A program made the position numbers and the translations under genes. This document shows, piece after piece, positions 1 through 57,824 of a stretch of 57,824 nucleotides of DNA. Positions within the stretch are counted from its first letter, which is position 1. Each line of letters opens with the position of its first letter. This stretch comes from Lachnospira sp. Lineage in GTDB: Bacteria > Bacillota > Clostridia > Lachnospirales > Lachnospiraceae. Under the pieces are notes generated by a model. That model saw only the letters and a program-made list of their open reading frames with translations, did not search any database and had not been told where the DNA came from. The stretch covers positions 1-57,824 of the forward strand of contig JAQUVV010000001.1 of the NCBI GenBank assembly GCA_028693195.1. Direction: 5' to 3'.

Positions 1-1
1 C

Positions 2-262
2 ATGTTTCACGGAGAAGAAGAAAATATAACGCTGCGCTGTGAGAACAGCATGGCCGGTATTATCATTGATCGTTTTGGAAAGGAAGTCCCTCTTCGCAAG
101 GATGGTGATGAATATTTTACGGCTCGTGTAAAGGTGGCAGTCAGTCACCAGTTCTATGGATGGGTGGTTGGTCTGGGAACAGGGATACAAATTGCTGCCC
201 CAGAAAAAATAAAAGCAGATTATAAGGAATATCTAAAACACATTATAAGTGTTCTTCATTGA
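2..262 (+). CDS. WYL-domain transcriptional regulator, C-terminal (WCX-like) part; gene starts upstream of the window
   Basis: 'IIDRFGKEV...FTARVKVAVSHQFYGWVVGLGTGIQIAAPE' matches the typical C-terminus of Firmicute WYL proteins. Confidence 0.75.
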   Translation: MFHGEEENITLRCENSMAGIIIDRFGKEVPLRKDGDEYFTARVKVAVSHQFYGWVVGLGTGIQIAAPEKIKADYKEYLKHIISVLH

Positions 263-379
263 AAGAAATCTGAATTCCAGCTATTCTGAGCCGTATTACT
301 TTTCGAATTTGACCCACTGTGCTAAACTAAAGGTAATACACAGAATGTATAAAAATATTTCAGAAAGCGAGTTTTGTTT

Positions 380-1258
380 ATGTTACAAGATATTGCACCA
401 CACCAATTTCACAATGAATATACCCCACGTTCACCCAAAAATGATGACATTGTAATGACATTTCACCACAATCAGCCATTATTCTATATGGCTCATGAGA
501 CACCGGCTCTTCCAACCTTTGCGCAAATGAAGAATCTAATTCCTACTACTTGTGAGAAATTAATCTATCTGTTCGAAATAGACCAGATAGGATTCTTTAT
601 GGTTCCTACTGTAAAAGCAATGGAAGAAGACGATAACATTAGCTTTAAAAATAACCAGGTGACTGACTTTTCTTTTGGCTCTATGAGAGAGTTTCGCCAT
701 TTTAAGCCTGTATGGATGGGCTTTGCAGGTGTATCCGCGGGACAGCTGTATCGCTGGTATCGCAGCAATCGATTCTGCGGAGTCTGTGGACATCCTATGG
801 AACTGCACGATACAGAACGCGCTATGCATTGTCCTGTCTGCGGCTATGTGGATTATCCCAAAATCTGTCCTGCGATTATTGTGGGAATTATTGACCCCGC
901 AACGGACCGTATTATGCTAACTAAATATGCCAACCGCACTTTCACACGCTATGCACTGATTGCAGGCTTCACAGAATTTGGAGAGACACTAGAAGACACC
1001 GTACATAGAGAAGTTATGGAAGAAGTAGGCTTGAAAGTTAAAAACATCCGCTACTATAAGAACCAGCCCTGGGCGTTCTCCGAAAGTCTATTGGTTGGAT
1101 TCTTCGCCGAGTTGGACGGGGATAGTTCTATAACTTTAGATACGAACGAATTGGCTGTGGGTGAGTGGAAAAAGCGAGAAGAAATTCCAGATGATGAAGA
1201 GAATAGCTTGAGCTTGACTTACACTATGATGAAAGCATTCAAGGACGGAGAAGTATAA
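380..1258 (+). CDS. nudC: NAD(+)/NADH pyrophosphatase (Nudix)
   Basis: Zn ribbon CGVCG..CPVCG, Nudix box GFTEFGETLEDTVHREVMEEVGL, NudC signature NQPWAFSESL; ATG at 380 follows a purine-rich RBS. Confidence 0.9.
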   Translation: MLQDIAPHQFHNEYTPRSPKNDDIVMTFHHNQPLFYMAHETPALPTFAQMKNLIPTTCEKLIYLFEIDQIGFFMVPTVKAMEEDDNISFKNNQVTDFSFGSMREFRHFKPVWMGFAGVSAGQLYRWYRSNRFCGVCGHPMELHDTERAMHCPVCGYVDYPKICPAIIVGIIDPATDRIMLTKYANRTFTRYALIAGFTEFGETLEDTVHREVMEEVGLKVKNIRYYKNQPWAFSESLLVGFFAELDGDSSITLDTNELAVGEWKKREEIPDDEENSLSLTYTMMKAFKDGEV

Positions 1259-1272
1259 TCTTCCCCGTCCTT
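1241..1272. terminator. Hairpin between convergent genes
   Basis: AAGGACGGAGAAG / CTTCCCCGTCCTT inverted repeat overlapping the nudC stop. Confidence 0.6.
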
Positions 1273-1278
1273 GCTACT

Positions 1279-1380
1279 TTATATGAATAAAATACAGCCC
1301 CAAATGATTGCCGATGTAATCGCACCTATACTGATTGCTGTAAAGTCCATATTTCTTGTTGCTCTTTTTATTGTTTTCAT
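1279..1380 (-). CDS. 33-aa single-TM small protein (MKTIKRATRNMDFTAISIGAITSAIIWGCILFI)
   Basis: AGAAGGAGG RBS 7 nt before ATG, basic N-terminus then a hydrophobic helix, followed by a hairpin; below the ORF-track cutoff. Confidence 0.65.
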   Translation of the reverse strand: MKTIKRATRNMDFTAISIGAITSAIIWGCILFI

Positions 1381-1543
1381 AATATAGCCTCCTTCTGCAA
1401 ATGGGCACGTTAATTTCTGTGCTCTTTTCGTTGCCTATGACTATATTATGCGCTTTTGAAAGTCCTATAAAACGTACTTTTTTCCACGGTTTCTCGTCTT
1501 TATACGAAATTGTTACTCACCGCCTATAGCGGCTGGAGTCATC

Positions 1544-2638
1544 TCACATCTGATATATGACATACTGGCGTTTACCATCTTTTTTTGCTTGATACAACGC
1601 TTGATCTGCCTTTTGATACATTTCCATAAAAGTTGTATTCTGATTTCTATTCTGTACAATTCCAATACTACAGCTAATCTGCTCATCCCCATACTCTTTA
1701 AATATATTCTTTACCTGTACATTAATCTGTTTTGCCTTATCCTCTGCCACAGTTACATTTTCAATATCTCGCATAAGAATCAGAAATTCATCTCCGCCAA
1801 TTCGCCCTACAATATCCTGCGTCCGAAAAATCTGTTTCAGAACTACTCCTATCTGAACTAATACAATATCTCCACATTGATGTCCATATGTATCATTGAT
1901 GTGCTTAAAATCATCAATGTCCAGCATGATAACTACACAGTTGGTTATTGGATGATTGTATTCTAGATACCGTTGACAGGATGCCTGCGTACTAATCTTG
2001 TTGAGCAATCCTGTCAAACCATCAATCTGTACCTCCACCTTCAACAATAATGTAGCCTGCATACTTGCCAGATGAAGATTCCGTATGTAGTAGATAAACA
2101 CCGCACTTAATGCAAATCCAACCACCGCATTCATCAAATCAACATTCATAATACTCGGATCATCTGCCTTAACCACCGCAGTTACAAAACCAAATATAAC
2201 GCAGGCTATCGCAGATGTCCCAATGGATATAATTGGACGCTCCACATAGAGCAATGGAACTACAATCAGCATCATAAAAAAGAACACAGCCCGATCATGA
2301 GGACTATAGTAAGTACCACTTACAATAACTAGCATAAACGTAAAGGTTTCAAAAAGGTAATACATAGCCCTTGTATGTTCTTTATGGTTCACTATACCCC
2401 AATAGACAACCAGCGTAAGCAGGCCATAGACAAACCCCGCACGTATAAACAATCGAATTATTGCAGAAGAAAAAGATGCATTCCAGGAGGTTCCCACTGC
2501 AAGCGCAAAACAGAAAAAAGTCATAAACGTATATGCCGTCTTCACCGTTTCATAATTAGTTTCATTTAGCCATTCCCGATTATCTTTATAAAAATCGTAT
2601 GATACTCGTCCATTTACCAAATGATAGATAATCTTCAT
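1544..2638 (-). CDS. Membrane-bound diguanylate cyclase
   Basis: About 6 N-terminal TM segments; DGLTGLLN, DIDDFKHINDTYGH, I-site RTQD and GGDEF. Confidence 0.92.
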   Translation of the reverse strand: MKIIYHLVNGRVSYDFYKDNREWLNETNYETVKTAYTFMTFFCFALAVGTSWNASFSSAIIRLFIRAGFVYGLLTLVVYWGIVNHKEHTRAMYYLFETFTFMLVIVSGTYYSPHDRAVFFFMMLIVVPLLYVERPIISIGTSAIACVIFGFVTAVVKADDPSIMNVDLMNAVVGFALSAVFIYYIRNLHLASMQATLLLKVEVQIDGLTGLLNKISTQASCQRYLEYNHPITNCVVIMLDIDDFKHINDTYGHQCGDIVLVQIGVVLKQIFRTQDIVGRIGGDEFLILMRDIENVTVAEDKAKQINVQVKNIFKEYGDEQISCSIGIVQNRNQNTTFMEMYQKADQALYQAKKDGKRQYVIYQM

Positions 2639-2805
2639 ATGCTCACATCCTTTGTCAATAAAAGTACGATCTATAGTATACTCTTATTATACTTTTTTTC
2701 TCATAACAAAACAATTGTACAAATGACATACTAATTCGTCCCTTGCCAACATTTTTTGAAGCAAGTATAATGTAGAAAATAAATCTACTCTTTGGAGGAT
2801 TACCT

Positions 2806-3828
2806 ATGAAATACAAATCACGGATTGAACGCATTCTGGTACAGGCTTTTAAGATTGCTTTAGGCTCCAGCATTGCTATGTATATTGCCACCATTCTAGG
2901 ATTACAGTTTGCCACATCCGCTGGAATCATTACTCTTTTGACTATTGTCACTACGAAATGGGAGACATTAAAGCTGTCCCTTTTTCGACTTCTCACATTT
3001 TTTATTAGTGTAGCTTTTGCCTGGCTTTGTTTTAATCATATTCCAAGCCAATGGATTGCTTTTGGAATGTATCTCCTTCTGTGTGTTATACTCTGCGAGG
3101 GCATGGGCTGGCGGGTTACCCTATCGGTAAATGCCGTAATTGGTACTCATTTCATGTCTACCCACGACTTTTCGCTTAATTTTATCACCAATGAATTCTT
3201 ACTGGTAATTATCGGAGTTGTCATTGCGATTCTATTGAACCTAGTGAATAACAACAGCAGTCTGCACAGCAAATTAATGCATAATATGAAATACACAGAG
3301 AATCATTTTCAGACCATATTTTCAGAACTAGGGGATTATCTGGCAGAGAAGAAAACCGATGCAAATGTATGGATTGATCTTAATCAATTGGAAGAACACC
3401 TGACACTTTTTGTAGAACAGGCTTATGAATATCAAAATAATACCTTTCGCTCTCACCCTGGCTATTATATACACTATTTTGAGATGCGTAAGGAGCAGTG
3501 CAACACCCTCCATAACCTTCATTCTCAGATCAGAAAGATTCGCTCTTTTCCGATTCAGGCTCATATTGTAGCGGAGTATCTGGACTACCTTTCTATACAT
3601 ATTCATGAGATGAATCTGCCGGAAGCCCAGATTGAAAAGTTACATATTCTCTGGGAAAATATAAAACAGCAGGAACTCCCAAAAACTCACGAAGAGTTTG
3701 AAAGTCGTGCTGTTTTATACCACGTATTGATGGATCTAGAAGAATTTCTATTATACAAAAAACACTTTATCGAATCTTTAGACCATGTTCATTTTGAAAT
3801 CTATTGGGATGGAACCGAGAGGAAGTAA
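2806..3828 (+). CDS. Aromatic acid exporter (ArAE/FUSC-like) family protein
   Basis: 'KIALGSSIAMYIA..LGL..ATSAGIITLL' N-terminal TM domain; C-terminal 'YFEMR..Q', 'LPKTHEEFESRAVLY'. Confidence 0.8.
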   Translation: MKYKSRIERILVQAFKIALGSSIAMYIATILGLQFATSAGIITLLTIVTTKWETLKLSLFRLLTFFISVAFAWLCFNHIPSQWIAFGMYLLLCVILCEGMGWRVTLSVNAVIGTHFMSTHDFSLNFITNEFLLVIIGVVIAILLNLVNNNSSLHSKLMHNMKYTENHFQTIFSELGDYLAEKKTDANVWIDLNQLEEHLTLFVEQAYEYQNNTFRSHPGYYIHYFEMRKEQCNTLHNLHSQIRKIRSFPIQAHIVAEYLDYLSIHIHEMNLPEAQIEKLHILWENIKQQELPKTHEEFESRAVLYHVLMDLEEFLLYKKHFIESLDHVHFEIYWDGTERK

Positions 3829-3843
3829 TCTGACTTCTTCTCG
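3816..3843. terminator. Hairpin between convergent genes
   Basis: CGAGAGGAAGT / ACTTCTTCTCG. Confidence 0.5.
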
Positions 3844-3880
3844 ATTTCAATATGTCATTACTTACGCTCTATCCCCACAA

Positions 3881-4441
3881 CTATACCGTGAGCATAGCAT
3901 CTGCGAAGGACATCCGTTCTCTCATAAATGATTTCAGCATCTGGAAAGCTTTAATCTTTGGGGATTCAGTAGAAAATGCTTTGGAGATATCTGCAAACTT
4001 GCACTTCTTCTCTGCAGCCATCATAGTTAACTGACGGTTTAATTCTTCCGGATGTATTTCTTCACGGTTGCTGCATACAGAAACCAGCACAACCTCACAG
4101 TGTTTTGCATTGCGTTTAATCTCGTCAATGAGACTGCTGTACGCCTCTACAATCTCTGGCAGTGTATGGAAACCACATTCCAAATCTGTTTCCCCCAAAT
4201 TCAATAATACTCTCCTTGGGTGTAAGGCATACACGCAAGTACCCAGTAATTCTTTGGCATCAAATACAGACAAGTCTACAATACTGCGATTGTATATATT
4301 AGAACTAATCTCCATAGACTGTCTCAATTCATACACTGGAATATCCTTGGCAAATGAAGAGCCTAAAATTACCACTCCATTTTCAATGGCCAGCTGGTTT
4401 AAATCCTCATAATTTCTCTGTTCTCTTTCATAAATCTTCAT
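3881..4441 (-). CDS. SGNH/GDSL-like hydrolase family protein
   Basis: 'VVILGSSF', 'IYNRSI', 'VLLNLGETD' resemble SGNH blocks I-III; block V His not evident; AGGAG RBS before ATG 4441. Confidence 0.6.
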   Translation of the reverse strand: MKIYEREQRNYEDLNQLAIENGVVILGSSFAKDIPVYELRQSMEISSNIYNRSIVDLSVFDAKELLGTCVYALHPRRVLLNLGETDLECGFHTLPEIVEAYSSLIDEIKRNAKHCEVVLVSVCSNREEIHPEELNRQLTMMAAEKKCKFADISKAFSTESPKIKAFQMLKSFMRERMSFADAMLTV

Positions 4442-4452
4442 ATGCACTTCTC

Positions 4453-4830
4453 CTATTCTGCTAAAGCTTCCACCTTGTTTTTTTTGTTGCTATTAAAGAT
4501 ATTTCTATCCATTACTTTTACAGTCTGGCTATCCAGCATTTTGTTGCGATAGTAGATTACAATTCCACAACTTACCATAGCAATATTTACTACATAGAAG
4601 AACATCACATACCATGGAACCGTTACATACCAGGCTTGTTCTGAATGCATACTAATCATTACGAATTTACCGATAAAAGCAAACACATATCCAATCCAGA
4701 TGAAGAAATAGAATAATACGCTTGTTCCTTTTGCAGTTTTTGCTTTCCACGCCTTTGCAATATTAAGCGGCCATGAAATTCCAAAACATACCACCATCAT
4801 CATTTCCATAATATTTGCTACAGTTCCCAT
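4453..4830 (-). CDS. Small 3-TM membrane protein, PQ-loop/SemiSWEET-like
   Basis: 'CFGISWPLNIAKAWKAKTAKGTS..F' pattern and three hydrophobic helices. Confidence 0.55.
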   Translation of the reverse strand: MGTVANIMEMMMVVCFGISWPLNIAKAWKAKTAKGTSVLFYFFIWIGYVFAFIGKFVMISMHSEQAWYVTVPWYVMFFYVVNIAMVSCGIVIYYRNKMLDSQTVKVMDRNIFNSNKKNKVEALAE

Positions 4831-5017
4831 ATCATTCTCCTTTTTTATCCCTTGTTTTTCATTGCTTTTGTTACAATTGAATTATAGTTCACATTGAAAA
4901 GGCATACAATCATAGGAACATTTTGAAAACAATACGTAATTTAACTAAATCAAAGCACTTCTTTTCCACTTTTTTTACTTACATAAGCCCACTTTCTAGA
5001 CAAATTTTCTAGCCACA

Positions 5018-5046
5018 TTGTTGATCCCTCAATGAGATGCTATAAT
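5018..5046 (+). promoter_or_regulatory. sigma-A promoter of the two-component system
   Basis: TTGTTG-17 bp-TATAAT with extended -10 TG. Confidence 0.6.
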
Positions 5047-5077
5047 GAGCATATAGTAGATACCGAAAGGAGCTTTT

Positions 5078-6697
5078 ATGCCACTTCAGAAAAGACATAG
5101 ATCCAGTGATATCCAAAAAGACATTTTTTATAATCTAATAATTCTGGTCCTGATTTCTACCATCTTAGTTGGTTGTATCAGTGTGATTGTAAATGTACGC
5201 TCCGAGAGTCAATATCTGGATTCCAATCTGCAGAACATGGCCAAGACCATTGCCGATTCGGTTCCAGTTCAAGAGGATTTATCCGCTGACAGTGATGACA
5301 CTTCAAATTATCTGCTGTTAACATATTTGAATTCTCTAAAGACTTCCCTTAGCAATATCGATGTCATCTCTGTGGTAGATCAAAATCAGATCCGCAGATA
5401 CCACTCCAACTCCTCCATGATCGGAACCGCCTATGATGGAACGGTTCCTACCTTTGGCAAAGACGGGCATCGCATTTATGTCACCAGTGATACTGGGCCT
5501 TCCGGTTCTCAACGGCGCGCCTATGCCCCCATCTATGATGAAGATGGAAACTATTTAGGCTTCGTAATTGCCGTTATGCTAAACGAAAATATTTACCACG
5601 TGATTATGAACACCATATGGGTGCATTTAATTGGATTTGCTGTAGTATTCTTATTTGCGCTAATGATTTCCCGTATGTTATCGCGTCGAATTAAGACCAA
5701 ATTATTAGGATATGAGCCCGACATCTTTAGTTCTATGTTTACTATCCGTAACAATGCTCTGGATTCTCTAAGCGAAGGAATCATTGCGGTTGGCCCTGAT
5801 GAGTTGATTATCTATTGCAATAAAGCAGTCAGCAGAATTCTTGAAAATGATATTTCTCTCATCGGAGGCAAGACTGAACAGCTCTCTACATCCTTTAGTA
5901 TGAAAAATGCGATTGCCACTGGAGAAGTGACTACCGGATTATCTGTACACCTTTCCCACGGTAAAGATGTTTTGGTAGATAAAGTTCCAATTATGGAAGA
6001 AGATCAGATTATTGGTGCCCTTTGTATTCTTCGAGACCGCACCGAATACACCAAGCTAATGGAAGACTTATCTGGTATTCAATACATCGTGGATTCTATG
6101 CGTGCAAATAATCATGATTTTATTAATAAGCTCCACGTTATCTTAGGGCTGATTCAGATGGGAAAAACCAGCGAAGCCTGTGAATACATTACCCATATTT
6201 CTTCCATCCAGCAGGCCATTCTTCAAAATATTGTAAAACATATTGAAGATCCTTCTGTAGCCGCTCTTTTAATCGGGAAATATGCCCAGGCTGCGGAATT
6301 AAACATCCAATTCTCTGTAGAAACAGGAAGTAGCCTGTCTCGAAGCGACATTTCTCTTCCTTCTGGAGATTTGGTTACCATTATTGGGAATCTCCTAGAC
6401 AATGCAATGGATTCTATTAACGAAAAAAGCAACCCTCCTAAGGAGGTGTCCATCGGTATCTATTCTCAACCCCACACCCTTCTTATTTCTGTGGATGATA
6501 CTGGTATGGGCATAGAAGAAGCAGATCAAGAACGGATTTTTGAAAAAGGGTTCACCACGAAAGGCAACAGTCATGGAACGGGTATGTATGTAGTGAAAAA
6601 TCTAGTAGACAAATTACAGGGAACGATTCAGATAGAGTCGGAAAAAGGCAACGGAACCTATATAACCGTTACCATTTCCCAGGAAAAGGAGGTTTAG
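5078..6697 (+). CDS. CitA/DcuS/MalK-family sensor histidine kinase
   Basis: TM-Cache-TM, PAS-like region, H-box 'RANNHDFINKLHVILGL', 'GNLLDNAMD', 'DDTGMGI', 'GFTTKG..HGTGM'. Confidence 0.92.
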   Translation: MPLQKRHRSSDIQKDIFYNLIILVLISTILVGCISVIVNVRSESQYLDSNLQNMAKTIADSVPVQEDLSADSDDTSNYLLLTYLNSLKTSLSNIDVISVVDQNQIRRYHSNSSMIGTAYDGTVPTFGKDGHRIYVTSDTGPSGSQRRAYAPIYDEDGNYLGFVIAVMLNENIYHVIMNTIWVHLIGFAVVFLFALMISRMLSRRIKTKLLGYEPDIFSSMFTIRNNALDSLSEGIIAVGPDELIIYCNKAVSRILENDISLIGGKTEQLSTSFSMKNAIATGEVTTGLSVHLSHGKDVLVDKVPIMEEDQIIGALCILRDRTEYTKLMEDLSGIQYIVDSMRANNHDFINKLHVILGLIQMGKTSEACEYITHISSIQQAILQNIVKHIEDPSVAALLIGKYAQAAELNIQFSVETGSSLSRSDISLPSGDLVTIIGNLLDNAMDSINEKSNPPKEVSIGIYSQPHTLLISVDDTGMGIEEADQERIFEKGFTTKGNSHGTGMYVVKNLVDKLQGTIQIESEKGNGTYITVTISQEKEV

Positions 6698-6699
6698 AA

Positions 6700-7371
6700 A
6701 TGTTTGAAGTATTGATTGTTGAAGATGATCCAATGGTTGCTATGATTAATAAACAATATGTCAGTCAGAACCCTCATTTCCACGTGGCTGACATCTGTAA
6801 AGATGGATTATCAGCCTTAGAGTATCTGAAAACACATCTTATCCACCTGGTCATCTTAGATGTATATATGCCACGCAGCAATGGCCTTACACTTCTCCAA
6901 GAGATGCGGGCAGAAAATATTGATGTTTCCGTGATTATGGTTACCGCTGCAAATGATACTGCCACTGTAGAACAGGCACTAAAACTTGGCATCGTAGACT
7001 ATTTGGTGAAGCCTTTTATGTCCGATCGTTTCCAGCAGGCCCTGGAAAAATACTTATTTATACAGCAGTCCATACAGCGAGTCACCACTTTCAGTCAAGA
7101 ACACATCGACACACTGGTAGGCTCCACTGGTGAAAAAGTACTAGAACAGCTACCAAAGGGTATACAGACTCAAACATTAGACGTGGTAGTGGATTATTTA
7201 AAAACTCATAAAAATCAAGAACACACGGCAGAAGAAATTGCCGATCAAATCGGCTTATCCCGGGTAACCATAAGACGGTATATGAATTATCTTCTGGAAA
7301 CCGGCAAAATTACTGGACAAATGAACTATGAAACTGGGGGAAGACCCTGTATGGTCTATCGACTGGGGTAA
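6700..7371 (+). CDS. CitB/DcuR/MalR-family response regulator
   Basis: 'LIVEDDPMVAMIN', 'LDVYMP', 'DYLVKPF', C-terminal 'SRVTIRRYMNYL..GRP'. Confidence 0.92.
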   Translation: MFEVLIVEDDPMVAMINKQYVSQNPHFHVADICKDGLSALEYLKTHLIHLVILDVYMPRSNGLTLLQEMRAENIDVSVIMVTAANDTATVEQALKLGIVDYLVKPFMSDRFQQALEKYLFIQQSIQRVTTFSQEHIDTLVGSTGEKVLEQLPKGIQTQTLDVVVDYLKTHKNQEHTAEEIADQIGLSRVTIRRYMNYLLETGKITGQMNYETGGRPCMVYRLG

Positions 7372-7385
7372 ATTCATTGACGTCC

Positions 7386-7424
7386 AAAAAGAACATTCTC
7401 CCGTCTCGGGAAAATGTTCTTTTT
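7386..7424. terminator. Bidirectional intrinsic terminator
   Basis: AAAAAGAACATT..CCCG TCT CGGG..AATGTTCTTTTT. Confidence 0.8.
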
Positions 7425-7468
7425 ATACTACATAATGATTATACTTTATTGTAAGAGTTCTTATATCC

Positions 7469-8707
7469 CTACACTATCCCAGTTACAATTCGTGCCACCA
7501 ACACAATAAAGAACAACGCAAATGGATAAGTCGCTGCATATGCGCTGGCTACATCTTCTGTTCCAGCTGTTTCAATTAATGCACCTAAAGCAGGTGTACT
7601 TGTCATTCCTCCCGTAATGGATCCCAGTGCATTGAATAAGCTCATGTGGAACACATATTTCCCAAGGAAATATCCAATTACCATTGGTACTAAAGTGATA
7701 ATAATTCCAAAGATAAAATATGAAAGCTTTACGTTCTTCATGAAGTTTACTCCACCCGGTACTCCTGCTCCAATTAAGAACAATACCAATCCAAGCTCTC
7801 TAAAGAAGTTCAGTGATTCTTTTTTTAGCCTGCAGTCAAATGGACCAATGTGGCCAAAATGTCCAATAATAAGTCCCGCTACCAGAGTTCCTCCTGAAGT
7901 TCCTAAGTTAAAGTTTATCACTGGAATTTTAATACTTCCAATGATACACCCCAGCATAATCGTTGCTGCAAATGGGAAGAAATCCATGCTATCTACTTTC
8001 ATAAGAAGTCGTTTTACAGGTGGAATCTCCACGGCATTAGCTGCCACAAAGGATTCTCTTTCTTTGGCAATATCAACCCTCAGAATTTTTGGAAGCAACT
8101 GTACGAAAATTACCACGCCTAGTACACCAAATAAATATCCAATCCCATACCCGGCCGCTACTTTATTTGGATCCGCTGCTACCTCTTTGGCCGCCGAGAA
8201 TCCCGGCGTACTGGTTAGTGCTCCTGTCATCAATCCAATAACAAGACTAGAATCTACATTCGGATCTTTGCTGAATATGATGATTGCAATAGATGCCAGC
8301 GTTCCCAGTGCAATAATAATTACACCCATTAAAATGTATCCCAGTGATTTCTTGTTAAATGTTCGGAAAAATTTTGGTCCTGCAATTAATCCAACGGCCG
8401 TTACAAACATCGCCGTACCCAGGCTGGCTACCAGGGCATACACTTCCTTACTGGAGCCTAAGATCGTTCCATCTGCTAATGTCTTAGCCTCTGGTAGATA
8501 AAGGGTAATATTTCGTCCCCCAATGGCAATAACTGGCACATAGCTGGCAAGAACACCAAATACCAGCGCAATTAAAAGAACACCTGCTGATCCCAATGAA
8601 ATTCCTTTCACCGTGACTCTTCCTACCAGATATCCAAGGGTCATTATGGCAAATACGATAAACACAACCGATAAAAGTGTTTGCGTAAGATTCCCCAAAT
8701 ATTCCAT
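7469..8707 (-). CDS. AspT/YidE/YbjL-family transporter without TrkA-C domains; probable succinate exporter
   Basis: Duplicated motif 'GALTSTPG' / 'GGMTSTPALG', 'AYAATYP'; last gene of the fumarate reductase cluster. Confidence 0.8.
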   Translation of the reverse strand: MEYLGNLTQTLLSVVFIVFAIMTLGYLVGRVTVKGISLGSAGVLLIALVFGVLASYVPVIAIGGRNITLYLPEAKTLADGTILGSSKEVYALVASLGTAMFVTAVGLIAGPKFFRTFNKKSLGYILMGVIIIALGTLASIAIIIFSKDPNVDSSLVIGLMTGALTSTPGFSAAKEVAADPNKVAAGYGIGYLFGVLGVVIFVQLLPKILRVDIAKERESFVAANAVEIPPVKRLLMKVDSMDFFPFAATIMLGCIIGSIKIPVINFNLGTSGGTLVAGLIIGHFGHIGPFDCRLKKESLNFFRELGLVLFLIGAGVPGGVNFMKNVKLSYFIFGIIITLVPMVIGYFLGKYVFHMSLFNALGSITGGMTSTPALGALIETAGTEDVASAYAATYPFALFFIVLVARIVTGIV

Positions 8708-8731
8708 GATTTATTTCCTCCATTCCTTCTT

Positions 8732-8888
8732 CAATTATGCCTTGGCATAATTGCTGCGAGCGGCTGTCAGCTTTGCTGACATAATACAGCTGAGCCGCTC
8801 TGCAATCCTGCGGTCGGCTTTATCTACTTACAAGATAAATCAAATCACGCAAAGATATCCCCTCGGTTACACCCGCGGGATATCTTTG
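8732..8888. other. Highly structured intergenic segment (four hairpins)
   Basis: CAATTATGCC-TT-GGCATAATTG; GAGCGGCT[GTCAGC-TTT-GCTGAC]...AGCCGCTC; TTTATCT/AGATAAA; CAAAGATATCCC/GGGATATCTTTG. Confidence 0.6.
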
Positions 8889-8894
8889 GTGTTC

Positions 8895-10517
8895 TTATAA
8901 TACTGCCTGATTTAAGTAGTTTGCTTTTCTTCTGTAATCTGGTAATAATTTCGGAGATACTAAGTCAGTCTTGATACCAGTATCCTCTAATTCTTTTTCA
9001 AATTTATTCACATGATCTAATGTCAGATCTTTCACTTGAACATCTTTGAATTTCTTGGCTACCTCTTTACCAGCATCACGTCCAAATACAATAATATCAA
9101 GTAATGAGTTACCCATCAAGCGGTTTCTTCCATGGATTCCTCCTACCGCTTCTCCTGCTACAAATAAATTCTCTACAGAAGTCTGGCAATCTGCACCAAT
9201 TTGAATTCCACCATTCTGATAATGAAGGGTTGGGTAGATTAGAATTGGTACTTCTCTCATATCAATGTCATATTTCAAGTACATACGAAGCATTCCTGGA
9301 AGTCTCTTCTCCAATGTTCCTTCTCCATGAATTGCATCAATCATTGGTGTATCTAACCAGATACCTTTACCAAGTGGTGTTGTAACACCTTTTTCATTTG
9401 CACACTCACGAATAATAGAAGCGGCTGATACATCACGTGTTTCCAATGGATGCATAACTGCTTCTCCGGCTTCATTTACTAGCATCGCACCCATAGAACG
9501 CACTTTTTCTGTTACCAATGCTCCAAAAATCTGTTCTGGGAATGCCACACCAGTTGGATGATACTGTAATGTATCCTGGTATAATAATTCAGCACCTGCA
9601 CGGTATGCAAGTACAAGACCATCGGCAGTTGCACCATAGTGGTTAGATGTTGGGAATCCTTGATAATGAAGACGACCAGCACCGCCTGTAGCGATGATTA
9701 CTGTTTTTGCTTTGGCAATCAACAGTTCTTTTGTCTCCATATTCATCAGAACAGCTCCTGCTGCTTTTCCCTCTGAATCTTTGATAATTTCAATTGCAGA
9801 TGTAAAATCTACCACTGGAATCTGACGATTAATCACTTCGTCACGAAGTACACGCATAATCTCTGCACCTGAATAGTCGGCACATGCATGCATTCTCTTG
9901 CGAGATGTTCCTCCACCGTGAGTAGTAATCATAGTTCCATCTTTATCTTTATCAAACATAACACCAAGTTCATTCAACCATTTGATTGCGGATGGTGCTT
10001 CTGATACTAATTTACTAAGCAATTCTGGTTTGTTGGCAAAATGGCCACCGCCCAGCGCATCTAAATAATGAGTTGCTGGAGAGTCGTTCTCTTTGTCTGC
10101 TGCCTGAATTCCACCTTCCGCCATCATCGTGTTGGCATCACCAATACGAAGTTTGGTAACCATCATGACGTTTGCTCCACCTTCATTGGCTTCAATGGCT
10201 GCTGAAGATCCTGCTCCACCTGCTCCGATTACAAGTACATCTACATCATAATCTGGATTACTAAGATCTAATGATGCATCCTTAATTCGACTGTGAGCCT
10301 GAAGAAGTGCTCCTAATTCTGTCGGAACCTTTCCACCTTTGTTTGGACCCATCTGAAGTTGTACGAATTCATTCTCTCTATAATCAGGATGATACTGTTT
10401 CAACAATACATCTTTCTCATCCGCTGTCATTCTTCTTGGCTCTACGCCCATACGTTCTGCTCTAGTAGCTTCTACCTTTTTCACAGATTCAAGCATCTCT
10501 GGTGTAAACATGTTCAT
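8895..10517 (-). CDS. Soluble fumarate reductase flavoprotein (FrdA/TfrA-like)
   Basis: GAGGAG FAD motif; catalytic motifs QYHPT, ETRD, HYQNGG, HGRNRLMGNSL; covalent-FAD His replaced (ANTMMAEGG). Confidence 0.85.
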   Translation of the reverse strand: MNMFTPEMLESVKKVEATRAERMGVEPRRMTADEKDVLLKQYHPDYRENEFVQLQMGPNKGGKVPTELGALLQAHSRIKDASLDLSNPDYDVDVLVIGAGGAGSSAAIEANEGGANVMMVTKLRIGDANTMMAEGGIQAADKENDSPATHYLDALGGGHFANKPELLSKLVSEAPSAIKWLNELGVMFDKDKDGTMITTHGGGTSRKRMHACADYSGAEIMRVLRDEVINRQIPVVDFTSAIEIIKDSEGKAAGAVLMNMETKELLIAKAKTVIIATGGAGRLHYQGFPTSNHYGATADGLVLAYRAGAELLYQDTLQYHPTGVAFPEQIFGALVTEKVRSMGAMLVNEAGEAVMHPLETRDVSAASIIRECANEKGVTTPLGKGIWLDTPMIDAIHGEGTLEKRLPGMLRMYLKYDIDMREVPILIYPTLHYQNGGIQIGADCQTSVENLFVAGEAVGGIHGRNRLMGNSLLDIIVFGRDAGKEVAKKFKDVQVKDLTLDHVNKFEKELEDTGIKTDLVSPKLLPDYRRKANYLNQAVL

Positions 10518-10523
10518 CCCTCC

Positions 10524-11201
10524 TTATTTTTCAATTTCTCTTGTGTTGTAAAGTTCCTGAAGTTCTTCCACTGGTTTCTGCATTAATTTTTCAATTAATT
10601 CTGTGAAATCACCATTCTCAATTTCCTGAACGCGATTGGTTAAGTGAACAGATTCAGGTGCCAGATACTTACCTGTAATTCTGCGGGCCAATACACCAAC
10701 CTGAGCATGAGAAATTCCTGCTGGGCAGCGTGATGAACATACACCACACATTACACAGTCAAACGATTCTTCTGCACATTTTTCGAATTCTCCACGCTGT
10801 GCATATGCAATATACTGCATTGGGTTGATACCCTGTGTACAACTCTTGGTACATGCATTACATCCGATACAGCTATAAATCTCAGGATATAATTGCATCA
10901 TAACCTGCTCATTGGTTGATACGGTATTAATGTCGTATACTTCTTTTACCAATGGGAAATTTGGCAACGTAGCTATGTACATATTTTCCTGAACCTGTGT
11001 CTGACAGGCAAGACACGTTTTTAATTCCTTATCACCCTTGATTCTATAAAGTGTTGCACAGGCTCCACAGAATCCACAACGACATCCACATCCACGAACA
11101 AGTTGATATCCCGAATATTCCATAGCACCCATGATTGTCAGATTCGAAGGTACGCTGTACTTTTTCCCAAATAGGAATACATCAATCATTTTTTCTTCCA
11201 T
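10524..11201 (-). CDS. Fumarate reductase Fe-S subunit (2Fe-2S plus 2x4Fe-4S; FrdB/TfrB N-terminal-like)
   Basis: CRCGFCGAC..C, CIGCNACTKSC, CVMCGVCSSRCP; GGAGG RBS before ATG 11201. Confidence 0.8.
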   Translation of the reverse strand: MEEKMIDVFLFGKKYSVPSNLTIMGAMEYSGYQLVRGCGCRCGFCGACATLYRIKGDKELKTCLACQTQVQENMYIATLPNFPLVKEVYDINTVSTNEQVMMQLYPEIYSCIGCNACTKSCTQGINPMQYIAYAQRGEFEKCAEESFDCVMCGVCSSRCPAGISHAQVGVLARRITGKYLAPESVHLTNRVQEIENGDFTELIEKLMQKPVEELQELYNTREIEK

Positions 11202-11243
11202 TGTTATTATTTCCTCCATTTATTTCTGCAAAATGTCTCGTTT

Positions 11244-12077
11244 TTAGTACTCTGCTGGCAATTCGCCTAATTCATCATAACGGAATACTGGGCCATCTTT
11301 ACATACGTATTTGTCTCCGATATTGCAACGTCCACATTTTCCAACGCCACACTTCATCTTTAATTCCATCGTTGTATAAATCTGGTTTGTCTGAAAGCCA
11401 ATTTCCTGAAGTCCTGCAACTGTAAATTTAATCATAATTGGAGGTCCGCAGACTAATACGGTCTTATCGGTTGTAAATCCAAGATCTTTTACGTAGTTTG
11501 GTACAAAGGCTACATTGCCGTCCCATCCTTCCTGCTCACGGTCAATGGTTAAGTGAACATCGATTCCGTCGATATTAGACCAGGATTCCTGCATTTCTTT
11601 TAAATCTACCAAATCCTCTGCTGAACGAGCACCATATACCACATCTACTGTTCCATAGTTCTCACGGTTATCAATAACATAATTAATAACGGAACGAAGG
11701 GGTGCAATACCAATACCACCAGCTACAAATAACAGATTCTTCCCTTTTAATTCTGTTTCAACTGGGAAACATTTACCAAGTGGTCCACGGATTAAAATCT
11801 CCTGACCCACTTCCATCTGGTGAAGCCACTCTGTAACACATCCACATTTCTTAATGGAAAATTCCATGAATTCTTTATTTGTTGGAGATGACGTAATAGA
11901 GAACATCGCCTCTCCTACTCCAGGGATTGAGAGCATTGCACACTGTCCTGGCATATGTTCAAATACTTTTCCGCCTTCAGGAGCATTCACACGGAATGTC
12001 TTAACATCCGGTGTATCTCTTCTAATATCGGTTACAACACCAAGCTTAGGAATTAATACATCTTCTTTTTTAGTCAT
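11244..12077 (-). CDS. flxA: FlxA: FAD/NAD(P)H-binding 2Fe-2S subunit (AsrB/HydG/PyrK family)
   Basis: PGQ, AGGIGIAPLRS, CGPPIM, MKCGVGKCGRC..C.DGPVF. Confidence 0.85.
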   Translation of the reverse strand: MTKKEDVLIPKLGVVTDIRRDTPDVKTFRVNAPEGGKVFEHMPGQCAMLSIPGVGEAMFSITSSPTNKEFMEFSIKKCGCVTEWLHQMEVGQEILIRGPLGKCFPVETELKGKNLLFVAGGIGIAPLRSVINYVIDNRENYGTVDVVYGARSAEDLVDLKEMQESWSNIDGIDVHLTIDREQEGWDGNVAFVPNYVKDLGFTTDKTVLVCGPPIMIKFTVAGLQEIGFQTNQIYTTMELKMKCGVGKCGRCNIGDKYVCKDGPVFRYDELGELPAEY

Positions 12078-13098
12078 TCTTTTTCCCTCCTAAAGCCTTA
12101 ATTACTTTCACAATATTCAATGACTGTGGGCATTTCTGCAAACATCTGCCGCAACCAACACAAGAGAAATCTCCGTCATTATTAGCCGGGAAATATACCA
12201 GCTTATGCATAAATCTTTGACGAAATCTCTGAAGCTGTGTGGTTCTGTTATTTCCATGAGCCATCATTGTGAAATCAGAGTACATACAAGAATCCCAACA
12301 ACGGAATTTCTGTACACCATGTCCAGAATCATAATCACGAATGTCATAACACTGGCAAGTAGGGCATACAAAAGTACACGTTCCACATCCAAGACAGGCG
12401 CTTGACAGTGCTTCCCATTTTGGAGAATTGAACAATTCGTCTAGCGCATCACCGCCGAACCCTTCTAAAGACAAATCATGAAGTGGTGCTTTGGCAATCA
12501 TCTCTTTTACTTCTGTCTGCTGTTTCTTTACTTCCACATCATCAGCATCCACAAGAAGCTCTTTTACTTTGACAGTAAGTGCCTCTCCTTTTTCTGTTTT
12601 GCTGTCCCAGTATAAGGTATCTCCTACTATCCAAGTAACAACATCTCCTGCTGGAGAAGTTGCATCGATACCGAAGAGACCACAGAAACAGGTATCCGCA
12701 GGCTTAGAGCATGCCATTGATACAATGGTTCCATGTTTTCTTTTCGCTGCATAGTATGAATCGACTGGTTCGCTTAGGAATACTTTATCTAATACGTCAA
12801 AACTCTTTACATCACATGCACGGACACCAAAGTACACGGTTGGCTCTTCTGCATCTTCTGCTGCTTCGATTTCAATCTTCTTACCTTCTAATTTCGTCTT
12901 GTATAATACTTCTGTCTGTGGAAAGAAGAACCCTTTTGCCGACTTTACTGTATTAAGAGCATCTAATCTCACTTTTTCCTCTACACTCCAAAGGAAAAAT
13001 TCCACCTGGCCTGCACGCTCAATTGGTGCATACACCTTGCTATCCTGTCCTATAAGAGCGAAGAGTTCATTTAAGTTATCTATTGATAATTTATACAT
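12070..13098 (-). CDS. flxB: FlxB: AsrA/HydB-like Fe-S subunit
   Basis: GVRACD, CLGCGTCTFVCPTCQC, RFRQRFMHK, CVGCGRCLQKCP. Confidence 0.85.
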   Translation of the reverse strand: MYKLSIDNLNELFALIGQDSKVYAPIERAGQVEFFLWSVEEKVRLDALNTVKSAKGFFFPQTEVLYKTKLEGKKIEIEAAEDAEEPTVYFGVRACDVKSFDVLDKVFLSEPVDSYYAAKRKHGTIVSMACSKPADTCFCGLFGIDATSPAGDVVTWIVGDTLYWDSKTEKGEALTVKVKELLVDADDVEVKKQQTEVKEMIAKAPLHDLSLEGFGGDALDELFNSPKWEALSSACLGCGTCTFVCPTCQCYDIRDYDSGHGVQKFRCWDSCMYSDFTMMAHGNNRTTQLQRFRQRFMHKLVYFPANNDGDFSCVGCGRCLQKCPQSLNIVKVIKALGGKKND

Positions 13099-13100
13099 CT

Positions 13101-13976
13101 TTAATCCCTCCCTTTCTCATAGATTACGCTTGGTTCTGCATCTTCTTTCGTGAAGTTGGCAAGTGGTGGTCGGCTGTCTTCTGTCTCCCCTGCCTGATAC
13201 TCGCCATAGAGCTCGTTAATCTCTTTGATATACTTACGGTTAAATAAGTGAAGTGGAATGCCCTGTGGGCATACACGGCTACACTCCCCACAATCTGTAC
13301 ATCTTCCAGCCACATGGAACGCACGGATAATGTGGAACATCTTCTCTTCAAAGGAATCCGCATTGGCTTTACTGTCGATTCCGGAAGCGTGATTGTCAAA
13401 TACACATTTTAAACAAGTACATGCCGGACAGACATTGCGACACGCATTACATCGGATACATTTGCTAAGCTCACCCTGCCAAAATGCAAATCGCTCTTCC
13501 GGTGTCATTCCATCTAATTTTTCAACCAATTCGAATCGGTCTCTTGCTTCTGGTACAGTTAAGTCACTGTCCATTACTTCATCTGCAATCTTATGTTCAT
13601 TCCCTTTACAGGTGTTGCATTTCATCAGAAGTTCGCCCTTTTCGTCTTTCATCCCACCACATGGAATACCAAGGACAAATATTTTTTCTTTTTTAACACG
13701 ATGCTCTAACAATAATTCATTTAAACTATATGTATCGCAAGGTTTTAACAGCACCGCTACGTTTCCTTCTGCCTTGCTCTCTTTTACAAGATATTTGCTT
13801 AAGTTACTGCCACAGTACTCGTTATATACCAGTTCGTCAATATTCTCTTTGGTAAATGTAGCCGGAGAACAGTCATAATCAAACAGTCCTTTTTCCCATC
13901 CAATGACACGATCTACTGTACCATCTTCTAAAAGTGCTTTACATTTTGCAACGATTTCATCTCTTAATTTTTGCAT
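13101..13976 (-). CDS. flxC: FlxC: Fe-S subunit (FdhB/FrhB C-terminal-like)
   Basis: KPCD, CIRCNACRNVCPAC.C, RAFHVAGRCTDCGECSRVCP. Confidence 0.8.
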   Translation of the reverse strand: MQKLRDEIVAKCKALLEDGTVDRVIGWEKGLFDYDCSPATFTKENIDELVYNEYCGSNLSKYLVKESKAEGNVAVLLKPCDTYSLNELLLEHRVKKEKIFVLGIPCGGMKDEKGELLMKCNTCKGNEHKIADEVMDSDLTVPEARDRFELVEKLDGMTPEERFAFWQGELSKCIRCNACRNVCPACTCLKCVFDNHASGIDSKANADSFEEKMFHIIRAFHVAGRCTDCGECSRVCPQGIPLHLFNRKYIKEINELYGEYQAGETEDSRPPLANFTKEDAEPSVIYEKGRD

Positions 13977-14407
13977 CGCAGATCCCTCAACTTTCTGTTT
14001 GGTCCAAGCTCTTTAACTGCGGAAACAAACTCATTCATTGTTGCAGAGAATTTAGCGCCCTCTGCTGCGGAAACCCACTCCACTCTGGTACGTTCTTTCT
14101 CAATTCCCAGATAGTCTAACATGCCGAATAACATTGTCATTCTACGTCTTGCATAGTAGTTACCTGTTGAGTAATGGCAATCTCCTGGGTGACATCCACA
14201 AAGGATCACACCGTCTGCTCCTCTTTCAAAGGCACGAAGGATGAACATTGGATTTACACGGCAAGAGCAAGGTACACGGATAATCTTAACATCTGCTGGA
14301 TAAGATGCTCTGCTTGATCCTGCTAAATCCGCACCTGCATAACTGCACCAGTTGCAACAAAAGGCAACGATAGTTGGTCTAAATTCGCCATTTTCATTTA
14401 TTTGCAT
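13964..14407 (-). CDS. flxD: FlxD / MvhD-like 2Fe-2S subunit
   Basis: FCCNWCSYAGADLAG, RVPCSCR, GCHPGDCHY, WVSAAEG; start reassigned to ATG 14407 after GGAGG. Confidence 0.9.
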   Translation of the reverse strand: MQINENGEFRPTIVAFCCNWCSYAGADLAGSSRASYPADVKIIRVPCSCRVNPMFILRAFERGADGVILCGCHPGDCHYSTGNYYARRRMTMLFGMLDYLGIEKERTRVEWVSAAEGAKFSATMNEFVSAVKELGPNRKLRDLRCKN

Positions 14408-16401
14408 ATCGCATCTACCTCCGCCATAATCTGTCTCGTTGAGAATCCCTGTAAATCCATAGCTCCAGATGGACAAGCAACTGTACAAGCCCCACAGCCC
14501 TGACATACTGCACTGTTAACCTGAGCCAGTCTACGTGTCTCACGTACACCATGATCATTTACTTCCTTCTCTTCGTATGTAATCGCTCCATATGGACATA
14601 CATTGGCACATACAGAACATCCACTACATAATAATTCCTCTGATTTTGCTACACATGGATTGGCAATCAACTTGTCTTTGCATAGAAGTCCAATCACCTT
14701 GGACGCTGCCGCTCCGGCCTGTGCAACGGTCTCAGGAATATCTTTTGGTCCCTGGCACACACCAGATAAGAATACACCGGCTGTTGGACTTTCTACTGGA
14801 CGAAGTTTTGCGTGAGCCTCTGTTAAGAAGTTGTTTGTATCAATACTTGCCGTCAGCATAGTCGCCAGATCTTTTACAGATTCATCAGGCTCAATTGCTG
14901 TTGCCAGTACCACCATATCCGTCTCCAGTAATAACTGTTCATTGGCTAACAAATCAGAACCCTGAACTAAAAGACGGCCATTGCTTCTGGTAGAAACTTT
15001 ACCTACCATCCCTTTAATATAATCCACACCATATTCCTCTACTGCACGACGGTAGAACTCATCAAAGTTCTTACCAGGAGTACGAACATCAATGTAGAAT
15101 ACGTGCACATTCACATCCGGATATTTATCACGAATCAACATTGCATGTTTTGCTGTATACATACAACAAATCTTTGAACAGTATCCTTTTTCACGACAGG
15201 ACTCTCCACGAGAACCTACGCACTGGATGAATACCATATCTGTCGGATGTTTATGATCAGAAGGTCTAACTAATTTTCCTTTTGTTGGTCCAGCTGCGTT
15301 CATAATTCGCTCTAATTCCAGAGAGGTTACAACATCTGGGCTCTGTGAATACTGAAATTCATCGAACTTATCCACCTTGATTGGATTAAAACCTGTGGCT
15401 GCTACAATTGCACCGTATTCTCTGGTTACGATTTCATCTTCCTGCTCAAAATCAATGGCATTGACACCACATGTCTTCTGGCAGATACCACATTTGCCAG
15501 TCTTAAAATGAAGACAGGCATTTTTATCAATAGATGGGATATTCGGAATTGCCTGCGCAAATGGAATAAAAATTGCACTTCTTGTATCTAATCCCATGTT
15601 AAATTCATTTGGAGTTTTTCTAGATGGACATTTCTCTGTACAAGCTCCACACCCTGTACAAACATCCGTGTTAATATATCTTGCTTTCTTGCGAATATCC
15701 ACTGTAAAGTTTCCGACAAACCCTGATACATTGTCTACTTCGCTATAGGTATATAATGTAATCTTGTCATTGGCTGAAGCGTCTACCATCTTAGGAGTTA
15801 AGATACAAGCAGCACAGTCTAATGTAGGGAATGTCTTATCAAGCTGAGCCATCTTACCACCAATGGTCTGTTTCTTTTCTACAATATCAACCTCGAATCC
15901 TGCATCTGCAATGTCCAAAGCTGTCTGAATACCTGCAATACCACCACCTATAACCAACGCTCTCTTGGTTACTGGATTCTCTCCTGCAATAAGCGGTGTG
16001 TTTAAGTTTAATTTTGCAACAGCAGATCTTCCTAAGATGATCGCTTTTTCAGTTCCTTCTTCCATATCCTTATGAATCCATGAACACTGCTCACGAACAT
16101 TGGCAATCTCCACCATATATGGGTTCAGTCCGGCAGCTTCTGCTGTCTTTCTGAAGGTAGCTTCATGCATTCTAGGTGAACATGAACATACAACAATACC
16201 AGTCAGGCCATTATCTTTAATGGCATTCTTGATAATAAGCTGTCCTGCTTCCGAACACATATACTGGTAGTCTGTAGAGAATACAACACCAGGTTCATTT
16301 TTTAATGTTTCTGCCACTTTAGCAACATCTACAGTTCCTGCAATATTACTTCCGCACCAGCAAACAAATACGCCTATTTTCTGCAATTCATTCACTTCCA
16401 T
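14398..16401 (-). CDS. hdrA: Heterodisulfide reductase subunit A (bifurcating flavoprotein)
   Basis: IGVFVCWCGSNI, CSCSPRMHE, ANVREQCSW, GGGIAG, LDKTFPTLDC, QCVGSR, CSKICC, GPKDIPETVAQ. Confidence 0.95.
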   Translation of the reverse strand: MEVNELQKIGVFVCWCGSNIAGTVDVAKVAETLKNEPGVVFSTDYQYMCSEAGQLIIKNAIKDNGLTGIVVCSCSPRMHEATFRKTAEAAGLNPYMVEIANVREQCSWIHKDMEEGTEKAIILGRSAVAKLNLNTPLIAGENPVTKRALVIGGGIAGIQTALDIADAGFEVDIVEKKQTIGGKMAQLDKTFPTLDCAACILTPKMVDASANDKITLYTYSEVDNVSGFVGNFTVDIRKKARYINTDVCTGCGACTEKCPSRKTPNEFNMGLDTRSAIFIPFAQAIPNIPSIDKNACLHFKTGKCGICQKTCGVNAIDFEQEDEIVTREYGAIVAATGFNPIKVDKFDEFQYSQSPDVVTSLELERIMNAAGPTKGKLVRPSDHKHPTDMVFIQCVGSRGESCREKGYCSKICCMYTAKHAMLIRDKYPDVNVHVFYIDVRTPGKNFDEFYRRAVEEYGVDYIKGMVGKVSTRSNGRLLVQGSDLLANEQLLLETDMVVLATAIEPDESVKDLATMLTASIDTNNFLTEAHAKLRPVESPTAGVFLSGVCQGPKDIPETVAQAGAAASKVIGLLCKDKLIANPCVAKSEELLCSGCSVCANVCPYGAITYEEKEVNDHGVRETRRLAQVNSAVCQGCGACTVACPSGAMDLQGFSTRQIMAEVDAICK

Positions 16402-16460
16402 TCTTTCTATGTATTTTTATGGACTTCGCTGTGAATACGTCGTCCCGCATTATCATTTAC

Positions 16461-16853
16461 TTATTTTGCATATTTTCTAAAAGCACTAACCAACGCCTGT
16501 TGAGGAATCTCGCTGTCTAACTTCGCTGGAATATCGTTAGCAGTCAGATGATTCTGATTCTGCTGACGAATCACTTCTAATCGAACTGCCTCTACCAGTT
16601 TAGCCGGCTCTACACTTCTTGGGCAACGCTCCACACAGGCAAAGCATGTTAAACAGTAGTAAAGTGACTTGGAATTCAATAGTGGCTCAATATTCCCTTT
16701 CTCTACCATAGCAACAAACTGATGTGGATGGTATTCCATCTCATCGAATGCTGGACATGTTCCAGAACATTTTCCACATTTCATACATTTCTTTGGATTC
16801 ACTCCACTGGTTCTTAAAATAGATTCTTTTAAGTTTGTATTTTCACTCATCAC
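16461..16853 (-). CDS. hdrC: Heterodisulfide reductase subunit C
   Basis: CMKCGKCSGTCP and CLTCFACVERCPR; lies between hdrB and hdrA. Confidence 0.88.
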   Translation of the reverse strand: MMSENTNLKESILRTSGVNPKKCMKCGKCSGTCPAFDEMEYHPHQFVAMVEKGNIEPLLNSKSLYYCLTCFACVERCPRSVEPAKLVEAVRLEVIRQQNQNHLTANDIPAKLDSEIPQQALVSAFRKYAK

Positions 16854-16861
16854 GCTTCCTC

Positions 16862-17647
16862 CTATTCTTTCACGCCTAAAGCTTCTGCTAATAGCTCCGT
16901 GAAGTAATGTACTGGGAGCTGGTGATCAGTACTGTTTTCTTTTAAATTATACATACATAAAGGACAGGCTGTAATTAACTCTTCTACACCGTATTCTGCT
17001 GCAGATGCCATCACTGCATTGCAACGCTTTGTAGCAAATGACTTATCCTCTACGGTGACATAACCTCCACAACATTCGTTTCTCTGTGCATACACAACTG
17101 GTGTGGCACCAAGCGCTGTAATAAAGTCCTCCATAATAGTAGGATTCTCTGGATCATCAAAAGCCATCTCCTTACTTGGACGAAGAAGCAGGCATCCGTA
17201 ATAGGCACCTATCTTTCTTCCCGTCAAAGGATTTGTCACCTTCTCCTTAATCTTATCGAATCCAACCACATCACGTAACATCTCTAAATAGTGCAATACG
17301 TTAGTTTCCCCATGATATGGAGTCTCAAACTGTGCATAGTTATTCACTTTTAGCTGAACGTTCTCATCGTGCTGCATATCGTAATTCACACGTTTAATTA
17401 CATTGTGACATGCAGAACAGACTGTCACGAGATCCTTGCCTGCATCTCTTGCGCTTACTAATGTTCGTACAGATGAAAGCTTTGTCGCAATCTCATCTTT
17501 GGCTACTGGATATACACCACCACAGCACTGCCATTCCCCTATTTCATCCAATGTGACACCTAGAGCTTTGGCAGATTCTACTGCATACTTATCCAAATCT
17601 TTTGCCTTTGTTTTCAGGGTACAACCCGGGTAATAACTAAAGTTCAT
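16862..17647 (-). CDS. hdrB: Heterodisulfide reductase subunit B
   Basis: YYPGC, two CCG domains (WQCCGG, NECCGG), YYGCLLLRP, TACPLC. Confidence 0.92.
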   Translation of the reverse strand: MNFSYYPGCTLKTKAKDLDKYAVESAKALGVTLDEIGEWQCCGGVYPVAKDEIATKLSSVRTLVSARDAGKDLVTVCSACHNVIKRVNYDMQHDENVQLKVNNYAQFETPYHGETNVLHYLEMLRDVVGFDKIKEKVTNPLTGRKIGAYYGCLLLRPSKEMAFDDPENPTIMEDFITALGATPVVYAQRNECCGGYVTVEDKSFATKRCNAVMASAAEYGVEELITACPLCMYNLKENSTDHQLPVHYFTELLAEALGVKE

Positions 17648-17711
17648 ATTCTCTTATCCAACCGAAATTGGATTGTCCCTCCTTTCTATTTCTTGTATTT
17701 TATACAAACTC

Positions 17712-18650
17712 TTATATGTCCAGAGTTTTAATAATGTCTTTCAATGTTTTTGCACTTACACGTAACTTTTCTTCTTCCTCTTCTGTTAGTTTCATCTCAA
17801 GACGGCTCTTCACTCCCTCAGGACCTACAACCGTTGGAAGACTTAAACATACATCTTCAATGCCATACTCGCCGTGTAACATAGTAGACAATGCACATAC
17901 AGAGTCAAATGCTGCTGTAAGGTTATCTACGATACGACATACAGAAACAGCAATGGCATAGAATGTAGCTCCCTTATTGGAAATGATTTTGCCACCGGAT
18001 TTCTGTACATATTCTAATACGGCATCATAATCAAGGGGCTCTGCTTCTCCTGCATATTTGTTATAGTATTCATTAATTTCAATTCCTGAAATGTTGGTGA
18101 GTGACCATGGAATAAATGAAGAATCTCCGTGTTCTCCTAATACATATCCGTGCACGTTTCTCTGTGAAACTTCCAGATGTTCTGAAATAGTAGAACGAAG
18201 TCTTGCAGTATCAAGGATGGTTCCTGAACCCATAATCTGCGTTTCAGGAATTCCTGATTCTTTCATAAACACATATGTCAAGATATCAACTGGATTACTT
18301 ACAATGATGTACTTGGCATTTGGTGCTTCCTTTGCAATCTTTGGAGCGATGTCCTGCATAATGCCCACATTAATCTGTGTCAATTCCAGTCTGGTCTGTC
18401 CTGGTTTTCTACCCATACCAGAAGTAATAACTACGATATCAGACCCCTTGGCATCTTCGTAGTCTCCCGCTGTTACTTTAATTGGGTCACGGAATGCAGT
18501 ACCCTGTAAAATATCCATGGCTTCCCCATCTGCTTTGTTTTTATTGATATCAATAATAACAATTTCAGATGCTACTGTTCCTGTAGCCAATGTAAATGCT
18601 ACTGTGGCTCCTACTGAACCAGCTCCGATTACGGTGATTTTTGTACCCAT
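17712..18650 (-). CDS. mdh: LDH-like 2-hydroxyacid dehydrogenase, probably malate dehydrogenase
   Basis: GAGSVG, SNPVD, LDTARL, GEHGDS; substrate loop GMGRKPGQTR has Arg (MDH-type) where LDHs have Gln. Confidence 0.75.
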   Translation of the reverse strand: MGTKITVIGAGSVGATVAFTLATGTVASEIVIIDINKNKADGEAMDILQGTAFRDPIKVTAGDYEDAKGSDIVVITSGMGRKPGQTRLELTQINVGIMQDIAPKIAKEAPNAKYIIVSNPVDILTYVFMKESGIPETQIMGSGTILDTARLRSTISEHLEVSQRNVHGYVLGEHGDSSFIPWSLTNISGIEINEYYNKYAGEAEPLDYDAVLEYVQKSGGKIISNKGATFYAIAVSVCRIVDNLTAAFDSVCALSTMLHGEYGIEDVCLSLPTVVGPEGVKSRLEMKLTEEEEEKLRVSAKTLKDIIKTLDI

Positions 18651-18697
18651 AGTTTCTCTCCTCTTGTTCTAAGATAGTTTAATTTCATATTGTTACA

Positions 18698-18714
18698 CGT
18701 TAATTTTTTAACAT
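18698..18714. promoter_or_regulatory. Rex-like operator upstream of mdh-hdr-flx-frd
   Basis: CGTTAATTTTTTAACAT (GTTAA-N4-TTAAC), just downstream of a TTGAAC...GATAAT promoter on the minus strand. Confidence 0.6.
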
Positions 18715-18817
18715 CTTTGTCTATATTATCACAATCATAAGGTATAGTTCAACCTTTTATTTGTAAAATTATTTTTTAAAGTTTTTCTTTCATTCATGTG
18801 ATTAATTCATCATACAA

Positions 18818-18857
18818 AATTGACTTTCTGCGATTATAAATCTGGCAGAAGTCAATT
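18818..18857 (-). terminator. Terminator-like hairpin after the fumarase genes
   Basis: AATTGACTT(T)CTGC...GCAGAAGTCAATT. Confidence 0.55.
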
Positions 18858-18880
18858 CTCTATGACCTTGAAATGCTTAA

Positions 18881-19438
18881 TTATTTTTGTTTAGACAGAT
18901 AGTCCGCACGACCTTCTTCGTATAAATTATTACCTTCGCAGTCGATAATAACCACCAACGGCATCTCTTCCACATATAGCTTTCGAAGCGCTTCTGCTCC
19001 CAAATCTTCATATGCAATCAATTCCGCCTTTTTGATGGATTTGGCAATTAATGCGCCGGCTCCGCCAATGGCCCCAAAATATACGCCTTTATATTGCTTC
19101 ATAGCTTCTACAACTTCTGGAAGACGAGCCCCTTTACCAATCATTCCTCTGGCGCCAACAGACATCATAGTTGGTGCATAAGCATCCATACGTCCGCTGG
19201 TTGTTGGGCCTGCAGAGCCAATTACCTTACCAGGCATAGCTGGTGTCGGTCCTACATAGTAGATGGTTGCATCCTTTGGATCCATTGGAATCTCTTCTCC
19301 CTTTGCCAAAGCTTCACACATACGCTTGTGACCAGCATCACGAGATGTGTAAATGGTTCCAGTAAGATATACGGTATCTCCTGCATGTAATGTTTCTGCT
19401 AATTCTGCTGTCAAAGGCAGCTGGATATGTTTTTCCAT
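18881..19438 (-). CDS. Class I Fe-S fumarate hydratase, beta subunit (TtdB/FumB C-terminal family)
   Basis: RDAGHKR, GPTTSGRMD, MIGKG, EDLGAEA. Confidence 0.9.
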   Translation of the reverse strand: MEKHIQLPLTAELAETLHAGDTVYLTGTIYTSRDAGHKRMCEALAKGEEIPMDPKDATIYYVGPTPAMPGKVIGSAGPTTSGRMDAYAPTMMSVGARGMIGKGARLPEVVEAMKQYKGVYFGAIGGAGALIAKSIKKAELIAYEDLGAEALRKLYVEEMPLVVIIDCEGNNLYEEGRADYLSKQK

Positions 19439-19439
19439 T

Positions 19440-20282
19440 TTAGATTACCTCCGTTTTATGTCTTGTTACGTGACAGTTAATGTTGATGGCACATGGCATA
19501 CCTGCAATGTGTGTTGGTAAAGTCTCTATATTAAGACCAATGGCTGTTGTCTTTCCACCGAATCCCTGAGGTCCAATACCAAGTTTATTCACCTTTTCAA
19601 GCATTTCTTCTTCTAAGTCTGCGTAATATGGGTCCGGGTTTTTGCTATCAATATCTCTCATTAATGCTTTTTTCGCAGATAAGGCAGCTTTATCAAATGT
19701 TCCGCCAATACCAACTCCAATTACCATTGGTGGACATGGATTTGGTCCAGCTGTCTCTACAGTTTCTAATATAAAGTCCTTAATGCCCTGAATTCCGGCA
19801 GATGGTTTAAACATACGAATGGCACTCATATTCTCGCTGCCAAATCCCTTTGGTCCAACAGTAATCTTAATCTGCTCTCCTGAAACAATCTCAGTATAAA
19901 TCATAGCTGGTGTGTTATCACCTGTATTGCCTCTGCGAACTGGATCTTTTACTACAGATTTTCGAAGATATCCTTTGTCGTATCCACGACGTACACCTTC
20001 ATTAATAGCATCATCTAGGTTGGCACCTGTAATATGTACATCTTGTCCAATCTCTAAAAACACACAAGCCATACCTGTATCCTGACAAATAGGTACATTT
20101 TCGCTGTCAGCAATCTCAAAGTTTGTTACAATTTTATCTAGCACTCCCTGAGCAATCTCATAATCTTCACAAGCTCTGCATGTTTTAATAGCCCCTTGAA
20201 CATCCTTAGGCAGATGGTAGTTTGCTTCAATACAAAGCTTTTCCACTATATCTGTGATTTGTTGTGCATTAATATCTCGCAT
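19440..20282 (-). CDS. Class I Fe-S fumarate hydratase, alpha subunit
   Basis: [42 protein letters not shown]. Confidence 0.9.
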
Positions 20283-20316
20283 AGTTTTTTCCCTTTCTTA
20301 ATTCGACTAATTTACT

Positions 20317-20333
20317 CGTTAATTCTTTAACAT
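20317..20333. promoter_or_regulatory. Rex-like operator upstream of the fumarase operon
   Basis: CGTTAATTCTTTAACAT, 16/17 identical to 18698-18714, 7 nt downstream of the -10. Confidence 0.6.
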
Positions 20334-20340
20334 AGTTCCT

Positions 20341-20369
20341 ATTGTACTCATTCAGCGCACTAAAGTCAA
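20341..20369 (-). promoter_or_regulatory. sigma-A promoter of the fumarase operon
   Basis: TTGACT-17 bp-TACAAT on the minus strand. Confidence 0.7.
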
Positions 20370-20379
20370 TAATTTTTTC

Positions 20380-20410
20380 TTATTGACATATGTTAATAAT
20401 AATATATAAT
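20380..20410 (+). promoter_or_regulatory. Promoter with overlapping palindromic operator for the DUF134 gene
   Basis: TTGACA-16-TATAAT; palindrome TTATTGACAT|ATGTTAATAA (1 mismatch) over the -35. Confidence 0.65.
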
Positions 20411-20458
20411 AAATTTATGAACTACTACTATTTTACCACACTTGAAAGGGGGATTCTT

Positions 20459-21190
20459 ATGGCCCGACCAAACAAACAACGGTCCGTATGCCGTATGCCG
20501 GGCTGCCGACAATTTTATCCTGCACACCGCCCAACTGACTCTATTACACTTCTTCTTTCGGTGGAAGAATACGAAGTACTTCGATTGATAGACTATTCCG
20601 GTATGAGCCAGCAGGAAGCTGCAGCACATATGACGGCATCCCGCACCACCATTCAGGGCCTTTATGCTGAAGCCCGTAAGAAGCTTGCCCGATTCCTGGT
20701 AGAAGGTGCAACCCTCTCCATTGAGGGTGGAAGTTATGAATTATGTAACCAAAACAAATCCTGCTGCGGCAGGCATCAAGAAAAAGGAGAATTCACTATG
20801 AAAATTGCAGTAACTTATGAAAATGGACAGATTTTTCAACATTTTGGACACACAGAACAATTCAAAGTATATGAGGTAGAAAACGGAGAAGTCCAGTCCT
20901 CTGAAATCGTTGACACTAACGGGCAGGGACATGGGGCATTGGCTGATTTCCTTTTCAATGGTGGAATTCAGGTTCTAATCTGTGGTGGAATTGGTGGCGG
21001 TGCCAGAAATGCACTGGCAGAAGCTGGAATCGAATTATATCCAGGTGCTTGTGGAGATGCTGATGCACAGGTTGCTTCTTTCCTTCAGGGAAAGTTGCAG
21101 TACGACCCAGATACAATGTGCAGTCACCATACTCACGAAGAGGGGCACACTTGCGGTAATCACGGCTGTGGCAGCGACAGTTGCCATTAG
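20459..21190 (+). CDS. DUF134 HTH regulator fused to a NifB/NifX-family domain with His/Cys-rich tail
   Basis: MARP..R..C, EEYEVLRLIDY.G.SQ.EAA..M..SRTT; second domain IFQHFGH..F, LICGGIGGGA. Confidence 0.8.
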   Translation: MARPNKQRSVCRMPGCRQFYPAHRPTDSITLLLSVEEYEVLRLIDYSGMSQQEAAAHMTASRTTIQGLYAEARKKLARFLVEGATLSIEGGSYELCNQNKSCCGRHQEKGEFTMKIAVTYENGQIFQHFGHTEQFKVYEVENGEVQSSEIVDTNGQGHGALADFLFNGGIQVLICGGIGGGARNALAEAGIELYPGACGDADAQVASFLQGKLQYDPDTMCSHHTHEEGHTCGNHGCGSDSCH

Positions 21191-21231
21191 TGCCAATAAA
21201 TAAAAGATAATTACATGAAGGGAGTTCAATT

Positions 21232-21903
21232 ATGGACCGTAAAGAAATATTAAGTAAAGTAGATCACACCCTATTACTTCAACCATCAACCTGGGAGGAA
21301 ATTAAAGTTATTTGTAATGATGCAATGAAATATAGTACTGCATCTGTCTGTATTCCTCCATGTTTTGTAAAAGAAGCCCATAAATATATGGGTAATAAAA
21401 TGGCTGTATGTACTGTAATCGGATTTCCTAATGGGAACCATACAACTGCCTGCAAAGAATTTGAAACAAAAGATGCCCTTGCTAATGGTGCTTCTGAAAT
21501 CGATATGGTCATCAATATCGGTGCGCTTCGTGCAAAAGATTATGACTACGTATTGAATGAAATGAAAGCATTAAAAGCAATTTGCGGTAATAAGGTGTTA
21601 AAAGTAATCATTGAAACATGTCTCCTCACAGAAGAGGAAAAAATCAAAATGTGCGAATTAGTAACCGCTTCTGGTGCCGACTACATTAAGACGTCCACTG
21701 GGTTTTCAACTTCTGGTGCAACTTTTGACGACATCGAATTATTTGCAAAACACGTTGGTCCAAATGTAAAGATAAAGGCTGCTGGCGGCATTAGTTCTTT
21801 TGATGATGCCGAAAAATTTATCTCGCTGGGTGCTGACAGACTTGGAACAAGCAGACTTGTTAAAATTATGAATGCCGATTCTACTGAAATTTCTGGCTAT
21901 TAA
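21232..21903 (+). CDS. deoC: Deoxyribose-phosphate aldolase
   Basis: DHTLL, CTVIGFPNG, EIDMVIN, LKVIIET, IKTSTGF, IKAAGGI, RLGTS. Confidence 0.96.
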   Translation: MDRKEILSKVDHTLLLQPSTWEEIKVICNDAMKYSTASVCIPPCFVKEAHKYMGNKMAVCTVIGFPNGNHTTACKEFETKDALANGASEIDMVINIGALRAKDYDYVLNEMKALKAICGNKVLKVIIETCLLTEEEKIKMCELVTASGADYIKTSTGFSTSGATFDDIELFAKHVGPNVKIKAAGGISSFDDAEKFISLGADRLGTSRLVKIMNADSTEISGY

Positions 21904-21936
21904 GCTTTACTAGAACAATGGTTTTTCCTATTACAT

Positions 21937-21985
21937 AAAAAGTATCTCAGACAATTTTGAAAATAAATTTGTCTGAGATACTTTT
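21937..21985. terminator. Bidirectional intrinsic terminator
   Basis: AAAAGTATCTCAGACAA / TTGTCTGAGATACTTTT. Confidence 0.8.
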
Positions 21986-22030
21986 ATTATCGTAATCGAG
22001 TAGAAACCTGCTCAATTATTTTTATTCGGA

Positions 22031-22783
22031 TTACTGTCCATCTTCCAACAAGTCATTAATCTGTTCCATCTCCGACTCTGCCTGATAAATTAATCGACTG
22101 CATTCGTATAGCTTTGCAGTAAAATCAATTCCGCTTTCCTGGTGAAGATTTTTGTACTTCAGATCATGCTCCAAGCTAGCCCACAAGTCCATAGCCAGAG
22201 AACGAATCTGTAATTCTACTGGAACAAGCTGCTTTTTCCCCATAAAATATACGGGAATACGAATTACCAGGTGAAGGCTGCGATAGCCGTTCCTCTTGGG
22301 ATTCTGTATGTAGTCTTTTTCTTCCATAATGCGGATGTCATCTTGAGCTTCTATCCGGTCTCTTATGGTATAGACATCCTTGACATAAGGACATACCACC
22401 CGGACTCCTGCAATATCATAGATATTGTTGCAGGCAACAGACAAACTCAAATCCAAATCTTTTTTCTGTAATTTCCCTAAAATGCTTTTCAGCGACTTTA
22501 ACCGGGTATCAATGTGATGAATGGGACATCTGACATTTCGGAATCGAAATTCGTCCTTGATTACTGCCAGTCGTGCTGTAGTCTCATTCATAGCTGCATT
22601 GTACATACTAAGGATGGGATCCATAGTTCTGGAAAACTGATCTTTCATTAATACAATCCGTTCCATACTATCCACATCGGGCACGTCTATAGGAATGAGA
22701 CCTCCTACTTCCAGTGATTCTTCATGTTCATATGTAACATCATCTTTTTTTATATTAATAATATCTTTTGTTGTTTTTTTCAT
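22031..22783 (-). CDS. Small alarmone synthetase (RelP/RelQ-type GTP pyrophosphokinase)
   Basis: RLKS..SI..K, DIAGVRV, KDYI.NPK.NGYRSLH, VELQIR..AMD.WASLEH. Confidence 0.9.
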   Translation of the reverse strand: MKKTTKDIINIKKDDVTYEHEESLEVGGLIPIDVPDVDSMERIVLMKDQFSRTMDPILSMYNAAMNETTARLAVIKDEFRFRNVRCPIHHIDTRLKSLKSILGKLQKKDLDLSLSVACNNIYDIAGVRVVCPYVKDVYTIRDRIEAQDDIRIMEEKDYIQNPKRNGYRSLHLVIRIPVYFMGKKQLVPVELQIRSLAMDLWASLEHDLKYKNLHQESGIDFTAKLYECSRLIYQAESEMEQINDLLEDGQ

Positions 22784-22882
22784 GTCGTATTCTTCTTTCT
22801 CCAGTACTTCATCTATTGTACCAAAGAAATTGGGAATATTCGTGAACAGAACCTGAAATTTTTATGAAATTAATTACTTTGA

Positions 22883-23674
22883 TTAGTCATTGGTTCCCTC
22901 TGTTTTTTCGTTCTCTCTTACCTTTGGGATTAATGATGTTGCCAGTTTTCCCTTGCCACGGTGCTTCAGATAGATAATCCCTATGATAGAGAATACCACT
23001 GCACCTGCAAAATTAACCATTAAGTCTTTCATCGTATCTACAATTCCAATATCCAGATAACCGCCCAAATTCCATGGTTGTCCGTTGACAACAATAGACT
23101 GAATGTCCACATGTACAGGAATATTGGCGCCTGTTGGATTTAGTTTCACCGAACTGATTGCTGGTACAATCCAGTCCTTCTGCATATCCAATCCAAAAAA
23201 CCAATCCATACTAAACTCAAAGAATTCCCACAATACACCAACAGTCATAGAAAAACAAAAGGCCACAAATGCTACGAAATAAGGTGACATCTTAATGGAA
23301 AACTTATCACTGCGGTTAAATATGTCTATTAAAGCAAATCCGATAGCTGCCATTAGAAAACCGTTGGTGGTATGTAAAATCGAATCCCATATTGGAATCT
23401 TTACATAAAACGCATTGATCTCTCCCAAAATTTCCGCCGAAAAAATGAAGACCAGAATAATCGTTTCCAATCCTACTGGGATAGAGACTCCCAGCTTTTT
23501 ATCAATTAATTGCGGTACCATAAATAAAATCAATGTCAAAAAACCAAGAAACATATTATGATAATTTCCAAGCAGGAACTGTCTTACAATGGATACCACA
23601 ACCAATATGGTTAGTACAACTTCTATTTTTGTTCTATGTTTGTTAAATTGACTTTTGCCCTCTCTCATCTTCAT
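22883..23674 (-). CDS. Conserved integral membrane protein
   Basis: Several TM helices; 'WDSILH', 'GVLWEFFEF', 'DTMKDL' motifs (DUF2238/VanZ-like). Confidence 0.7.
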   Translation of the reverse strand: MKMREGKSQFNKHRTKIEVVLTILVVVSIVRQFLLGNYHNMFLGFLTLILFMVPQLIDKKLGVSIPVGLETIILVFIFSAEILGEINAFYVKIPIWDSILHTTNGFLMAAIGFALIDIFNRSDKFSIKMSPYFVAFVAFCFSMTVGVLWEFFEFSMDWFFGLDMQKDWIVPAISSVKLNPTGANIPVHVDIQSIVVNGQPWNLGGYLDIGIVDTMKDLMVNFAGAVVFSIIGIIYLKHRGKGKLATSLIPKVRENEKTEGTND

Positions 23675-23676
23675 TT

Positions 23677-24213
23677 TTATTCTCCATCTTCTTTTCCAAG
23701 GTTGATAGCTAGTACAGTCATATTAATTCCCTGCATTAGAATAGAAAATGCAATCATATATCCAACAGAAATCATAGTGATAATCGGATGGGTAAAGGCA
23801 AGAATTCCAGCAAGAACCCCTAGCGCTCCACAAATAATTCCAAGGATGCCTTTTGATTTTGATTCTTGGCATTTTTTAACTCCCTTTACAATCTGGAAAA
23901 TACCATAAATCAGAAGACTTCCACCCACCAGATAAGTCGCCGCAACGTCAGTTAAAAATCTCTGAACACCACTAAACAGTAGCATCAGACCTACGATTCC
24001 TTCTATTACACCTATAATGCATGTACCAACTTCCTTCTTTTCCTTAGATAAGGCAGCAATTACCAGTTCAACTCCGTTCATCAGAAACAGAATTCCCAGA
24101 ATCCACCCAATGGCCAAAAATGTGCGAAGGGGCGTGACCACCGCATAAATACCTAATAATACGGTGATAATTCCTGTTACTAATGTAATTGTTTTAATTG
24201 TGTTTTTATTCAT
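23677..24213 (-). CDS. HdeD/DUF308-family membrane protein
   Basis: Six Gly-rich TM helices in a repeated 'GI..VLLGI....P' pattern; start overlaps the upstream stop. Confidence 0.75.
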   Translation of the reverse strand: MNKNTIKTITLVTGIITVLLGIYAVVTPLRTFLAIGWILGILFLMNGVELVIAALSKEKKEVGTCIIGVIEGIVGLMLLFSGVQRFLTDVAATYLVGGSLLIYGIFQIVKGVKKCQESKSKGILGIICGALGVLAGILAFTHPIITMISVGYMIAFSILMQGINMTVLAINLGKEDGE

Positions 24214-27200
24214 AATATCTCCTTTTTCTTCTTAAAATAGATGCAATCACACACAGACTTCCTATCAGAATGATCATCCATAGACTGGTCGTAGTTGTAT
24301 CACCGGTATCTGCCGATTTGTTCTTTTGACTGTCCTTGCCAGTTTTATCTGACTTGTTGGAGCCTCCAGAATCATTTCCTGCACCATCTCCCGGCTTCAC
24401 ATCCGAACCATCTCCTGAGTCCCCATCCGAACCATTGTCGGGTGTCTGCGCTTCTTTAGTTACCTGAATTTCAAATTCAATAGGTTGTTCCAATCCTGCC
24501 ACGCGAATAATTCCTTTGCAGGTACCGCTTTTTACACCTGTAACCACGCCGTTACTATCAATCGTCGCAATTTCCGGCTGATCGGTAGAAAATTCCAGTG
24601 TACTGTATAAAGCTGCCATGCTGTTTGTAAAGGAATATTTGGCCAGAATGCTCTGACCTTCTCCAACCACTAATTTTTCACTTGTCAGACCTCCTGCTGA
24701 CGGTGCTTTTTCGATAATGACAAAGGCATCAGCATAGTCTATGATATTCTGATTATTGGTCCCATATTCCTCACAGAGACATGCATATAATGGAACGTAT
24801 CCCAGCATATCTTCAGATCCTTTTGGCATACTGTCTCCACTATTAGTTCCATTGCCTCTTGCTTCTAGCCAGTTTTCTCCATTCTGTCCATCTGCTACAT
24901 CGAGCCTGATATCGAATTCTAGCCTGGTTTCTTCCCCCGCATCTAACTCGGGAATTGTTATAGAACCGGCGCTTTTTGCCACTGATTCCGCTGATTCCTC
25001 TGCCTTTGTTGTAGAAAAGCTGACATCTGGCATATACTGCATATCCAATGTATAAGTTCTACTTCTTGAACTTCCCATATTTTTAACCCCGGCTCGCACA
25101 TGGCAAGTAGCCATTCCATCTTGGTCTGCCTGTTCTGGATATTGCTGCATCTCATATGAAATTCCGGTAAACACTAGCCCATTATCTGTGTATTTGTATA
25201 GTGCCGGGAGGGTCTTTGTCATTGCCGTTGCTCCCGTTCCAGTTACCTCAATGCGGAATTGTGTTTCTTCTCCATTTGGTGTTGTATAGTCAAAGGATAC
25301 TGTCTGCGGATGTCCTGCATACAGATTAGACACCTTCTGTGTCTGCACCTTGGTTCCCGAAATTTGTTTACCAGATACATCCACTGGTGTAAGGGCTACT
25401 TCTGCTTCCGGTAACACATCGATGCCGTTATTGACAACGGTTACATATGCCTGAACTGTCTCTCCAGCACGTGGGAAACTCTTTGTCACTTCCATTTTGT
25501 CTACGTCCAATGCATATTTCTGGAACGCTGTCTCCACTGTTACTTCTCCATCACCTTTCGTGTACAAATAGACTAGCTCTGCATTTGGGCGGACGTAAGA
25601 CGCCACATATTCTCCCGCCGGCTGATCCTGTAATTGTACACTTCCAGTCCAATAAGTCGTATAGTCTTCTTCGCCATCTAGTTTTACGGAGGAAGCCGAT
25701 AGTGCATGAATCTCTGAAGTAGATATCAAGTTTCCTGTATTCTCATCAGCCACCACCGCCGGCTGAGTCCATGTTACATACATGCGATCCTGATGGGCGT
25801 GCAGTTGTAAATTCTGGTAGGTTGCGTCTGCTGATTCTTCGTTCATAGAAATTTCTACTTTGGCATGATCAGCATCGCCTTCTAACAACTGGCTCAAATC
25901 AGTATAAGTCAAGGTTTGATCCTTTGCCCAGACTGCTACTGTATTCGTCGTTCCAACCATAGCGTCGGCACTGCATAGCTGGGTTCTGGATGCTTTCTGT
26001 TCACCGTCTGTAATCTGTACGGCCTCTCCTGTCTTATAGGACGAATCATCCTGATAATTCAACACGCGATAGTAGACGTTGTTATTTCCTTCATATCCTT
26101 TATCATTGAGTGTTCCAGCTGTATACAGACAAATTGGAGTTTGCCCATCCTTTGTACTAACCAGCGAAATATCTGTAGAATTAATGTTTTGATTCTCGCT
26201 CAATGCATCAATAGATGCCTGCCCCTTATTCCACTTCGTGTCTTCCCCTTTCTGCTCCGTATTGCAGGAAGCATAATTACTGGTCTGTGTCATCTTTAGA
26301 TAATCACTCATCTGTGAATTTTCATTCAGCTCCGATACTCTCGCTTCAGAGTAAAGCATCAAAACACTTTGATGTGCTTCATCATACACCAGTTTTCCAA
26401 CCTTCATAGCATCTTTTTGTGACTCTGTGGCCGAGGACGAAATCACAGACCGATTGGCAACCGCCTCATCCGTTCCCTGTTCTATCTTACTAACATCCAC
26501 AATGGCCGTCTGTATCTGTGAACTCTGCTCCCAGATTTTCAGTTCGGTTGCACCTTCCGGTACTTCCATACTACTGTACGCCACCATAAATTTGTCTGTT
26601 GCAATTTCAACAGCCACCGGAGCGTATTCTACATTTTCTACCCCTTCCTGCGTCTGATTGATTGGCGTTTCCTGAACCATTTTGCTTTGTTCCGTATCCC
26701 AGATTCCGCAGAAGAGAACTGGCACTTTAGATTCCATTGTTTCTTTTCTTGTATAGAATACTACATACTTTGTATCTGAATTAGCTAGTGGATAAATAGA
26801 AGGTGTATATGCCGCCTTTGTATCCATATCAACATTATCCTTTGAGATTGTTCCTACTGTTGGCCATGAGAAATCCGTTAATTGGAATTTGGCTAACTGC
26901 TCCTCAATAGCCTGGCTATAGAAATCCGACTGTCCTTCTGCCTGAGTCACTTCATCATATCCAAATTTCCATGTATGACTAGCAATGTTGAACTTATAGC
27001 TTGCCTGACCCAGGATTAACTGCATGGACACGATTCCATCAAAGCTAATAGTCTCTGTTCCCTTGCTGAAATCAGAAACAACCAGTGTACTGGTCAAATT
27101 TCCTCCCAGTTCAATATCCAGCACATTTTTAAAGCCAGTTCCAAGGGCAACCCCTCCGATAATATCAAAATTCAGATCCACATGTGACATATAGCTGTTG

Positions 27201-30200
27201 GAAGCCTGGGTGCTGATCTTATCCATTGCACCCCAGCCGTTCTTTGGCATAAGTCCGACCTTGAATCCACCTTTCACCGTTTCAGACAGGCGAACAATAA
27301 TTGGGAGCGGCCATACACCAACCATAAATGTCTCCGTAAAATCTGCCGTTTCACCTGCCCCCACATAAAGATACGTACCTGCATAATAGCATTTGCCATT
27401 GGCATTCGCAAGAACAACTTGCGCACATACTGTCACTGAGACCGTGAAGCTTGCTTTTTCTTCGTGATCCTTAAAAAAGCTTCCATAAGATGCCTTGTTC
27501 TTCCACACTGATGCATCATTAATAGCGCTTAACATATCTTCTTTATATTTATCAATGGCACCAATCTTTTTATCGGAAGCGACCGCCTGCTGCCCCGACT
27601 TCTTTTGGTACACCCCAATGGATGCTCCAACATTAATATAAACCATATCCCCTTTGTTCATTACATTTAAAATGGGACTTACTCCTTTAAACGAGAACAT
27701 AGGTGACACAGTGAAATTCCCTAGCTGCAGACCTGGTTTTACGCCCATAGCATCTGCTGCTGGAACATCAATTCCCATAGCCGGAAGATAGATTACAGAA
27801 TTCCAGTCCATAAATTCGGCCAAATTATAGCCCGACTGTTCTTTCCCATAACTGGTCACATTTCCTTTGTCATCATCATACAAAAGTTCCACATATAACT
27901 CAGCCCCCGGAATTGTAATCTCGCCCAGATTGAGCTCGCATTTGTATTTGTAAGTATCCTCACAGAGTTCAGCTTTATAGGTTTTTTCTACTCCGTCAGT
28001 ACCTTGCAGGTAGAGAAGCACCTGATTAATGTGACGATTCATAGCATTCAGTTTCATATAGAACGTGGTGGTCACCAGTGGTTCACAACTTACTGTACTT
28101 GTGGAATAGACATCGCCATTCCCATCTACATAGCACATCTCTTCCACATAAGGACCTGAATAGTAGGACAGTTTTAACTCTTGGGCAACGGAAGTGTCCC
28201 CCGACTCATTCAGCTTCATCTGCATTGTCTGTACGTACTGCATGTGATTGTATTCCACATAGACTGTCCGCTGTTCTCCGACAATCACATCCATCGTGGT
28301 ATCTGTCTTACCCTCTACTAACTGAGTCACTCCTTTGGCATCGGTAATGCCTCGATAAGCACCTATGGAAACCTCTGCACCTTCGATTGGTTCGTATTTG
28401 CTGCTATTCTCCGTCGGTCTCTCTAGAATGGTTCCTGCCTGTCTGGAAACCGTTGGTTTAATCACCAAATCTTTGGTCTCTTCCCCGTCCTTTACCTGTA
28501 CAAATTCAAGAGTAATGGTATTATCCGAAGCAACCGACGGCATCTGAAAACGATAGTAAAATGCTTCGCCATAAACTGTCACGGTTTTATTTGACGCTAC
28601 ATTCCGATAACTCCATTGACATCGATACCCCTTAGGTGCTTTTGCACAAAGCCCTGCAATGGTATCTGGTGTCAGGTTCTCACTTTCTATTTCCTTTTCC
28701 TTTGAAAGATCAGATGGATCCAAAAACACACTACTTATATAAGTTCCATCTGAATCCTTGTCTGCTTTAGACCTACCAGTAAAATCAGCCCCCTCTAACC
28801 CCCCATTCTTTACAATGAGCCTTGGTACGTAGTCCCCCTTCACAAAGATGGGTTGAACCTCATAGACCCCTGGCTCCACCGTAATTTCTCGAGTTGCTCC
28901 TATGTAATTTTTCTCATTGCTGTTACTTTTGTTTCCCCCAGCTGCTGTGTATTTCACAATATATCCCAACAAGATATAATCATTGGAAGCCAGTTCTACC
29001 TCGGTGTCTTCTTCAAAGTTTAAAATTGCTCCCGGGATTAACTCATGACTGTTCCACTTCACCGCTCCCTGGGTCTTTCCATCCTTATCCTTTAAAAGTG
29101 CCTTATTGTGATTCTCGTCAATCTCAAGTTTCAGATTGGCAGAAGCATAATTCGCATTTTCCGTAACCTGTATCTCTGCATTATTCACTTCATAGACCGG
29201 TCGAATCTGAATCACTTTTTCCTTGGCATATTCCGTATCCTTAAATTTATTTTCCCCAAGAGCATTGATAATTAATTCAGAATCTACGGTAAACATATTG
29301 GAGATTTCTGCATTCTTCTGTTCGCCATCTGATTCCAGCGTTTTCCATGAGCCTGTGCTGTCCCGATATTCAAATCCTTTTAATTCATAAGACGTATTCG
29401 CAGCTGGCGTATCAGAGTAGCGAAAAGTCTCGCCGTTATACACTGGGCAACGCTCTGGATTGCTGCCAACCTGTACATTTGCATCACTGGTCAACGTAAA
29501 CATTTGGTCTGATGGCTGAGCGGCATTTTTCATCTCTTTCCCGCTGGAATCGATGATTTTCGCCAGATTAGGATGTAGATAATAATCTCGTTTAATCAAG
29601 GCGAAGTTCTTAACCCAAAACTTCTCGTCCCCTGTGTTTTCAGCATGTGACATGGTTAAGAACAAATTATGTTTCCCAGCCACATTAAAACAATTATCAT
29701 ATGTTTTTATATTATATGAATTTTCTGCCTCCAGCGTTTCAAATGTTAATCGTAACCCCGTTTTATTTTTTGCTAGGTTTTTCTGTGCATCATGCTGTTT
29801 ACACAGGTCTGTATCACTGGCATAAGCAACAAAATAATCATTATCATCGCCGGATCCAGTCTTAATCTCTACTTCAAATCCTGAAATACCTGTAAAATCT
29901 ATTTTGTCGGCTGCCGCAACGATATCCGCCGTTCCTTTTCCGCTTACATCCATATTATTTCCAAAATAAACTGCTGACACCCCTTTGTCGTCATTAAAAA
30001 TGGAACCAAAGTTCAGGTCGGTTCTCATATAGATTCCCTGTCCAGTGTTGGTATCTGCAGTCACACATTCGGTCTTGTCCCCGTTTGCCGTGCTCTTTTT
30101 AAAGCCACCATTTCCAATATACACCGGCAATTCTATGCGATTCCTTTCTGTGGTAGCTGTTTGTGTTGTAGCTACATCCTGGGCCGCGTATTCTATGCTT

Positions 30201-31138
30201 CCACTGGAAGTACTGCCTCCATCAGCCTCGGAATTTACCGCTACCGCAAAACTCTTTTTATCTGCTGACTGCGCCTCTGCATCTTTATACAGTGCTACAT
30301 TTACAACCTGCTCTGTCACTCCCGGTGTAAAAGTCAACTTTTGATTTACCGGCTCATAATCTACACCTGCCAGGGATGCCTGATCGTTTGTTGTAAACGC
30401 ATATTGTATGGTGCTCCAGATGTTCCCACTTCTTCTTACGTGCACTCTGGCATATCCACTCTCGAAGGTCGTTTCTTTGGGATCAATACTAATAACCGCT
30501 TTTTCACGCTCTCGTTCTTCCTCAATGGTAACCATAAGGCTTCCAATCTCTCCGATTTCTCCTGTGGATGTAGATTCCATAGAAATGGTAAATGGAAGGT
30601 CGTCCTTCACCTCTTCTGGTTTTTCCGATACGATGGAAAAAGTAGCCGTACTTTCTCCTGCCGGAAAATGCAGTTCAAAAGTCGCACTTTTCATGGACTC
30701 ATCAGTGTCTTTTTTATTCTCAGTCTGAGGGGTTGTCTCTGTCTCCTCACTCTGGGTGCTAGAATCCGTATTCACCGTGTCTTTTCCCGGATATACCTCA
30801 TAGGTAGACACCGTTCCATATACTCGATTGGCACTTCCTTCGACTTCACTCCCATCTTCCAGCACAATATGATAATCTTCCCCATATCCTGCCAACAGAT
30901 CCATCGTGGAAAAGGTTACAGTCGTATCTTGACTGAGATCTCCCTGGCGTTTCACCTGGCACTCCACCTTATCATCCATACTCATAAGAATAGCATTCTG
31001 GACAAAAGTAAAAGCTTCAGCCCCCGCAGGCTCTTCTGCCCGGGCTGGAAGCGCAGGCGTGACAGTCAAAACCACTGCCAGCCCCAGTCCAATCCACCGT
31101 CTCCAATGTAGTCTTTTCGTTCTGTCCTGATATTTCAT
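24206..31138 (-). CDS. 2310-aa cell-wall-anchored surface protein (Calx-beta-like, CARDB/Ig-like, Big_2-like domains)
   Basis: Signal peptide ending PARA; 'AGVDYEPVNQKLTFTPG' Calx-beta-like; 'PEIATIDSNGVVTGVKSG' Ig-like; C-terminal SADTGD + TM + basic tail. Confidence 0.8.
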   Translation of the reverse strand: MKYQDRTKRLHWRRWIGLGLAVVLTVTPALPARAEEPAGAEAFTFVQNAILMSMDDKVECQVKRQGDLSQDTTVTFSTMDLLAGYGEDYHIVLEDGSEVEGSANRVYGTVSTYEVYPGKDTVNTDSSTQSEETETTPQTENKKDTDESMKSATFELHFPAGESTATFSIVSEKPEEVKDDLPFTISMESTSTGEIGEIGSLMVTIEEEREREKAVISIDPKETTFESGYARVHVRRSGNIWSTIQYAFTTNDQASLAGVDYEPVNQKLTFTPGVTEQVVNVALYKDAEAQSADKKSFAVAVNSEADGGSTSSGSIEYAAQDVATTQTATTERNRIELPVYIGNGGFKKSTANGDKTECVTADTNTGQGIYMRTDLNFGSIFNDDKGVSAVYFGNNMDVSGKGTADIVAAADKIDFTGISGFEVEIKTGSGDDNDYFVAYASDTDLCKQHDAQKNLAKNKTGLRLTFETLEAENSYNIKTYDNCFNVAGKHNLFLTMSHAENTGDEKFWVKNFALIKRDYYLHPNLAKIIDSSGKEMKNAAQPSDQMFTLTSDANVQVGSNPERCPVYNGETFRYSDTPAANTSYELKGFEYRDSTGSWKTLESDGEQKNAEISNMFTVDSELIINALGENKFKDTEYAKEKVIQIRPVYEVNNAEIQVTENANYASANLKLEIDENHNKALLKDKDGKTQGAVKWNSHELIPGAILNFEEDTEVELASNDYILLGYIVKYTAAGGNKSNSNEKNYIGATREITVEPGVYEVQPIFVKGDYVPRLIVKNGGLEGADFTGRSKADKDSDGTYISSVFLDPSDLSKEKEIESENLTPDTIAGLCAKAPKGYRCQWSYRNVASNKTVTVYGEAFYYRFQMPSVASDNTITLEFVQVKDGEETKDLVIKPTVSRQAGTILERPTENSSKYEPIEGAEVSIGAYRGITDAKGVTQLVEGKTDTTMDVIVGEQRTVYVEYNHMQYVQTMQMKLNESGDTSVAQELKLSYYSGPYVEEMCYVDGNGDVYSTSTVSCEPLVTTTFYMKLNAMNRHINQVLLYLQGTDGVEKTYKAELCEDTYKYKCELNLGEITIPGAELYVELLYDDDKGNVTSYGKEQSGYNLAEFMDWNSVIYLPAMGIDVPAADAMGVKPGLQLGNFTVSPMFSFKGVSPILNVMNKGDMVYINVGASIGVYQKKSGQQAVASDKKIGAIDKYKEDMLSAINDASVWKNKASYGSFFKDHEEKASFTVSVTVCAQVVLANANGKCYYAGTYLYVGAGETADFTETFMVGVWPLPIIVRLSETVKGGFKVGLMPKNGWGAMDKISTQASNSYMSHVDLNFDIIGGVALGTGFKNVLDIELGGNLTSTLVVSDFSKGTETISFDGIVSMQLILGQASYKFNIASHTWKFGYDEVTQAEGQSDFYSQAIEEQLAKFQLTDFSWPTVGTISKDNVDMDTKAAYTPSIYPLANSDTKYVVFYTRKETMESKVPVLFCGIWDTEQSKMVQETPINQTQEGVENVEYAPVAVEIATDKFMVAYSSMEVPEGATELKIWEQSSQIQTAIVDVSKIEQGTDEAVANRSVISSSATESQKDAMKVGKLVYDEAHQSVLMLYSEARVSELNENSQMSDYLKMTQTSNYASCNTEQKGEDTKWNKGQASIDALSENQNINSTDISLVSTKDGQTPICLYTAGTLNDKGYEGNNNVYYRVLNYQDDSSYKTGEAVQITDGEQKASRTQLCSADAMVGTTNTVAVWAKDQTLTYTDLSQLLEGDADHAKVEISMNEESADATYQNLQLHAHQDRMYVTWTQPAVVADENTGNLISTSEIHALSASSVKLDGEEDYTTYWTGSVQLQDQPAGEYVASYVRPNAELVYLYTKGDGEVTVETAFQKYALDVDKMEVTKSFPRAGETVQAYVTVVNNGIDVLPEAEVALTPVDVSGKQISGTKVQTQKVSNLYAGHPQTVSFDYTTPNGEETQFRIEVTGTGATAMTKTLPALYKYTDNGLVFTGISYEMQQYPEQADQDGMATCHVRAGVKNMGSSRSRTYTLDMQYMPDVSFSTTKAEESAESVAKSAGSITIPELDAGEETRLEFDIRLDVADGQNGENWLEARGNGTNSGDSMPKGSEDMLGYVPLYACLCEEYGTNNQNIIDYADAFVIIEKAPSAGGLTSEKLVVGEGQSILAKYSFTNSMAALYSTLEFSTDQPEIATIDSNGVVTGVKSGTCKGIIRVAGLEQPIEFEIQVTKEAQTPDNGSDGDSGDGSDVKPGDGAGNDSGGSNKSDKTGKDSQKNKSADTGDTTTTSLWMIILIGSLCVIASILRRKRRYYE

Positions 31139-31153
31139 GGATTGCCGCCCCCT

Positions 31154-34100
31154 TTAATGCTTTCTTTTTGCAATAATGCAACTTGTTCCTGCTACCAGCG
31201 AAATCAGAATGAACACAATCCATAAATTTATAGACGTATAATCACCGGTTGCCGCTGCTTCTGTGCTATCACCAGCTAAATGATTGCCACCATTTTTAGA
31301 ATCGTCGGTTGCTTTATTGTCATCTGAATTGTTGTCGTTGGGATGTTCCCCATCCGAATCATCTTCGTCTGGCTGGACATCATTTGGATTTCCAAGATAG
31401 TCTACTCGCTTGGTAACCTCATCAATAGCGTAATTCTCCAACAAACTATCCTGATATGCTGCTTTAACCAGAATATCCGTATATTCTGTTCCCTTCTCCA
31501 TGTATAACTTGGAAACATAACTTCCGCTTTCCTGATCATCTTGCATAACAATTTCTTCTTCAATTCCTTGTTCTGTACCAAGGGGTTGATAAATCAAACC
31601 CAGTTTTGAATAAGAGAATCGAACCGTTCCATTTGGTCTGCCAAGCACTCCATCAAAGATGACTTTCACGTAGGTTTTGTGATCCTCTAAAGTAATAGTT
31701 GCCTTTTTCTTTTCAATTGTAACGGAACAACTCACTTCGTCCGCTGTAAAATTCCTGCTGATTCCCATATTAGCAAGTGATGCCTTCTCCACGTAATCGC
31801 CAGCATTGATTATTTTTTGTATCTGCACCTCTTTATCTCCATTATTACCAGAAATTTTCCGGTAGAACTTGTAGCTCATGGCCTTTTGAATCGCACTTAC
31901 TTCCTCTGGGGTTAATACATATTCACTGCCTGTTTCTACCCGAATATGATCCACATTGACTTGATGTCCATTTCCATCGTAAGTTACCCTCTCGTCCTGA
32001 AGATCAAACAATATCTTGCATGGCTGAATGACTATTTCCCCTAAGGTTTCTGTTACCAGTTTATAATTGGTGGTTCCCTCTATATCTGCCTTTGCCATAA
32101 TATCATACGTCCCGGCATCCTTTGGACCATCTGTCATCCAATACTCCGCCTCTTCTGCCCGGTATAAGAAGGCAATTCCGTCCCGAATGGCTGTCTGGTC
32201 TGTCTTTGGCAAGGAATTCAGACCCTCAATACTGTAATCACCATCTTTCACAGTAAATCTTTGCTTATCGTAAGTCTTTTTCTTTTTCTCTATAGAAACC
32301 GTAAGCATCTTCGGTTCTACTTTTAGTGTCGCAGAATTTTGCTGGGTATCCAGATTATAATTGGTTCTCACAATCTCCGGCTTTACATAATACGTTCCTG
32401 CATCTACAGGTGCATTTTCCAGAGTGTTTGTGCATGCTTGGTCTGTATAATACTTCAATTCATACGCAATATGTTGACTTACATCTTGACCCGTTCCATT
32501 TTCTGTAAATGTAGCCTTAAAATCAGATTTATCATAAGTGTCCCCATAAGTCTTTGTTACATCATCTAGATGTCCACTTATCGGAGATGGTTCAATTTGT
32601 AGATACAAAGAATCTGTGTCTGCTGTAAAATTCTTAGTCTCTGCAATGGATGCATCTATGCGATAATATTCTGCATCTTTTGGGAATGCTCCTGCTGCCA
32701 TTTTCTCATACCCAGTGTCTTTTTTCTGGTAATACTCATAGGTAATGGCACCTGTCGATGTCTTGCCCTCAATTTCATAAGCTTTCACTGTAGGGACTGC
32801 CTGATACATGGCCGGCTCCCCTGTATAAGATAACAACGCCGGAGCATCTTCCGTCGTGCTCTCTGGCTGGAACTGAAGCCCTGGGTCTGCCTTTTCAACG
32901 GTAATGGTTACCACGCCGTAGACTGGGGCATAATAGATTCCTTTGCTTTCAAAATCAGGAGAAATTGCCATAAATTGATAGGTTCCTGCGCTCTCTGGAC
33001 TAATAGTAAAAGCCTGATAAACAGTTCCATCCGCCGCTTTTTTCACATGCAGTCTTGACGTCTCCGTCTGTGGCGACTTTATATTAGCTCCCTGGGTTAC
33101 ATCATTATCGCTTGCATCCTTTACCTTTGTATAGAATGTAAATGATTTTCCAAATTCACAGGTAAAGTTCGTGGCACTTGTTGTATCCGTTTTCGATTTA
33201 GAAAATACAACTGTTCCTTGAGATTTTGCCACCTTCGCAACATCAAAAGAACCAATCTCTGACGGAGCAATTGACAACCACCCTTTTTCGTTCTCTGTGG
33301 AAATATATTCCGCCTTGTACTCATACTCCGTTGCTCCATTCAATGCACTTGATTGTATGGTATACTCTGCACTTTCCTTGTCATCCAACACTATTTCACC
33401 TGAAGATATTGCCGAATCTGGATTGCCTTTTACCCAGTAGGTGAATTTGATTTTGCCACTTAACGTCGGATTTCCTGTCACTCCAATATTCGCCTTTAGT
33501 GTAACCGATGCAAGGGCTTCACTTCCTCCTGTCACCGTCTGCATAGAGTGCGCCGCAATGATATGCCCCTCAATAGGGGTAATGGTAAGTTTTGTAGTTT
33601 CCTCACGATTTGCATAGTAAGCATCTCCCGGGTAACTTACTTTTACCAGATATTTCCCAGGTTCCGTCGGAGCCTGATCTGAATAGGTTTTTCCGTTATC
33701 ACTACTGTATTGATATACAAGAGGCTCAACCGGCTGACAAAGCCCTGGCACGTTGACACCAGTGATGGTTGCACCCTCATAAGCAATAGCACTTCCAGTA
33801 TATGCCTCTGTCATTCCCTGCTCTTCTTCTGGAAGCGCAATCTGAGGGATTGCCTTTTGAACAGAGACCTTGCAGGTTCCTGTTTTTTCTGGATAATGCG
33901 TGTCAACTGGCGTAAAGACATACTCTGCCTGATAACTGTCCCCAATCAGATTCGGATATAAATCCTCGTTCACCCAGCGAGCACTTCCCGCCACGTCGCT
34001 TTCTGTTGCATCTATAGCCGTCACTTTTAATTCTGCATTCTTCAGAGATTGCCCATAAGTAATGGCTTGTTTCGTCTCCCCGCTTGTAGAATAACTGATT

Positions 34101-36019
34101 CTAACCTGTAGTTTTGCCACATTGCTTTTTGAATGATTGTATGGAATAACGTAATCCTCCAGCCCCGCCTGCACATAATATGTGCCTTGCTCTGCTGGTG
34201 GTGTAGCCATTTCTTCTCCCAGTTCTCCTGTAGATTCATTAAATGTCTTGTAATAGCGGTAAATCAGTCTCTGGGCAATACTGCTTTGGGCAAAATACTT
34301 CTCTGGCAGCAGTTTTGTCTGATCCTTCGGATAAGGATATTCTGTTTTCTCTTCCTCATAGTCCAGTGCCACATCATTCAGTTGAATATTTAGGGTTGGT
34401 TTCACATGCGGCTGGAGCCACAAGATTGAATTCGTAACTGTAGTGATCATTTCTCTTTGATCCATCAAATCCCCAGGTGTCCCTCCAACCTCTTGACTGG
34501 TGGGTGCCTGCCGCATCTCCAGATACATAGCCCCCCACTCACCGGTGTAATCTTTGTTTTTCTCCTGATAAATGGTGATTTTAGATCCCACATTCCGGTT
34601 TTCCTCTGACCACCAGTAAGTACCGATTAACTGTGCATCTGCTCCTGTACGGTCATATAGCTTATACTCCTGCTTTTCTGTGGTATCCACTGTATGCTTC
34701 ACTTCAATTGCCCCATCTGGTGCAGCATCTTTATCATTGATTACGGTCTGAAACTGCACATCAAATTCCTGGTTTATAATGGCTGGCATAACTTCTATGG
34801 TATTCATATCCGCCTGATATGTTTCCTGTAGATATTGAATTAATTCCGGTGTAACCACGAAGTTCTGCTTGTTGACCAGTTCCCAATAAAGTGTCGGGTT
34901 TTCCTCACTTAGAATCGTATAATCAGAGCAATTTGCATTTTCATCCATAAACGCTTTGACCACAGTCTCGGCTTCTGGAAGAAGGCTGCCATCGTCCTCC
35001 ACCTGAGTTTCACTTGGTATAAACACCTTATATGTTCCATTCCGATACGCATCACTTGCATTGTCATTTTCATCTGTTGTCTTGGTACTCTCCAGCTTTT
35101 CGGTATTAATAGCAATTGCATATCCCATCGTCCGAAGCCCGTTGTTACCAGCGAGATCTGTATAGGATACGCCTACTTCTTCATCTCTATACAGGGTACA
35201 GTTCCAATGATCACTATCCACATTCCCCCTGTTCTTCCCAGCTATATTTGCTTCAATGTTCCCAATAAGCCCATCGCCTTTCATATACCCTACTGTTCTT
35301 GTCTCCACCAAGTTCAAATAATACTGGCGCAGCTCCATAGTCAATGGAATTGTCTCTATGTTTTTCGCCTCTGGGTCAATAGAATCAAAAGCACAAACTT
35401 TGTCGGAATTCCCATAATGCACCTTCACATCATATCCATTACTTGCCTCATGGCCTCCTGCGTTGAGAAACAAGTACTTTGTGTTGTCATTGCCCCATTT
35501 CCCATTATATTTTACATAAGAAGTCAAGTCACAAGTTGCCGCTAGTACATTGCGGTTCTTCATCCAGTTGGAGTCAAAATCCGGACCAATGGTAGAGTTT
35601 TTCAGCACCCATCCCGGGAAATTTGATGTCAATTTGTTCTTGGAATCCATCTGGGAGGCATACGTATTATCTGCCGAGATATGACCAGTCTGGGTAGAAC
35701 TGTCACTAAAAATGAATCCTGTATCAATGTACTGCTCTTTCATACCCTCTTCCGCATGAACACTTCCATATACACGTTTGACACCGGTTAAATTAATGGG
35801 GTCGTTAAGACGTAAATTGACGAAGAAGGTATTGGCATTCTTTATCCCTGCCTGATCATTCCCCCTCAAATCCAGCTCATCATATGACTTGTTATAAATC
35901 TCCTGATCCGTAGCATAGTTTTCATTCACCAGATTATGAAAAGTCCAATGATCGTCCTTGTCATTCAACCCACCTGTCCAGCAATTAGGTACTGAATTAG
36001 CATTATCTTTTGAAATCAT
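31154..36019 (-). CDS. 1621-aa cell-wall-anchored surface protein with MBG/Ig-like repeats (lacks its own signal peptide)
   Basis: Repeated 'P.DAGTY.V' modules; C-terminal AAATGD + TM + KRKH. Confidence 0.75.
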   Translation of the reverse strand: MISKDNANSVPNCWTGGLNDKDDHWTFHNLVNENYATDQEIYNKSYDELDLRGNDQAGIKNANTFFVNLRLNDPINLTGVKRVYGSVHAEEGMKEQYIDTGFIFSDSSTQTGHISADNTYASQMDSKNKLTSNFPGWVLKNSTIGPDFDSNWMKNRNVLAATCDLTSYVKYNGKWGNDNTKYLFLNAGGHEASNGYDVKVHYGNSDKVCAFDSIDPEAKNIETIPLTMELRQYYLNLVETRTVGYMKGDGLIGNIEANIAGKNRGNVDSDHWNCTLYRDEEVGVSYTDLAGNNGLRTMGYAIAINTEKLESTKTTDENDNASDAYRNGTYKVFIPSETQVEDDGSLLPEAETVVKAFMDENANCSDYTILSEENPTLYWELVNKQNFVVTPELIQYLQETYQADMNTIEVMPAIINQEFDVQFQTVINDKDAAPDGAIEVKHTVDTTEKQEYKLYDRTGADAQLIGTYWWSEENRNVGSKITIYQEKNKDYTGEWGAMYLEMRQAPTSQEVGGTPGDLMDQREMITTVTNSILWLQPHVKPTLNIQLNDVALDYEEEKTEYPYPKDQTKLLPEKYFAQSSIAQRLIYRYYKTFNESTGELGEEMATPPAEQGTYYVQAGLEDYVIPYNHSKSNVAKLQVRISYSTSGETKQAITYGQSLKNAELKVTAIDATESDVAGSARWVNEDLYPNLIGDSYQAEYVFTPVDTHYPEKTGTCKVSVQKAIPQIALPEEEQGMTEAYTGSAIAYEGATITGVNVPGLCQPVEPLVYQYSSDNGKTYSDQAPTEPGKYLVKVSYPGDAYYANREETTKLTITPIEGHIIAAHSMQTVTGGSEALASVTLKANIGVTGNPTLSGKIKFTYWVKGNPDSAISSGEIVLDDKESAEYTIQSSALNGATEYEYKAEYISTENEKGWLSIAPSEIGSFDVAKVAKSQGTVVFSKSKTDTTSATNFTCEFGKSFTFYTKVKDASDNDVTQGANIKSPQTETSRLHVKKAADGTVYQAFTISPESAGTYQFMAISPDFESKGIYYAPVYGVVTITVEKADPGLQFQPESTTEDAPALLSYTGEPAMYQAVPTVKAYEIEGKTSTGAITYEYYQKKDTGYEKMAAGAFPKDAEYYRIDASIAETKNFTADTDSLYLQIEPSPISGHLDDVTKTYGDTYDKSDFKATFTENGTGQDVSQHIAYELKYYTDQACTNTLENAPVDAGTYYVKPEIVRTNYNLDTQQNSATLKVEPKMLTVSIEKKKKTYDKQRFTVKDGDYSIEGLNSLPKTDQTAIRDGIAFLYRAEEAEYWMTDGPKDAGTYDIMAKADIEGTTNYKLVTETLGEIVIQPCKILFDLQDERVTYDGNGHQVNVDHIRVETGSEYVLTPEEVSAIQKAMSYKFYRKISGNNGDKEVQIQKIINAGDYVEKASLANMGISRNFTADEVSCSVTIEKKKATITLEDHKTYVKVIFDGVLGRPNGTVRFSYSKLGLIYQPLGTEQGIEEEIVMQDDQESGSYVSKLYMEKGTEYTDILVKAAYQDSLLENYAIDEVTKRVDYLGNPNDVQPDEDDSDGEHPNDNNSDDNKATDDSKNGGNHLAGDSTEAAATGDYTSINLWIVFILISLVAGTSCIIAKRKH

Positions 36020-36220
36020 TTAATCTGGCTGATTCTTTGCGATATCCACCAACTCCGCTAGGTCTATTTTTTAATATCCTCTTGTCATGTTAACCACCGC
36101 AGATGTCTTTTTCTCTTCTACCTGAGCTGTCCCGTTACAGCCAAAAACTGCCAGCGTTCCAACGACTGACAGCACCAACATTGTACTCCCTAACTTTCTT
36201 TTAAATGTTTTCTTCATCAT
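36020..36220 (-). pseudogene. In-frame N-terminal extension (signal peptide) of the 31154 gene, interrupted by two TAA codons
   Basis: MMKKTFKRKLGSTMLVLSVVGTLAVFGCNG...RGY* KIDLAELVDIAKNQPD* MISK, all one frame; stops at 36071-36073 and 36020-36022. Confidence 0.75.
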
Positions 36221-36299
36221 ACTCACCCCGATTACTATTTACTCCTATACACAGTTTTCTAAGTCTAGTATATCGAAATAACTTTCCTACTTTAATAGA

Positions 36300-36330
36300 T
36301 AGGGTGTGAAATGTAAGCTTAGGGTGTGAA
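36300..36330 (-). promoter_or_regulatory. 11-bp direct repeat, candidate LytTR binding site for the surface-protein operon
   Basis: TTCACACCCTA-N9-TTCACACCCTA, 27 bp upstream of TATACT (36267-36272). Confidence 0.55.
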
Positions 36331-36981
36331 TAGAAAAGCCAGTTCCTGATCACCTTCTTCTATTTGCGCAATCACTGGTATCCCGGTAAGCTCTTCTACC
36401 ATTTTTATATTATCCTGTTCCATCTGATTCCCTGGATGACAACGATTCATCAGAATTCCTTTTACCTTAATCTGGCGGCTCTTCATATAATAGGCACTCA
36501 AACCGATCCCATTAATTGTTCCAAGTCCCGCATCTGCCACTAGGAGAGTATCCAAATTTAATAACTTTATGATGTCCTCTTGCCATATCTTCTGTTCATC
36601 ATATCGGATTGGACATAAAACACCTCCGCTGCCTTCTACCACCATGTACTCATGTTTTTGACTGATTCTATAATAACATTCCTTTACCACATCCAGCGAT
36701 ACCGGATTCCCCTCTAACTGTGAAGCCAAATGCGGGGAAACTGCTCTTTCATATACGTAAGGAATCATCTCATCCAGATTTCCCTTCATACCACTTATTC
36801 TATTTACTAAGGCAGCATCTCCAGGCACTAATTTCCCATCTTCCCAGAGATTCCCACTTGCAGCCGCTTTAAAATAACCTGCATTAATTCCTTTCTTCCG
36901 AAGATTTTTCACCAGCAGACCTGACACATAAGTTTTGCCCACATCTGTCCCGGTTCCTACAATAAAAATACCTTTACTCAT
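36319..36981 (-). CDS. bioD: Dethiobiotin synthase
   Basis: GTGTDVGKT, SPHLA, VVEGSGG, LGTIN. Confidence 0.93.
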   Translation of the reverse strand: MSKGIFIVGTGTDVGKTYVSGLLVKNLRKKGINAGYFKAAASGNLWEDGKLVPGDAALVNRISGMKGNLDEMIPYVYERAVSPHLASQLEGNPVSLDVVKECYYRISQKHEYMVVEGSGGVLCPIRYDEQKIWQEDIIKLLNLDTLLVADAGLGTINGIGLSAYYMKSRQIKVKGILMNRCHPGNQMEQDNIKMVEELTGIPVIAQIEEGDQELAFLFTP

Positions 36982-37951
36982 TCCATAACCTCGGTTCATA
37001 TCCTAATTCATTCAACATCTGCATATCTGTCTCAATGGTAATACCAGCAGTGGTCAGCATGTCACCTGAAATAGCTGCATTAGCACCAGCGCAAAAACAG
37101 GCTCTTCCTTTATCTGACAAAAGACCTCTCCCGCCTGCAAGTCGTATGGACGCATCTGGCAAAATGAAACGAAAAATTGCAACAATCCTTTGCATATCGT
37201 CGCTGGAAAGCTTCTGATTGTGTTCATAAGGCGTTCCCGGAATGGGATTCAGCATATTGATAGGAACAGATTTAATACCAAGCTCTTTCAAAGAAAACGC
37301 CAAATCAATGCGGTCTCCCATGGTTTCCCCTAGTCCCATAATGCCACCGCTACAAACGGAAAGTCCCGCTCTTTTTGCCGCTTTAATTGCCTTGATTTTG
37401 TCTTCAAAACTGTGTGTGGTACAGACATTTGAGAAATTGTCTGCAGAGGTTTCTAAATTGTTGTGTGCTCTAGTAACTCCTGCCTTTTTCAATTCGAGAA
37501 AATCCTTCTCCTCAAGTAATCCCATAGATACACATACTTCCATTCCCGTTTCCTTCTTTACTCTGCGAATGGATTCACATGCCTGAGCCACTTCCCCTGC
37601 ATTTAATTTTTTCCCGGATGTAACCAGGGAAAAACGCAGCACACCACGCTGGTCATTGTATTTTGCCTGATCCACAATTTCTCTGGATTCAAGCAATGGA
37701 TAACTTTCCAACTCTGTTGGATAGAACGATGATTGAGCACAATATTTACAATCCTCTGTACACCGTCCGCTTTTAGCGTTAATGATTGTACAGATGTCAA
37801 ATCCTGTACCACAGAAGCTTTCTCGTATCTCATTTGCCGCCATCGTAAGTTCCTGTAGATCTGTCCTTATTAATTCCTGGGCCTCCCGCTTTGTAATCCC
37901 ACCATTCTTTAATACATTTTCTTTTAATCTCTGTAATTCCTGTTCCATCAT
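36974..37951 (-). CDS. bioB: Biotin synthase
   Basis: CTEDCKYCAQS, HNNLETS, CSGGIMGLGE, VPIN, IRLAGGR. Confidence 0.96.
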   Translation of the reverse strand: MMEQELQRLKENVLKNGGITKREAQELIRTDLQELTMAANEIRESFCGTGFDICTIINAKSGRCTEDCKYCAQSSFYPTELESYPLLESREIVDQAKYNDQRGVLRFSLVTSGKKLNAGEVAQACESIRRVKKETGMEVCVSMGLLEEKDFLELKKAGVTRAHNNLETSADNFSNVCTTHSFEDKIKAIKAAKRAGLSVCSGGIMGLGETMGDRIDLAFSLKELGIKSVPINMLNPIPGTPYEHNQKLSSDDMQRIVAIFRFILPDASIRLAGGRGLLSDKGRACFCAGANAAISGDMLTTAGITIETDMQMLNELGYEPRLWNE

Positions 37952-37970
37952 CTATTCCACCTTTTCTATT

Positions 37971-38522
37971 CTACTGCCTTTTTACAACGGGTACCAATCT
38001 TACGGCTAACAGTGCCGCCAAAATGCTAAGGAAAACATCCCCAGGCATATCTAATGGGAAGCAATCTGCCAATACCATAGCAAACGCTGTTTTTTCACCA
38101 ACATAGAAATTCAACATCATATATTTGTACACAAGGCCAATTCCATAAGTCACCACAAACCCGCCAAAGGCCGCCAACAGATAACCCTGAAAATTCTTTT
38201 TCTTTATTCTTTCTGCAATGAATCCAGTAACAAAGGCTGCTGCGATAAATCCAAGCAAATATCCAAAGCTAGGTCTGAATATGTAAGTAATACCACCTCC
38301 CGCTGCAAAAATAGGAAGACCTACCAACCCAAGCAAAACATAGACACCCACTGCCATTGCACCATTTCGACTTCCAAGCAGCATACCTGCCATCAAAACA
38401 AATAAAAATTGCAGCGTAAAATAATCCATCCCTGGAACCGGAACCTGAATATACGCTCCAACCGCTGTTAACGCTGTGAATAATCCACACAAAATTAAAT
38501 CTCTGGTCTCAAATCTCTTCAT
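37971..38522 (-). CDS. bioY: Biotin ECF S-component
   Basis: FTLQ, YVLLGLVGLPIFA.GGG...PSFGYLLGF; start at ATG 38522 after GAGGAG. Confidence 0.92.
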   Translation of the reverse strand: MKRFETRDLILCGLFTALTAVGAYIQVPVPGMDYFTLQFLFVLMAGMLLGSRNGAMAVGVYVLLGLVGLPIFAAGGGITYIFRPSFGYLLGFIAAAFVTGFIAERIKKKNFQGYLLAAFGGFVVTYGIGLVYKYMMLNFYVGEKTAFAMVLADCFPLDMPGDVFLSILAALLAVRLVPVVKRQ

Positions 38523-38566
38523 AAAAATCTCCTCTAGTCCTTTGTATTTCAAATAACTTCTCTTCA

Positions 38567-38628
38567 ATTATAACGAAAAAAACCACATTGTCAACCTTTT
38601 CACCCTCTAAGGTTGACAATGTGGTTTT
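38567..38628 (-). promoter_or_regulatory. BirA operator overlapping a consensus sigma-A promoter
   Basis: TTGTCAACC-N14-GGTTGACAA within a 20-bp perfect inverted repeat; TTGACA-16-TATAAT. Confidence 0.85.
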
Positions 38629-38629
38629 C

Positions 38630-39922
38630 CTATATAACGTTCATCAAGCACAAACTTGTAAAAACATAGTCCTGACATTTAATCTGCATAGACCCACCAT
38701 ATTTATCACAGATATCACCAATGGATTTAAGTCCCAGTCCTTCCCCGCGCTTTCGCTTACGGGATAAAATCTTATCTTTCTCTCTTTCCACTACGCTGTC
38801 AAAGGAATTGGAAATCATAATAGCCGCCACCATTCCTTCCAGCTTTACTGACAATGTGATAAATCGTTTCTGCTCTATCTTTTCGCAGGCTGATACTGCA
38901 TTATCCAGCGCATTTCCAAGCAATACACACAGATCCATATCTTTTATCCCAATCTGCTCAAAAGTTCCTTTTATCTCAAATTGAATATTTTTCTCTTTTG
39001 CAATTTTCATGTAGTGATATAAAATACCATCTACCGCCGCATTTCCACTACATGGAATGGGTACATTCCCATACTGACTAAATAGCAATTCATCGCAATA
39101 CACTCGAATTTGTTCCGGCTGTTCCCCATCTAAATAACCCTTAATGGCAGCAATATGATGTTTAAAATCATGCCGCACCTGTCTAGCCTCCAAAACCTTT
39201 GTAGACAGCACCTCGTAATATTTCTTTTGCCTGCCCAATTGCTCACTAATCATCTGCTTTTCTCGAATAGAAGCATAATTATCTGCCACACTCCTGCATA
39301 CGAACAAGACTGCGACACTCATAAAAAGGCGGCTTAAAACCATTCTAATATCCGTGGGGTACTCAGCCTCTGGTATAGCAAAATAACAAGCCAGATACAT
39401 AGCATATGGTATGAACCAGATATTATTCCAGTGATGCTCCTGCTCCAACCGAAGAAATGGCGTGACGGTCCTTACCATCTGGCTACGTATCAGTGGATAC
39501 AGTGCCAACATAACACCAGTCAGACACAGCGAGTTAATACCAATCTGTATCATAACATCTACGTGGATCAGTAAATGCTGAATATACATTGTAATGGTGA
39601 ACGCTAAAAGCGTCCATACCGCCGAAAGCCCCGCTGTAAAGAGATGTTCCTTCACCCAGCCTCGAATCACCGCTATATTGATAATCGCAAGAACGGCCCC
39701 ATCAATCATCTGTACCCATTTATAAAATAAAATGGAAATCATATCATGTTCTGCTGCGACCACATAGAACAGAAAATTAAGAATCAAAAAACAGCCATAC
39801 CACTGAACAAGCTGTTTCCGCTGCTTTTTGGATACCAGACTTTCAAAGGGGCGATACCGTATTAAAATCCCCGGCAATTTCCCCAGAGTGACTGCCAGAC
39901 TCATCCATATAATCACACTCAT
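38630..39922 (-). CDS. GHKL (AgrC/VirS-like) sensor histidine kinase
   Basis: About 6 TM, RHDFKHH, DLCVLLGNALDNA, G.GLKSI. Confidence 0.9.
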   Translation of the reverse strand: MSVIIWMSLAVTLGKLPGILIRYRPFESLVSKKQRKQLVQWYGCFLILNFLFYVVAAEHDMISILFYKWVQMIDGAVLAIINIAVIRGWVKEHLFTAGLSAVWTLLAFTITMYIQHLLIHVDVMIQIGINSLCLTGVMLALYPLIRSQMVRTVTPFLRLEQEHHWNNIWFIPYAMYLACYFAIPEAEYPTDIRMVLSRLFMSVAVLFVCRSVADNYASIREKQMISEQLGRQKKYYEVLSTKVLEARQVRHDFKHHIAAIKGYLDGEQPEQIRVYCDELLFSQYGNVPIPCSGNAAVDGILYHYMKIAKEKNIQFEIKGTFEQIGIKDMDLCVLLGNALDNAVSACEKIEQKRFITLSVKLEGMVAAIMISNSFDSVVEREKDKILSRKRKRGEGLGLKSIGDICDKYGGSMQIKCQDYVFTSLCLMNVI

Positions 39923-39924
39923 CT

Positions 39925-40656
39925 CTATACTCCCGTTCCATCGAACATTTCATTCCATTTGTAGGCTTCAAATGCTTCCTTTACGGTAATCCGTTCGCTT
40001 CTGCTCACCGAAATAGACTCTCCATTGCTAAGCCTCAACACATCGCTGGGAATGCTAATGATGTGCTTCAACGATACCAATGCATATCGGATAGGACGAA
40101 TAAAACTTTCTCTGGGCAGAAGCTCTTCCATTTCCTTTAAAGACAGACTTGCCTCCACGCATTCCTGCACCGTATGAATCATACATTTCTTATTAGCAGA
40201 CTCCACATATATAATGTCCGATACATAGATATCCTGATCCGTTCTACCAGTTTTTACAGTAATCATTTCCAGCTGTGCAAACTTTCGAAAAAAAGAATGT
40301 AAAACCTCTTGAATCTTTCTCTTTTCTATGGGTTTTACTAAGTAGTACATTGCATCCACCTCATAGGATTCTGCTGCATATTCTGGGGAAGTGCTGCAAA
40401 ATATAATCTGCGTCTTCCGCCCCGTTTGCACCAGGTTCCTAACCGTCTGCATACCTGTTATATGCCCCATATAAATATCCATAAAAATCAAGTCATAGAT
40501 CTGGTACTCCGAAGCAAGAAATGCTTCACCCGAATCATATTCGTCTACTTCAATCTCATAGTGATTCTGCCGCCTCACTTCTTCAATCTGTCCTGCAATG
40601 AATTGACGATCTTGTTGAAGGTCATCACATACTGCAATATGAATTTTCTCTCTCAT
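39925..40656 (-). CDS. LytTR-family response regulator
   Basis: IAVCDD, DLIFMDIYM, YLVKP, DIIYVES; start taken at MREK (40656). Confidence 0.9.
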   Translation of the reverse strand: MREKIHIAVCDDLQQDRQFIAGQIEEVRRQNHYEIEVDEYDSGEAFLASEYQIYDLIFMDIYMGHITGMQTVRNLVQTGRKTQIIFCSTSPEYAAESYEVDAMYYLVKPIEKRKIQEVLHSFFRKFAQLEMITVKTGRTDQDIYVSDIIYVESANKKCMIHTVQECVEASLSLKEMEELLPRESFIRPIRYALVSLKHIISIPSDVLRLSNGESISVSRSERITVKEAFEAYKWNEMFDGTGV

Positions 40657-40709
40657 TAGCTTTCTCCGACCTTTCTTTTCGTACTTCATTTTGTCAAGCT
40701 CTTAGGCTC

Positions 40710-40747
40710 TAAGACGGTCTGTAAATTTTTCTGTTACTGTTTTATTT
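40710..40747. repeat. 38-bp direct repeat, copy A
   Basis: TAAGACGGTCTGTAAATTTTTCTGTTACTGTTTTATTT; 34/38 identical to 42085-42122. Confidence 0.85.
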
Positions 40748-41936
40748 TATCTAACAACCAATTGGCAATATCAATAATCCTTATTCCCTCATACTGATAC
40801 TCGTCATGCCTTGTCCTTGCAATGATCATTCTGGGATAAGCGTCTTTAATACTAAGTAAAGGCGACACTTCTCTTTCAAACGTCTTGTCATCTCCGATAT
40901 TATCAGACACTTGAATGTATATCTTTTCGTTGCGCTTGAGTGCAACAAAGTCTATCTCTTTCTTATATAGAACGCCCACATATACTTCGTATCCCCTTCG
41001 CAACAATTCAATAGCAACAATGTTTTCAAGAACCCGCCCGTAGTCCATATTTTTTATGCCTAATTTTGCATAGCGGAAAGTGTGGTCACTTAAATAGTAC
41101 TTGTCATTAGATGCCAAATATTTCTTTCCTTTAATGTCATACCTTCTTATCTTGTAAAATGCAAAAGCGTTACAAAGATACTGCATATACGCTCCCACCG
41201 TTGTATGATTTACCTTTTCGTGCATACTTCCTAATGTGTTAGAAATGTTTCGTGGTGATGTAAGATTTGACACATTATCCATCAGAAAATCAACAATCCT
41301 ATCCATTAGCTGTATATTTCTAATCCTATACTTTTTACGAATATCTCTTACAATGAGCGTATCAAATACGTCAGCCACATAATCATACTTAGCTTCTGGA
41401 TCTTTATAAAGATAGGAACCTGCCATTCCTCCTTCAAGCATATATTTATCCAATCCCATATGCCTATCCTCCAATTGGAAATACTCCATATATTCGCTAA
41501 AGGAGAACGGATATATCTTAATTTCAAAAGTACGACCAGTGAATAATGTTGCTAAATCTGAACTTAATAAAAATGCATTAGAACCCGTAATATAGATGTC
41601 GAATTTTTCACTTGCGTGAAGTCCATTCACAGCTTTCTCAAAATCTTTGCACATCTGTACCTCATCAATAAACACATAATTATCTTTTCCGGCAATATAA
41701 TGTGCATTGACATAATCATATAATGCTCGATATGTTAGCAATTCATCATAGTCAGGTATATTGAAATTCACCTGAATTATATTACATTTTGGATTTTCCA
41801 ATTTAATCTTTTCACTAAATGCATCAAGAAGCTTTGACTTTCCGCTACGTCTCACACCTGTTATCACCTTAATGTCAGGTGTTCCCATCACGCTTATCAA
41901 CTTATTTAAATACTGCTCTCGTTCTATCAGTTTCAT
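40734..41936 (-). CDS. AAA_14 ATPase with C-terminal DUF4143 domain
   Basis: Walker A GVRRSGKS, Walker B FIDEVQ, ITGSNA, GRTF, LENIVAIEL, EIDFV..IQVS. Confidence 0.88.
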   Translation of the reverse strand: MKLIEREQYLNKLISVMGTPDIKVITGVRRSGKSKLLDAFSEKIKLENPKCNIIQVNFNIPDYDELLTYRALYDYVNAHYIAGKDNYVFIDEVQMCKDFEKAVNGLHASEKFDIYITGSNAFLLSSDLATLFTGRTFEIKIYPFSFSEYMEYFQLEDRHMGLDKYMLEGGMAGSYLYKDPEAKYDYVADVFDTLIVRDIRKKYRIRNIQLMDRIVDFLMDNVSNLTSPRNISNTLGSMHEKVNHTTVGAYMQYLCNAFAFYKIRRYDIKGKKYLASNDKYYLSDHTFRYAKLGIKNMDYGRVLENIVAIELLRRGYEVYVGVLYKKEIDFVALKRNEKIYIQVSDNIGDDKTFEREVSPLLSIKDAYPRMIIARTRHDEYQYEGIRIIDIANWLLDKIKQ

Positions 41937-41977
41937 CGAAATCACCCCTTTCAATGTTGTAATTATATCTCTATCAT

Positions 41978-42032
41978 ATAAAATTTATTAGCCAAAATCA
42001 AGTTTTTTTCATTTTTGGCTAATAAATTTTAT
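41978..42032. promoter_or_regulatory. 20-bp perfect inverted repeat overlapping the ATPase promoter
   Basis: ATAAAATTTATTAGCCAAAA-N15-TTTTGGCTAATAAATTTTAT; TTGATT-17-TATGAT on the minus strand. Confidence 0.7.
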
Positions 42033-42084
42033 TTAATGTAGCTCTACACACATCTAAACAAACCGCCTTATAGTCCATAAGCCA

Positions 42085-42122
42085 TAAGACGGTCTGTGTA
42101 TTGTTCTGTCACTGTTTTATTT
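42085..42122. repeat. 38-bp direct repeat, copy B (includes one arm of a terminator hairpin)
   Basis: TAAGACGGTCTGTGTATTGTTCTGTCACTGTTTTATTT; pairs with AAACCGCCTTAT at about 42060-42071. Confidence 0.85.
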
Positions 42123-44070
42123 ATTTTTTGAATTGAATTCTTTCTTGCGGTAGATGAACACGCCCGCAACTCCCGCTAAAGCTGCTAGTAAAAGTAAAGT
42201 CCAAAGTGTGACATTACTGTTATCTCCGGTCTTTGCCGCTTTGGTTGAACTTTGGCTGTTATTGGTTGAACTCTGACCCGTATTGCTGTCTCCGCCGTTC
42301 CCGTTCCTTGTATCAGTATAAGCAATCGCGTATGTAGAGAATTGATCCGTTTCTGTGGTAAGTATACCCGTTGTTGCATTATAGGTTGATTCTAAGAACT
42401 CTGGCACTTCATTATGTACTCTTATCATATGATAAGTTCTAGTTATGGCAGGGTCTGTGTTCTTAAGCTGATCTGGAATTTCAATGGCCACTTCTATCAT
42501 ATTTCCAGTAATATCAGTCAGTCTGCTGGCTGCATTCTCTCCCACCTTCTTATACAGTGACAAGTCTAAATACATTCCAACTTTTCCATTACTTAACTGA
42601 CTGGATATTAAACCTGTAACAAGATTCTTGCCTGCTGTTGGTGCGGTGTTATCCGCATTAATCACATCCAGATAAAGTAAAATTTTTGTTCCATCTTCTA
42701 CCTGCTGCAATTCTTCTGTTGAAAGCAATTTTTTCGCCAATTCAACATTTAGATTGCTGATTTCTGTCTTTGGTGCGTTCTGATCAACATTAACCTCTGT
42801 TTCAATCTTTCCACCCACTGTTCCAACGTCTGCAGAATCCTTTGATGTACTATCCATTGGTTTTTTAATCTTCGTGTTTGGTATCTCTCTGGTATTTGTT
42901 GTTCCACAACCATGATCGCAGGAAGCGGTCTCTGTACAATTCTGTAACAATGATGCATTATTATCTGATGTATAATTAGTAAAACTATGTCCGTTGTAAA
43001 TAGTTACACCACTTACTGTAGCCGCATTTCCCGCCTTATCTGTTGCTACAATAGAATAACTTGTATTCGTAGCTGGGAGGGTATATGTTCCATCTGAAAG
43101 AGTTACTTCTTGACCGTTTACTTTTACAGTCACCGTTTCAAGGTTGTTGTCTGATACGGTAATGGTCTGACTTTCACAATATTTTGTATCGGCTGTCACT
43201 CCAGAGATAGTCGGCGCTGTGCCATCTAATACCAGCCCATTTGATGAAATATAGGTTGTGTTTTTTGATTTATCTGTAATCTTTGCATAAATAATCAACT
43301 TCTTGTCTGGATCAATACTAAAGGTGCCATTATTGGAAATCTCTGTCCATTTTGAATCTTCCAGTGCACTCACCTGATCCTTAGCCAATTCCGTTTCCGA
43401 TACGTGATAATAGAGCTTGTTTAAGCCACTCTCATTAGCACCGTCTGCTCCAGTAATTTTAACTGTCTGTGTGTCTTTAAAGAATATTCCAAAGGTAATG
43501 TTATTTAAAAAGCTATTCCATTTATTGCTGTCATTGCTACCAACTTGAATTGCCCCAGTTGGTGGATTTGGATCCGTAATCTTCCAGGTCACAGTCGTTT
43601 CACCGGTATAGTTCCCCTTACCTGTAATCGTCAGTGTATAGGTGCCAACATTTGTTTTAGTTGTATCTCCTGAAATTACATAATCCTTATCACTAGTTGG
43701 TACTAGAGTATGATCTTCGTCTGTAACAGTCACCGTAGGAGTAATGGTTTCTCGTGTAAAATCATAGCAATTATTATTGCTATCAAGCGTAATCATATTT
43801 GCAGTAATTGGCTTCGGATTAATCGCGAATTTCACGCTTGATGTCACTGAAATTGTATAGTTGACTGCTGTCAGATTATTATTACTAATCTTATAGGAAC
43901 CAACATCACTACCAGGCTCTCGCTGTAAAGCGCCTTGGATTACGTCCTTAGTGTCAGATTCCTTAAGTCCACTCACCGTATATGTAAGGGCTGGATCTAC
44001 TTCTCCATAAATTTTAGATTGGTTATCATCTGGTATTACTGATAAGATTGCTTTATTAATCGTAACCGTT
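42117..44070 (-). pseudogene. 5'-truncated cell-wall-anchored protein (MBG and Ig-like domains)
   Basis: Begins mid-MBG domain (SKIYGEVDPALTY), no signal peptide or RBS; C-terminal AAKTGD + TM + basic tail; abuts the truncated portal. Confidence 0.75.
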
Positions 44071-44284
44071 CTTTGTACTGATATACATGAAGCGGTAACG
44101 ATGCAATCGCCTCTGCCAGAATTCTGACACAAGCATAAACTGCAGTTGTCTGCATTGCTGTTCTTTCATTGACCGGCATTCCGCTGGTTGTTCTACCAAA
44201 TAGGAATGAATATCCTGCATCTGCTGCTTTGTTCACAGGTTTGTCTCTTGCCTGCCCAAAACCAAATAAACTCTTAATTCCCAT
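44036..44284 (-). pseudogene. Phage portal protein (HK97 family), truncated after about 72 aa
   Basis: 'G..VNERTAMQTTAVYACVRILAEAIASLPLHVY' portal N-terminus, AGGAGG RBS, then runs out of frame into cargo. Confidence 0.88.
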
Positions 44285-44340
44285 ATGACACCTCCTAAAA
44301 ATGGGTACAAAAAAGCACCTCCTAAGAAGTGCTCTCTCTA

Positions 44341-45951
44341 CTATAAATATTTATCCGCCAGCATATCTGTACTCTTTAAATATCCATGTACAGTTTTGTA
44401 ATATTCTACATGCTTTTTAACTGCATTTGCCGCCGTCTTCTGCATATCACGACCATAATCCTGCCCTATATGTTTCAAATAATATTCAGTCGCATACAAA
44501 TTCATTGTCCTTGCATATCGTTCTCCAGATAACATATATTTAAAATCATTAATATAATCACCTGTGGAATTAAAATTCATTCCTGTTCGTTTACACAGCT
44601 CATTTCTTCCTTCTTGGAATCCCAGTGCTCCTTCGTAAACCTTCTTTGCTATCTCATATGCTGTAGGAATCATTTCCTTTGATATCTTATTTGAACTATC
44701 AACAGAAGGTTTCTTCCAATCAACATCTGAAACATATTTGCAGACACCGTACTTTCTTTCTAACTCATCAAACTTTTTATCAATATACTCTTTTGCATTT
44801 CCGGTCAATCGAATATGCGCTTTTTGATGATGCTTCTTTGCAACTTCTGCAAGTGTCTCATTCTTTCCAAACGAGGAAATGTACGTATCTGAACCTAGTT
44901 CATCCCATAGATCATCTAATGGAATACCATTTTTTATTTCAGTATCTATAACTGTACACTCTGCAATAATACAATACCAAGGATATCTGCTCATCCAATC
45001 CATTTCATTAATCCATTCATCTGTCACATGATTTTCTTCTGAAAAGCCGAGTAAATATCCTCTTCCAACAATTACTGGTAAATTTTTTCCCCTGACATCT
45101 GTTGTCAGTGCTGCCAGATAAATTTCATCATTATCTTTAATGGAATTAACTTTAAATGGATAATTTGACAAATACCATTTTTTCTTATCAACTTCAACAG
45201 AAACCATATCAAGTTTCGAATCAGCTTCTATTCGATTATTTCCTTCTCCTTCAAATTTCAGCCAAACTGTATGATCCAGAAGCAGTTGCTCTTTAGCGCT
45301 ATTTCGATTAAACATTCCATCAACAATATCGATATCTTCTCTTGCTTTATTAAGCTCTTTTTCAAGATCTGAAGTTGTTTCGAATTTTGATTTTCTATCT
45401 ATACTAGCTCCATACATAAAACTGCTTGTTGTTTTGCCTTTATCTTTTTTAGCACTTAAAAGGTGTTTATATTTCTTTCTCGCATCGTCTATTACTTCTT
45501 TCGTTATTACTCCTTCATCGGAAAGCTGTATTTGTTCCACAAGTGTTTCAAAATAAGAATGAAGCTCTGGAAGAATATTGTCCTCTTGATTCAAAAGAAG
45601 AGATAATTCGATATTCGACTTAAATCCACCGGCTGTAAAATTTGCCGACCCCAATACTCCATCTGTATCATCAAATAAATATAACTTTGTATGCAGTCCT
45701 TTTAATGCATATACTGTAATACCCGCGTCCATCATCATTTCAATGGCGTCGATACTATTTGCCTTTGCGAACATATCTTCCAAATAAAACCTGGTAATGA
45801 AACGGCACTTAATATCTGTTTCTTCCACTAATTCACATAATTTTATTGCAATAGACTCCGAAATGAATGGACTAATTATCTTAATCTCTTTCTTGGTTCC
45901 TTCAAACAAATCCAATATTTTATCATAATGGTTATTTGTTAATACCTCCAT
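44341..45951 (-). CDS. PLD-family nuclease-domain protein (putative restriction/defence)
   Basis: Single HKD-type motif LHTKLYLFD...GSANFT..G...NIE; AT-rich; inserted between terL and portal; GGAGG RBS. Confidence 0.75.
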   Translation of the reverse strand: MEVLTNNHYDKILDLFEGTKKEIKIISPFISESIAIKLCELVEETDIKCRFITRFYLEDMFAKANSIDAIEMMMDAGITVYALKGLHTKLYLFDDTDGVLGSANFTAGGFKSNIELSLLLNQEDNILPELHSYFETLVEQIQLSDEGVITKEVIDDARKKYKHLLSAKKDKGKTTSSFMYGASIDRKSKFETTSDLEKELNKAREDIDIVDGMFNRNSAKEQLLLDHTVWLKFEGEGNNRIEADSKLDMVSVEVDKKKWYLSNYPFKVNSIKDNDEIYLAALTTDVRGKNLPVIVGRGYLLGFSEENHVTDEWINEMDWMSRYPWYCIIAECTVIDTEIKNGIPLDDLWDELGSDTYISSFGKNETLAEVAKKHHQKAHIRLTGNAKEYIDKKFDELERKYGVCKYVSDVDWKKPSVDSSNKISKEMIPTAYEIAKKVYEGALGFQEGRNELCKRTGMNFNSTGDYINDFKYMLSGERYARTMNLYATEYYLKHIGQDYGRDMQKTAANAVKKHVEYYKTVHGYLKSTDMLADKYL

Positions 45952-46008
45952 AGTATTCCTCCGTTCACACTGCTTGATATGTTTCAGTATACCACGATTG
46001 AGGTACAA

Positions 46009-47556
46009 TCAAAATACTAATATTCCTCTATCATCATATACGCTGCCTGTGCTCCCACCATTACGAATTGCTCTATCTAACGCCATTACTGTCGCAACCG
46101 CACCATCTATCTTCTCAGTGGATTTTTCCTTATCCATCTTGATATTTCCCGCAGGATCCTGCCTTACAAAGACATTGTCAAGCATCCACCTAAGCGGAGG
46201 ATTTCCAGCATGAGCCATCTTTTTTTCTAGTGTCAATTTCATAAGCTCCTTTGTGGGTGGTGACATATCTTTATATCCCTGGCCAAACGGAACCACTGTA
46301 AATCCCATCCCCTCTAAATCCTGAACCATCTGAACTGCTCCCCATCTATCATACGCAATCTCCTTGATGTTGTACTTCTTACCCAGCTCTTCAATAAAAT
46401 TCTCAATGAATCCATAATGGATTACATTTCCTTCTGTAGTTTTCAAGAATCCTTGCTTCTCCCATACATCATATGGAACATGATCTCTTCTAACACGAAG
46501 CGCCAGGTTATCTTCTGGAATCCAAAAATATGGAAGGAGCATATACTTCTCATCCTCATTTCTTGGTGGGAATATAAGAACCAATGCTGTAATATCAGAT
46601 GTCTGTGATAAATCTAAGCCACCATAACATTCCCGGCCTATGAGCTCTTCTGGATCCACAGCAAAAGCACACTCATCCCATTTATCCATCGGCATCCATC
46701 TAGTGGACTGTTTTACCCATTGGTCCAATCGAAGCTGCCGAAAGACATTCTCCTCTGCTGGATTTTCCTTGGCACTCCGATATGCATTACGCACCTTTTC
46801 AATATCAATTGTATGTCCAAGTGAAGGATTGGCTTTATACCAATTCTCTTCCTTTCCCCAATCTGCATCATCCGGCAAACCATAAATAACCGGATAATAT
46901 GTCGGATCAATCTTTCTTCCTTCAATCAAATCCACCGCTTTCTGATGTTGCTCAAAGCAAATAGAATTTCGATCAGTACCTGCTGTTGTAATAAGGAAAA
47001 ATAATGGCTGCGTTCTGGCATCACCAGAACCTTTCGTCATTACATCAAAGAGTTCTCGATTGGGCTGTGCATGCAGCTCATCAAAAATAACTGCATGGCA
47101 ATTAAGTCCATGCTTTGTATAGGCCTCTGCCGATAAAACCTGGTAAAAAGAATTTGTCGGCTGATATACAATCCTCTTTACAGACATAATTGGTTTCACT
47201 CTCTTTTTCAGTGCCGGACACTGATCAATCATATCGATTGCAACATCAAATACAATGGAGGCCTGCTGCCGGTCTGAAGCACAGCCATAAACCTCTGCTC
47301 CCCACTCTCCGTCACCACAGGTCATATAAAGAGCAAGCGCTGCGGCCAGCTCTGACTTTCCATTCTTCTTTGGAATTTCTACATAAGCAGTATTGTATTG
47401 TCGGTATCCATTTTCTTTCATATTTCCGAAAATGTCTCGAATGATCTGCTCCTGCCAAGGAAGTAAATCAAATGGAACACCTCTCCACTGGCCCTTGGTA
47501 TGTTTCAGGTTATTGATAAATCGCAATGTTCTCTGCGCTTTTTCTTCGTCAAACAT
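46009..47556 (-). CDS. Phage terminase large subunit (Terminase_1)
   Basis: PWQ, EIPKKNGKSE, IFDELH, ITTAG, GGLDLS, EKIDG.VA..MA. Confidence 0.95.
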   Translation of the reverse strand: MFDEEKAQRTLRFINNLKHTKGQWRGVPFDLLPWQEQIIRDIFGNMKENGYRQYNTAYVEIPKKNGKSELAAALALYMTCGDGEWGAEVYGCASDRQQASIVFDVAIDMIDQCPALKKRVKPIMSVKRIVYQPTNSFYQVLSAEAYTKHGLNCHAVIFDELHAQPNRELFDVMTKGSGDARTQPLFFLITTAGTDRNSICFEQHQKAVDLIEGRKIDPTYYPVIYGLPDDADWGKEENWYKANPSLGHTIDIEKVRNAYRSAKENPAEENVFRQLRLDQWVKQSTRWMPMDKWDECAFAVDPEELIGRECYGGLDLSQTSDITALVLIFPPRNEDEKYMLLPYFWIPEDNLALRVRRDHVPYDVWEKQGFLKTTEGNVIHYGFIENFIEELGKKYNIKEIAYDRWGAVQMVQDLEGMGFTVVPFGQGYKDMSPPTKELMKLTLEKKMAHAGNPPLRWMLDNVFVRQDPAGNIKMDKEKSTEKIDGAVATVMALDRAIRNGGSTGSVYDDRGILVF

Positions 47557-48035
47557 TATCTACCACCACCTGTCATCAGCAAGAATTCCATTTCATCCGC
47601 TTCCTGTTCCTTTGCATCTGCTGCGACAATTCTGCTTCTGGAAGATGGTGTAAGTCCAAACTCACTACAAAATCTAAGCATGGTTTTCAAGTTTGTCTGT
47701 GCAATGGATACCTGTGGTACCTGCTGCCAGTAACCTGATGGTGTTTTAACGATACTACCATGTTGCTCAATAAATTCTTCTGCCTCCTTCCATCTAGCAT
47801 AGGACTGACAATATCCAGCAAATGCTGCAAAATCTAACTCGGTAAGAGTCCCAAGGTCCTCCATTGTTTTGGATAGTCGTTTCCACTCCTTTTTTGCTTC
47901 CTCTGTAAGCCAGTCCGGGCAAGCCGGCGCCTTCTTCGCGGGCTTTGGTTCCATTGCGTTCAAAGCACGTTTTCCCGGATTTCCTTCCAGCACTTTCACT
48001 GCTGTTGGCTTTGGTTTTCTTCCTCGTTGTGCCAT
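47556..48035 (-). CDS. Phage terminase small subunit, P27 family
   Basis: RGRKPKPTA.K.LEGNPGKR, CPDWL..EAKKEW, EFGLTPSSRSRI. Confidence 0.93.
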   Translation of the reverse strand: MAQRGRKPKPTAVKVLEGNPGKRALNAMEPKPAKKAPACPDWLTEEAKKEWKRLSKTMEDLGTLTELDFAAFAGYCQSYARWKEAEEFIEQHGSIVKTPSGYWQQVPQVSIAQTNLKTMLRFCSEFGLTPSSRSRIVAADAKEQEADEMEFLLMTGGGR

Positions 48036-48168
48036 TTTGCCTCATCTCCTTTCATAGCACGAAAAAAGCAGCCCATAAGAGCTGCCGTTATATTATTATT
48101 TCATATTGTCGCCATTAAAATGGACACGAGAAAAAGGCCAACTAAATAGCCTCTTTCCCATATTCATT

Positions 48169-48408
48169 TTAGTTATATTCTTTTATCAGAATGGCGATTG
48201 CCATCTTCGTGTATTCATCTTCTGGTTCAATATCCCAGCCTCTGTCATAATTGCAGGTTTCTTTTCCATGAATCCTGATTGACAGCTTTGAAATTCTTCC
48301 TTCTTCAATTCCGAAAGCGCTACCTTCTTCATAAGCCTTTACCTCATAATGGCAAGCCACCATCTTTCCATCCTTGTCTGGTACTCCAATCGTTCCTTTA
48401 TGCCACAT
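48169..48408 (-). CDS. Conserved small phage protein
   Basis: 'VK.YEEGS.FGI..GRISKL.I......CNYDRGWDIEP' motif common in this element family; GGAGG RBS. Confidence 0.7.
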   Translation of the reverse strand: MWHKGTIGVPDKDGKMVACHYEVKAYEEGSAFGIEEGRISKLSIRIHGKETCNYDRGWDIEPEDEYTKMAIAILIKEYN

Positions 48409-48442
48409 ATCTCTTTCCTCCATTTTCTTTGTTTTCCCTTTC

Positions 48443-48532
48443 GGTATGTACATATTCGCTCTAATTCAACTATATATCCAGTTAATTCGATTCATATATG
48501 TACCAAAGATTATTGGCAGCTATTGTGCATAT
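48443..48532 (-). repeat. Repeated upstream (promoter-like) cassette, copy 1
   Basis: About 90 bp closely similar to 49120-49209. Confidence 0.75.
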
Positions 48533-48731
48533 CTTTGTGCTTGGTAAGCCAGCAGGCCATACCATCCACATAGATGATTTCCCAAACAATGCCTCGATAT
48601 TTCACCCTATACATATCCATTCCACAATAGGCGTTACTCTTATGATTTTCAAAAGTGATCTCACCTCGCTTAAGCATATTATCAGCAAGATGTGTCCTAA
48701 GCTTATCCGCATCCGGCCAGTAGTTATTCAT
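48510..48731 (-). CDS. Hypothetical protein
   Basis: AGGAGG RBS before ATG 48731; directly follows the upstream gene. Confidence 0.55.
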   Translation of the reverse strand: MNNYWPDADKLRTHLADNMLKRGEITFENHKSNAYCGMDMYRVKYRGIVWEIIYVDGMACWLTKHKDMHNSCQ

Positions 48732-48743
48732 CCTTGCCACCTC

Positions 48744-49097
48744 CTAAAGGCTCATGCGAATTGCTGGAATGTTTGCTTTTTCCCCAGTCTGCCAATCAGT
48801 GTATCTTGCGTGCACCTGTGTAAGTCCTTCCAGCCTGGCGCCTGCGGCCTCAAAAGCGGCCAGTGCTGCAATCAAACTTGAGAAAGTGCTGGAAATGGTA
48901 AACTCTCGGACGCCTGCTTCTTTGCACCCCTTTACAATTGGCTCGACATCATAATCCCATATCACATCGTCAAAATTCAAAAGTTCGTTGGCTGCTTCCT
49001 TGGAATTCCGATAAGCCCAATACATAGTAGGGTTGATTCCCTGTTCCTCCATTGATTTGCTCATGTCTACGTTTTCAAATAATGTAATCTCTTTCAT
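48744..49097 (-). CDS. Conserved phage hypothetical protein
   Basis: 'AY..S......LNFDDVIWD.D...I......GV.EFTISSTFSSLI'; AAGGAG RBS. Confidence 0.7.
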   Translation of the reverse strand: MKEITLFENVDMSKSMEEQGINPTMYWAYRNSKEAANELLNFDDVIWDYDVEPIVKGCKEAGVREFTISSTFSSLIAALAAFEAAGARLEGLTQVHARYTDWQTGEKANIPAIRMSL

Positions 49098-49106
49098 GTG
49101 ATTGAT

Positions 49107-49209
49107 CTCCTTTTCTTTTGGTAAGTACATATTCGCTCTAAGCCAGACATATATCCAGTCAATTCGACTTATATATCCACCAAATATGTGGACTGTGAAT
49201 TGTGCATAT
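49107..49209 (-). repeat. Repeated upstream cassette, copy 2
   Basis: CTCCTTTTCTTTTGGTAAGTACATATTCGCTCTAA...ATATATCCAGTCAATTCGA...ACCAAA...ATTGTGCATAT. Confidence 0.75.
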
Positions 49210-49436
49210 TACTCAGTGATTTTTCTGCAATGGTCCTCACCATAAGCAATGCCCAGGCTGCTGCCGCAATCCCAATTCACATGAATGGTTCCAATATCAT
49301 CTACCACAAGTACGGTTCCTTTCTCTCCTGGTACCAGCTCTCGATAGGTGTCATTCATCGAAACCAACTCTACCCTGGTTCCTGCAGGATACTGTTTCTT
49401 TAATCTTTCAATTATCTCTTTTGATATTCCAAACAT
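49209..49436 (-). CDS. DUF4314-family protein
   Basis: YPAGTRVELVSMND....PG.KGTV..VDDIGTIHV.WD.GSSL...YGED. Confidence 0.88.
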   Translation of the reverse strand: MFGISKEIIERLKKQYPAGTRVELVSMNDTYRELVPGEKGTVLVVDDIGTIHVNWDCGSSLGIAYGEDHCRKITE

Positions 49437-49439
49437 ACT

Positions 49440-50294
49440 CTATCCTTTCCAAGCACAGTCTCCGGTTAGATTTTTCATAAGCTCTCGCCTGCAATCTTTA
49501 TACTCATCGCCGGATAATCCAAGCCTGAGTAGAAAGCACCGGAATGTATACTTCTCATTATATGTATTCGTTTTCTTAATAAAGGCCTTTGTGTGCACCT
49601 TCGCCATATAGCAAATGGCAAGTGCGAATTGAAGATATGCCTTCACCGCCACACCTTCCAGCGTTGCGTTAAACAATCGAAACTCTACGGTTCCTTTCGT
49701 AAACATGGCATGTAGATTCAAGCCATGATATCTAGTGCTATGATATTTTCCATCTACCAATTCGTATGGGGATTCTAAATACCAATCCTTACGTAGCTCC
49801 TCTAAGGACCCCGGCTTATTCTTTTGAATCAGGTCCACCAGCTCAGAATTGATTTTCTTACAATATCGCATCCTATCCTTTGCAATTCCCAAGGCTTTAT
49901 AAATCAAGGACTCCCTGCTACTTATGAGGGAAACCAAATTAACAATCGCTTGTGGCGTAAAATCCCTAGCGTCTATATGAATATGCATTCCGCAGCTAAG
50001 ATTAACTATAGCTCCTGCGGCCTTCAACCTTTTTACAATATCCAAAAGGATATCTAAATCCCCGTAGGATAAAATTGGTGTCACCAATTCACACTGCATT
50101 TGTTCCTCTGCCTCTATGCTCGCATCCTTGACCACTTTCCAAATCCGGTTCTCTGCATCCGGAATATATCTTTCATTCAAAATACCACCTTCATAAAAAT
50201 AGCCATTCCCAAAGAAGTCAGCCACAATATCTGCAGCCGCTTCCCTGGTGATGCCAGCAAATTCTATTTCAATTCCGAATTTCTGGTTTTTCAT
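49440..50294 (-). CDS. Amidoligase-family (COOH-NH2 ligase) protein
   Basis: FGIEIE, W.VV.DASI, CELVTPIL, SCGMHIH, RYHGLN, TVEFRLFN. Confidence 0.88.
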   Translation of the reverse strand: MKNQKFGIEIEFAGITREAAADIVADFFGNGYFYEGGILNERYIPDAENRIWKVVKDASIEAEEQMQCELVTPILSYGDLDILLDIVKRLKAAGAIVNLSCGMHIHIDARDFTPQAIVNLVSLISSRESLIYKALGIAKDRMRYCKKINSELVDLIQKNKPGSLEELRKDWYLESPYELVDGKYHSTRYHGLNLHAMFTKGTVEFRLFNATLEGVAVKAYLQFALAICYMAKVHTKAFIKKTNTYNEKYTFRCFLLRLGLSGDEYKDCRRELMKNLTGDCAWKG

Positions 50295-51090
50295 TGGCTG
50301 CCACTTCCTTCGCTCTAAGCTCTTGGTACTTCTTTTTATGAAGCTCCTTTTGCTCTTCTGTTCGAAATGCAGTGTGCCCGGAAAGTTTGCTAAGCAACAG
50401 CTTCCTGCTCATCTTATGTTCTTTCCCTCCAAAGCCAATCCTTACAAGCCAAACTCTAAAGTAATACTTTTCATTTTCTATTGGCTCTTTCTTAACTGAA
50501 ATTCTTTTTGAGTCAAGTGCAAGTTTATTTATTCTTGCAGCCAATTCAGTGAATGCTCCTATCCAATCACTATCATCCGTCACTGGGAAGCCCGTAAAAT
50601 TAATTTTCCCTTCATAAAAATCAATTCCCCTGGTTGCATCTTCTCCGCCGCACTCTTCCCACAAGGAAATAAATTCTTCTACACTTTTTGGTTCTTCCTG
50701 CTCCATGATAATTTCCATGAAACGCTCGTTTATCTCAAAAGCTCTTGCTACTCCAATGGCTTTATTAATAATTTCGCTCTTAGTGTAAAAAATGCAGGTT
50801 AAGTTTATCAGGGATAATACGGTGTGTTGTTCCAGCGGCATTGAAATCTGAAGGACTTCTCTGTTCTCATCCCAAGCATTATCAATCAGCTTCTCTTCTG
50901 TCAATTTCCTCAGTACCTCCTCATGTGCATCTGGATTTTCTACATCCAACGTTCCATCTCTTTCTACCGTAAAATCCCCGACTTTAAACGCAAAGGTGGG
51001 TGGTCCCTGGTACTTCATCTTCTCACCAATTTCTTCTGAGATGGCATTTACAAGTTCTTTTCTGTCTGCTACTAAACACATAATCTTCAT
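50269..51090 (-). CDS. Conserved phage protein ('virulence-related' family that usually precedes the amidoligase)
   Basis: RKELV.AI, Y.GPPTFAF, NEKYYFRVWL.RIGF.G.E.K..RK.LL..LSG..AFR; AAGGAGG RBS. Confidence 0.75.
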   Translation of the reverse strand: MKIMCLVADRKELVNAISEEIGEKMKYQGPPTFAFKVGDFTVERDGTLDVENPDAHEEVLRKLTEEKLIDNAWDENREVLQISMPLEQHTVLSLINLTCIFYTKSEIINKAIGVARAFEINERFMEIIMEQEEPKSVEEFISLWEECGGEDATRGIDFYEGKINFTGFPVTDDSDWIGAFTELAARINKLALDSKRISVKKEPIENEKYYFRVWLVRIGFGGKEHKMSRKLLLSKLSGHTAFRTEEQKELHKKKYQELRAKEVAANEKPEIRN

Positions 51091-51099
51091 GGCATTTGC

Positions 51100-51152
51100 C
51101 TCCTTTTCTTTTGGTAGTACATATATCACTCTAACCGCAAGAAATAGCAAGC
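51100..51152 (-). repeat. Repeated upstream cassette, copy 3 (shorter)
   Basis: CTCCTTTTCTTTTGGTAGTACATATATCACTCTAA; TTGCTA -35-like hexamer upstream. Confidence 0.65.
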
Positions 51153-51163
51153 TAATTCTGTGT

Positions 51164-52399
51164 TTATTTTTCAGTATTTTGGGCTATATTTTCATAAGAT
51201 ATCTTCTCGCCATCTCGAAGTACAAATACGTCTGAAGCAGCTCCGACTTGTTCTATAAAACGCTTTACAATAACATCCACGAATTTTTCATCCAGCTCAA
51301 TGCCAAAACAAATACGATTTGTTTGCTCCGCTGCGATCAAGGTGGAACCAGAACCTAAAAATGGATCCAACACAATACAATTACTCATACAAGAATTCTG
51401 AATTGGATATGCCATCAGCGCCACCGGTTTCATGGTTGGATGATCTTTACTGGCCTTCGGTCTATCGTACTCCCAAATGGTGGTCTGCTTTCTATCTGAA
51501 TACCAGTTATGCTTTCCGCCTTTCTTCCATCCGAACAAGCAAGGTTCGTGCTGCCATTGGTATGGACTTCTTCCCAGGACCAATGCATTCTTCTTCCAAA
51601 TACAACAACCCGAAAGATAAAAGCCTGCTGCCGCAAATGCCTTTCTGAAATTCAGTCCCTCTGTATCCGCATGGAAAACATAGATGGATGCATCCTGTTC
51701 CATTGACTGCTTCATGTTTACGAATGCTGCAAACAGAAACTTATAAAAATCTTCATCTGCCATATTATCGTTTTTTATTTTCCCGGCAGTCTCCTCAACA
51801 TTTACATTGTATGGTGGATCCGTAAGAACCATATTGGCCTTCCTTCCATCCATCAAAACATCGTAAGTCTCAGGCAGTGTACTATCACCACAGACAACTC
51901 GGTGTCTACCAAGAAGCCACACATCGCCTGCCTTTGCCACTGCAGGTTTGGAGAGCTCCGCATCAACATCAAAGTCATCTTCTGTAATATTCTTATCATG
52001 CACACTATTAAAAAGCTGTTCTATCTCCGGCGGTTCAAAACCTGTGAAGGAAACATCAAAGTCACTATTCTGTAAATCCTTAATCAAATCTGCCAGCAGT
52101 TCCTTATTCCACTCACCGGTGATTTTATTAAGTGCAACATTTAATGCCTTCTCCTTTGTCTTATCAACCTCGATAATAATGCAATCAATTTCTGTATATC
52201 CCAGGTCCTTTAAAACCGTCACACGCTGATGGCCACCAATAATTGTCATATCACTATTCACAATAATTGGATCCACATATCCAAATTCAGTAATACTGTT
52301 TTTGATTTTTTCATACTCAGCATCCCCAGGCTTTAATGCCTTTCGAGGATTGTATGCTGCTGGCACAAGGTCAGCAATCAACAATTTCTTAAACTCCAT
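51164..52399 (-). CDS. ParB-like domain plus N6/N4 DNA methyltransferase (beta class)
   Basis: YNPR, GGHQR; TDPPYN precedes HPTMKP and LDPFLGSGST. Confidence 0.92.
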   Translation of the reverse strand: MEFKKLLIADLVPAAYNPRKALKPGDAEYEKIKNSITEFGYVDPIIVNSDMTIIGGHQRVTVLKDLGYTEIDCIIIEVDKTKEKALNVALNKITGEWNKELLADLIKDLQNSDFDVSFTGFEPPEIEQLFNSVHDKNITEDDFDVDAELSKPAVAKAGDVWLLGRHRVVCGDSTLPETYDVLMDGRKANMVLTDPPYNVNVEETAGKIKNDNMADEDFYKFLFAAFVNMKQSMEQDASIYVFHADTEGLNFRKAFAAAGFYLSGCCIWKKNALVLGRSPYQWQHEPCLFGWKKGGKHNWYSDRKQTTIWEYDRPKASKDHPTMKPVALMAYPIQNSCMSNCIVLDPFLGSGSTLIAAEQTNRICFGIELDEKFVDVIVKRFIEQVGAASDVFVLRDGEKISYENIAQNTEK

Positions 52400-53492
52400 C
52401 TTTGTTACTCCTTTCGAATTTCAAATCATAAAAATAAGCGACCTCCGAGAATTTTTTCTCAAAGTCGCTTAGATATTTATAGCAAGCGCTGTTTTCTCCA
52501 TTTAAGGTTGCAAACTCTCGCAGGCTTTTCTTTTTATAAAACGATGGTTGATTACACCATCTTGCAATGGATATATAAACTCCTCGGTATGGACTCTCTT
52601 CATATCTGGCGAAACGCATCACATAAGGCATGCAGTGATACTCCATAAGGATTCTAATTCGATAAAGTAAATCAAATATATCCTGGTACCAGAACGCTTC
52701 ATCCCACCTATCTTTTCTATCGAAACCACAAAAACAATAGAATTTTAATACAGCATTGGTATATTTTCTGGCTAAAACAATCTTACTTTCAATGAGCTTT
52801 GCATCCTCCACATCATCAAAAGCAAAAATATAATCACCACCATACTTACTAGAAAATAGTTCTTCACATTTTTCTTCTGTCAATAGTCTCTCATCCAAGC
52901 CCTGTTTAAATTGAAATGCTTTCCCTGTTGCCTTCAAAGCAGTAAGAAGTTCCCTCCACTCACCACATCCGAAAAAGTTATCATCCAATAAACATATTTT
53001 CTTCCGGCTGAAATCAACAAATTCTTCTATTGCGGAATGTACACATACCTTATCGTAATTCTGGTTGACACAAAATGCACATTTACGGAAGCATCCTCTT
53101 GTCAAAAAGCCAATGGAGTAATCCAAGTAATATGTGTATTCCCTTCGCTTTCCACCTGCTGCCAATTGCTGTTCTACCCATTCATCATATAAATGATAAT
53201 CCGGCATATGATGCTCCACTTCGCTTGCCAGCTTTGGTGCCCTGTCATAAAAAAAGCCCGTCCCTCCATAAGATACATTCGGAAGGTCGAGCACATCTTT
53301 TTCAACTGGTGTATCTGTGAACACCTTTGAAATAAATATTTTGTCAAATACTGCCAGGTCCAGATAATCTGTTTTCAAAATCACATTACAATTCTGTTCT
53401 TTATAAAACCCCGACAGCTTCATGCAAACCAAATTAGGAAATCTGTGTCTCTTTCTGCCAATTAGGTCTGCGTCTATAATTGCAATCTTCAT
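52389..53492 (-). CDS. Radical SAM-superfamily protein
   Basis: FPNL..MKLS N-terminus, GGTG, TRGCFRKCAFC (CxxxCxxC), LLDDNF, QGLD.RLL. Confidence 0.75.
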   Translation of the reverse strand: MKIAIIDADLIGRKRHRFPNLVCMKLSGFYKEQNCNVILKTDYLDLAVFDKIFISKVFTDTPVEKDVLDLPNVSYGGTGFFYDRAPKLASEVEHHMPDYHLYDEWVEQQLAAGGKRREYTYYLDYSIGFLTRGCFRKCAFCVNQNYDKVCVHSAIEEFVDFSRKKICLLDDNFFGCGEWRELLTALKATGKAFQFKQGLDERLLTEEKCEELFSSKYGGDYIFAFDDVEDAKLIESKIVLARKYTNAVLKFYCFCGFDRKDRWDEAFWYQDIFDLLYRIRILMEYHCMPYVMRFARYEESPYRGVYISIARWCNQPSFYKKKSLREFATLNGENSACYKYLSDFEKKFSEVAYFYDLKFERSNKDGV

Positions 53493-53501
53493 ACCTGGCT
53501 C

Positions 53502-54020
53502 CTATCCTGATATTCTACGAATGGTTGTTGCCACTGGCTGCATTCCACTTATCTTCTGTCTTTCTCTGATTTCTTTTGCATCTGGTTCCACCTTTGGATC
53601 CGTCCAGAACCTATCCTGAATATAACAGTCATGGCTACAATATTTACGGTTAGCATTTCCATATGAATAAAACATTCTTTTGCAATAGGCACACTCTAAC
53701 TCATAGGTTGCCTTCTTCGTATGTTTGCTTTCACCCGGATGTTCCTTCCACCATTCTCTTCTGCATTTATCAGAACAAAATAGCTTCACTCCAGAATATC
53801 GATTGCGTTCCAGCTTCTTTCCACACTGCTTGCAGCAATCCGGATTTTTCTTTCGCTCTTCAAAATTCAAGGCAACTAAAGAAGCCTTCCCCAGCAAGCC
53901 ATGTGTCTTGCAAAAATATCTCACATTCTCTTTTGAGGTACCCACTACTGTTGCAATCGATTTATACCCCAGCCCCTTCAGTCTCAATTGCGTAATCTGT
54001 TTTTGCATTGCTTCCGTCAT
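53502..54020 (-). CDS. HTH plus Cys-rich zinc-finger phage protein
   Basis: 'I..LR..G.GYK.IA', CKQCG..FCSDKCR..WW, CAYC..YCSHDCY. Confidence 0.75.
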   Translation of the reverse strand: MTEAMQKQITQLRLKGLGYKSIATVVGTSKENVRYFCKTHGLLGKASLVALNFEERKKNPDCCKQCGKKLERNRYSGVKLFCSDKCRREWWKEHPGESKHTKKATYELECAYCKRMFYSYGNANRKYCSHDCYIQDRFWTDPKVEPDAKEIRERQKISGMQPVATTIRRISG

Positions 54021-54154
54021 TCATAAAACTCCTTTCTGGCATATCCTTCTTTTGGTTTTTCTAATAAAAAAAGACGCACGACTAACACACCACCATCCTG
54101 GATAACCCCAGGCAAATCCAGTGTTTAGCAGTATCGCCTAGCGTACAACTACAC

Positions 54155-54247
54155 TTACCCCTTTTCAATTTCGCGAAAATGCACGTTTGAGGGGGCATCG
54201 GTCTTCAGGCACTCAGCTCGTAGAGATTCGATATCCCCCGCCCTCCA
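54155..54247 (-). other. Candidate cos/packaging-initiation region
   Basis: GC-rich GGGGG..AATCTCTA...ACCGATGCCCCCTC....TTTTCGCGAAATT..GGGG directly after the HNH gene, the usual position in HNH/P27-terS cos phages. Confidence 0.5.
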
Positions 54248-54607
54248 TCAAAATCGGTACACAGGATTGCTGTCTTCCTTCCACGTTTTTTTATCATGGC
54301 AAGGCTTACACAATGGTTGCCAGTTTGTTTCATCCCAAAAGAGAACTGGATCACCACGATGAGGTTTGATGTGATCAACAACCGTCGCCTTCACCAACCT
54401 GCCTTCCTTCTGACACTCCACACACAATGGGTGCTGATGAAGAAACCTTGTCCTGGCCCTCTGCCATTTACTATTGTATCCACGCTTCCCTGAGCTCGCC
54501 CGGTCACCACGATGTAATGCTTCATGTTCTTCGCAGTAGTAACAACCATATGGTATCAGCTTCGAGCACCCTGGGTGCTTACAGGGAACGTTTGGTTTAT
54601 GTGGCAT
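54248..54607 (-). CDS. HNH endonuclease (terminase-associated, HK97 gp74-like)
   Basis: RGY..KW..AR..FL..HPLC..C, ATVVDHIKPHRGD..LFWD..NWQ.LCK.CHD.KT. Confidence 0.92.
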   Translation of the reverse strand: MPHKPNVPCKHPGCSKLIPYGCYYCEEHEALHRGDRASSGKRGYNSKWQRARTRFLHQHPLCVECQKEGRLVKATVVDHIKPHRGDPVLFWDETNWQPLCKPCHDKKTWKEDSNPVYRF

Positions 54608-54616
54608 GCCACCACG

Positions 54617-54741
54617 CTCCTTTCCTGTATGTATGGGTGCGGCGAAAGGATTAGAAACTCCGCACCCGCACCAAAAGAAAGCAAAGAAAAAAGGCCCTGC
54701 AGGAACACCCGCAACGCCTCTCTACACTTCTTTGCATTATA
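54617..54741 (-). promoter_or_regulatory. Late-operon leader: -10 TATAAT, terminator-like hairpin and predicted SD-sequestering pseudoknot
   Basis: TATAAT at 54736-54741; hairpin plus U6 at 54687-54719; GGGTGCGG/CCGCACCC stem whose loop TCCTTTC complements the SD GAAAGGA. Confidence 0.55.
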
Positions 54742-54939
54742 AGATTACCACATACTTCTACGAAAAACAGTTTACTTTTTTTGTTAAGTGTCCTACAAGA
54801 TTATGCTTCGGCAATGGCAATATAAGCAATGGGTTCCCTTTAATCAAGGACCTCCAACCTTTCTCTTTTTTACTTCCACTTTTTGGAATAATATGCTATA
54901 TTGAGTTTAGTAGCATTGGTAGCCAGCAAGGAGGCACCA

Positions 54940-55134
54940 GTGAAAGAAAAAGAATTAAAAATTTACGAAGCACCAGGCCAGAAAAGAAACATCCCACGCA
55001 TCTTATTACAGGGCGACTGGCTATCTCAAATTGGTTTCCATACTGGAGACCATATCAAAGTAACATATCAAGATAATCGTATCATTGTGGAATCTTCCCC
55101 GGATACCACATCGACCTTATCCCAATCCAATTAA
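54940..55134 (+). CDS. SymE-family (AbrB-fold) toxin-like protein
   Basis: IPRILLQGDWLSQIGFHTGDHIKV; AAGGAGG RBS before GTG 54940. Confidence 0.7.
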   Translation: MKEKELKIYEAPGQKRNIPRILLQGDWLSQIGFHTGDHIKVTYQDNRIIVESSPDTTSTLSQSN

Positions 55135-55204
55135 TTTTACATATTAACCACAGTATTATAAAACAGGCTACTTTTGCTACGAAAAATACAGAAAGGCGAC
55201 TCAT

Positions 55205-55519
55205 ATGTTTACACAAAAAGACATTAAACTATTGGAACAACCTTATTTTCAGGTAATGCGAACGACTGAAAGCTTTTATGAAATTCAATCTAAGAATACC
55301 AAACATTGCTGGATTATTCGCAAGCCAGCAAAGTCTGGTAAAATGGCTGTACAGCTTCACCATAAGCACACAATAAAAACAGCGTATTACCACGATCATG
55401 CTTATGCATTCAATGTGGAACACGCCATTCGTTTAATAAAAGAACACGATGCTTATGTTTTACATCCTGAGAACTATACCTATGCTAACGCTAAAAAGTG
55501 TCATGCATCAGCTCAATAA
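55205..55519 (+). CDS. Hypothetical protein (His-rich C-terminal half)
   Basis: GAAAGG RBS; 'YEIQSKNTKHCWII...LHHKH....YHDH...AI..IK.HD'. Confidence 0.6.
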   Translation: MFTQKDIKLLEQPYFQVMRTTESFYEIQSKNTKHCWIIRKPAKSGKMAVQLHHKHTIKTAYYHDHAYAFNVEHAIRLIKEHDAYVLHPENYTYANAKKCHASAQ

Positions 55520-55996
55520 ATATGCTGCCACCTGAGATTCTCTCAATTGATACTCACGAACCAAGCTATCGATTGCTTTCCTTCGGTAATCCGATATGGT
55601 TCTTCGGTTCAGATACTTCGAAACCTCTAATTCATCCCAGGTCATCCCCTCCAAAACCAGCGCTTGCATAATCTCTCCTTCTTTCCCAGGTAATCGACGA
55701 ATAGCTTCTTCCAGAAATATGATTTCTTCATCCAGATGTTCATACTGCTTCAGCAGGTAAGAAAAGAAATCCTCGTTCATTTTACGCTGCCTTTCTCTGA
55801 ATGAAATTGCAACCTTTGCAGTCTTATCTGATAACTCACTACTCTGAACGCGTTCTCCATCTGGATGAGAGAAACACATAGATGCAATCACATCTTCTTC
55901 TGTGAAACCAATGCTATTCATTTGGCTAAGCAAGATCTGGCGTTCCCGTTTCATGCTTTCATACTCACGTATCATTTTTTCTACGTATTCCTTCAT
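55508..55996 (-). CDS. Sigma-70 region-4-like HTH protein, probable late-transcription regulator
   Basis: 'GERVQSS..SDKTA..A', 'I..LP......I.....EGMTW..L......RRTI..YRRKAI'; lies between SNF2 and HNH. Confidence 0.65.
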   Translation of the reverse strand: MKEYVEKMIREYESMKRERQILLSQMNSIGFTEEDVIASMCFSHPDGERVQSSELSDKTAKVAISFRERQRKMNEDFFSYLLKQYEHLDEEIIFLEEAIRRLPGKEGEIMQALVLEGMTWDELEVSKYLNRRTISDYRRKAIDSLVREYQLRESQVAAYLLS

Positions 55997-56013
55997 CCTT
56001 TCAACATCCTCCT

Positions 56014-57363
56014 TTACTTTTTCTTCGGTGCTATCCTGGCCTTGACCGCATCCAATAATGCTTCCTGCGTACAATCCTTTGCTTCCAGTGCTTTTAAGAC
56101 ATCTTCATCGATGGTGTCTTTCGTTATCAAATGCTGTATCGTTACCGTTTCTTTTTGACCCTGACGCCAGAGTCTTGCATTACACTGTTGATATAATTCC
56201 AAACTCCAGGTCAACCCGAACCAAATTAAATGGCAGCCGCCCTCCTGAAGATTTAATCCATGCCCGGCACTGGCCGGATGAATAATAGCTATTGGTATCT
56301 TTCCCTGATTCCATTTACTGATATCTTCGCTTTTATCAATTGAAGTCGCATCAAACCGTTCTATGATTCTATCCCTGTCATGCTTAAACCAGTATGCAAT
56401 CAGTACCGGTTTTCCATTGGCAGCTTCTATCATGTCCTCAAGCGCGTCCAGCTTCCGTTCATGAATCAGTTTCACTTTTCCATTTTCATCATACACCGCA
56501 CCATTTGCCATCTGGTGGAGCTTGTTGGATAATCCAACAGCAGATGCTGCGTCAATATCTCCATCTGCAAAAGGAAGAATCAAATCAGCTTTTAGCTGTT
56601 CATACATCTGCTGCTCTTTTTCATTCATTTCCACTTCCACATTGGACAGTACCAACTTTGGCATCTGCAGATGATCTTTTGCTTTCATAGAAACACAAAT
56701 ATCGGAAATCTTTTCATAGATTGCTTCTTCCGCACCATCACGTGGCTTATAAGAAAAAATCACATCACGATTTCTCTTATCCGGCATAAAGTATCTTTCC
56801 CGGTATCCACCAATGAACCTCCCCAGTCGTTCTCCCATATCCAACAGATTAATCTGCGCCCACAAATCGATGAGACCGTTTGGTGCCGGTGTTCCAGTCA
56901 GCCCAACAATATACTTAATCCCAGCTCTGGCTTTCCGCAAAGATTTAAATCGTTTTGATTGATGGCTCTTAAAAGAACTCAACTCATCAATTACCACCAT
57001 ATCAAAACGGAACAACTTATTCTCTATCAACCAGGTTACATTTTCCCGATTGATGATATACACAAATGCCCTCTTACTAAGTGCTTCTCTCCTTTCCTTC
57101 TCAGAACCAACCACAACAGAATATGTGATTCCTTTTAGGTGATCCCACTTTTCGATTTCTTTTGGCCAGGTATCTCTCGCCACTCGAAGGGGCGCAATAA
57201 TCAAAACTCTGCCTACCATAAAATAATCCAAAAGCATCTCCCAAAGAGCTGACAAAGTAATAATCGTTTTTCCAAGACCCATATCCAGCAGAAGTCCTGC
57301 TGCCGGATGCTCTATAATAAACTGCTGCGCATATTTTTGATAATCATGTGGCTCGTATTGCAT
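56014..57363 (-). CDS. SNF2-family (SF2) helicase
   Basis: LDMGLGKT, VIDELS, LTGTP, HPASAGHGLNLQ, Q.NARL.RQGQ. Confidence 0.93.
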   Translation of the reverse strand: MQYEPHDYQKYAQQFIIEHPAAGLLLDMGLGKTIITLSALWEMLLDYFMVGRVLIIAPLRVARDTWPKEIEKWDHLKGITYSVVVGSEKERREALSKRAFVYIINRENVTWLIENKLFRFDMVVIDELSSFKSHQSKRFKSLRKARAGIKYIVGLTGTPAPNGLIDLWAQINLLDMGERLGRFIGGYRERYFMPDKRNRDVIFSYKPRDGAEEAIYEKISDICVSMKAKDHLQMPKLVLSNVEVEMNEKEQQMYEQLKADLILPFADGDIDAASAVGLSNKLHQMANGAVYDENGKVKLIHERKLDALEDMIEAANGKPVLIAYWFKHDRDRIIERFDATSIDKSEDISKWNQGKIPIAIIHPASAGHGLNLQEGGCHLIWFGLTWSLELYQQCNARLWRQGQKETVTIQHLITKDTIDEDVLKALEAKDCTQEALLDAVKARIAPKKK

Positions 57364-57625
57364 CAATTATCCCTCCAATCTGTTCTGTATTATCCATGCA
57401 GAAAACTAAAAATCCTAATGCTTCTAATTGCCTTTTTCTCTTTTCTTGTAATGCCCGCAAGGTTTTTCCTGGCGCCTTCAACTCAATAAATCCAATCTTC
57501 CCATCTGGAAAAAGAACGATTCTATCCGGCACACCATCTAAACCCGGACTTACAAACTTTAAAGCAAGACCCCCCATTTGCTTTACCTTCCTGACAAGTG
57601 CTTGCTCGATTGATTTCTCTCTCAT
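57344..57625 (-). CDS. VRR-NUC domain nuclease
   Basis: EK.IE, KFVSPG..GVPDR, FIELKAPG..R.LQ. Confidence 0.92.
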   Translation of the reverse strand: MREKSIEQALVRKVKQMGGLALKFVSPGLDGVPDRIVLFPDGKIGFIELKAPGKTLRALQEKRKRQLEALGFLVFCMDNTEQIGGIIDAIRAT

Positions 57626-57824
57626 AATTCCTCCATTGCTTTATAACTATGTCCAAAGCCTAAAAAACTCTATACGTGTATATATACGGGTATTTGCGTA
57701 TATCACATATTCTTTCTTTTATTTTTATTTAATAATAGAATCATGAGCAATGTTAGCAATAGGCGGCCGCAAACCGGCTTCACCACTAGCGTGCAGCCAT
57801 TTCTATTGCTATTGCATTTCCCAT

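What the first reader, a model, noticed from the sequence alone, without database searches (positions are those of the whole stretch)
7469..20282. Complete cytoplasmic succinate pathway coupled to an HdrABC-FlxABCD electron-bifurcating module
Seen: all on one strand, fumarase alpha/beta, then mdh-hdrB-hdrC-hdrA-flxD-flxC-flxB-flxA-frdB-frdA, then an AspT/YidE exporter. There is no FrdCD anchor or cytochrome, and no DsrC or CoM/CoB gene in the window. Established: HdrA bifurcates electrons, Flx-Hdr oxidises NADH in sulfate reducers, and similar clusters with thiol:fumarate-reductase-like genes have been noted in clostridia. Inference: NADH electrons are split between fumarate (high potential) and ferredoxin (low potential), giving quinone-free fumarate reduction. 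I know of no biochemical proof, and the disulfide carrier is unidentified.
Basis: partly seen in the sequence, partly recalled or inferred. Interest (0 to 1): 0.8.

Follow-up and report, generated by a model that had tools for sequence, protein, structure and literature searches.

The report
Fumarate reductase plugged into Hdr-Flx
A common operon of gut-type anaerobes joins a membrane-free fumarate reductase to an NADH-fed Hdr-Flx module that likely splits electrons between fumarate and ferredoxin; the idea has been in print since 2019 without any biochemical test that I could find, and a structure prediction here suggests the two parts plug directly into each other with no disulfide carrier.

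Summary
Observation confirmed: 13 genes on the minus strand, as listed. The same operon and the bifurcation idea are already in print for Pseudoclostridium thermosuccinogenes (PMC7282089, citing a 2019 preprint), and this scan noted it on other DNA at least seven times. I found no biochemical test.

The core order hdrBCA-flxDCBA-frdBA holds in 53 of 53 evaluable loci. Catalytic and cluster residues are intact.

Added here: the 'unidentified disulfide carrier' is probably not needed. 37 of 40 operon genomes hold one CCG protein, so there is no second thiol site. A predicted HdrB-HdrC-FrdB complex scores 0.90 (best control 0.00), with an FrdB [4Fe-4S] motif on HdrB's distal-cluster side. It also packs on a short HdrC tail found only in the Frd-linked HdrBC clade. 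Non-cubane clusters wire electrons to or from a protein (ETF) in BCRII and EMO.

Most likely: 2 NADH + fumarate + oxidised ferredoxin give succinate + reduced ferredoxin, recycled by Rnf. This is untested.

Caveat: this contig is probably mis-binned, so host context rests on other genomes.

The parts
19440..20282 (-). Class I fumarate hydratase, alpha subunit
   Evidence: NF004885 420 bits vs cut-off 276; tartrate dehydratase model 182 vs 365
18881..19438 (-). Class I fumarate hydratase, beta subunit
   Evidence: NF005310 289 bits vs cut-off 238
17712..18650 (-). LDH-like malate dehydrogenase (Arg at position 102 of LDH numbering)
   Evidence: PF00056/PF02866; aligned with solved LDHs; Arg in 32 of 35 loci
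16862..17647 (-). HdrB: two CCG domains, all 10 non-cubane cluster cysteines; member of an Frd-linked clade
   Evidence: PF02754 x2; solved HdrB E 4e-36; 10 Cys invariant in 46 rows; tree
16461..16853 (-). HdrC: 2x[4Fe-4S], short type whose 52-residue tail ends in P-x-Q...RK; the tail is the predicted FrdB contact
   Evidence: TIGR03290; tails; interface
14398..16401 (-). HdrA: likely bifurcating FAD subunit; Lys418 and Glu364 align with Lys409 and Glu356 of 5ODC
   Evidence: phmmer E 6e-201 over residues 7-664; Lys kept in 57 of 57 ORFs
13964..14407 (-). FlxD (MvhD-like [2Fe-2S] adaptor); start probably 14407
   Evidence: PF02662 185 bits; translation from 14407
13101..13976 (-). FlxC, Fe-S subunit
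   Evidence: 4Fe-4S dicluster domains; synteny
12070..13098 (-). FlxB, AsrA/HydB-like Fe-S subunit
   Evidence: PF17179; NF040829, TIGR02910 below cut-off
11244..12077 (-). FlxA, FAD/NAD(P)H-binding [2Fe-2S] subunit; likely the NADH entry point
   Evidence: PF00175, PF00970, PF10418
10524..11219 (-). FrdB-like FeS subunit: N-terminal [2Fe-2S], RnfC-like 2x[4Fe-4S], helical tail; no CCG domain
   Evidence: 12 cluster Cys invariant
8895..10517 (-). FrdA-like flavoprotein: dicarboxylate-site residues kept, covalent-FAD His replaced by Asn129, about 90-residue N-terminal extension
   Evidence: best NCBIfam TfrA 340 bits vs cut-off 718; alignment to SdhA; residues conserved in 31 further homologues; fold
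7469..8707 (-). AspT/YidE (aspartate:alanine exchanger family) transporter; likely succinate exporter or dicarboxylate antiporter
   Evidence: PF06826, TIGR01625; AspT structures; family includes succinate exporters (abstract of PMC9527358); nearby in 18 of 32 fully flanked loci
5078..7371 (+). DcuS/MalK-like sensor kinase and DcuR-like regulator, convergent with the operon; possible C4-dicarboxylate control, not conserved nearby
   Evidence: best NCBIfam hits, below cut-off; kinase found in 0 of 32 fully flanked loci at 40% identity or more

Best explanation
The operon encodes an oxaloacetate-to-succinate branch whose soluble fumarate reductase is predicted to dock directly on the HdrBC arm of an Hdr-Flx complex, which likely splits NADH electrons between fumarate and ferredoxin without quinone or a diffusible disulfide. 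Proposed path: FlxA takes NADH; FlxB/C/D pass electrons to the HdrA flavin. The low-potential electron would go to ferredoxin. The high-potential electron would run through HdrC's two cubanes, HdrB's proximal then distal non-cubane cluster, FrdB's [4Fe-4S] and [2Fe-2S] clusters, and FrdA's non-covalent FAD to fumarate. Net: 2 NADH + fumarate + oxidised ferredoxin give 2 NAD+ + succinate + reduced ferredoxin, about -18 to -49 kJ. Reduced ferredoxin would then drive ion pumping by Rnf or H2 formation. Shown: genes, order, residues, phylogenetic pattern. Predicted: the HdrBC-FrdB contact. Inferred: direction, bifurcation, cofactor specificity, export.
For: (1) The nine-gene core order is invariant (53 of 53), with mdh nearby in 22, fumarase in 13 and the transporter in 18 of 32 fully flanked loci. 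(2) FrdA keeps H320, T336, E337, R361, H432 and R466, aligned with SdhA H242, T254, E255, R286, H354 and R399 (roles recalled). They are kept in 31 of 31 further homologues apart from one Thr-to-Ser. The covalent-FAD His is Asn, which by established knowledge favours fumarate reduction. (3) HdrA is full length with the flavin Lys and Glu. (4) ESMFold2 for HdrB+HdrC+FrdB: score 0.90, best of 3 controls 0.00, runs agree in at least 98% of contacts, partner pLDDT at least 82. That mark was reached by 116 of 157 solved complexes and 2 of 215 mismatched pairs, counts that hold only roughly for this three-chain job. FrdB residues 103-144, including Cys117/Cys120, touch HdrB 9, 12-13, 38-43, 54-58, 105 and HdrC 104-128. 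HdrB's N-terminal Cys set binds the distal cluster (C42/C81 in the EMO preprint). (5) The contacted HdrC tail is a short type (47-56 residues) in 19 of 19 HdrC seen beside Frd-linked HdrB and in 51 of 51 gut loci. 42 of the other 43 HdrC have long tails of about 100 residues or more; the one short tail lacks the motif. (6) Among 251 genomes of the phylum, all 21 with HdrB at 264 bits or more also carry this FrdA; none of the 222 without FrdA does. These HdrB form one side of a branch (SH-aLRT 98). (7) 37 of 40 operon genomes have at most two CCG domains, that is one HdrB. FrdB has no CCG domain, so a thiol shuttle lacks its second site. DsrC was found in 2 of the 20 clade genomes. (8) In genomes without this HdrBC, the same FrdAB sits beside cytochrome b561/Fe-S or cytochrome c/FMN-binding genes, as expected for a head fed by protein contact. 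(9) Precedent: BamD passes HdrA-type high-potential electrons to ETF, and EMO uses non-cubane clusters as relays (passages). (10) UbiA over the cut-off in 2 of 40 and RnfC in 32 of 40 operon genomes. (11) Physiology cited in PMC7282089: high H2 almost abolished succinate formation in P. thermosuccinogenes, which its authors read as coupling to ferredoxin reduction.
Against: No biochemical assay exists in the library I searched. The complex is a model: it gave contacts, not cluster distances, and only one subunit combination was tried. All ten HdrB cysteines are invariant, whereas the wire-type BamD and EMO mostly have an altered distal cluster and a blocked cavity, so this HdrB could still cleave disulfides. 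Interface residues are barely more conserved than the rest (one-sided p 0.065 HdrB, 0.043 FrdB, 0.54-0.63 HdrC). FrdB interface identity does not clearly separate genomes with the clade (0.45-0.82) from those without (0.36-0.55). The clade has one origin, so the co-occurrence counts are not independent. 8 of 29 FrdA genomes lack the clade HdrB. In L096 (G084) hdrC-hdrB-frdB-frdA stand without an adjacent hdrA, which also fits a thiol:fumarate reductase. In the same study cited by PMC7282089, adding sulfide had the opposite effect to H2.
Confidence: 0.55

Rival explanations
1. Thiol-shuttle version: the same net bifurcation, but HdrABC-Flx reduces a small or protein-bound disulfide, and a separate HdrBC-FrdAB unit re-oxidises the thiols like the methanogen thiol:fumarate reductase.
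For: FrdA's best NCBIfam model is TfrA (340 bits). TfrB is a fusion of Fe-S and CCG domains, and FrdB, HdrC and HdrB each match it weakly. All 10 HdrB Cys are kept. One locus has hdrCB-frdBA without an adjacent hdrA (L096). PMC7282089 says Flx-Hdr passes electrons to ferredoxin 'and thiols'. The predicted FrdB-HdrBC contact fits this unit too.
Against: There is one HdrB per genome in 37 of 40, so the same site would have to reduce and re-oxidise the carrier. No carrier gene fits in the tight operon. DsrC was found in 2 of 20 clade genomes. FrdB has no conserved spare cysteine pair: C69 and C148 are lost outside the gut group and only C44 is broadly kept.
Confidence: 0.2
2. A plain soluble NADH:fumarate reductase. 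HdrABC serves as a wire only and both electrons reach fumarate, so the operon is an electron sink that conserves no energy.
For: It is thermodynamically easy (-60 to -68 kJ). Short circuits hampered in vitro assays of the HdrA-type BCRII. PMC4215793 (2014) notes Hdr/flox bifurcation was unproven.
Against: HdrA keeps the flavin Lys and Glu and the inserted and C-terminal ferredoxin domains at 68-82% identity across loci. Nine Fe-S and flavin subunits would be a costly way to do what FlxA plus FrdAB could. H2 suppressed succinate in P. thermosuccinogenes.
Confidence: 0.13
3. The flavoprotein reduces a different unsaturated dicarboxylate (such as a methylated fumarate), or works as an aspartate oxidase or a succinate dehydrogenase.
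For: No fumarate reductase model is met at its cut-off, and NadB models score about 270 bits. More distant homologues sit beside PrpD, PrpF, AtuA and aconitase genes. A Gly stands at the SdhA Phe position of the 'FGG' loop.
Against: Fumarase, malate dehydrogenase and an AAE-family transporter travel with it. P. thermosuccinogenes makes succinate and its operon is annotated so. Non-covalent FAD and the energetics (+18 to +49 kJ in reverse) argue against succinate oxidation. A separate nadA-nadB-nadC cluster exists in the bin, though that bin may be another organism.
Confidence: 0.07

Closest known systems
'Succinate operon' of Pseudoclostridium thermosuccinogenes (CDQ83_RS03365-03315; PMC7282089, citing Koendjbiharie and van Kranenburg, Preprints 2019, not held)
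   Same: Fumarate hydratase, seven Flx-Hdr genes, a two-gene fumarate reductase and a putative succinate transporter in one operon; proposed coupling of succinate formation to ferredoxin reduction (passages read).
   Different: Here mdh is in the operon and the fumarase has two subunits. The paper keeps 'thiols' as the Flx-Hdr acceptor, whereas my evidence favours direct docking. I did not compare its sequences; gene content is taken from the paper's figure legend.
FlxABCD-HdrABC (Hdr/flox) of Desulfovibrio (Ramos et al. 2015, seen only as a reference; PMC4215793 passages)
   Same: The same seven subunits in a similar order; proposed NADH bifurcation to ferredoxin.
   Different: The proposed high-potential acceptor there is DsrC. 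Other Bacillota Hdr loci have long-tailed HdrC and a separate HdrB group. I did not fetch Desulfovibrio sequences themselves.
Thiol:fumarate reductase TfrAB of methanogens
   Same: Soluble and anchor-less; FrdA's best model is TfrA; in both, a CCG unit feeds an Fe-S chain to a fumarate-reducing flavoprotein.
   Different: TfrA and TfrB cut-offs are not met (340 vs 718; 34 vs 385). The CCG part is a separate HdrB tied to HdrA. FrdA has an N-terminal extension and ends soon after the FAD domain. The donor would be NADH rather than CoM/CoB thiols.
Class II benzoyl-CoA reductase BamDE with ETF, and ETF:methylmenaquinone oxidoreductase EMO (bioRxiv 10.64898/2026.04.10.717634 and 10.64898/2026.08.18.745454)
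   Same: An HdrBC-like unit carries electrons between its non-cubane clusters and a docked protein partner, with no disulfide. In BCRII this is the high-potential arm of an HdrA-type bifurcation (passages).
   Different: Their partner is ETF, bound transiently; their distal cluster is modified and the cavity blocked. Here all 10 Cys are kept and the predicted partner is an Fe-S subunit of a terminal reductase.
Quinol:fumarate reductase and succinate dehydrogenase (FrdABCD, SdhABCD, SdhE-anchored types)
   Same: Flavoprotein fold (Foldseek E 2e-26 to 1KF6, TM 0.64) and dicarboxylate-site residues. HdrB scores nearly as high on the SdhE anchor model (139 bits) as on HdrB (143), both below cut-off.
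   Different: No membrane anchor, no covalent FAD histidine, an FeS subunit with two [4Fe-4S] motifs of RnfC-like spacing, and UbiA mostly absent in the gut genomes.

Membership tests
Flx-Hdr-linked fumarate reductase ('succinate operon') | hdrABC, flxABCD and a two-subunit fumarate reductase in one operon with fumarase | tested here: met
   gene list of PMC7282089
Flx-Hdr-linked fumarate reductase ('succinate operon') | Sequence orthology to the P. thermosuccinogenes proteins | not tested
   its sequences were not fetched
Flx-Hdr-linked fumarate reductase ('succinate operon') | Fumarate reduction coupled to ferredoxin reduction | not testable with these tools
   needs an enzyme assay; none found in searches
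HdrA-type electron-bifurcating module | Full-length HdrA with flavin Lys/Glu, inserted and C-terminal ferredoxin domains | tested here: met
   K418 = K409 and E364 = E356 of 5ODC; alignment over 7-664; Lys in 57 of 57. The residues' role is recalled; a Lys at the bifurcating FAD is described for BamE
HdrA-type electron-bifurcating module | MvhD-like adaptor and an electron-input module | tested here: met
   PF02662; FlxA/B/C domains
Heterodisulfide reductase HdrB (catalytic) | Ten cysteines of two non-cubane clusters | tested here: met
   invariant in 46 of 46
Heterodisulfide reductase HdrB (catalytic) | His154, proposed proton donor in methanogen HdrB | tested here: not met
   Leu153 here; Leu or Met in 53 of 53 gut loci. 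His in only 2 of 41 control bacterial HdrB, so the loss is general and not diagnostic
Heterodisulfide reductase HdrB (catalytic) | Open disulfide-binding cavity and disulfide turnover | not testable with these tools
   model coordinates were not returned; needs an assay
Thiol:fumarate reductase TfrAB | Curated TfrA/TfrB scores | tested here: not met
   340 vs 718 and 34 vs 385 bits
Thiol:fumarate reductase TfrAB | CCG domains fused to the FeS subunit | tested here: not met
   FrdB is 231 aa with no PF02754
Thiol:fumarate reductase TfrAB | CoM/CoB as electron donors | not tested
   no coenzyme M or B biosynthesis search was run
Quinol:fumarate reductase / SDH (complex II) | Membrane anchor or cytochrome b in the operon | tested here: not met
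   none in the tight core
Quinol:fumarate reductase / SDH (complex II) | Covalent FAD histidine (SdhA His45) | tested here: not met
   Asn129; Asn in 31 of 31 further homologues
Quinol:fumarate reductase / SDH (complex II) | Dicarboxylate-site His/Thr/Glu/Arg/His/Arg | tested here: met
Quinol:fumarate reductase / SDH (complex II) | SdhB/FrdB-type iron-sulfur subunit fold | tested here: inconclusive
   weak sequence matches only; the model has pTM 0.44 and its domains matched CODH, NuoG and hydrogenase domains best
L-aspartate oxidase NadB | Curated NadB score and nad gene context | tested here: not met
   269 vs 453 bits; no nadA/nadC in the operon
Malate dehydrogenase (LDH-like) | Arg at LDH position 102 | tested here: met
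   the rule is established knowledge, recalled

The most novel reading that the evidence does not exclude
This is a quinone-free, thiol-free 'soluble fumarate respiration' supercomplex. A dedicated HdrBC clade has swapped the membrane anchor for a short HdrC tail, so an HdrA bifurcation delivers its high-potential electron through both intact non-cubane clusters straight into a terminal reductase. It would be a new flavin-based bifurcation reaction with fumarate as acceptor, the energy-conserving route to succinate in hundreds of quinone-less gut Clostridia, and a sign that bacterial HdrB partners can be docked proteins rather than disulfides.
Probability: 0.5. Interest if true: 0.75.

Novelty: new member of a known kind. 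Interest (0 to 1): 0.5.

Why it matters
Two open questions meet here: what accepts the high-potential electron in bacterial Hdr-Flx complexes that lack CoM, CoB and DsrC, and how gut Clostridia without quinones make succinate and gain energy from it. This operon carries its own acceptor enzyme, so the whole reaction can be assayed with NADH, fumarate and ferredoxin. The direct-docking model names residues to delete. Cultured carriers exist (Christensenella tenuis and C. intestinihominis loci; P. thermosuccinogenes in PMC7282089). The operon and the bifurcation idea are not new, which caps the score.

Tried and rejected
His154-to-Leu in HdrB as a sign of lost disulfide chemistry: rejected, since 39 of 41 control bacterial HdrB also lack His there. 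Extra FrdB cysteines as a built-in disulfide carrier: C69 and C148 are not kept outside the gut group. Interface conservation test: weak or null.

Own-genome context (Rnf, Ech-like genes, PEPCK, [FeFe]-hydrogenase, nadABC, an LDH with Gln102; no DsrC or UbiA found) was set aside because contig C292 is probably foreign to the bin. UbiA-family genes were found in 18 of 28 more distant FrdA genomes, so absence of quinones is not general outside the gut group; the family also includes non-quinone enzymes.

The promoter and terminator scan was at chance level (48 vs 46 expected; 17 vs 11). The FrdB fold search listed no SdhB/FrdB among its top 50 rows, which excludes nothing. The HdrB homologue search returned only close relatives without context. 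The careful HdrB tree did not finish, so the quick tree was used.

Literature: exact-phrase searches for 'electron-bifurcating fumarate reductase' and for 'thiol fumarate reductase' with Hdr, succinate and electron bifurcation found nothing. 'novel fumarate reductase' found only PMC7282089. A search to confirm 1Y6J as a malate dehydrogenase found nothing relevant. The 2019 preprint and a paper sought by a recalled DOI are not held, so I cannot say whether the preprint already proposes direct electron transfer. No supplements were read; those of the two 2026 bioRxiv preprints (CCG-domain phylogenies) could bear on novelty and are closed.

Full report
Observation. The nine genes hdrB to frdA are separated by at most 59 nt or overlap (flxD most likely starts at 14407). 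Pfam and NCBIfam identify: a two-subunit class I fumarase above its cut-offs; an LDH/MDH protein; HdrB (two CCG domains), HdrC and HdrA; an MvhD-like FlxD; two Fe-S proteins; an FAD/NAD(P) subunit; a [2Fe-2S]+2[4Fe-4S] protein; a fumarate-reductase-family flavoprotein; and an AspT/YidE transporter. A DcuS/DcuR-like two-component system converges on the operon's end. No anchor or cytochrome lies in the operon. The pathway is complete only from oxaloacetate onward.

Residues. FrdA keeps the six dicarboxylate-site residues of E. coli SdhA but has Asn129 at the covalent-FAD His45 (roles recalled). The pattern holds in 31 of 31 further homologues, with one Thr-to-Ser. Its best model is TfrA, far below cut-off (340 vs 718); NadB is also not met. 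The AlphaFold model (pLDDT 76, pTM 0.78) matches E. coli FrdA best. HdrA aligns with 5ODC over residues 7-664 and keeps Lys409 and Glu356; the Lys is present in 57 of 57 related ORFs. HdrB keeps all ten cluster cysteines. It lacks His154, but so do 39 of 41 unrelated bacterial HdrB, so I dropped that as evidence. The dehydrogenase has Arg at LDH position 102 (32 of 35 loci), which marks malate specificity by established knowledge. The FeS subunit is not a canonical FrdB: it has an RnfC-like dicluster and no CCG domain.

Distribution. A scan of the species-level genome collection gave at least 596 matches, of which the best 80 were kept. The titles are mostly gut and rumen Clostridia, plus Synergistaceae and Planctomycetota. 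All 53 loci with enough upstream DNA carry the nine core genes in order, and none of 80 breaks the order. In 40 of these genomes (completeness not given), UbiA passes its cut-off in 2, RnfC in 32, and 37 have at most two CCG domains, that is one HdrB. In an even draw of 251 genomes from the phylum, 29 have this FrdA. The 21 with the best HdrB scores (264 bits or more; the next is 235) are all among those 29.

Contexts. I fetched 39 regions around FrdA and those HdrB, plus 40 control HdrB regions chosen from the lower-scoring matches. The input side varies: Flx in most; a second long HdrA with an MvhD-like and a further Fe-S protein but no FlxA/B in seven loci; and no adjacent hdrA in one locus (L096). 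HdrBC stays. In four loci hdrB follows frdA directly; in six genomes the two modules lie apart. Where the special HdrBC is missing, FrdAB sits beside cytochrome b561/Fe-S genes (three genomes) or FMN-binding Fe-S genes (two genomes, one also with cytochrome c genes); three had no such neighbour or a broken contig. DsrC was found in 4 of 28 FrdA genomes, 2 of the 20 with the clade.

A dedicated HdrBC clade. In a 72-row quick tree, 29 Frd-linked HdrB form one side of a branch (SH-aLRT 98, no bootstrap). Their HdrC has a 47-56 residue tail after the second cluster motif, ending in P-x-Q...RK (19 of 19 in the phylum set, 51 of 51 by length in the gut set). 42 of 43 other HdrC have long tails. HdrB positions 12, 40, 57 and 58 also differ by clade. 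This is one evolutionary event, so the counts are not independent tests.

Predicted complex. ESMFold2 on HdrB + HdrC + FrdB scored 0.90, against 0.00 for the best of three controls. Runs agree in at least 98% of contacts and the partner's pLDDT is at least 82. The tool's mark was reached by 116 of 157 solved complexes and 2 of 215 mismatches, only roughly applicable to a three-chain job with my own alignments. FrdB residues 103-144, including Cys117 and Cys120, touch HdrB 9, 12-13, 38-43, 54-58 and 105 and the HdrC tail 104-128. HdrB's N-terminal cysteines bind the distal non-cubane cluster (C42 and C81 in the EMO preprint; Cys234 is proximal in the Dsr preprint). So FrdB is placed at the far end of the HdrC-to-HdrB chain, on the two surfaces that mark the clade. 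Replacing HdrB abolished the score. By sequence, the only solved relatives of HdrB are five methanogen HdrB chains, so no like HdrB-Frd complex was found to be remembered. The model still only supports binding. Interface conservation within the gut set is weak.

Mechanism. The most likely path is NADH to FlxA, through FlxB/C/D to the HdrA flavin, with one electron to ferredoxin and one through HdrC, HdrB, FrdB and FrdA to fumarate. With E0' of -320 mV for NADH and +33 mV for fumarate (PMC5861303 passages) and an assumed -420 to -500 mV for ferredoxin, the net change is -18 to -49 kJ. A thiol shuttle needs one site to reduce the disulfide and another to oxidise the thiols; these genomes have one CCG site and FrdB has none. 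Precedent for disulfide-free use of HdrBC-like units comes from two 2026 preprints, read in passages: BamD hands HdrA-type high-potential electrons to ETF, and EMO uses non-cubane clusters as relays. Against: in those enzymes the distal cluster is altered and the cavity blocked, whereas here all cysteines are intact. I give the direct-wire bifurcation 0.55, the thiol shuttle 0.2, an uncoupled wire 0.13 and another substrate 0.07. Bifurcation to fumarate by either route comes to about 0.75.

Host caveat. The bin (85.7% complete) has Rnf, Ech-like genes, PEPCK and an [FeFe]-hydrogenase, and no DsrC or UbiA was found. But the operon's FrdA was found in 0 of 24 same-genus genomes. Contig C292 is the largest in the bin, and six of its eight 10-kb chunks fall in the lowest 5-6% for tetranucleotide fit. 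It duplicates syntenic genes held on other contigs, such as the MutS2-like gene with a regulator and kinase (names read from the sequences). Its MutS2-like protein is 55-58% identical to the single copy in five genus relatives, against 69-76% for the other contig's copy. The Rnf region matches those relatives at 74-76% DNA identity while the window's flanks hardly match. The contig is probably from another organism, so I rest host context on the 40 other genomes.

Prior knowledge. PMC7282089 (passages) describes a 'succinate operon' with fumarase, Flx-Hdr, fumarate reductase and a putative transporter, and assumes coupling to ferredoxin reduction. [quoted passage not shown] PMC4215793 (passages) treats Hdr/flox bifurcation as a proposal. 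The HdrA preprint notes a predicted HdrA link to fumarate reductase in Ruminococcus champanellensis (passages). Searches (listings only, apart from the papers named) showed no biochemical test and no direct-docking proposal, but the library lacks most subscription papers.

Verdict. The feature is real and a new member of a system already proposed in print. The gain is a specific, testable architecture that removes the missing carrier. Interest 0.5.

Noticed in passing
G000 contig C292 (window plus L162, L163): The contig is probably mis-binned: atypical tetranucleotides, second copies of MutS2-like, regulator, kinase and other housekeeping genes, and low identity to genus relatives.
   Followed up: yes
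window 44341-57824, continuing in L162: Phage-like or mobile module: PLD-type nuclease, large and small terminase, amidoligase, ParB-methylase, HNH, SNF2 helicase. Beyond the window, ORFs that read like a primase, a DNA polymerase and a type I restriction-modification set (by eye, not scanned).
   Followed up: no
window 24206-36019 and 42117-44132: Very large secreted-looking proteins of 2310 aa (one Calx-beta domain) and 1621 aa (no Pfam match at 1e-6), and a 671-aa MBG-domain protein.
   Followed up: no
window 20390-21190: Divergent gene fusing DUF134 to a NifX/FeMo-co-binding domain, right upstream of the operon; a perfect sigma-70 consensus lies at 20383-20410. It might help Fe-S assembly or be unrelated.
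   Followed up: no
L087, L097, L102, L108, L109, L110: The same FrdAB family beside FMN-binding Fe-S genes (with cytochrome c genes in L087) or cytochrome b561/Fe-S genes, the latter near aconitase, PrpF or PrpD: alternative, apparently membrane-linked electron routes.
   Followed up: partly
L103, L104: Second FrdA copies with no FrdB, next to an AtuA-family gene (both) and a PrpD-family gene (L103): possibly a reductase for another unsaturated acid.
   Followed up: no
L088, L089, L093, L094, L105, L120, L121: Variant with a second, long HdrA (1050-1540 aa), an MvhD-like protein and another Fe-S protein but no FlxA/B; in L088 a 2-oxoacid:ferredoxin oxidoreductase gene follows frdA.
   Followed up: partly
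L122-L158 (many control loci): hdrA appears as about 200 + 465 aa frames separated by a single stop codon, possibly selenocysteine; the codon was not checked.
   Followed up: no
window 36319-38567: bioD-like, bioB and bioY biotin genes.
   Followed up: no
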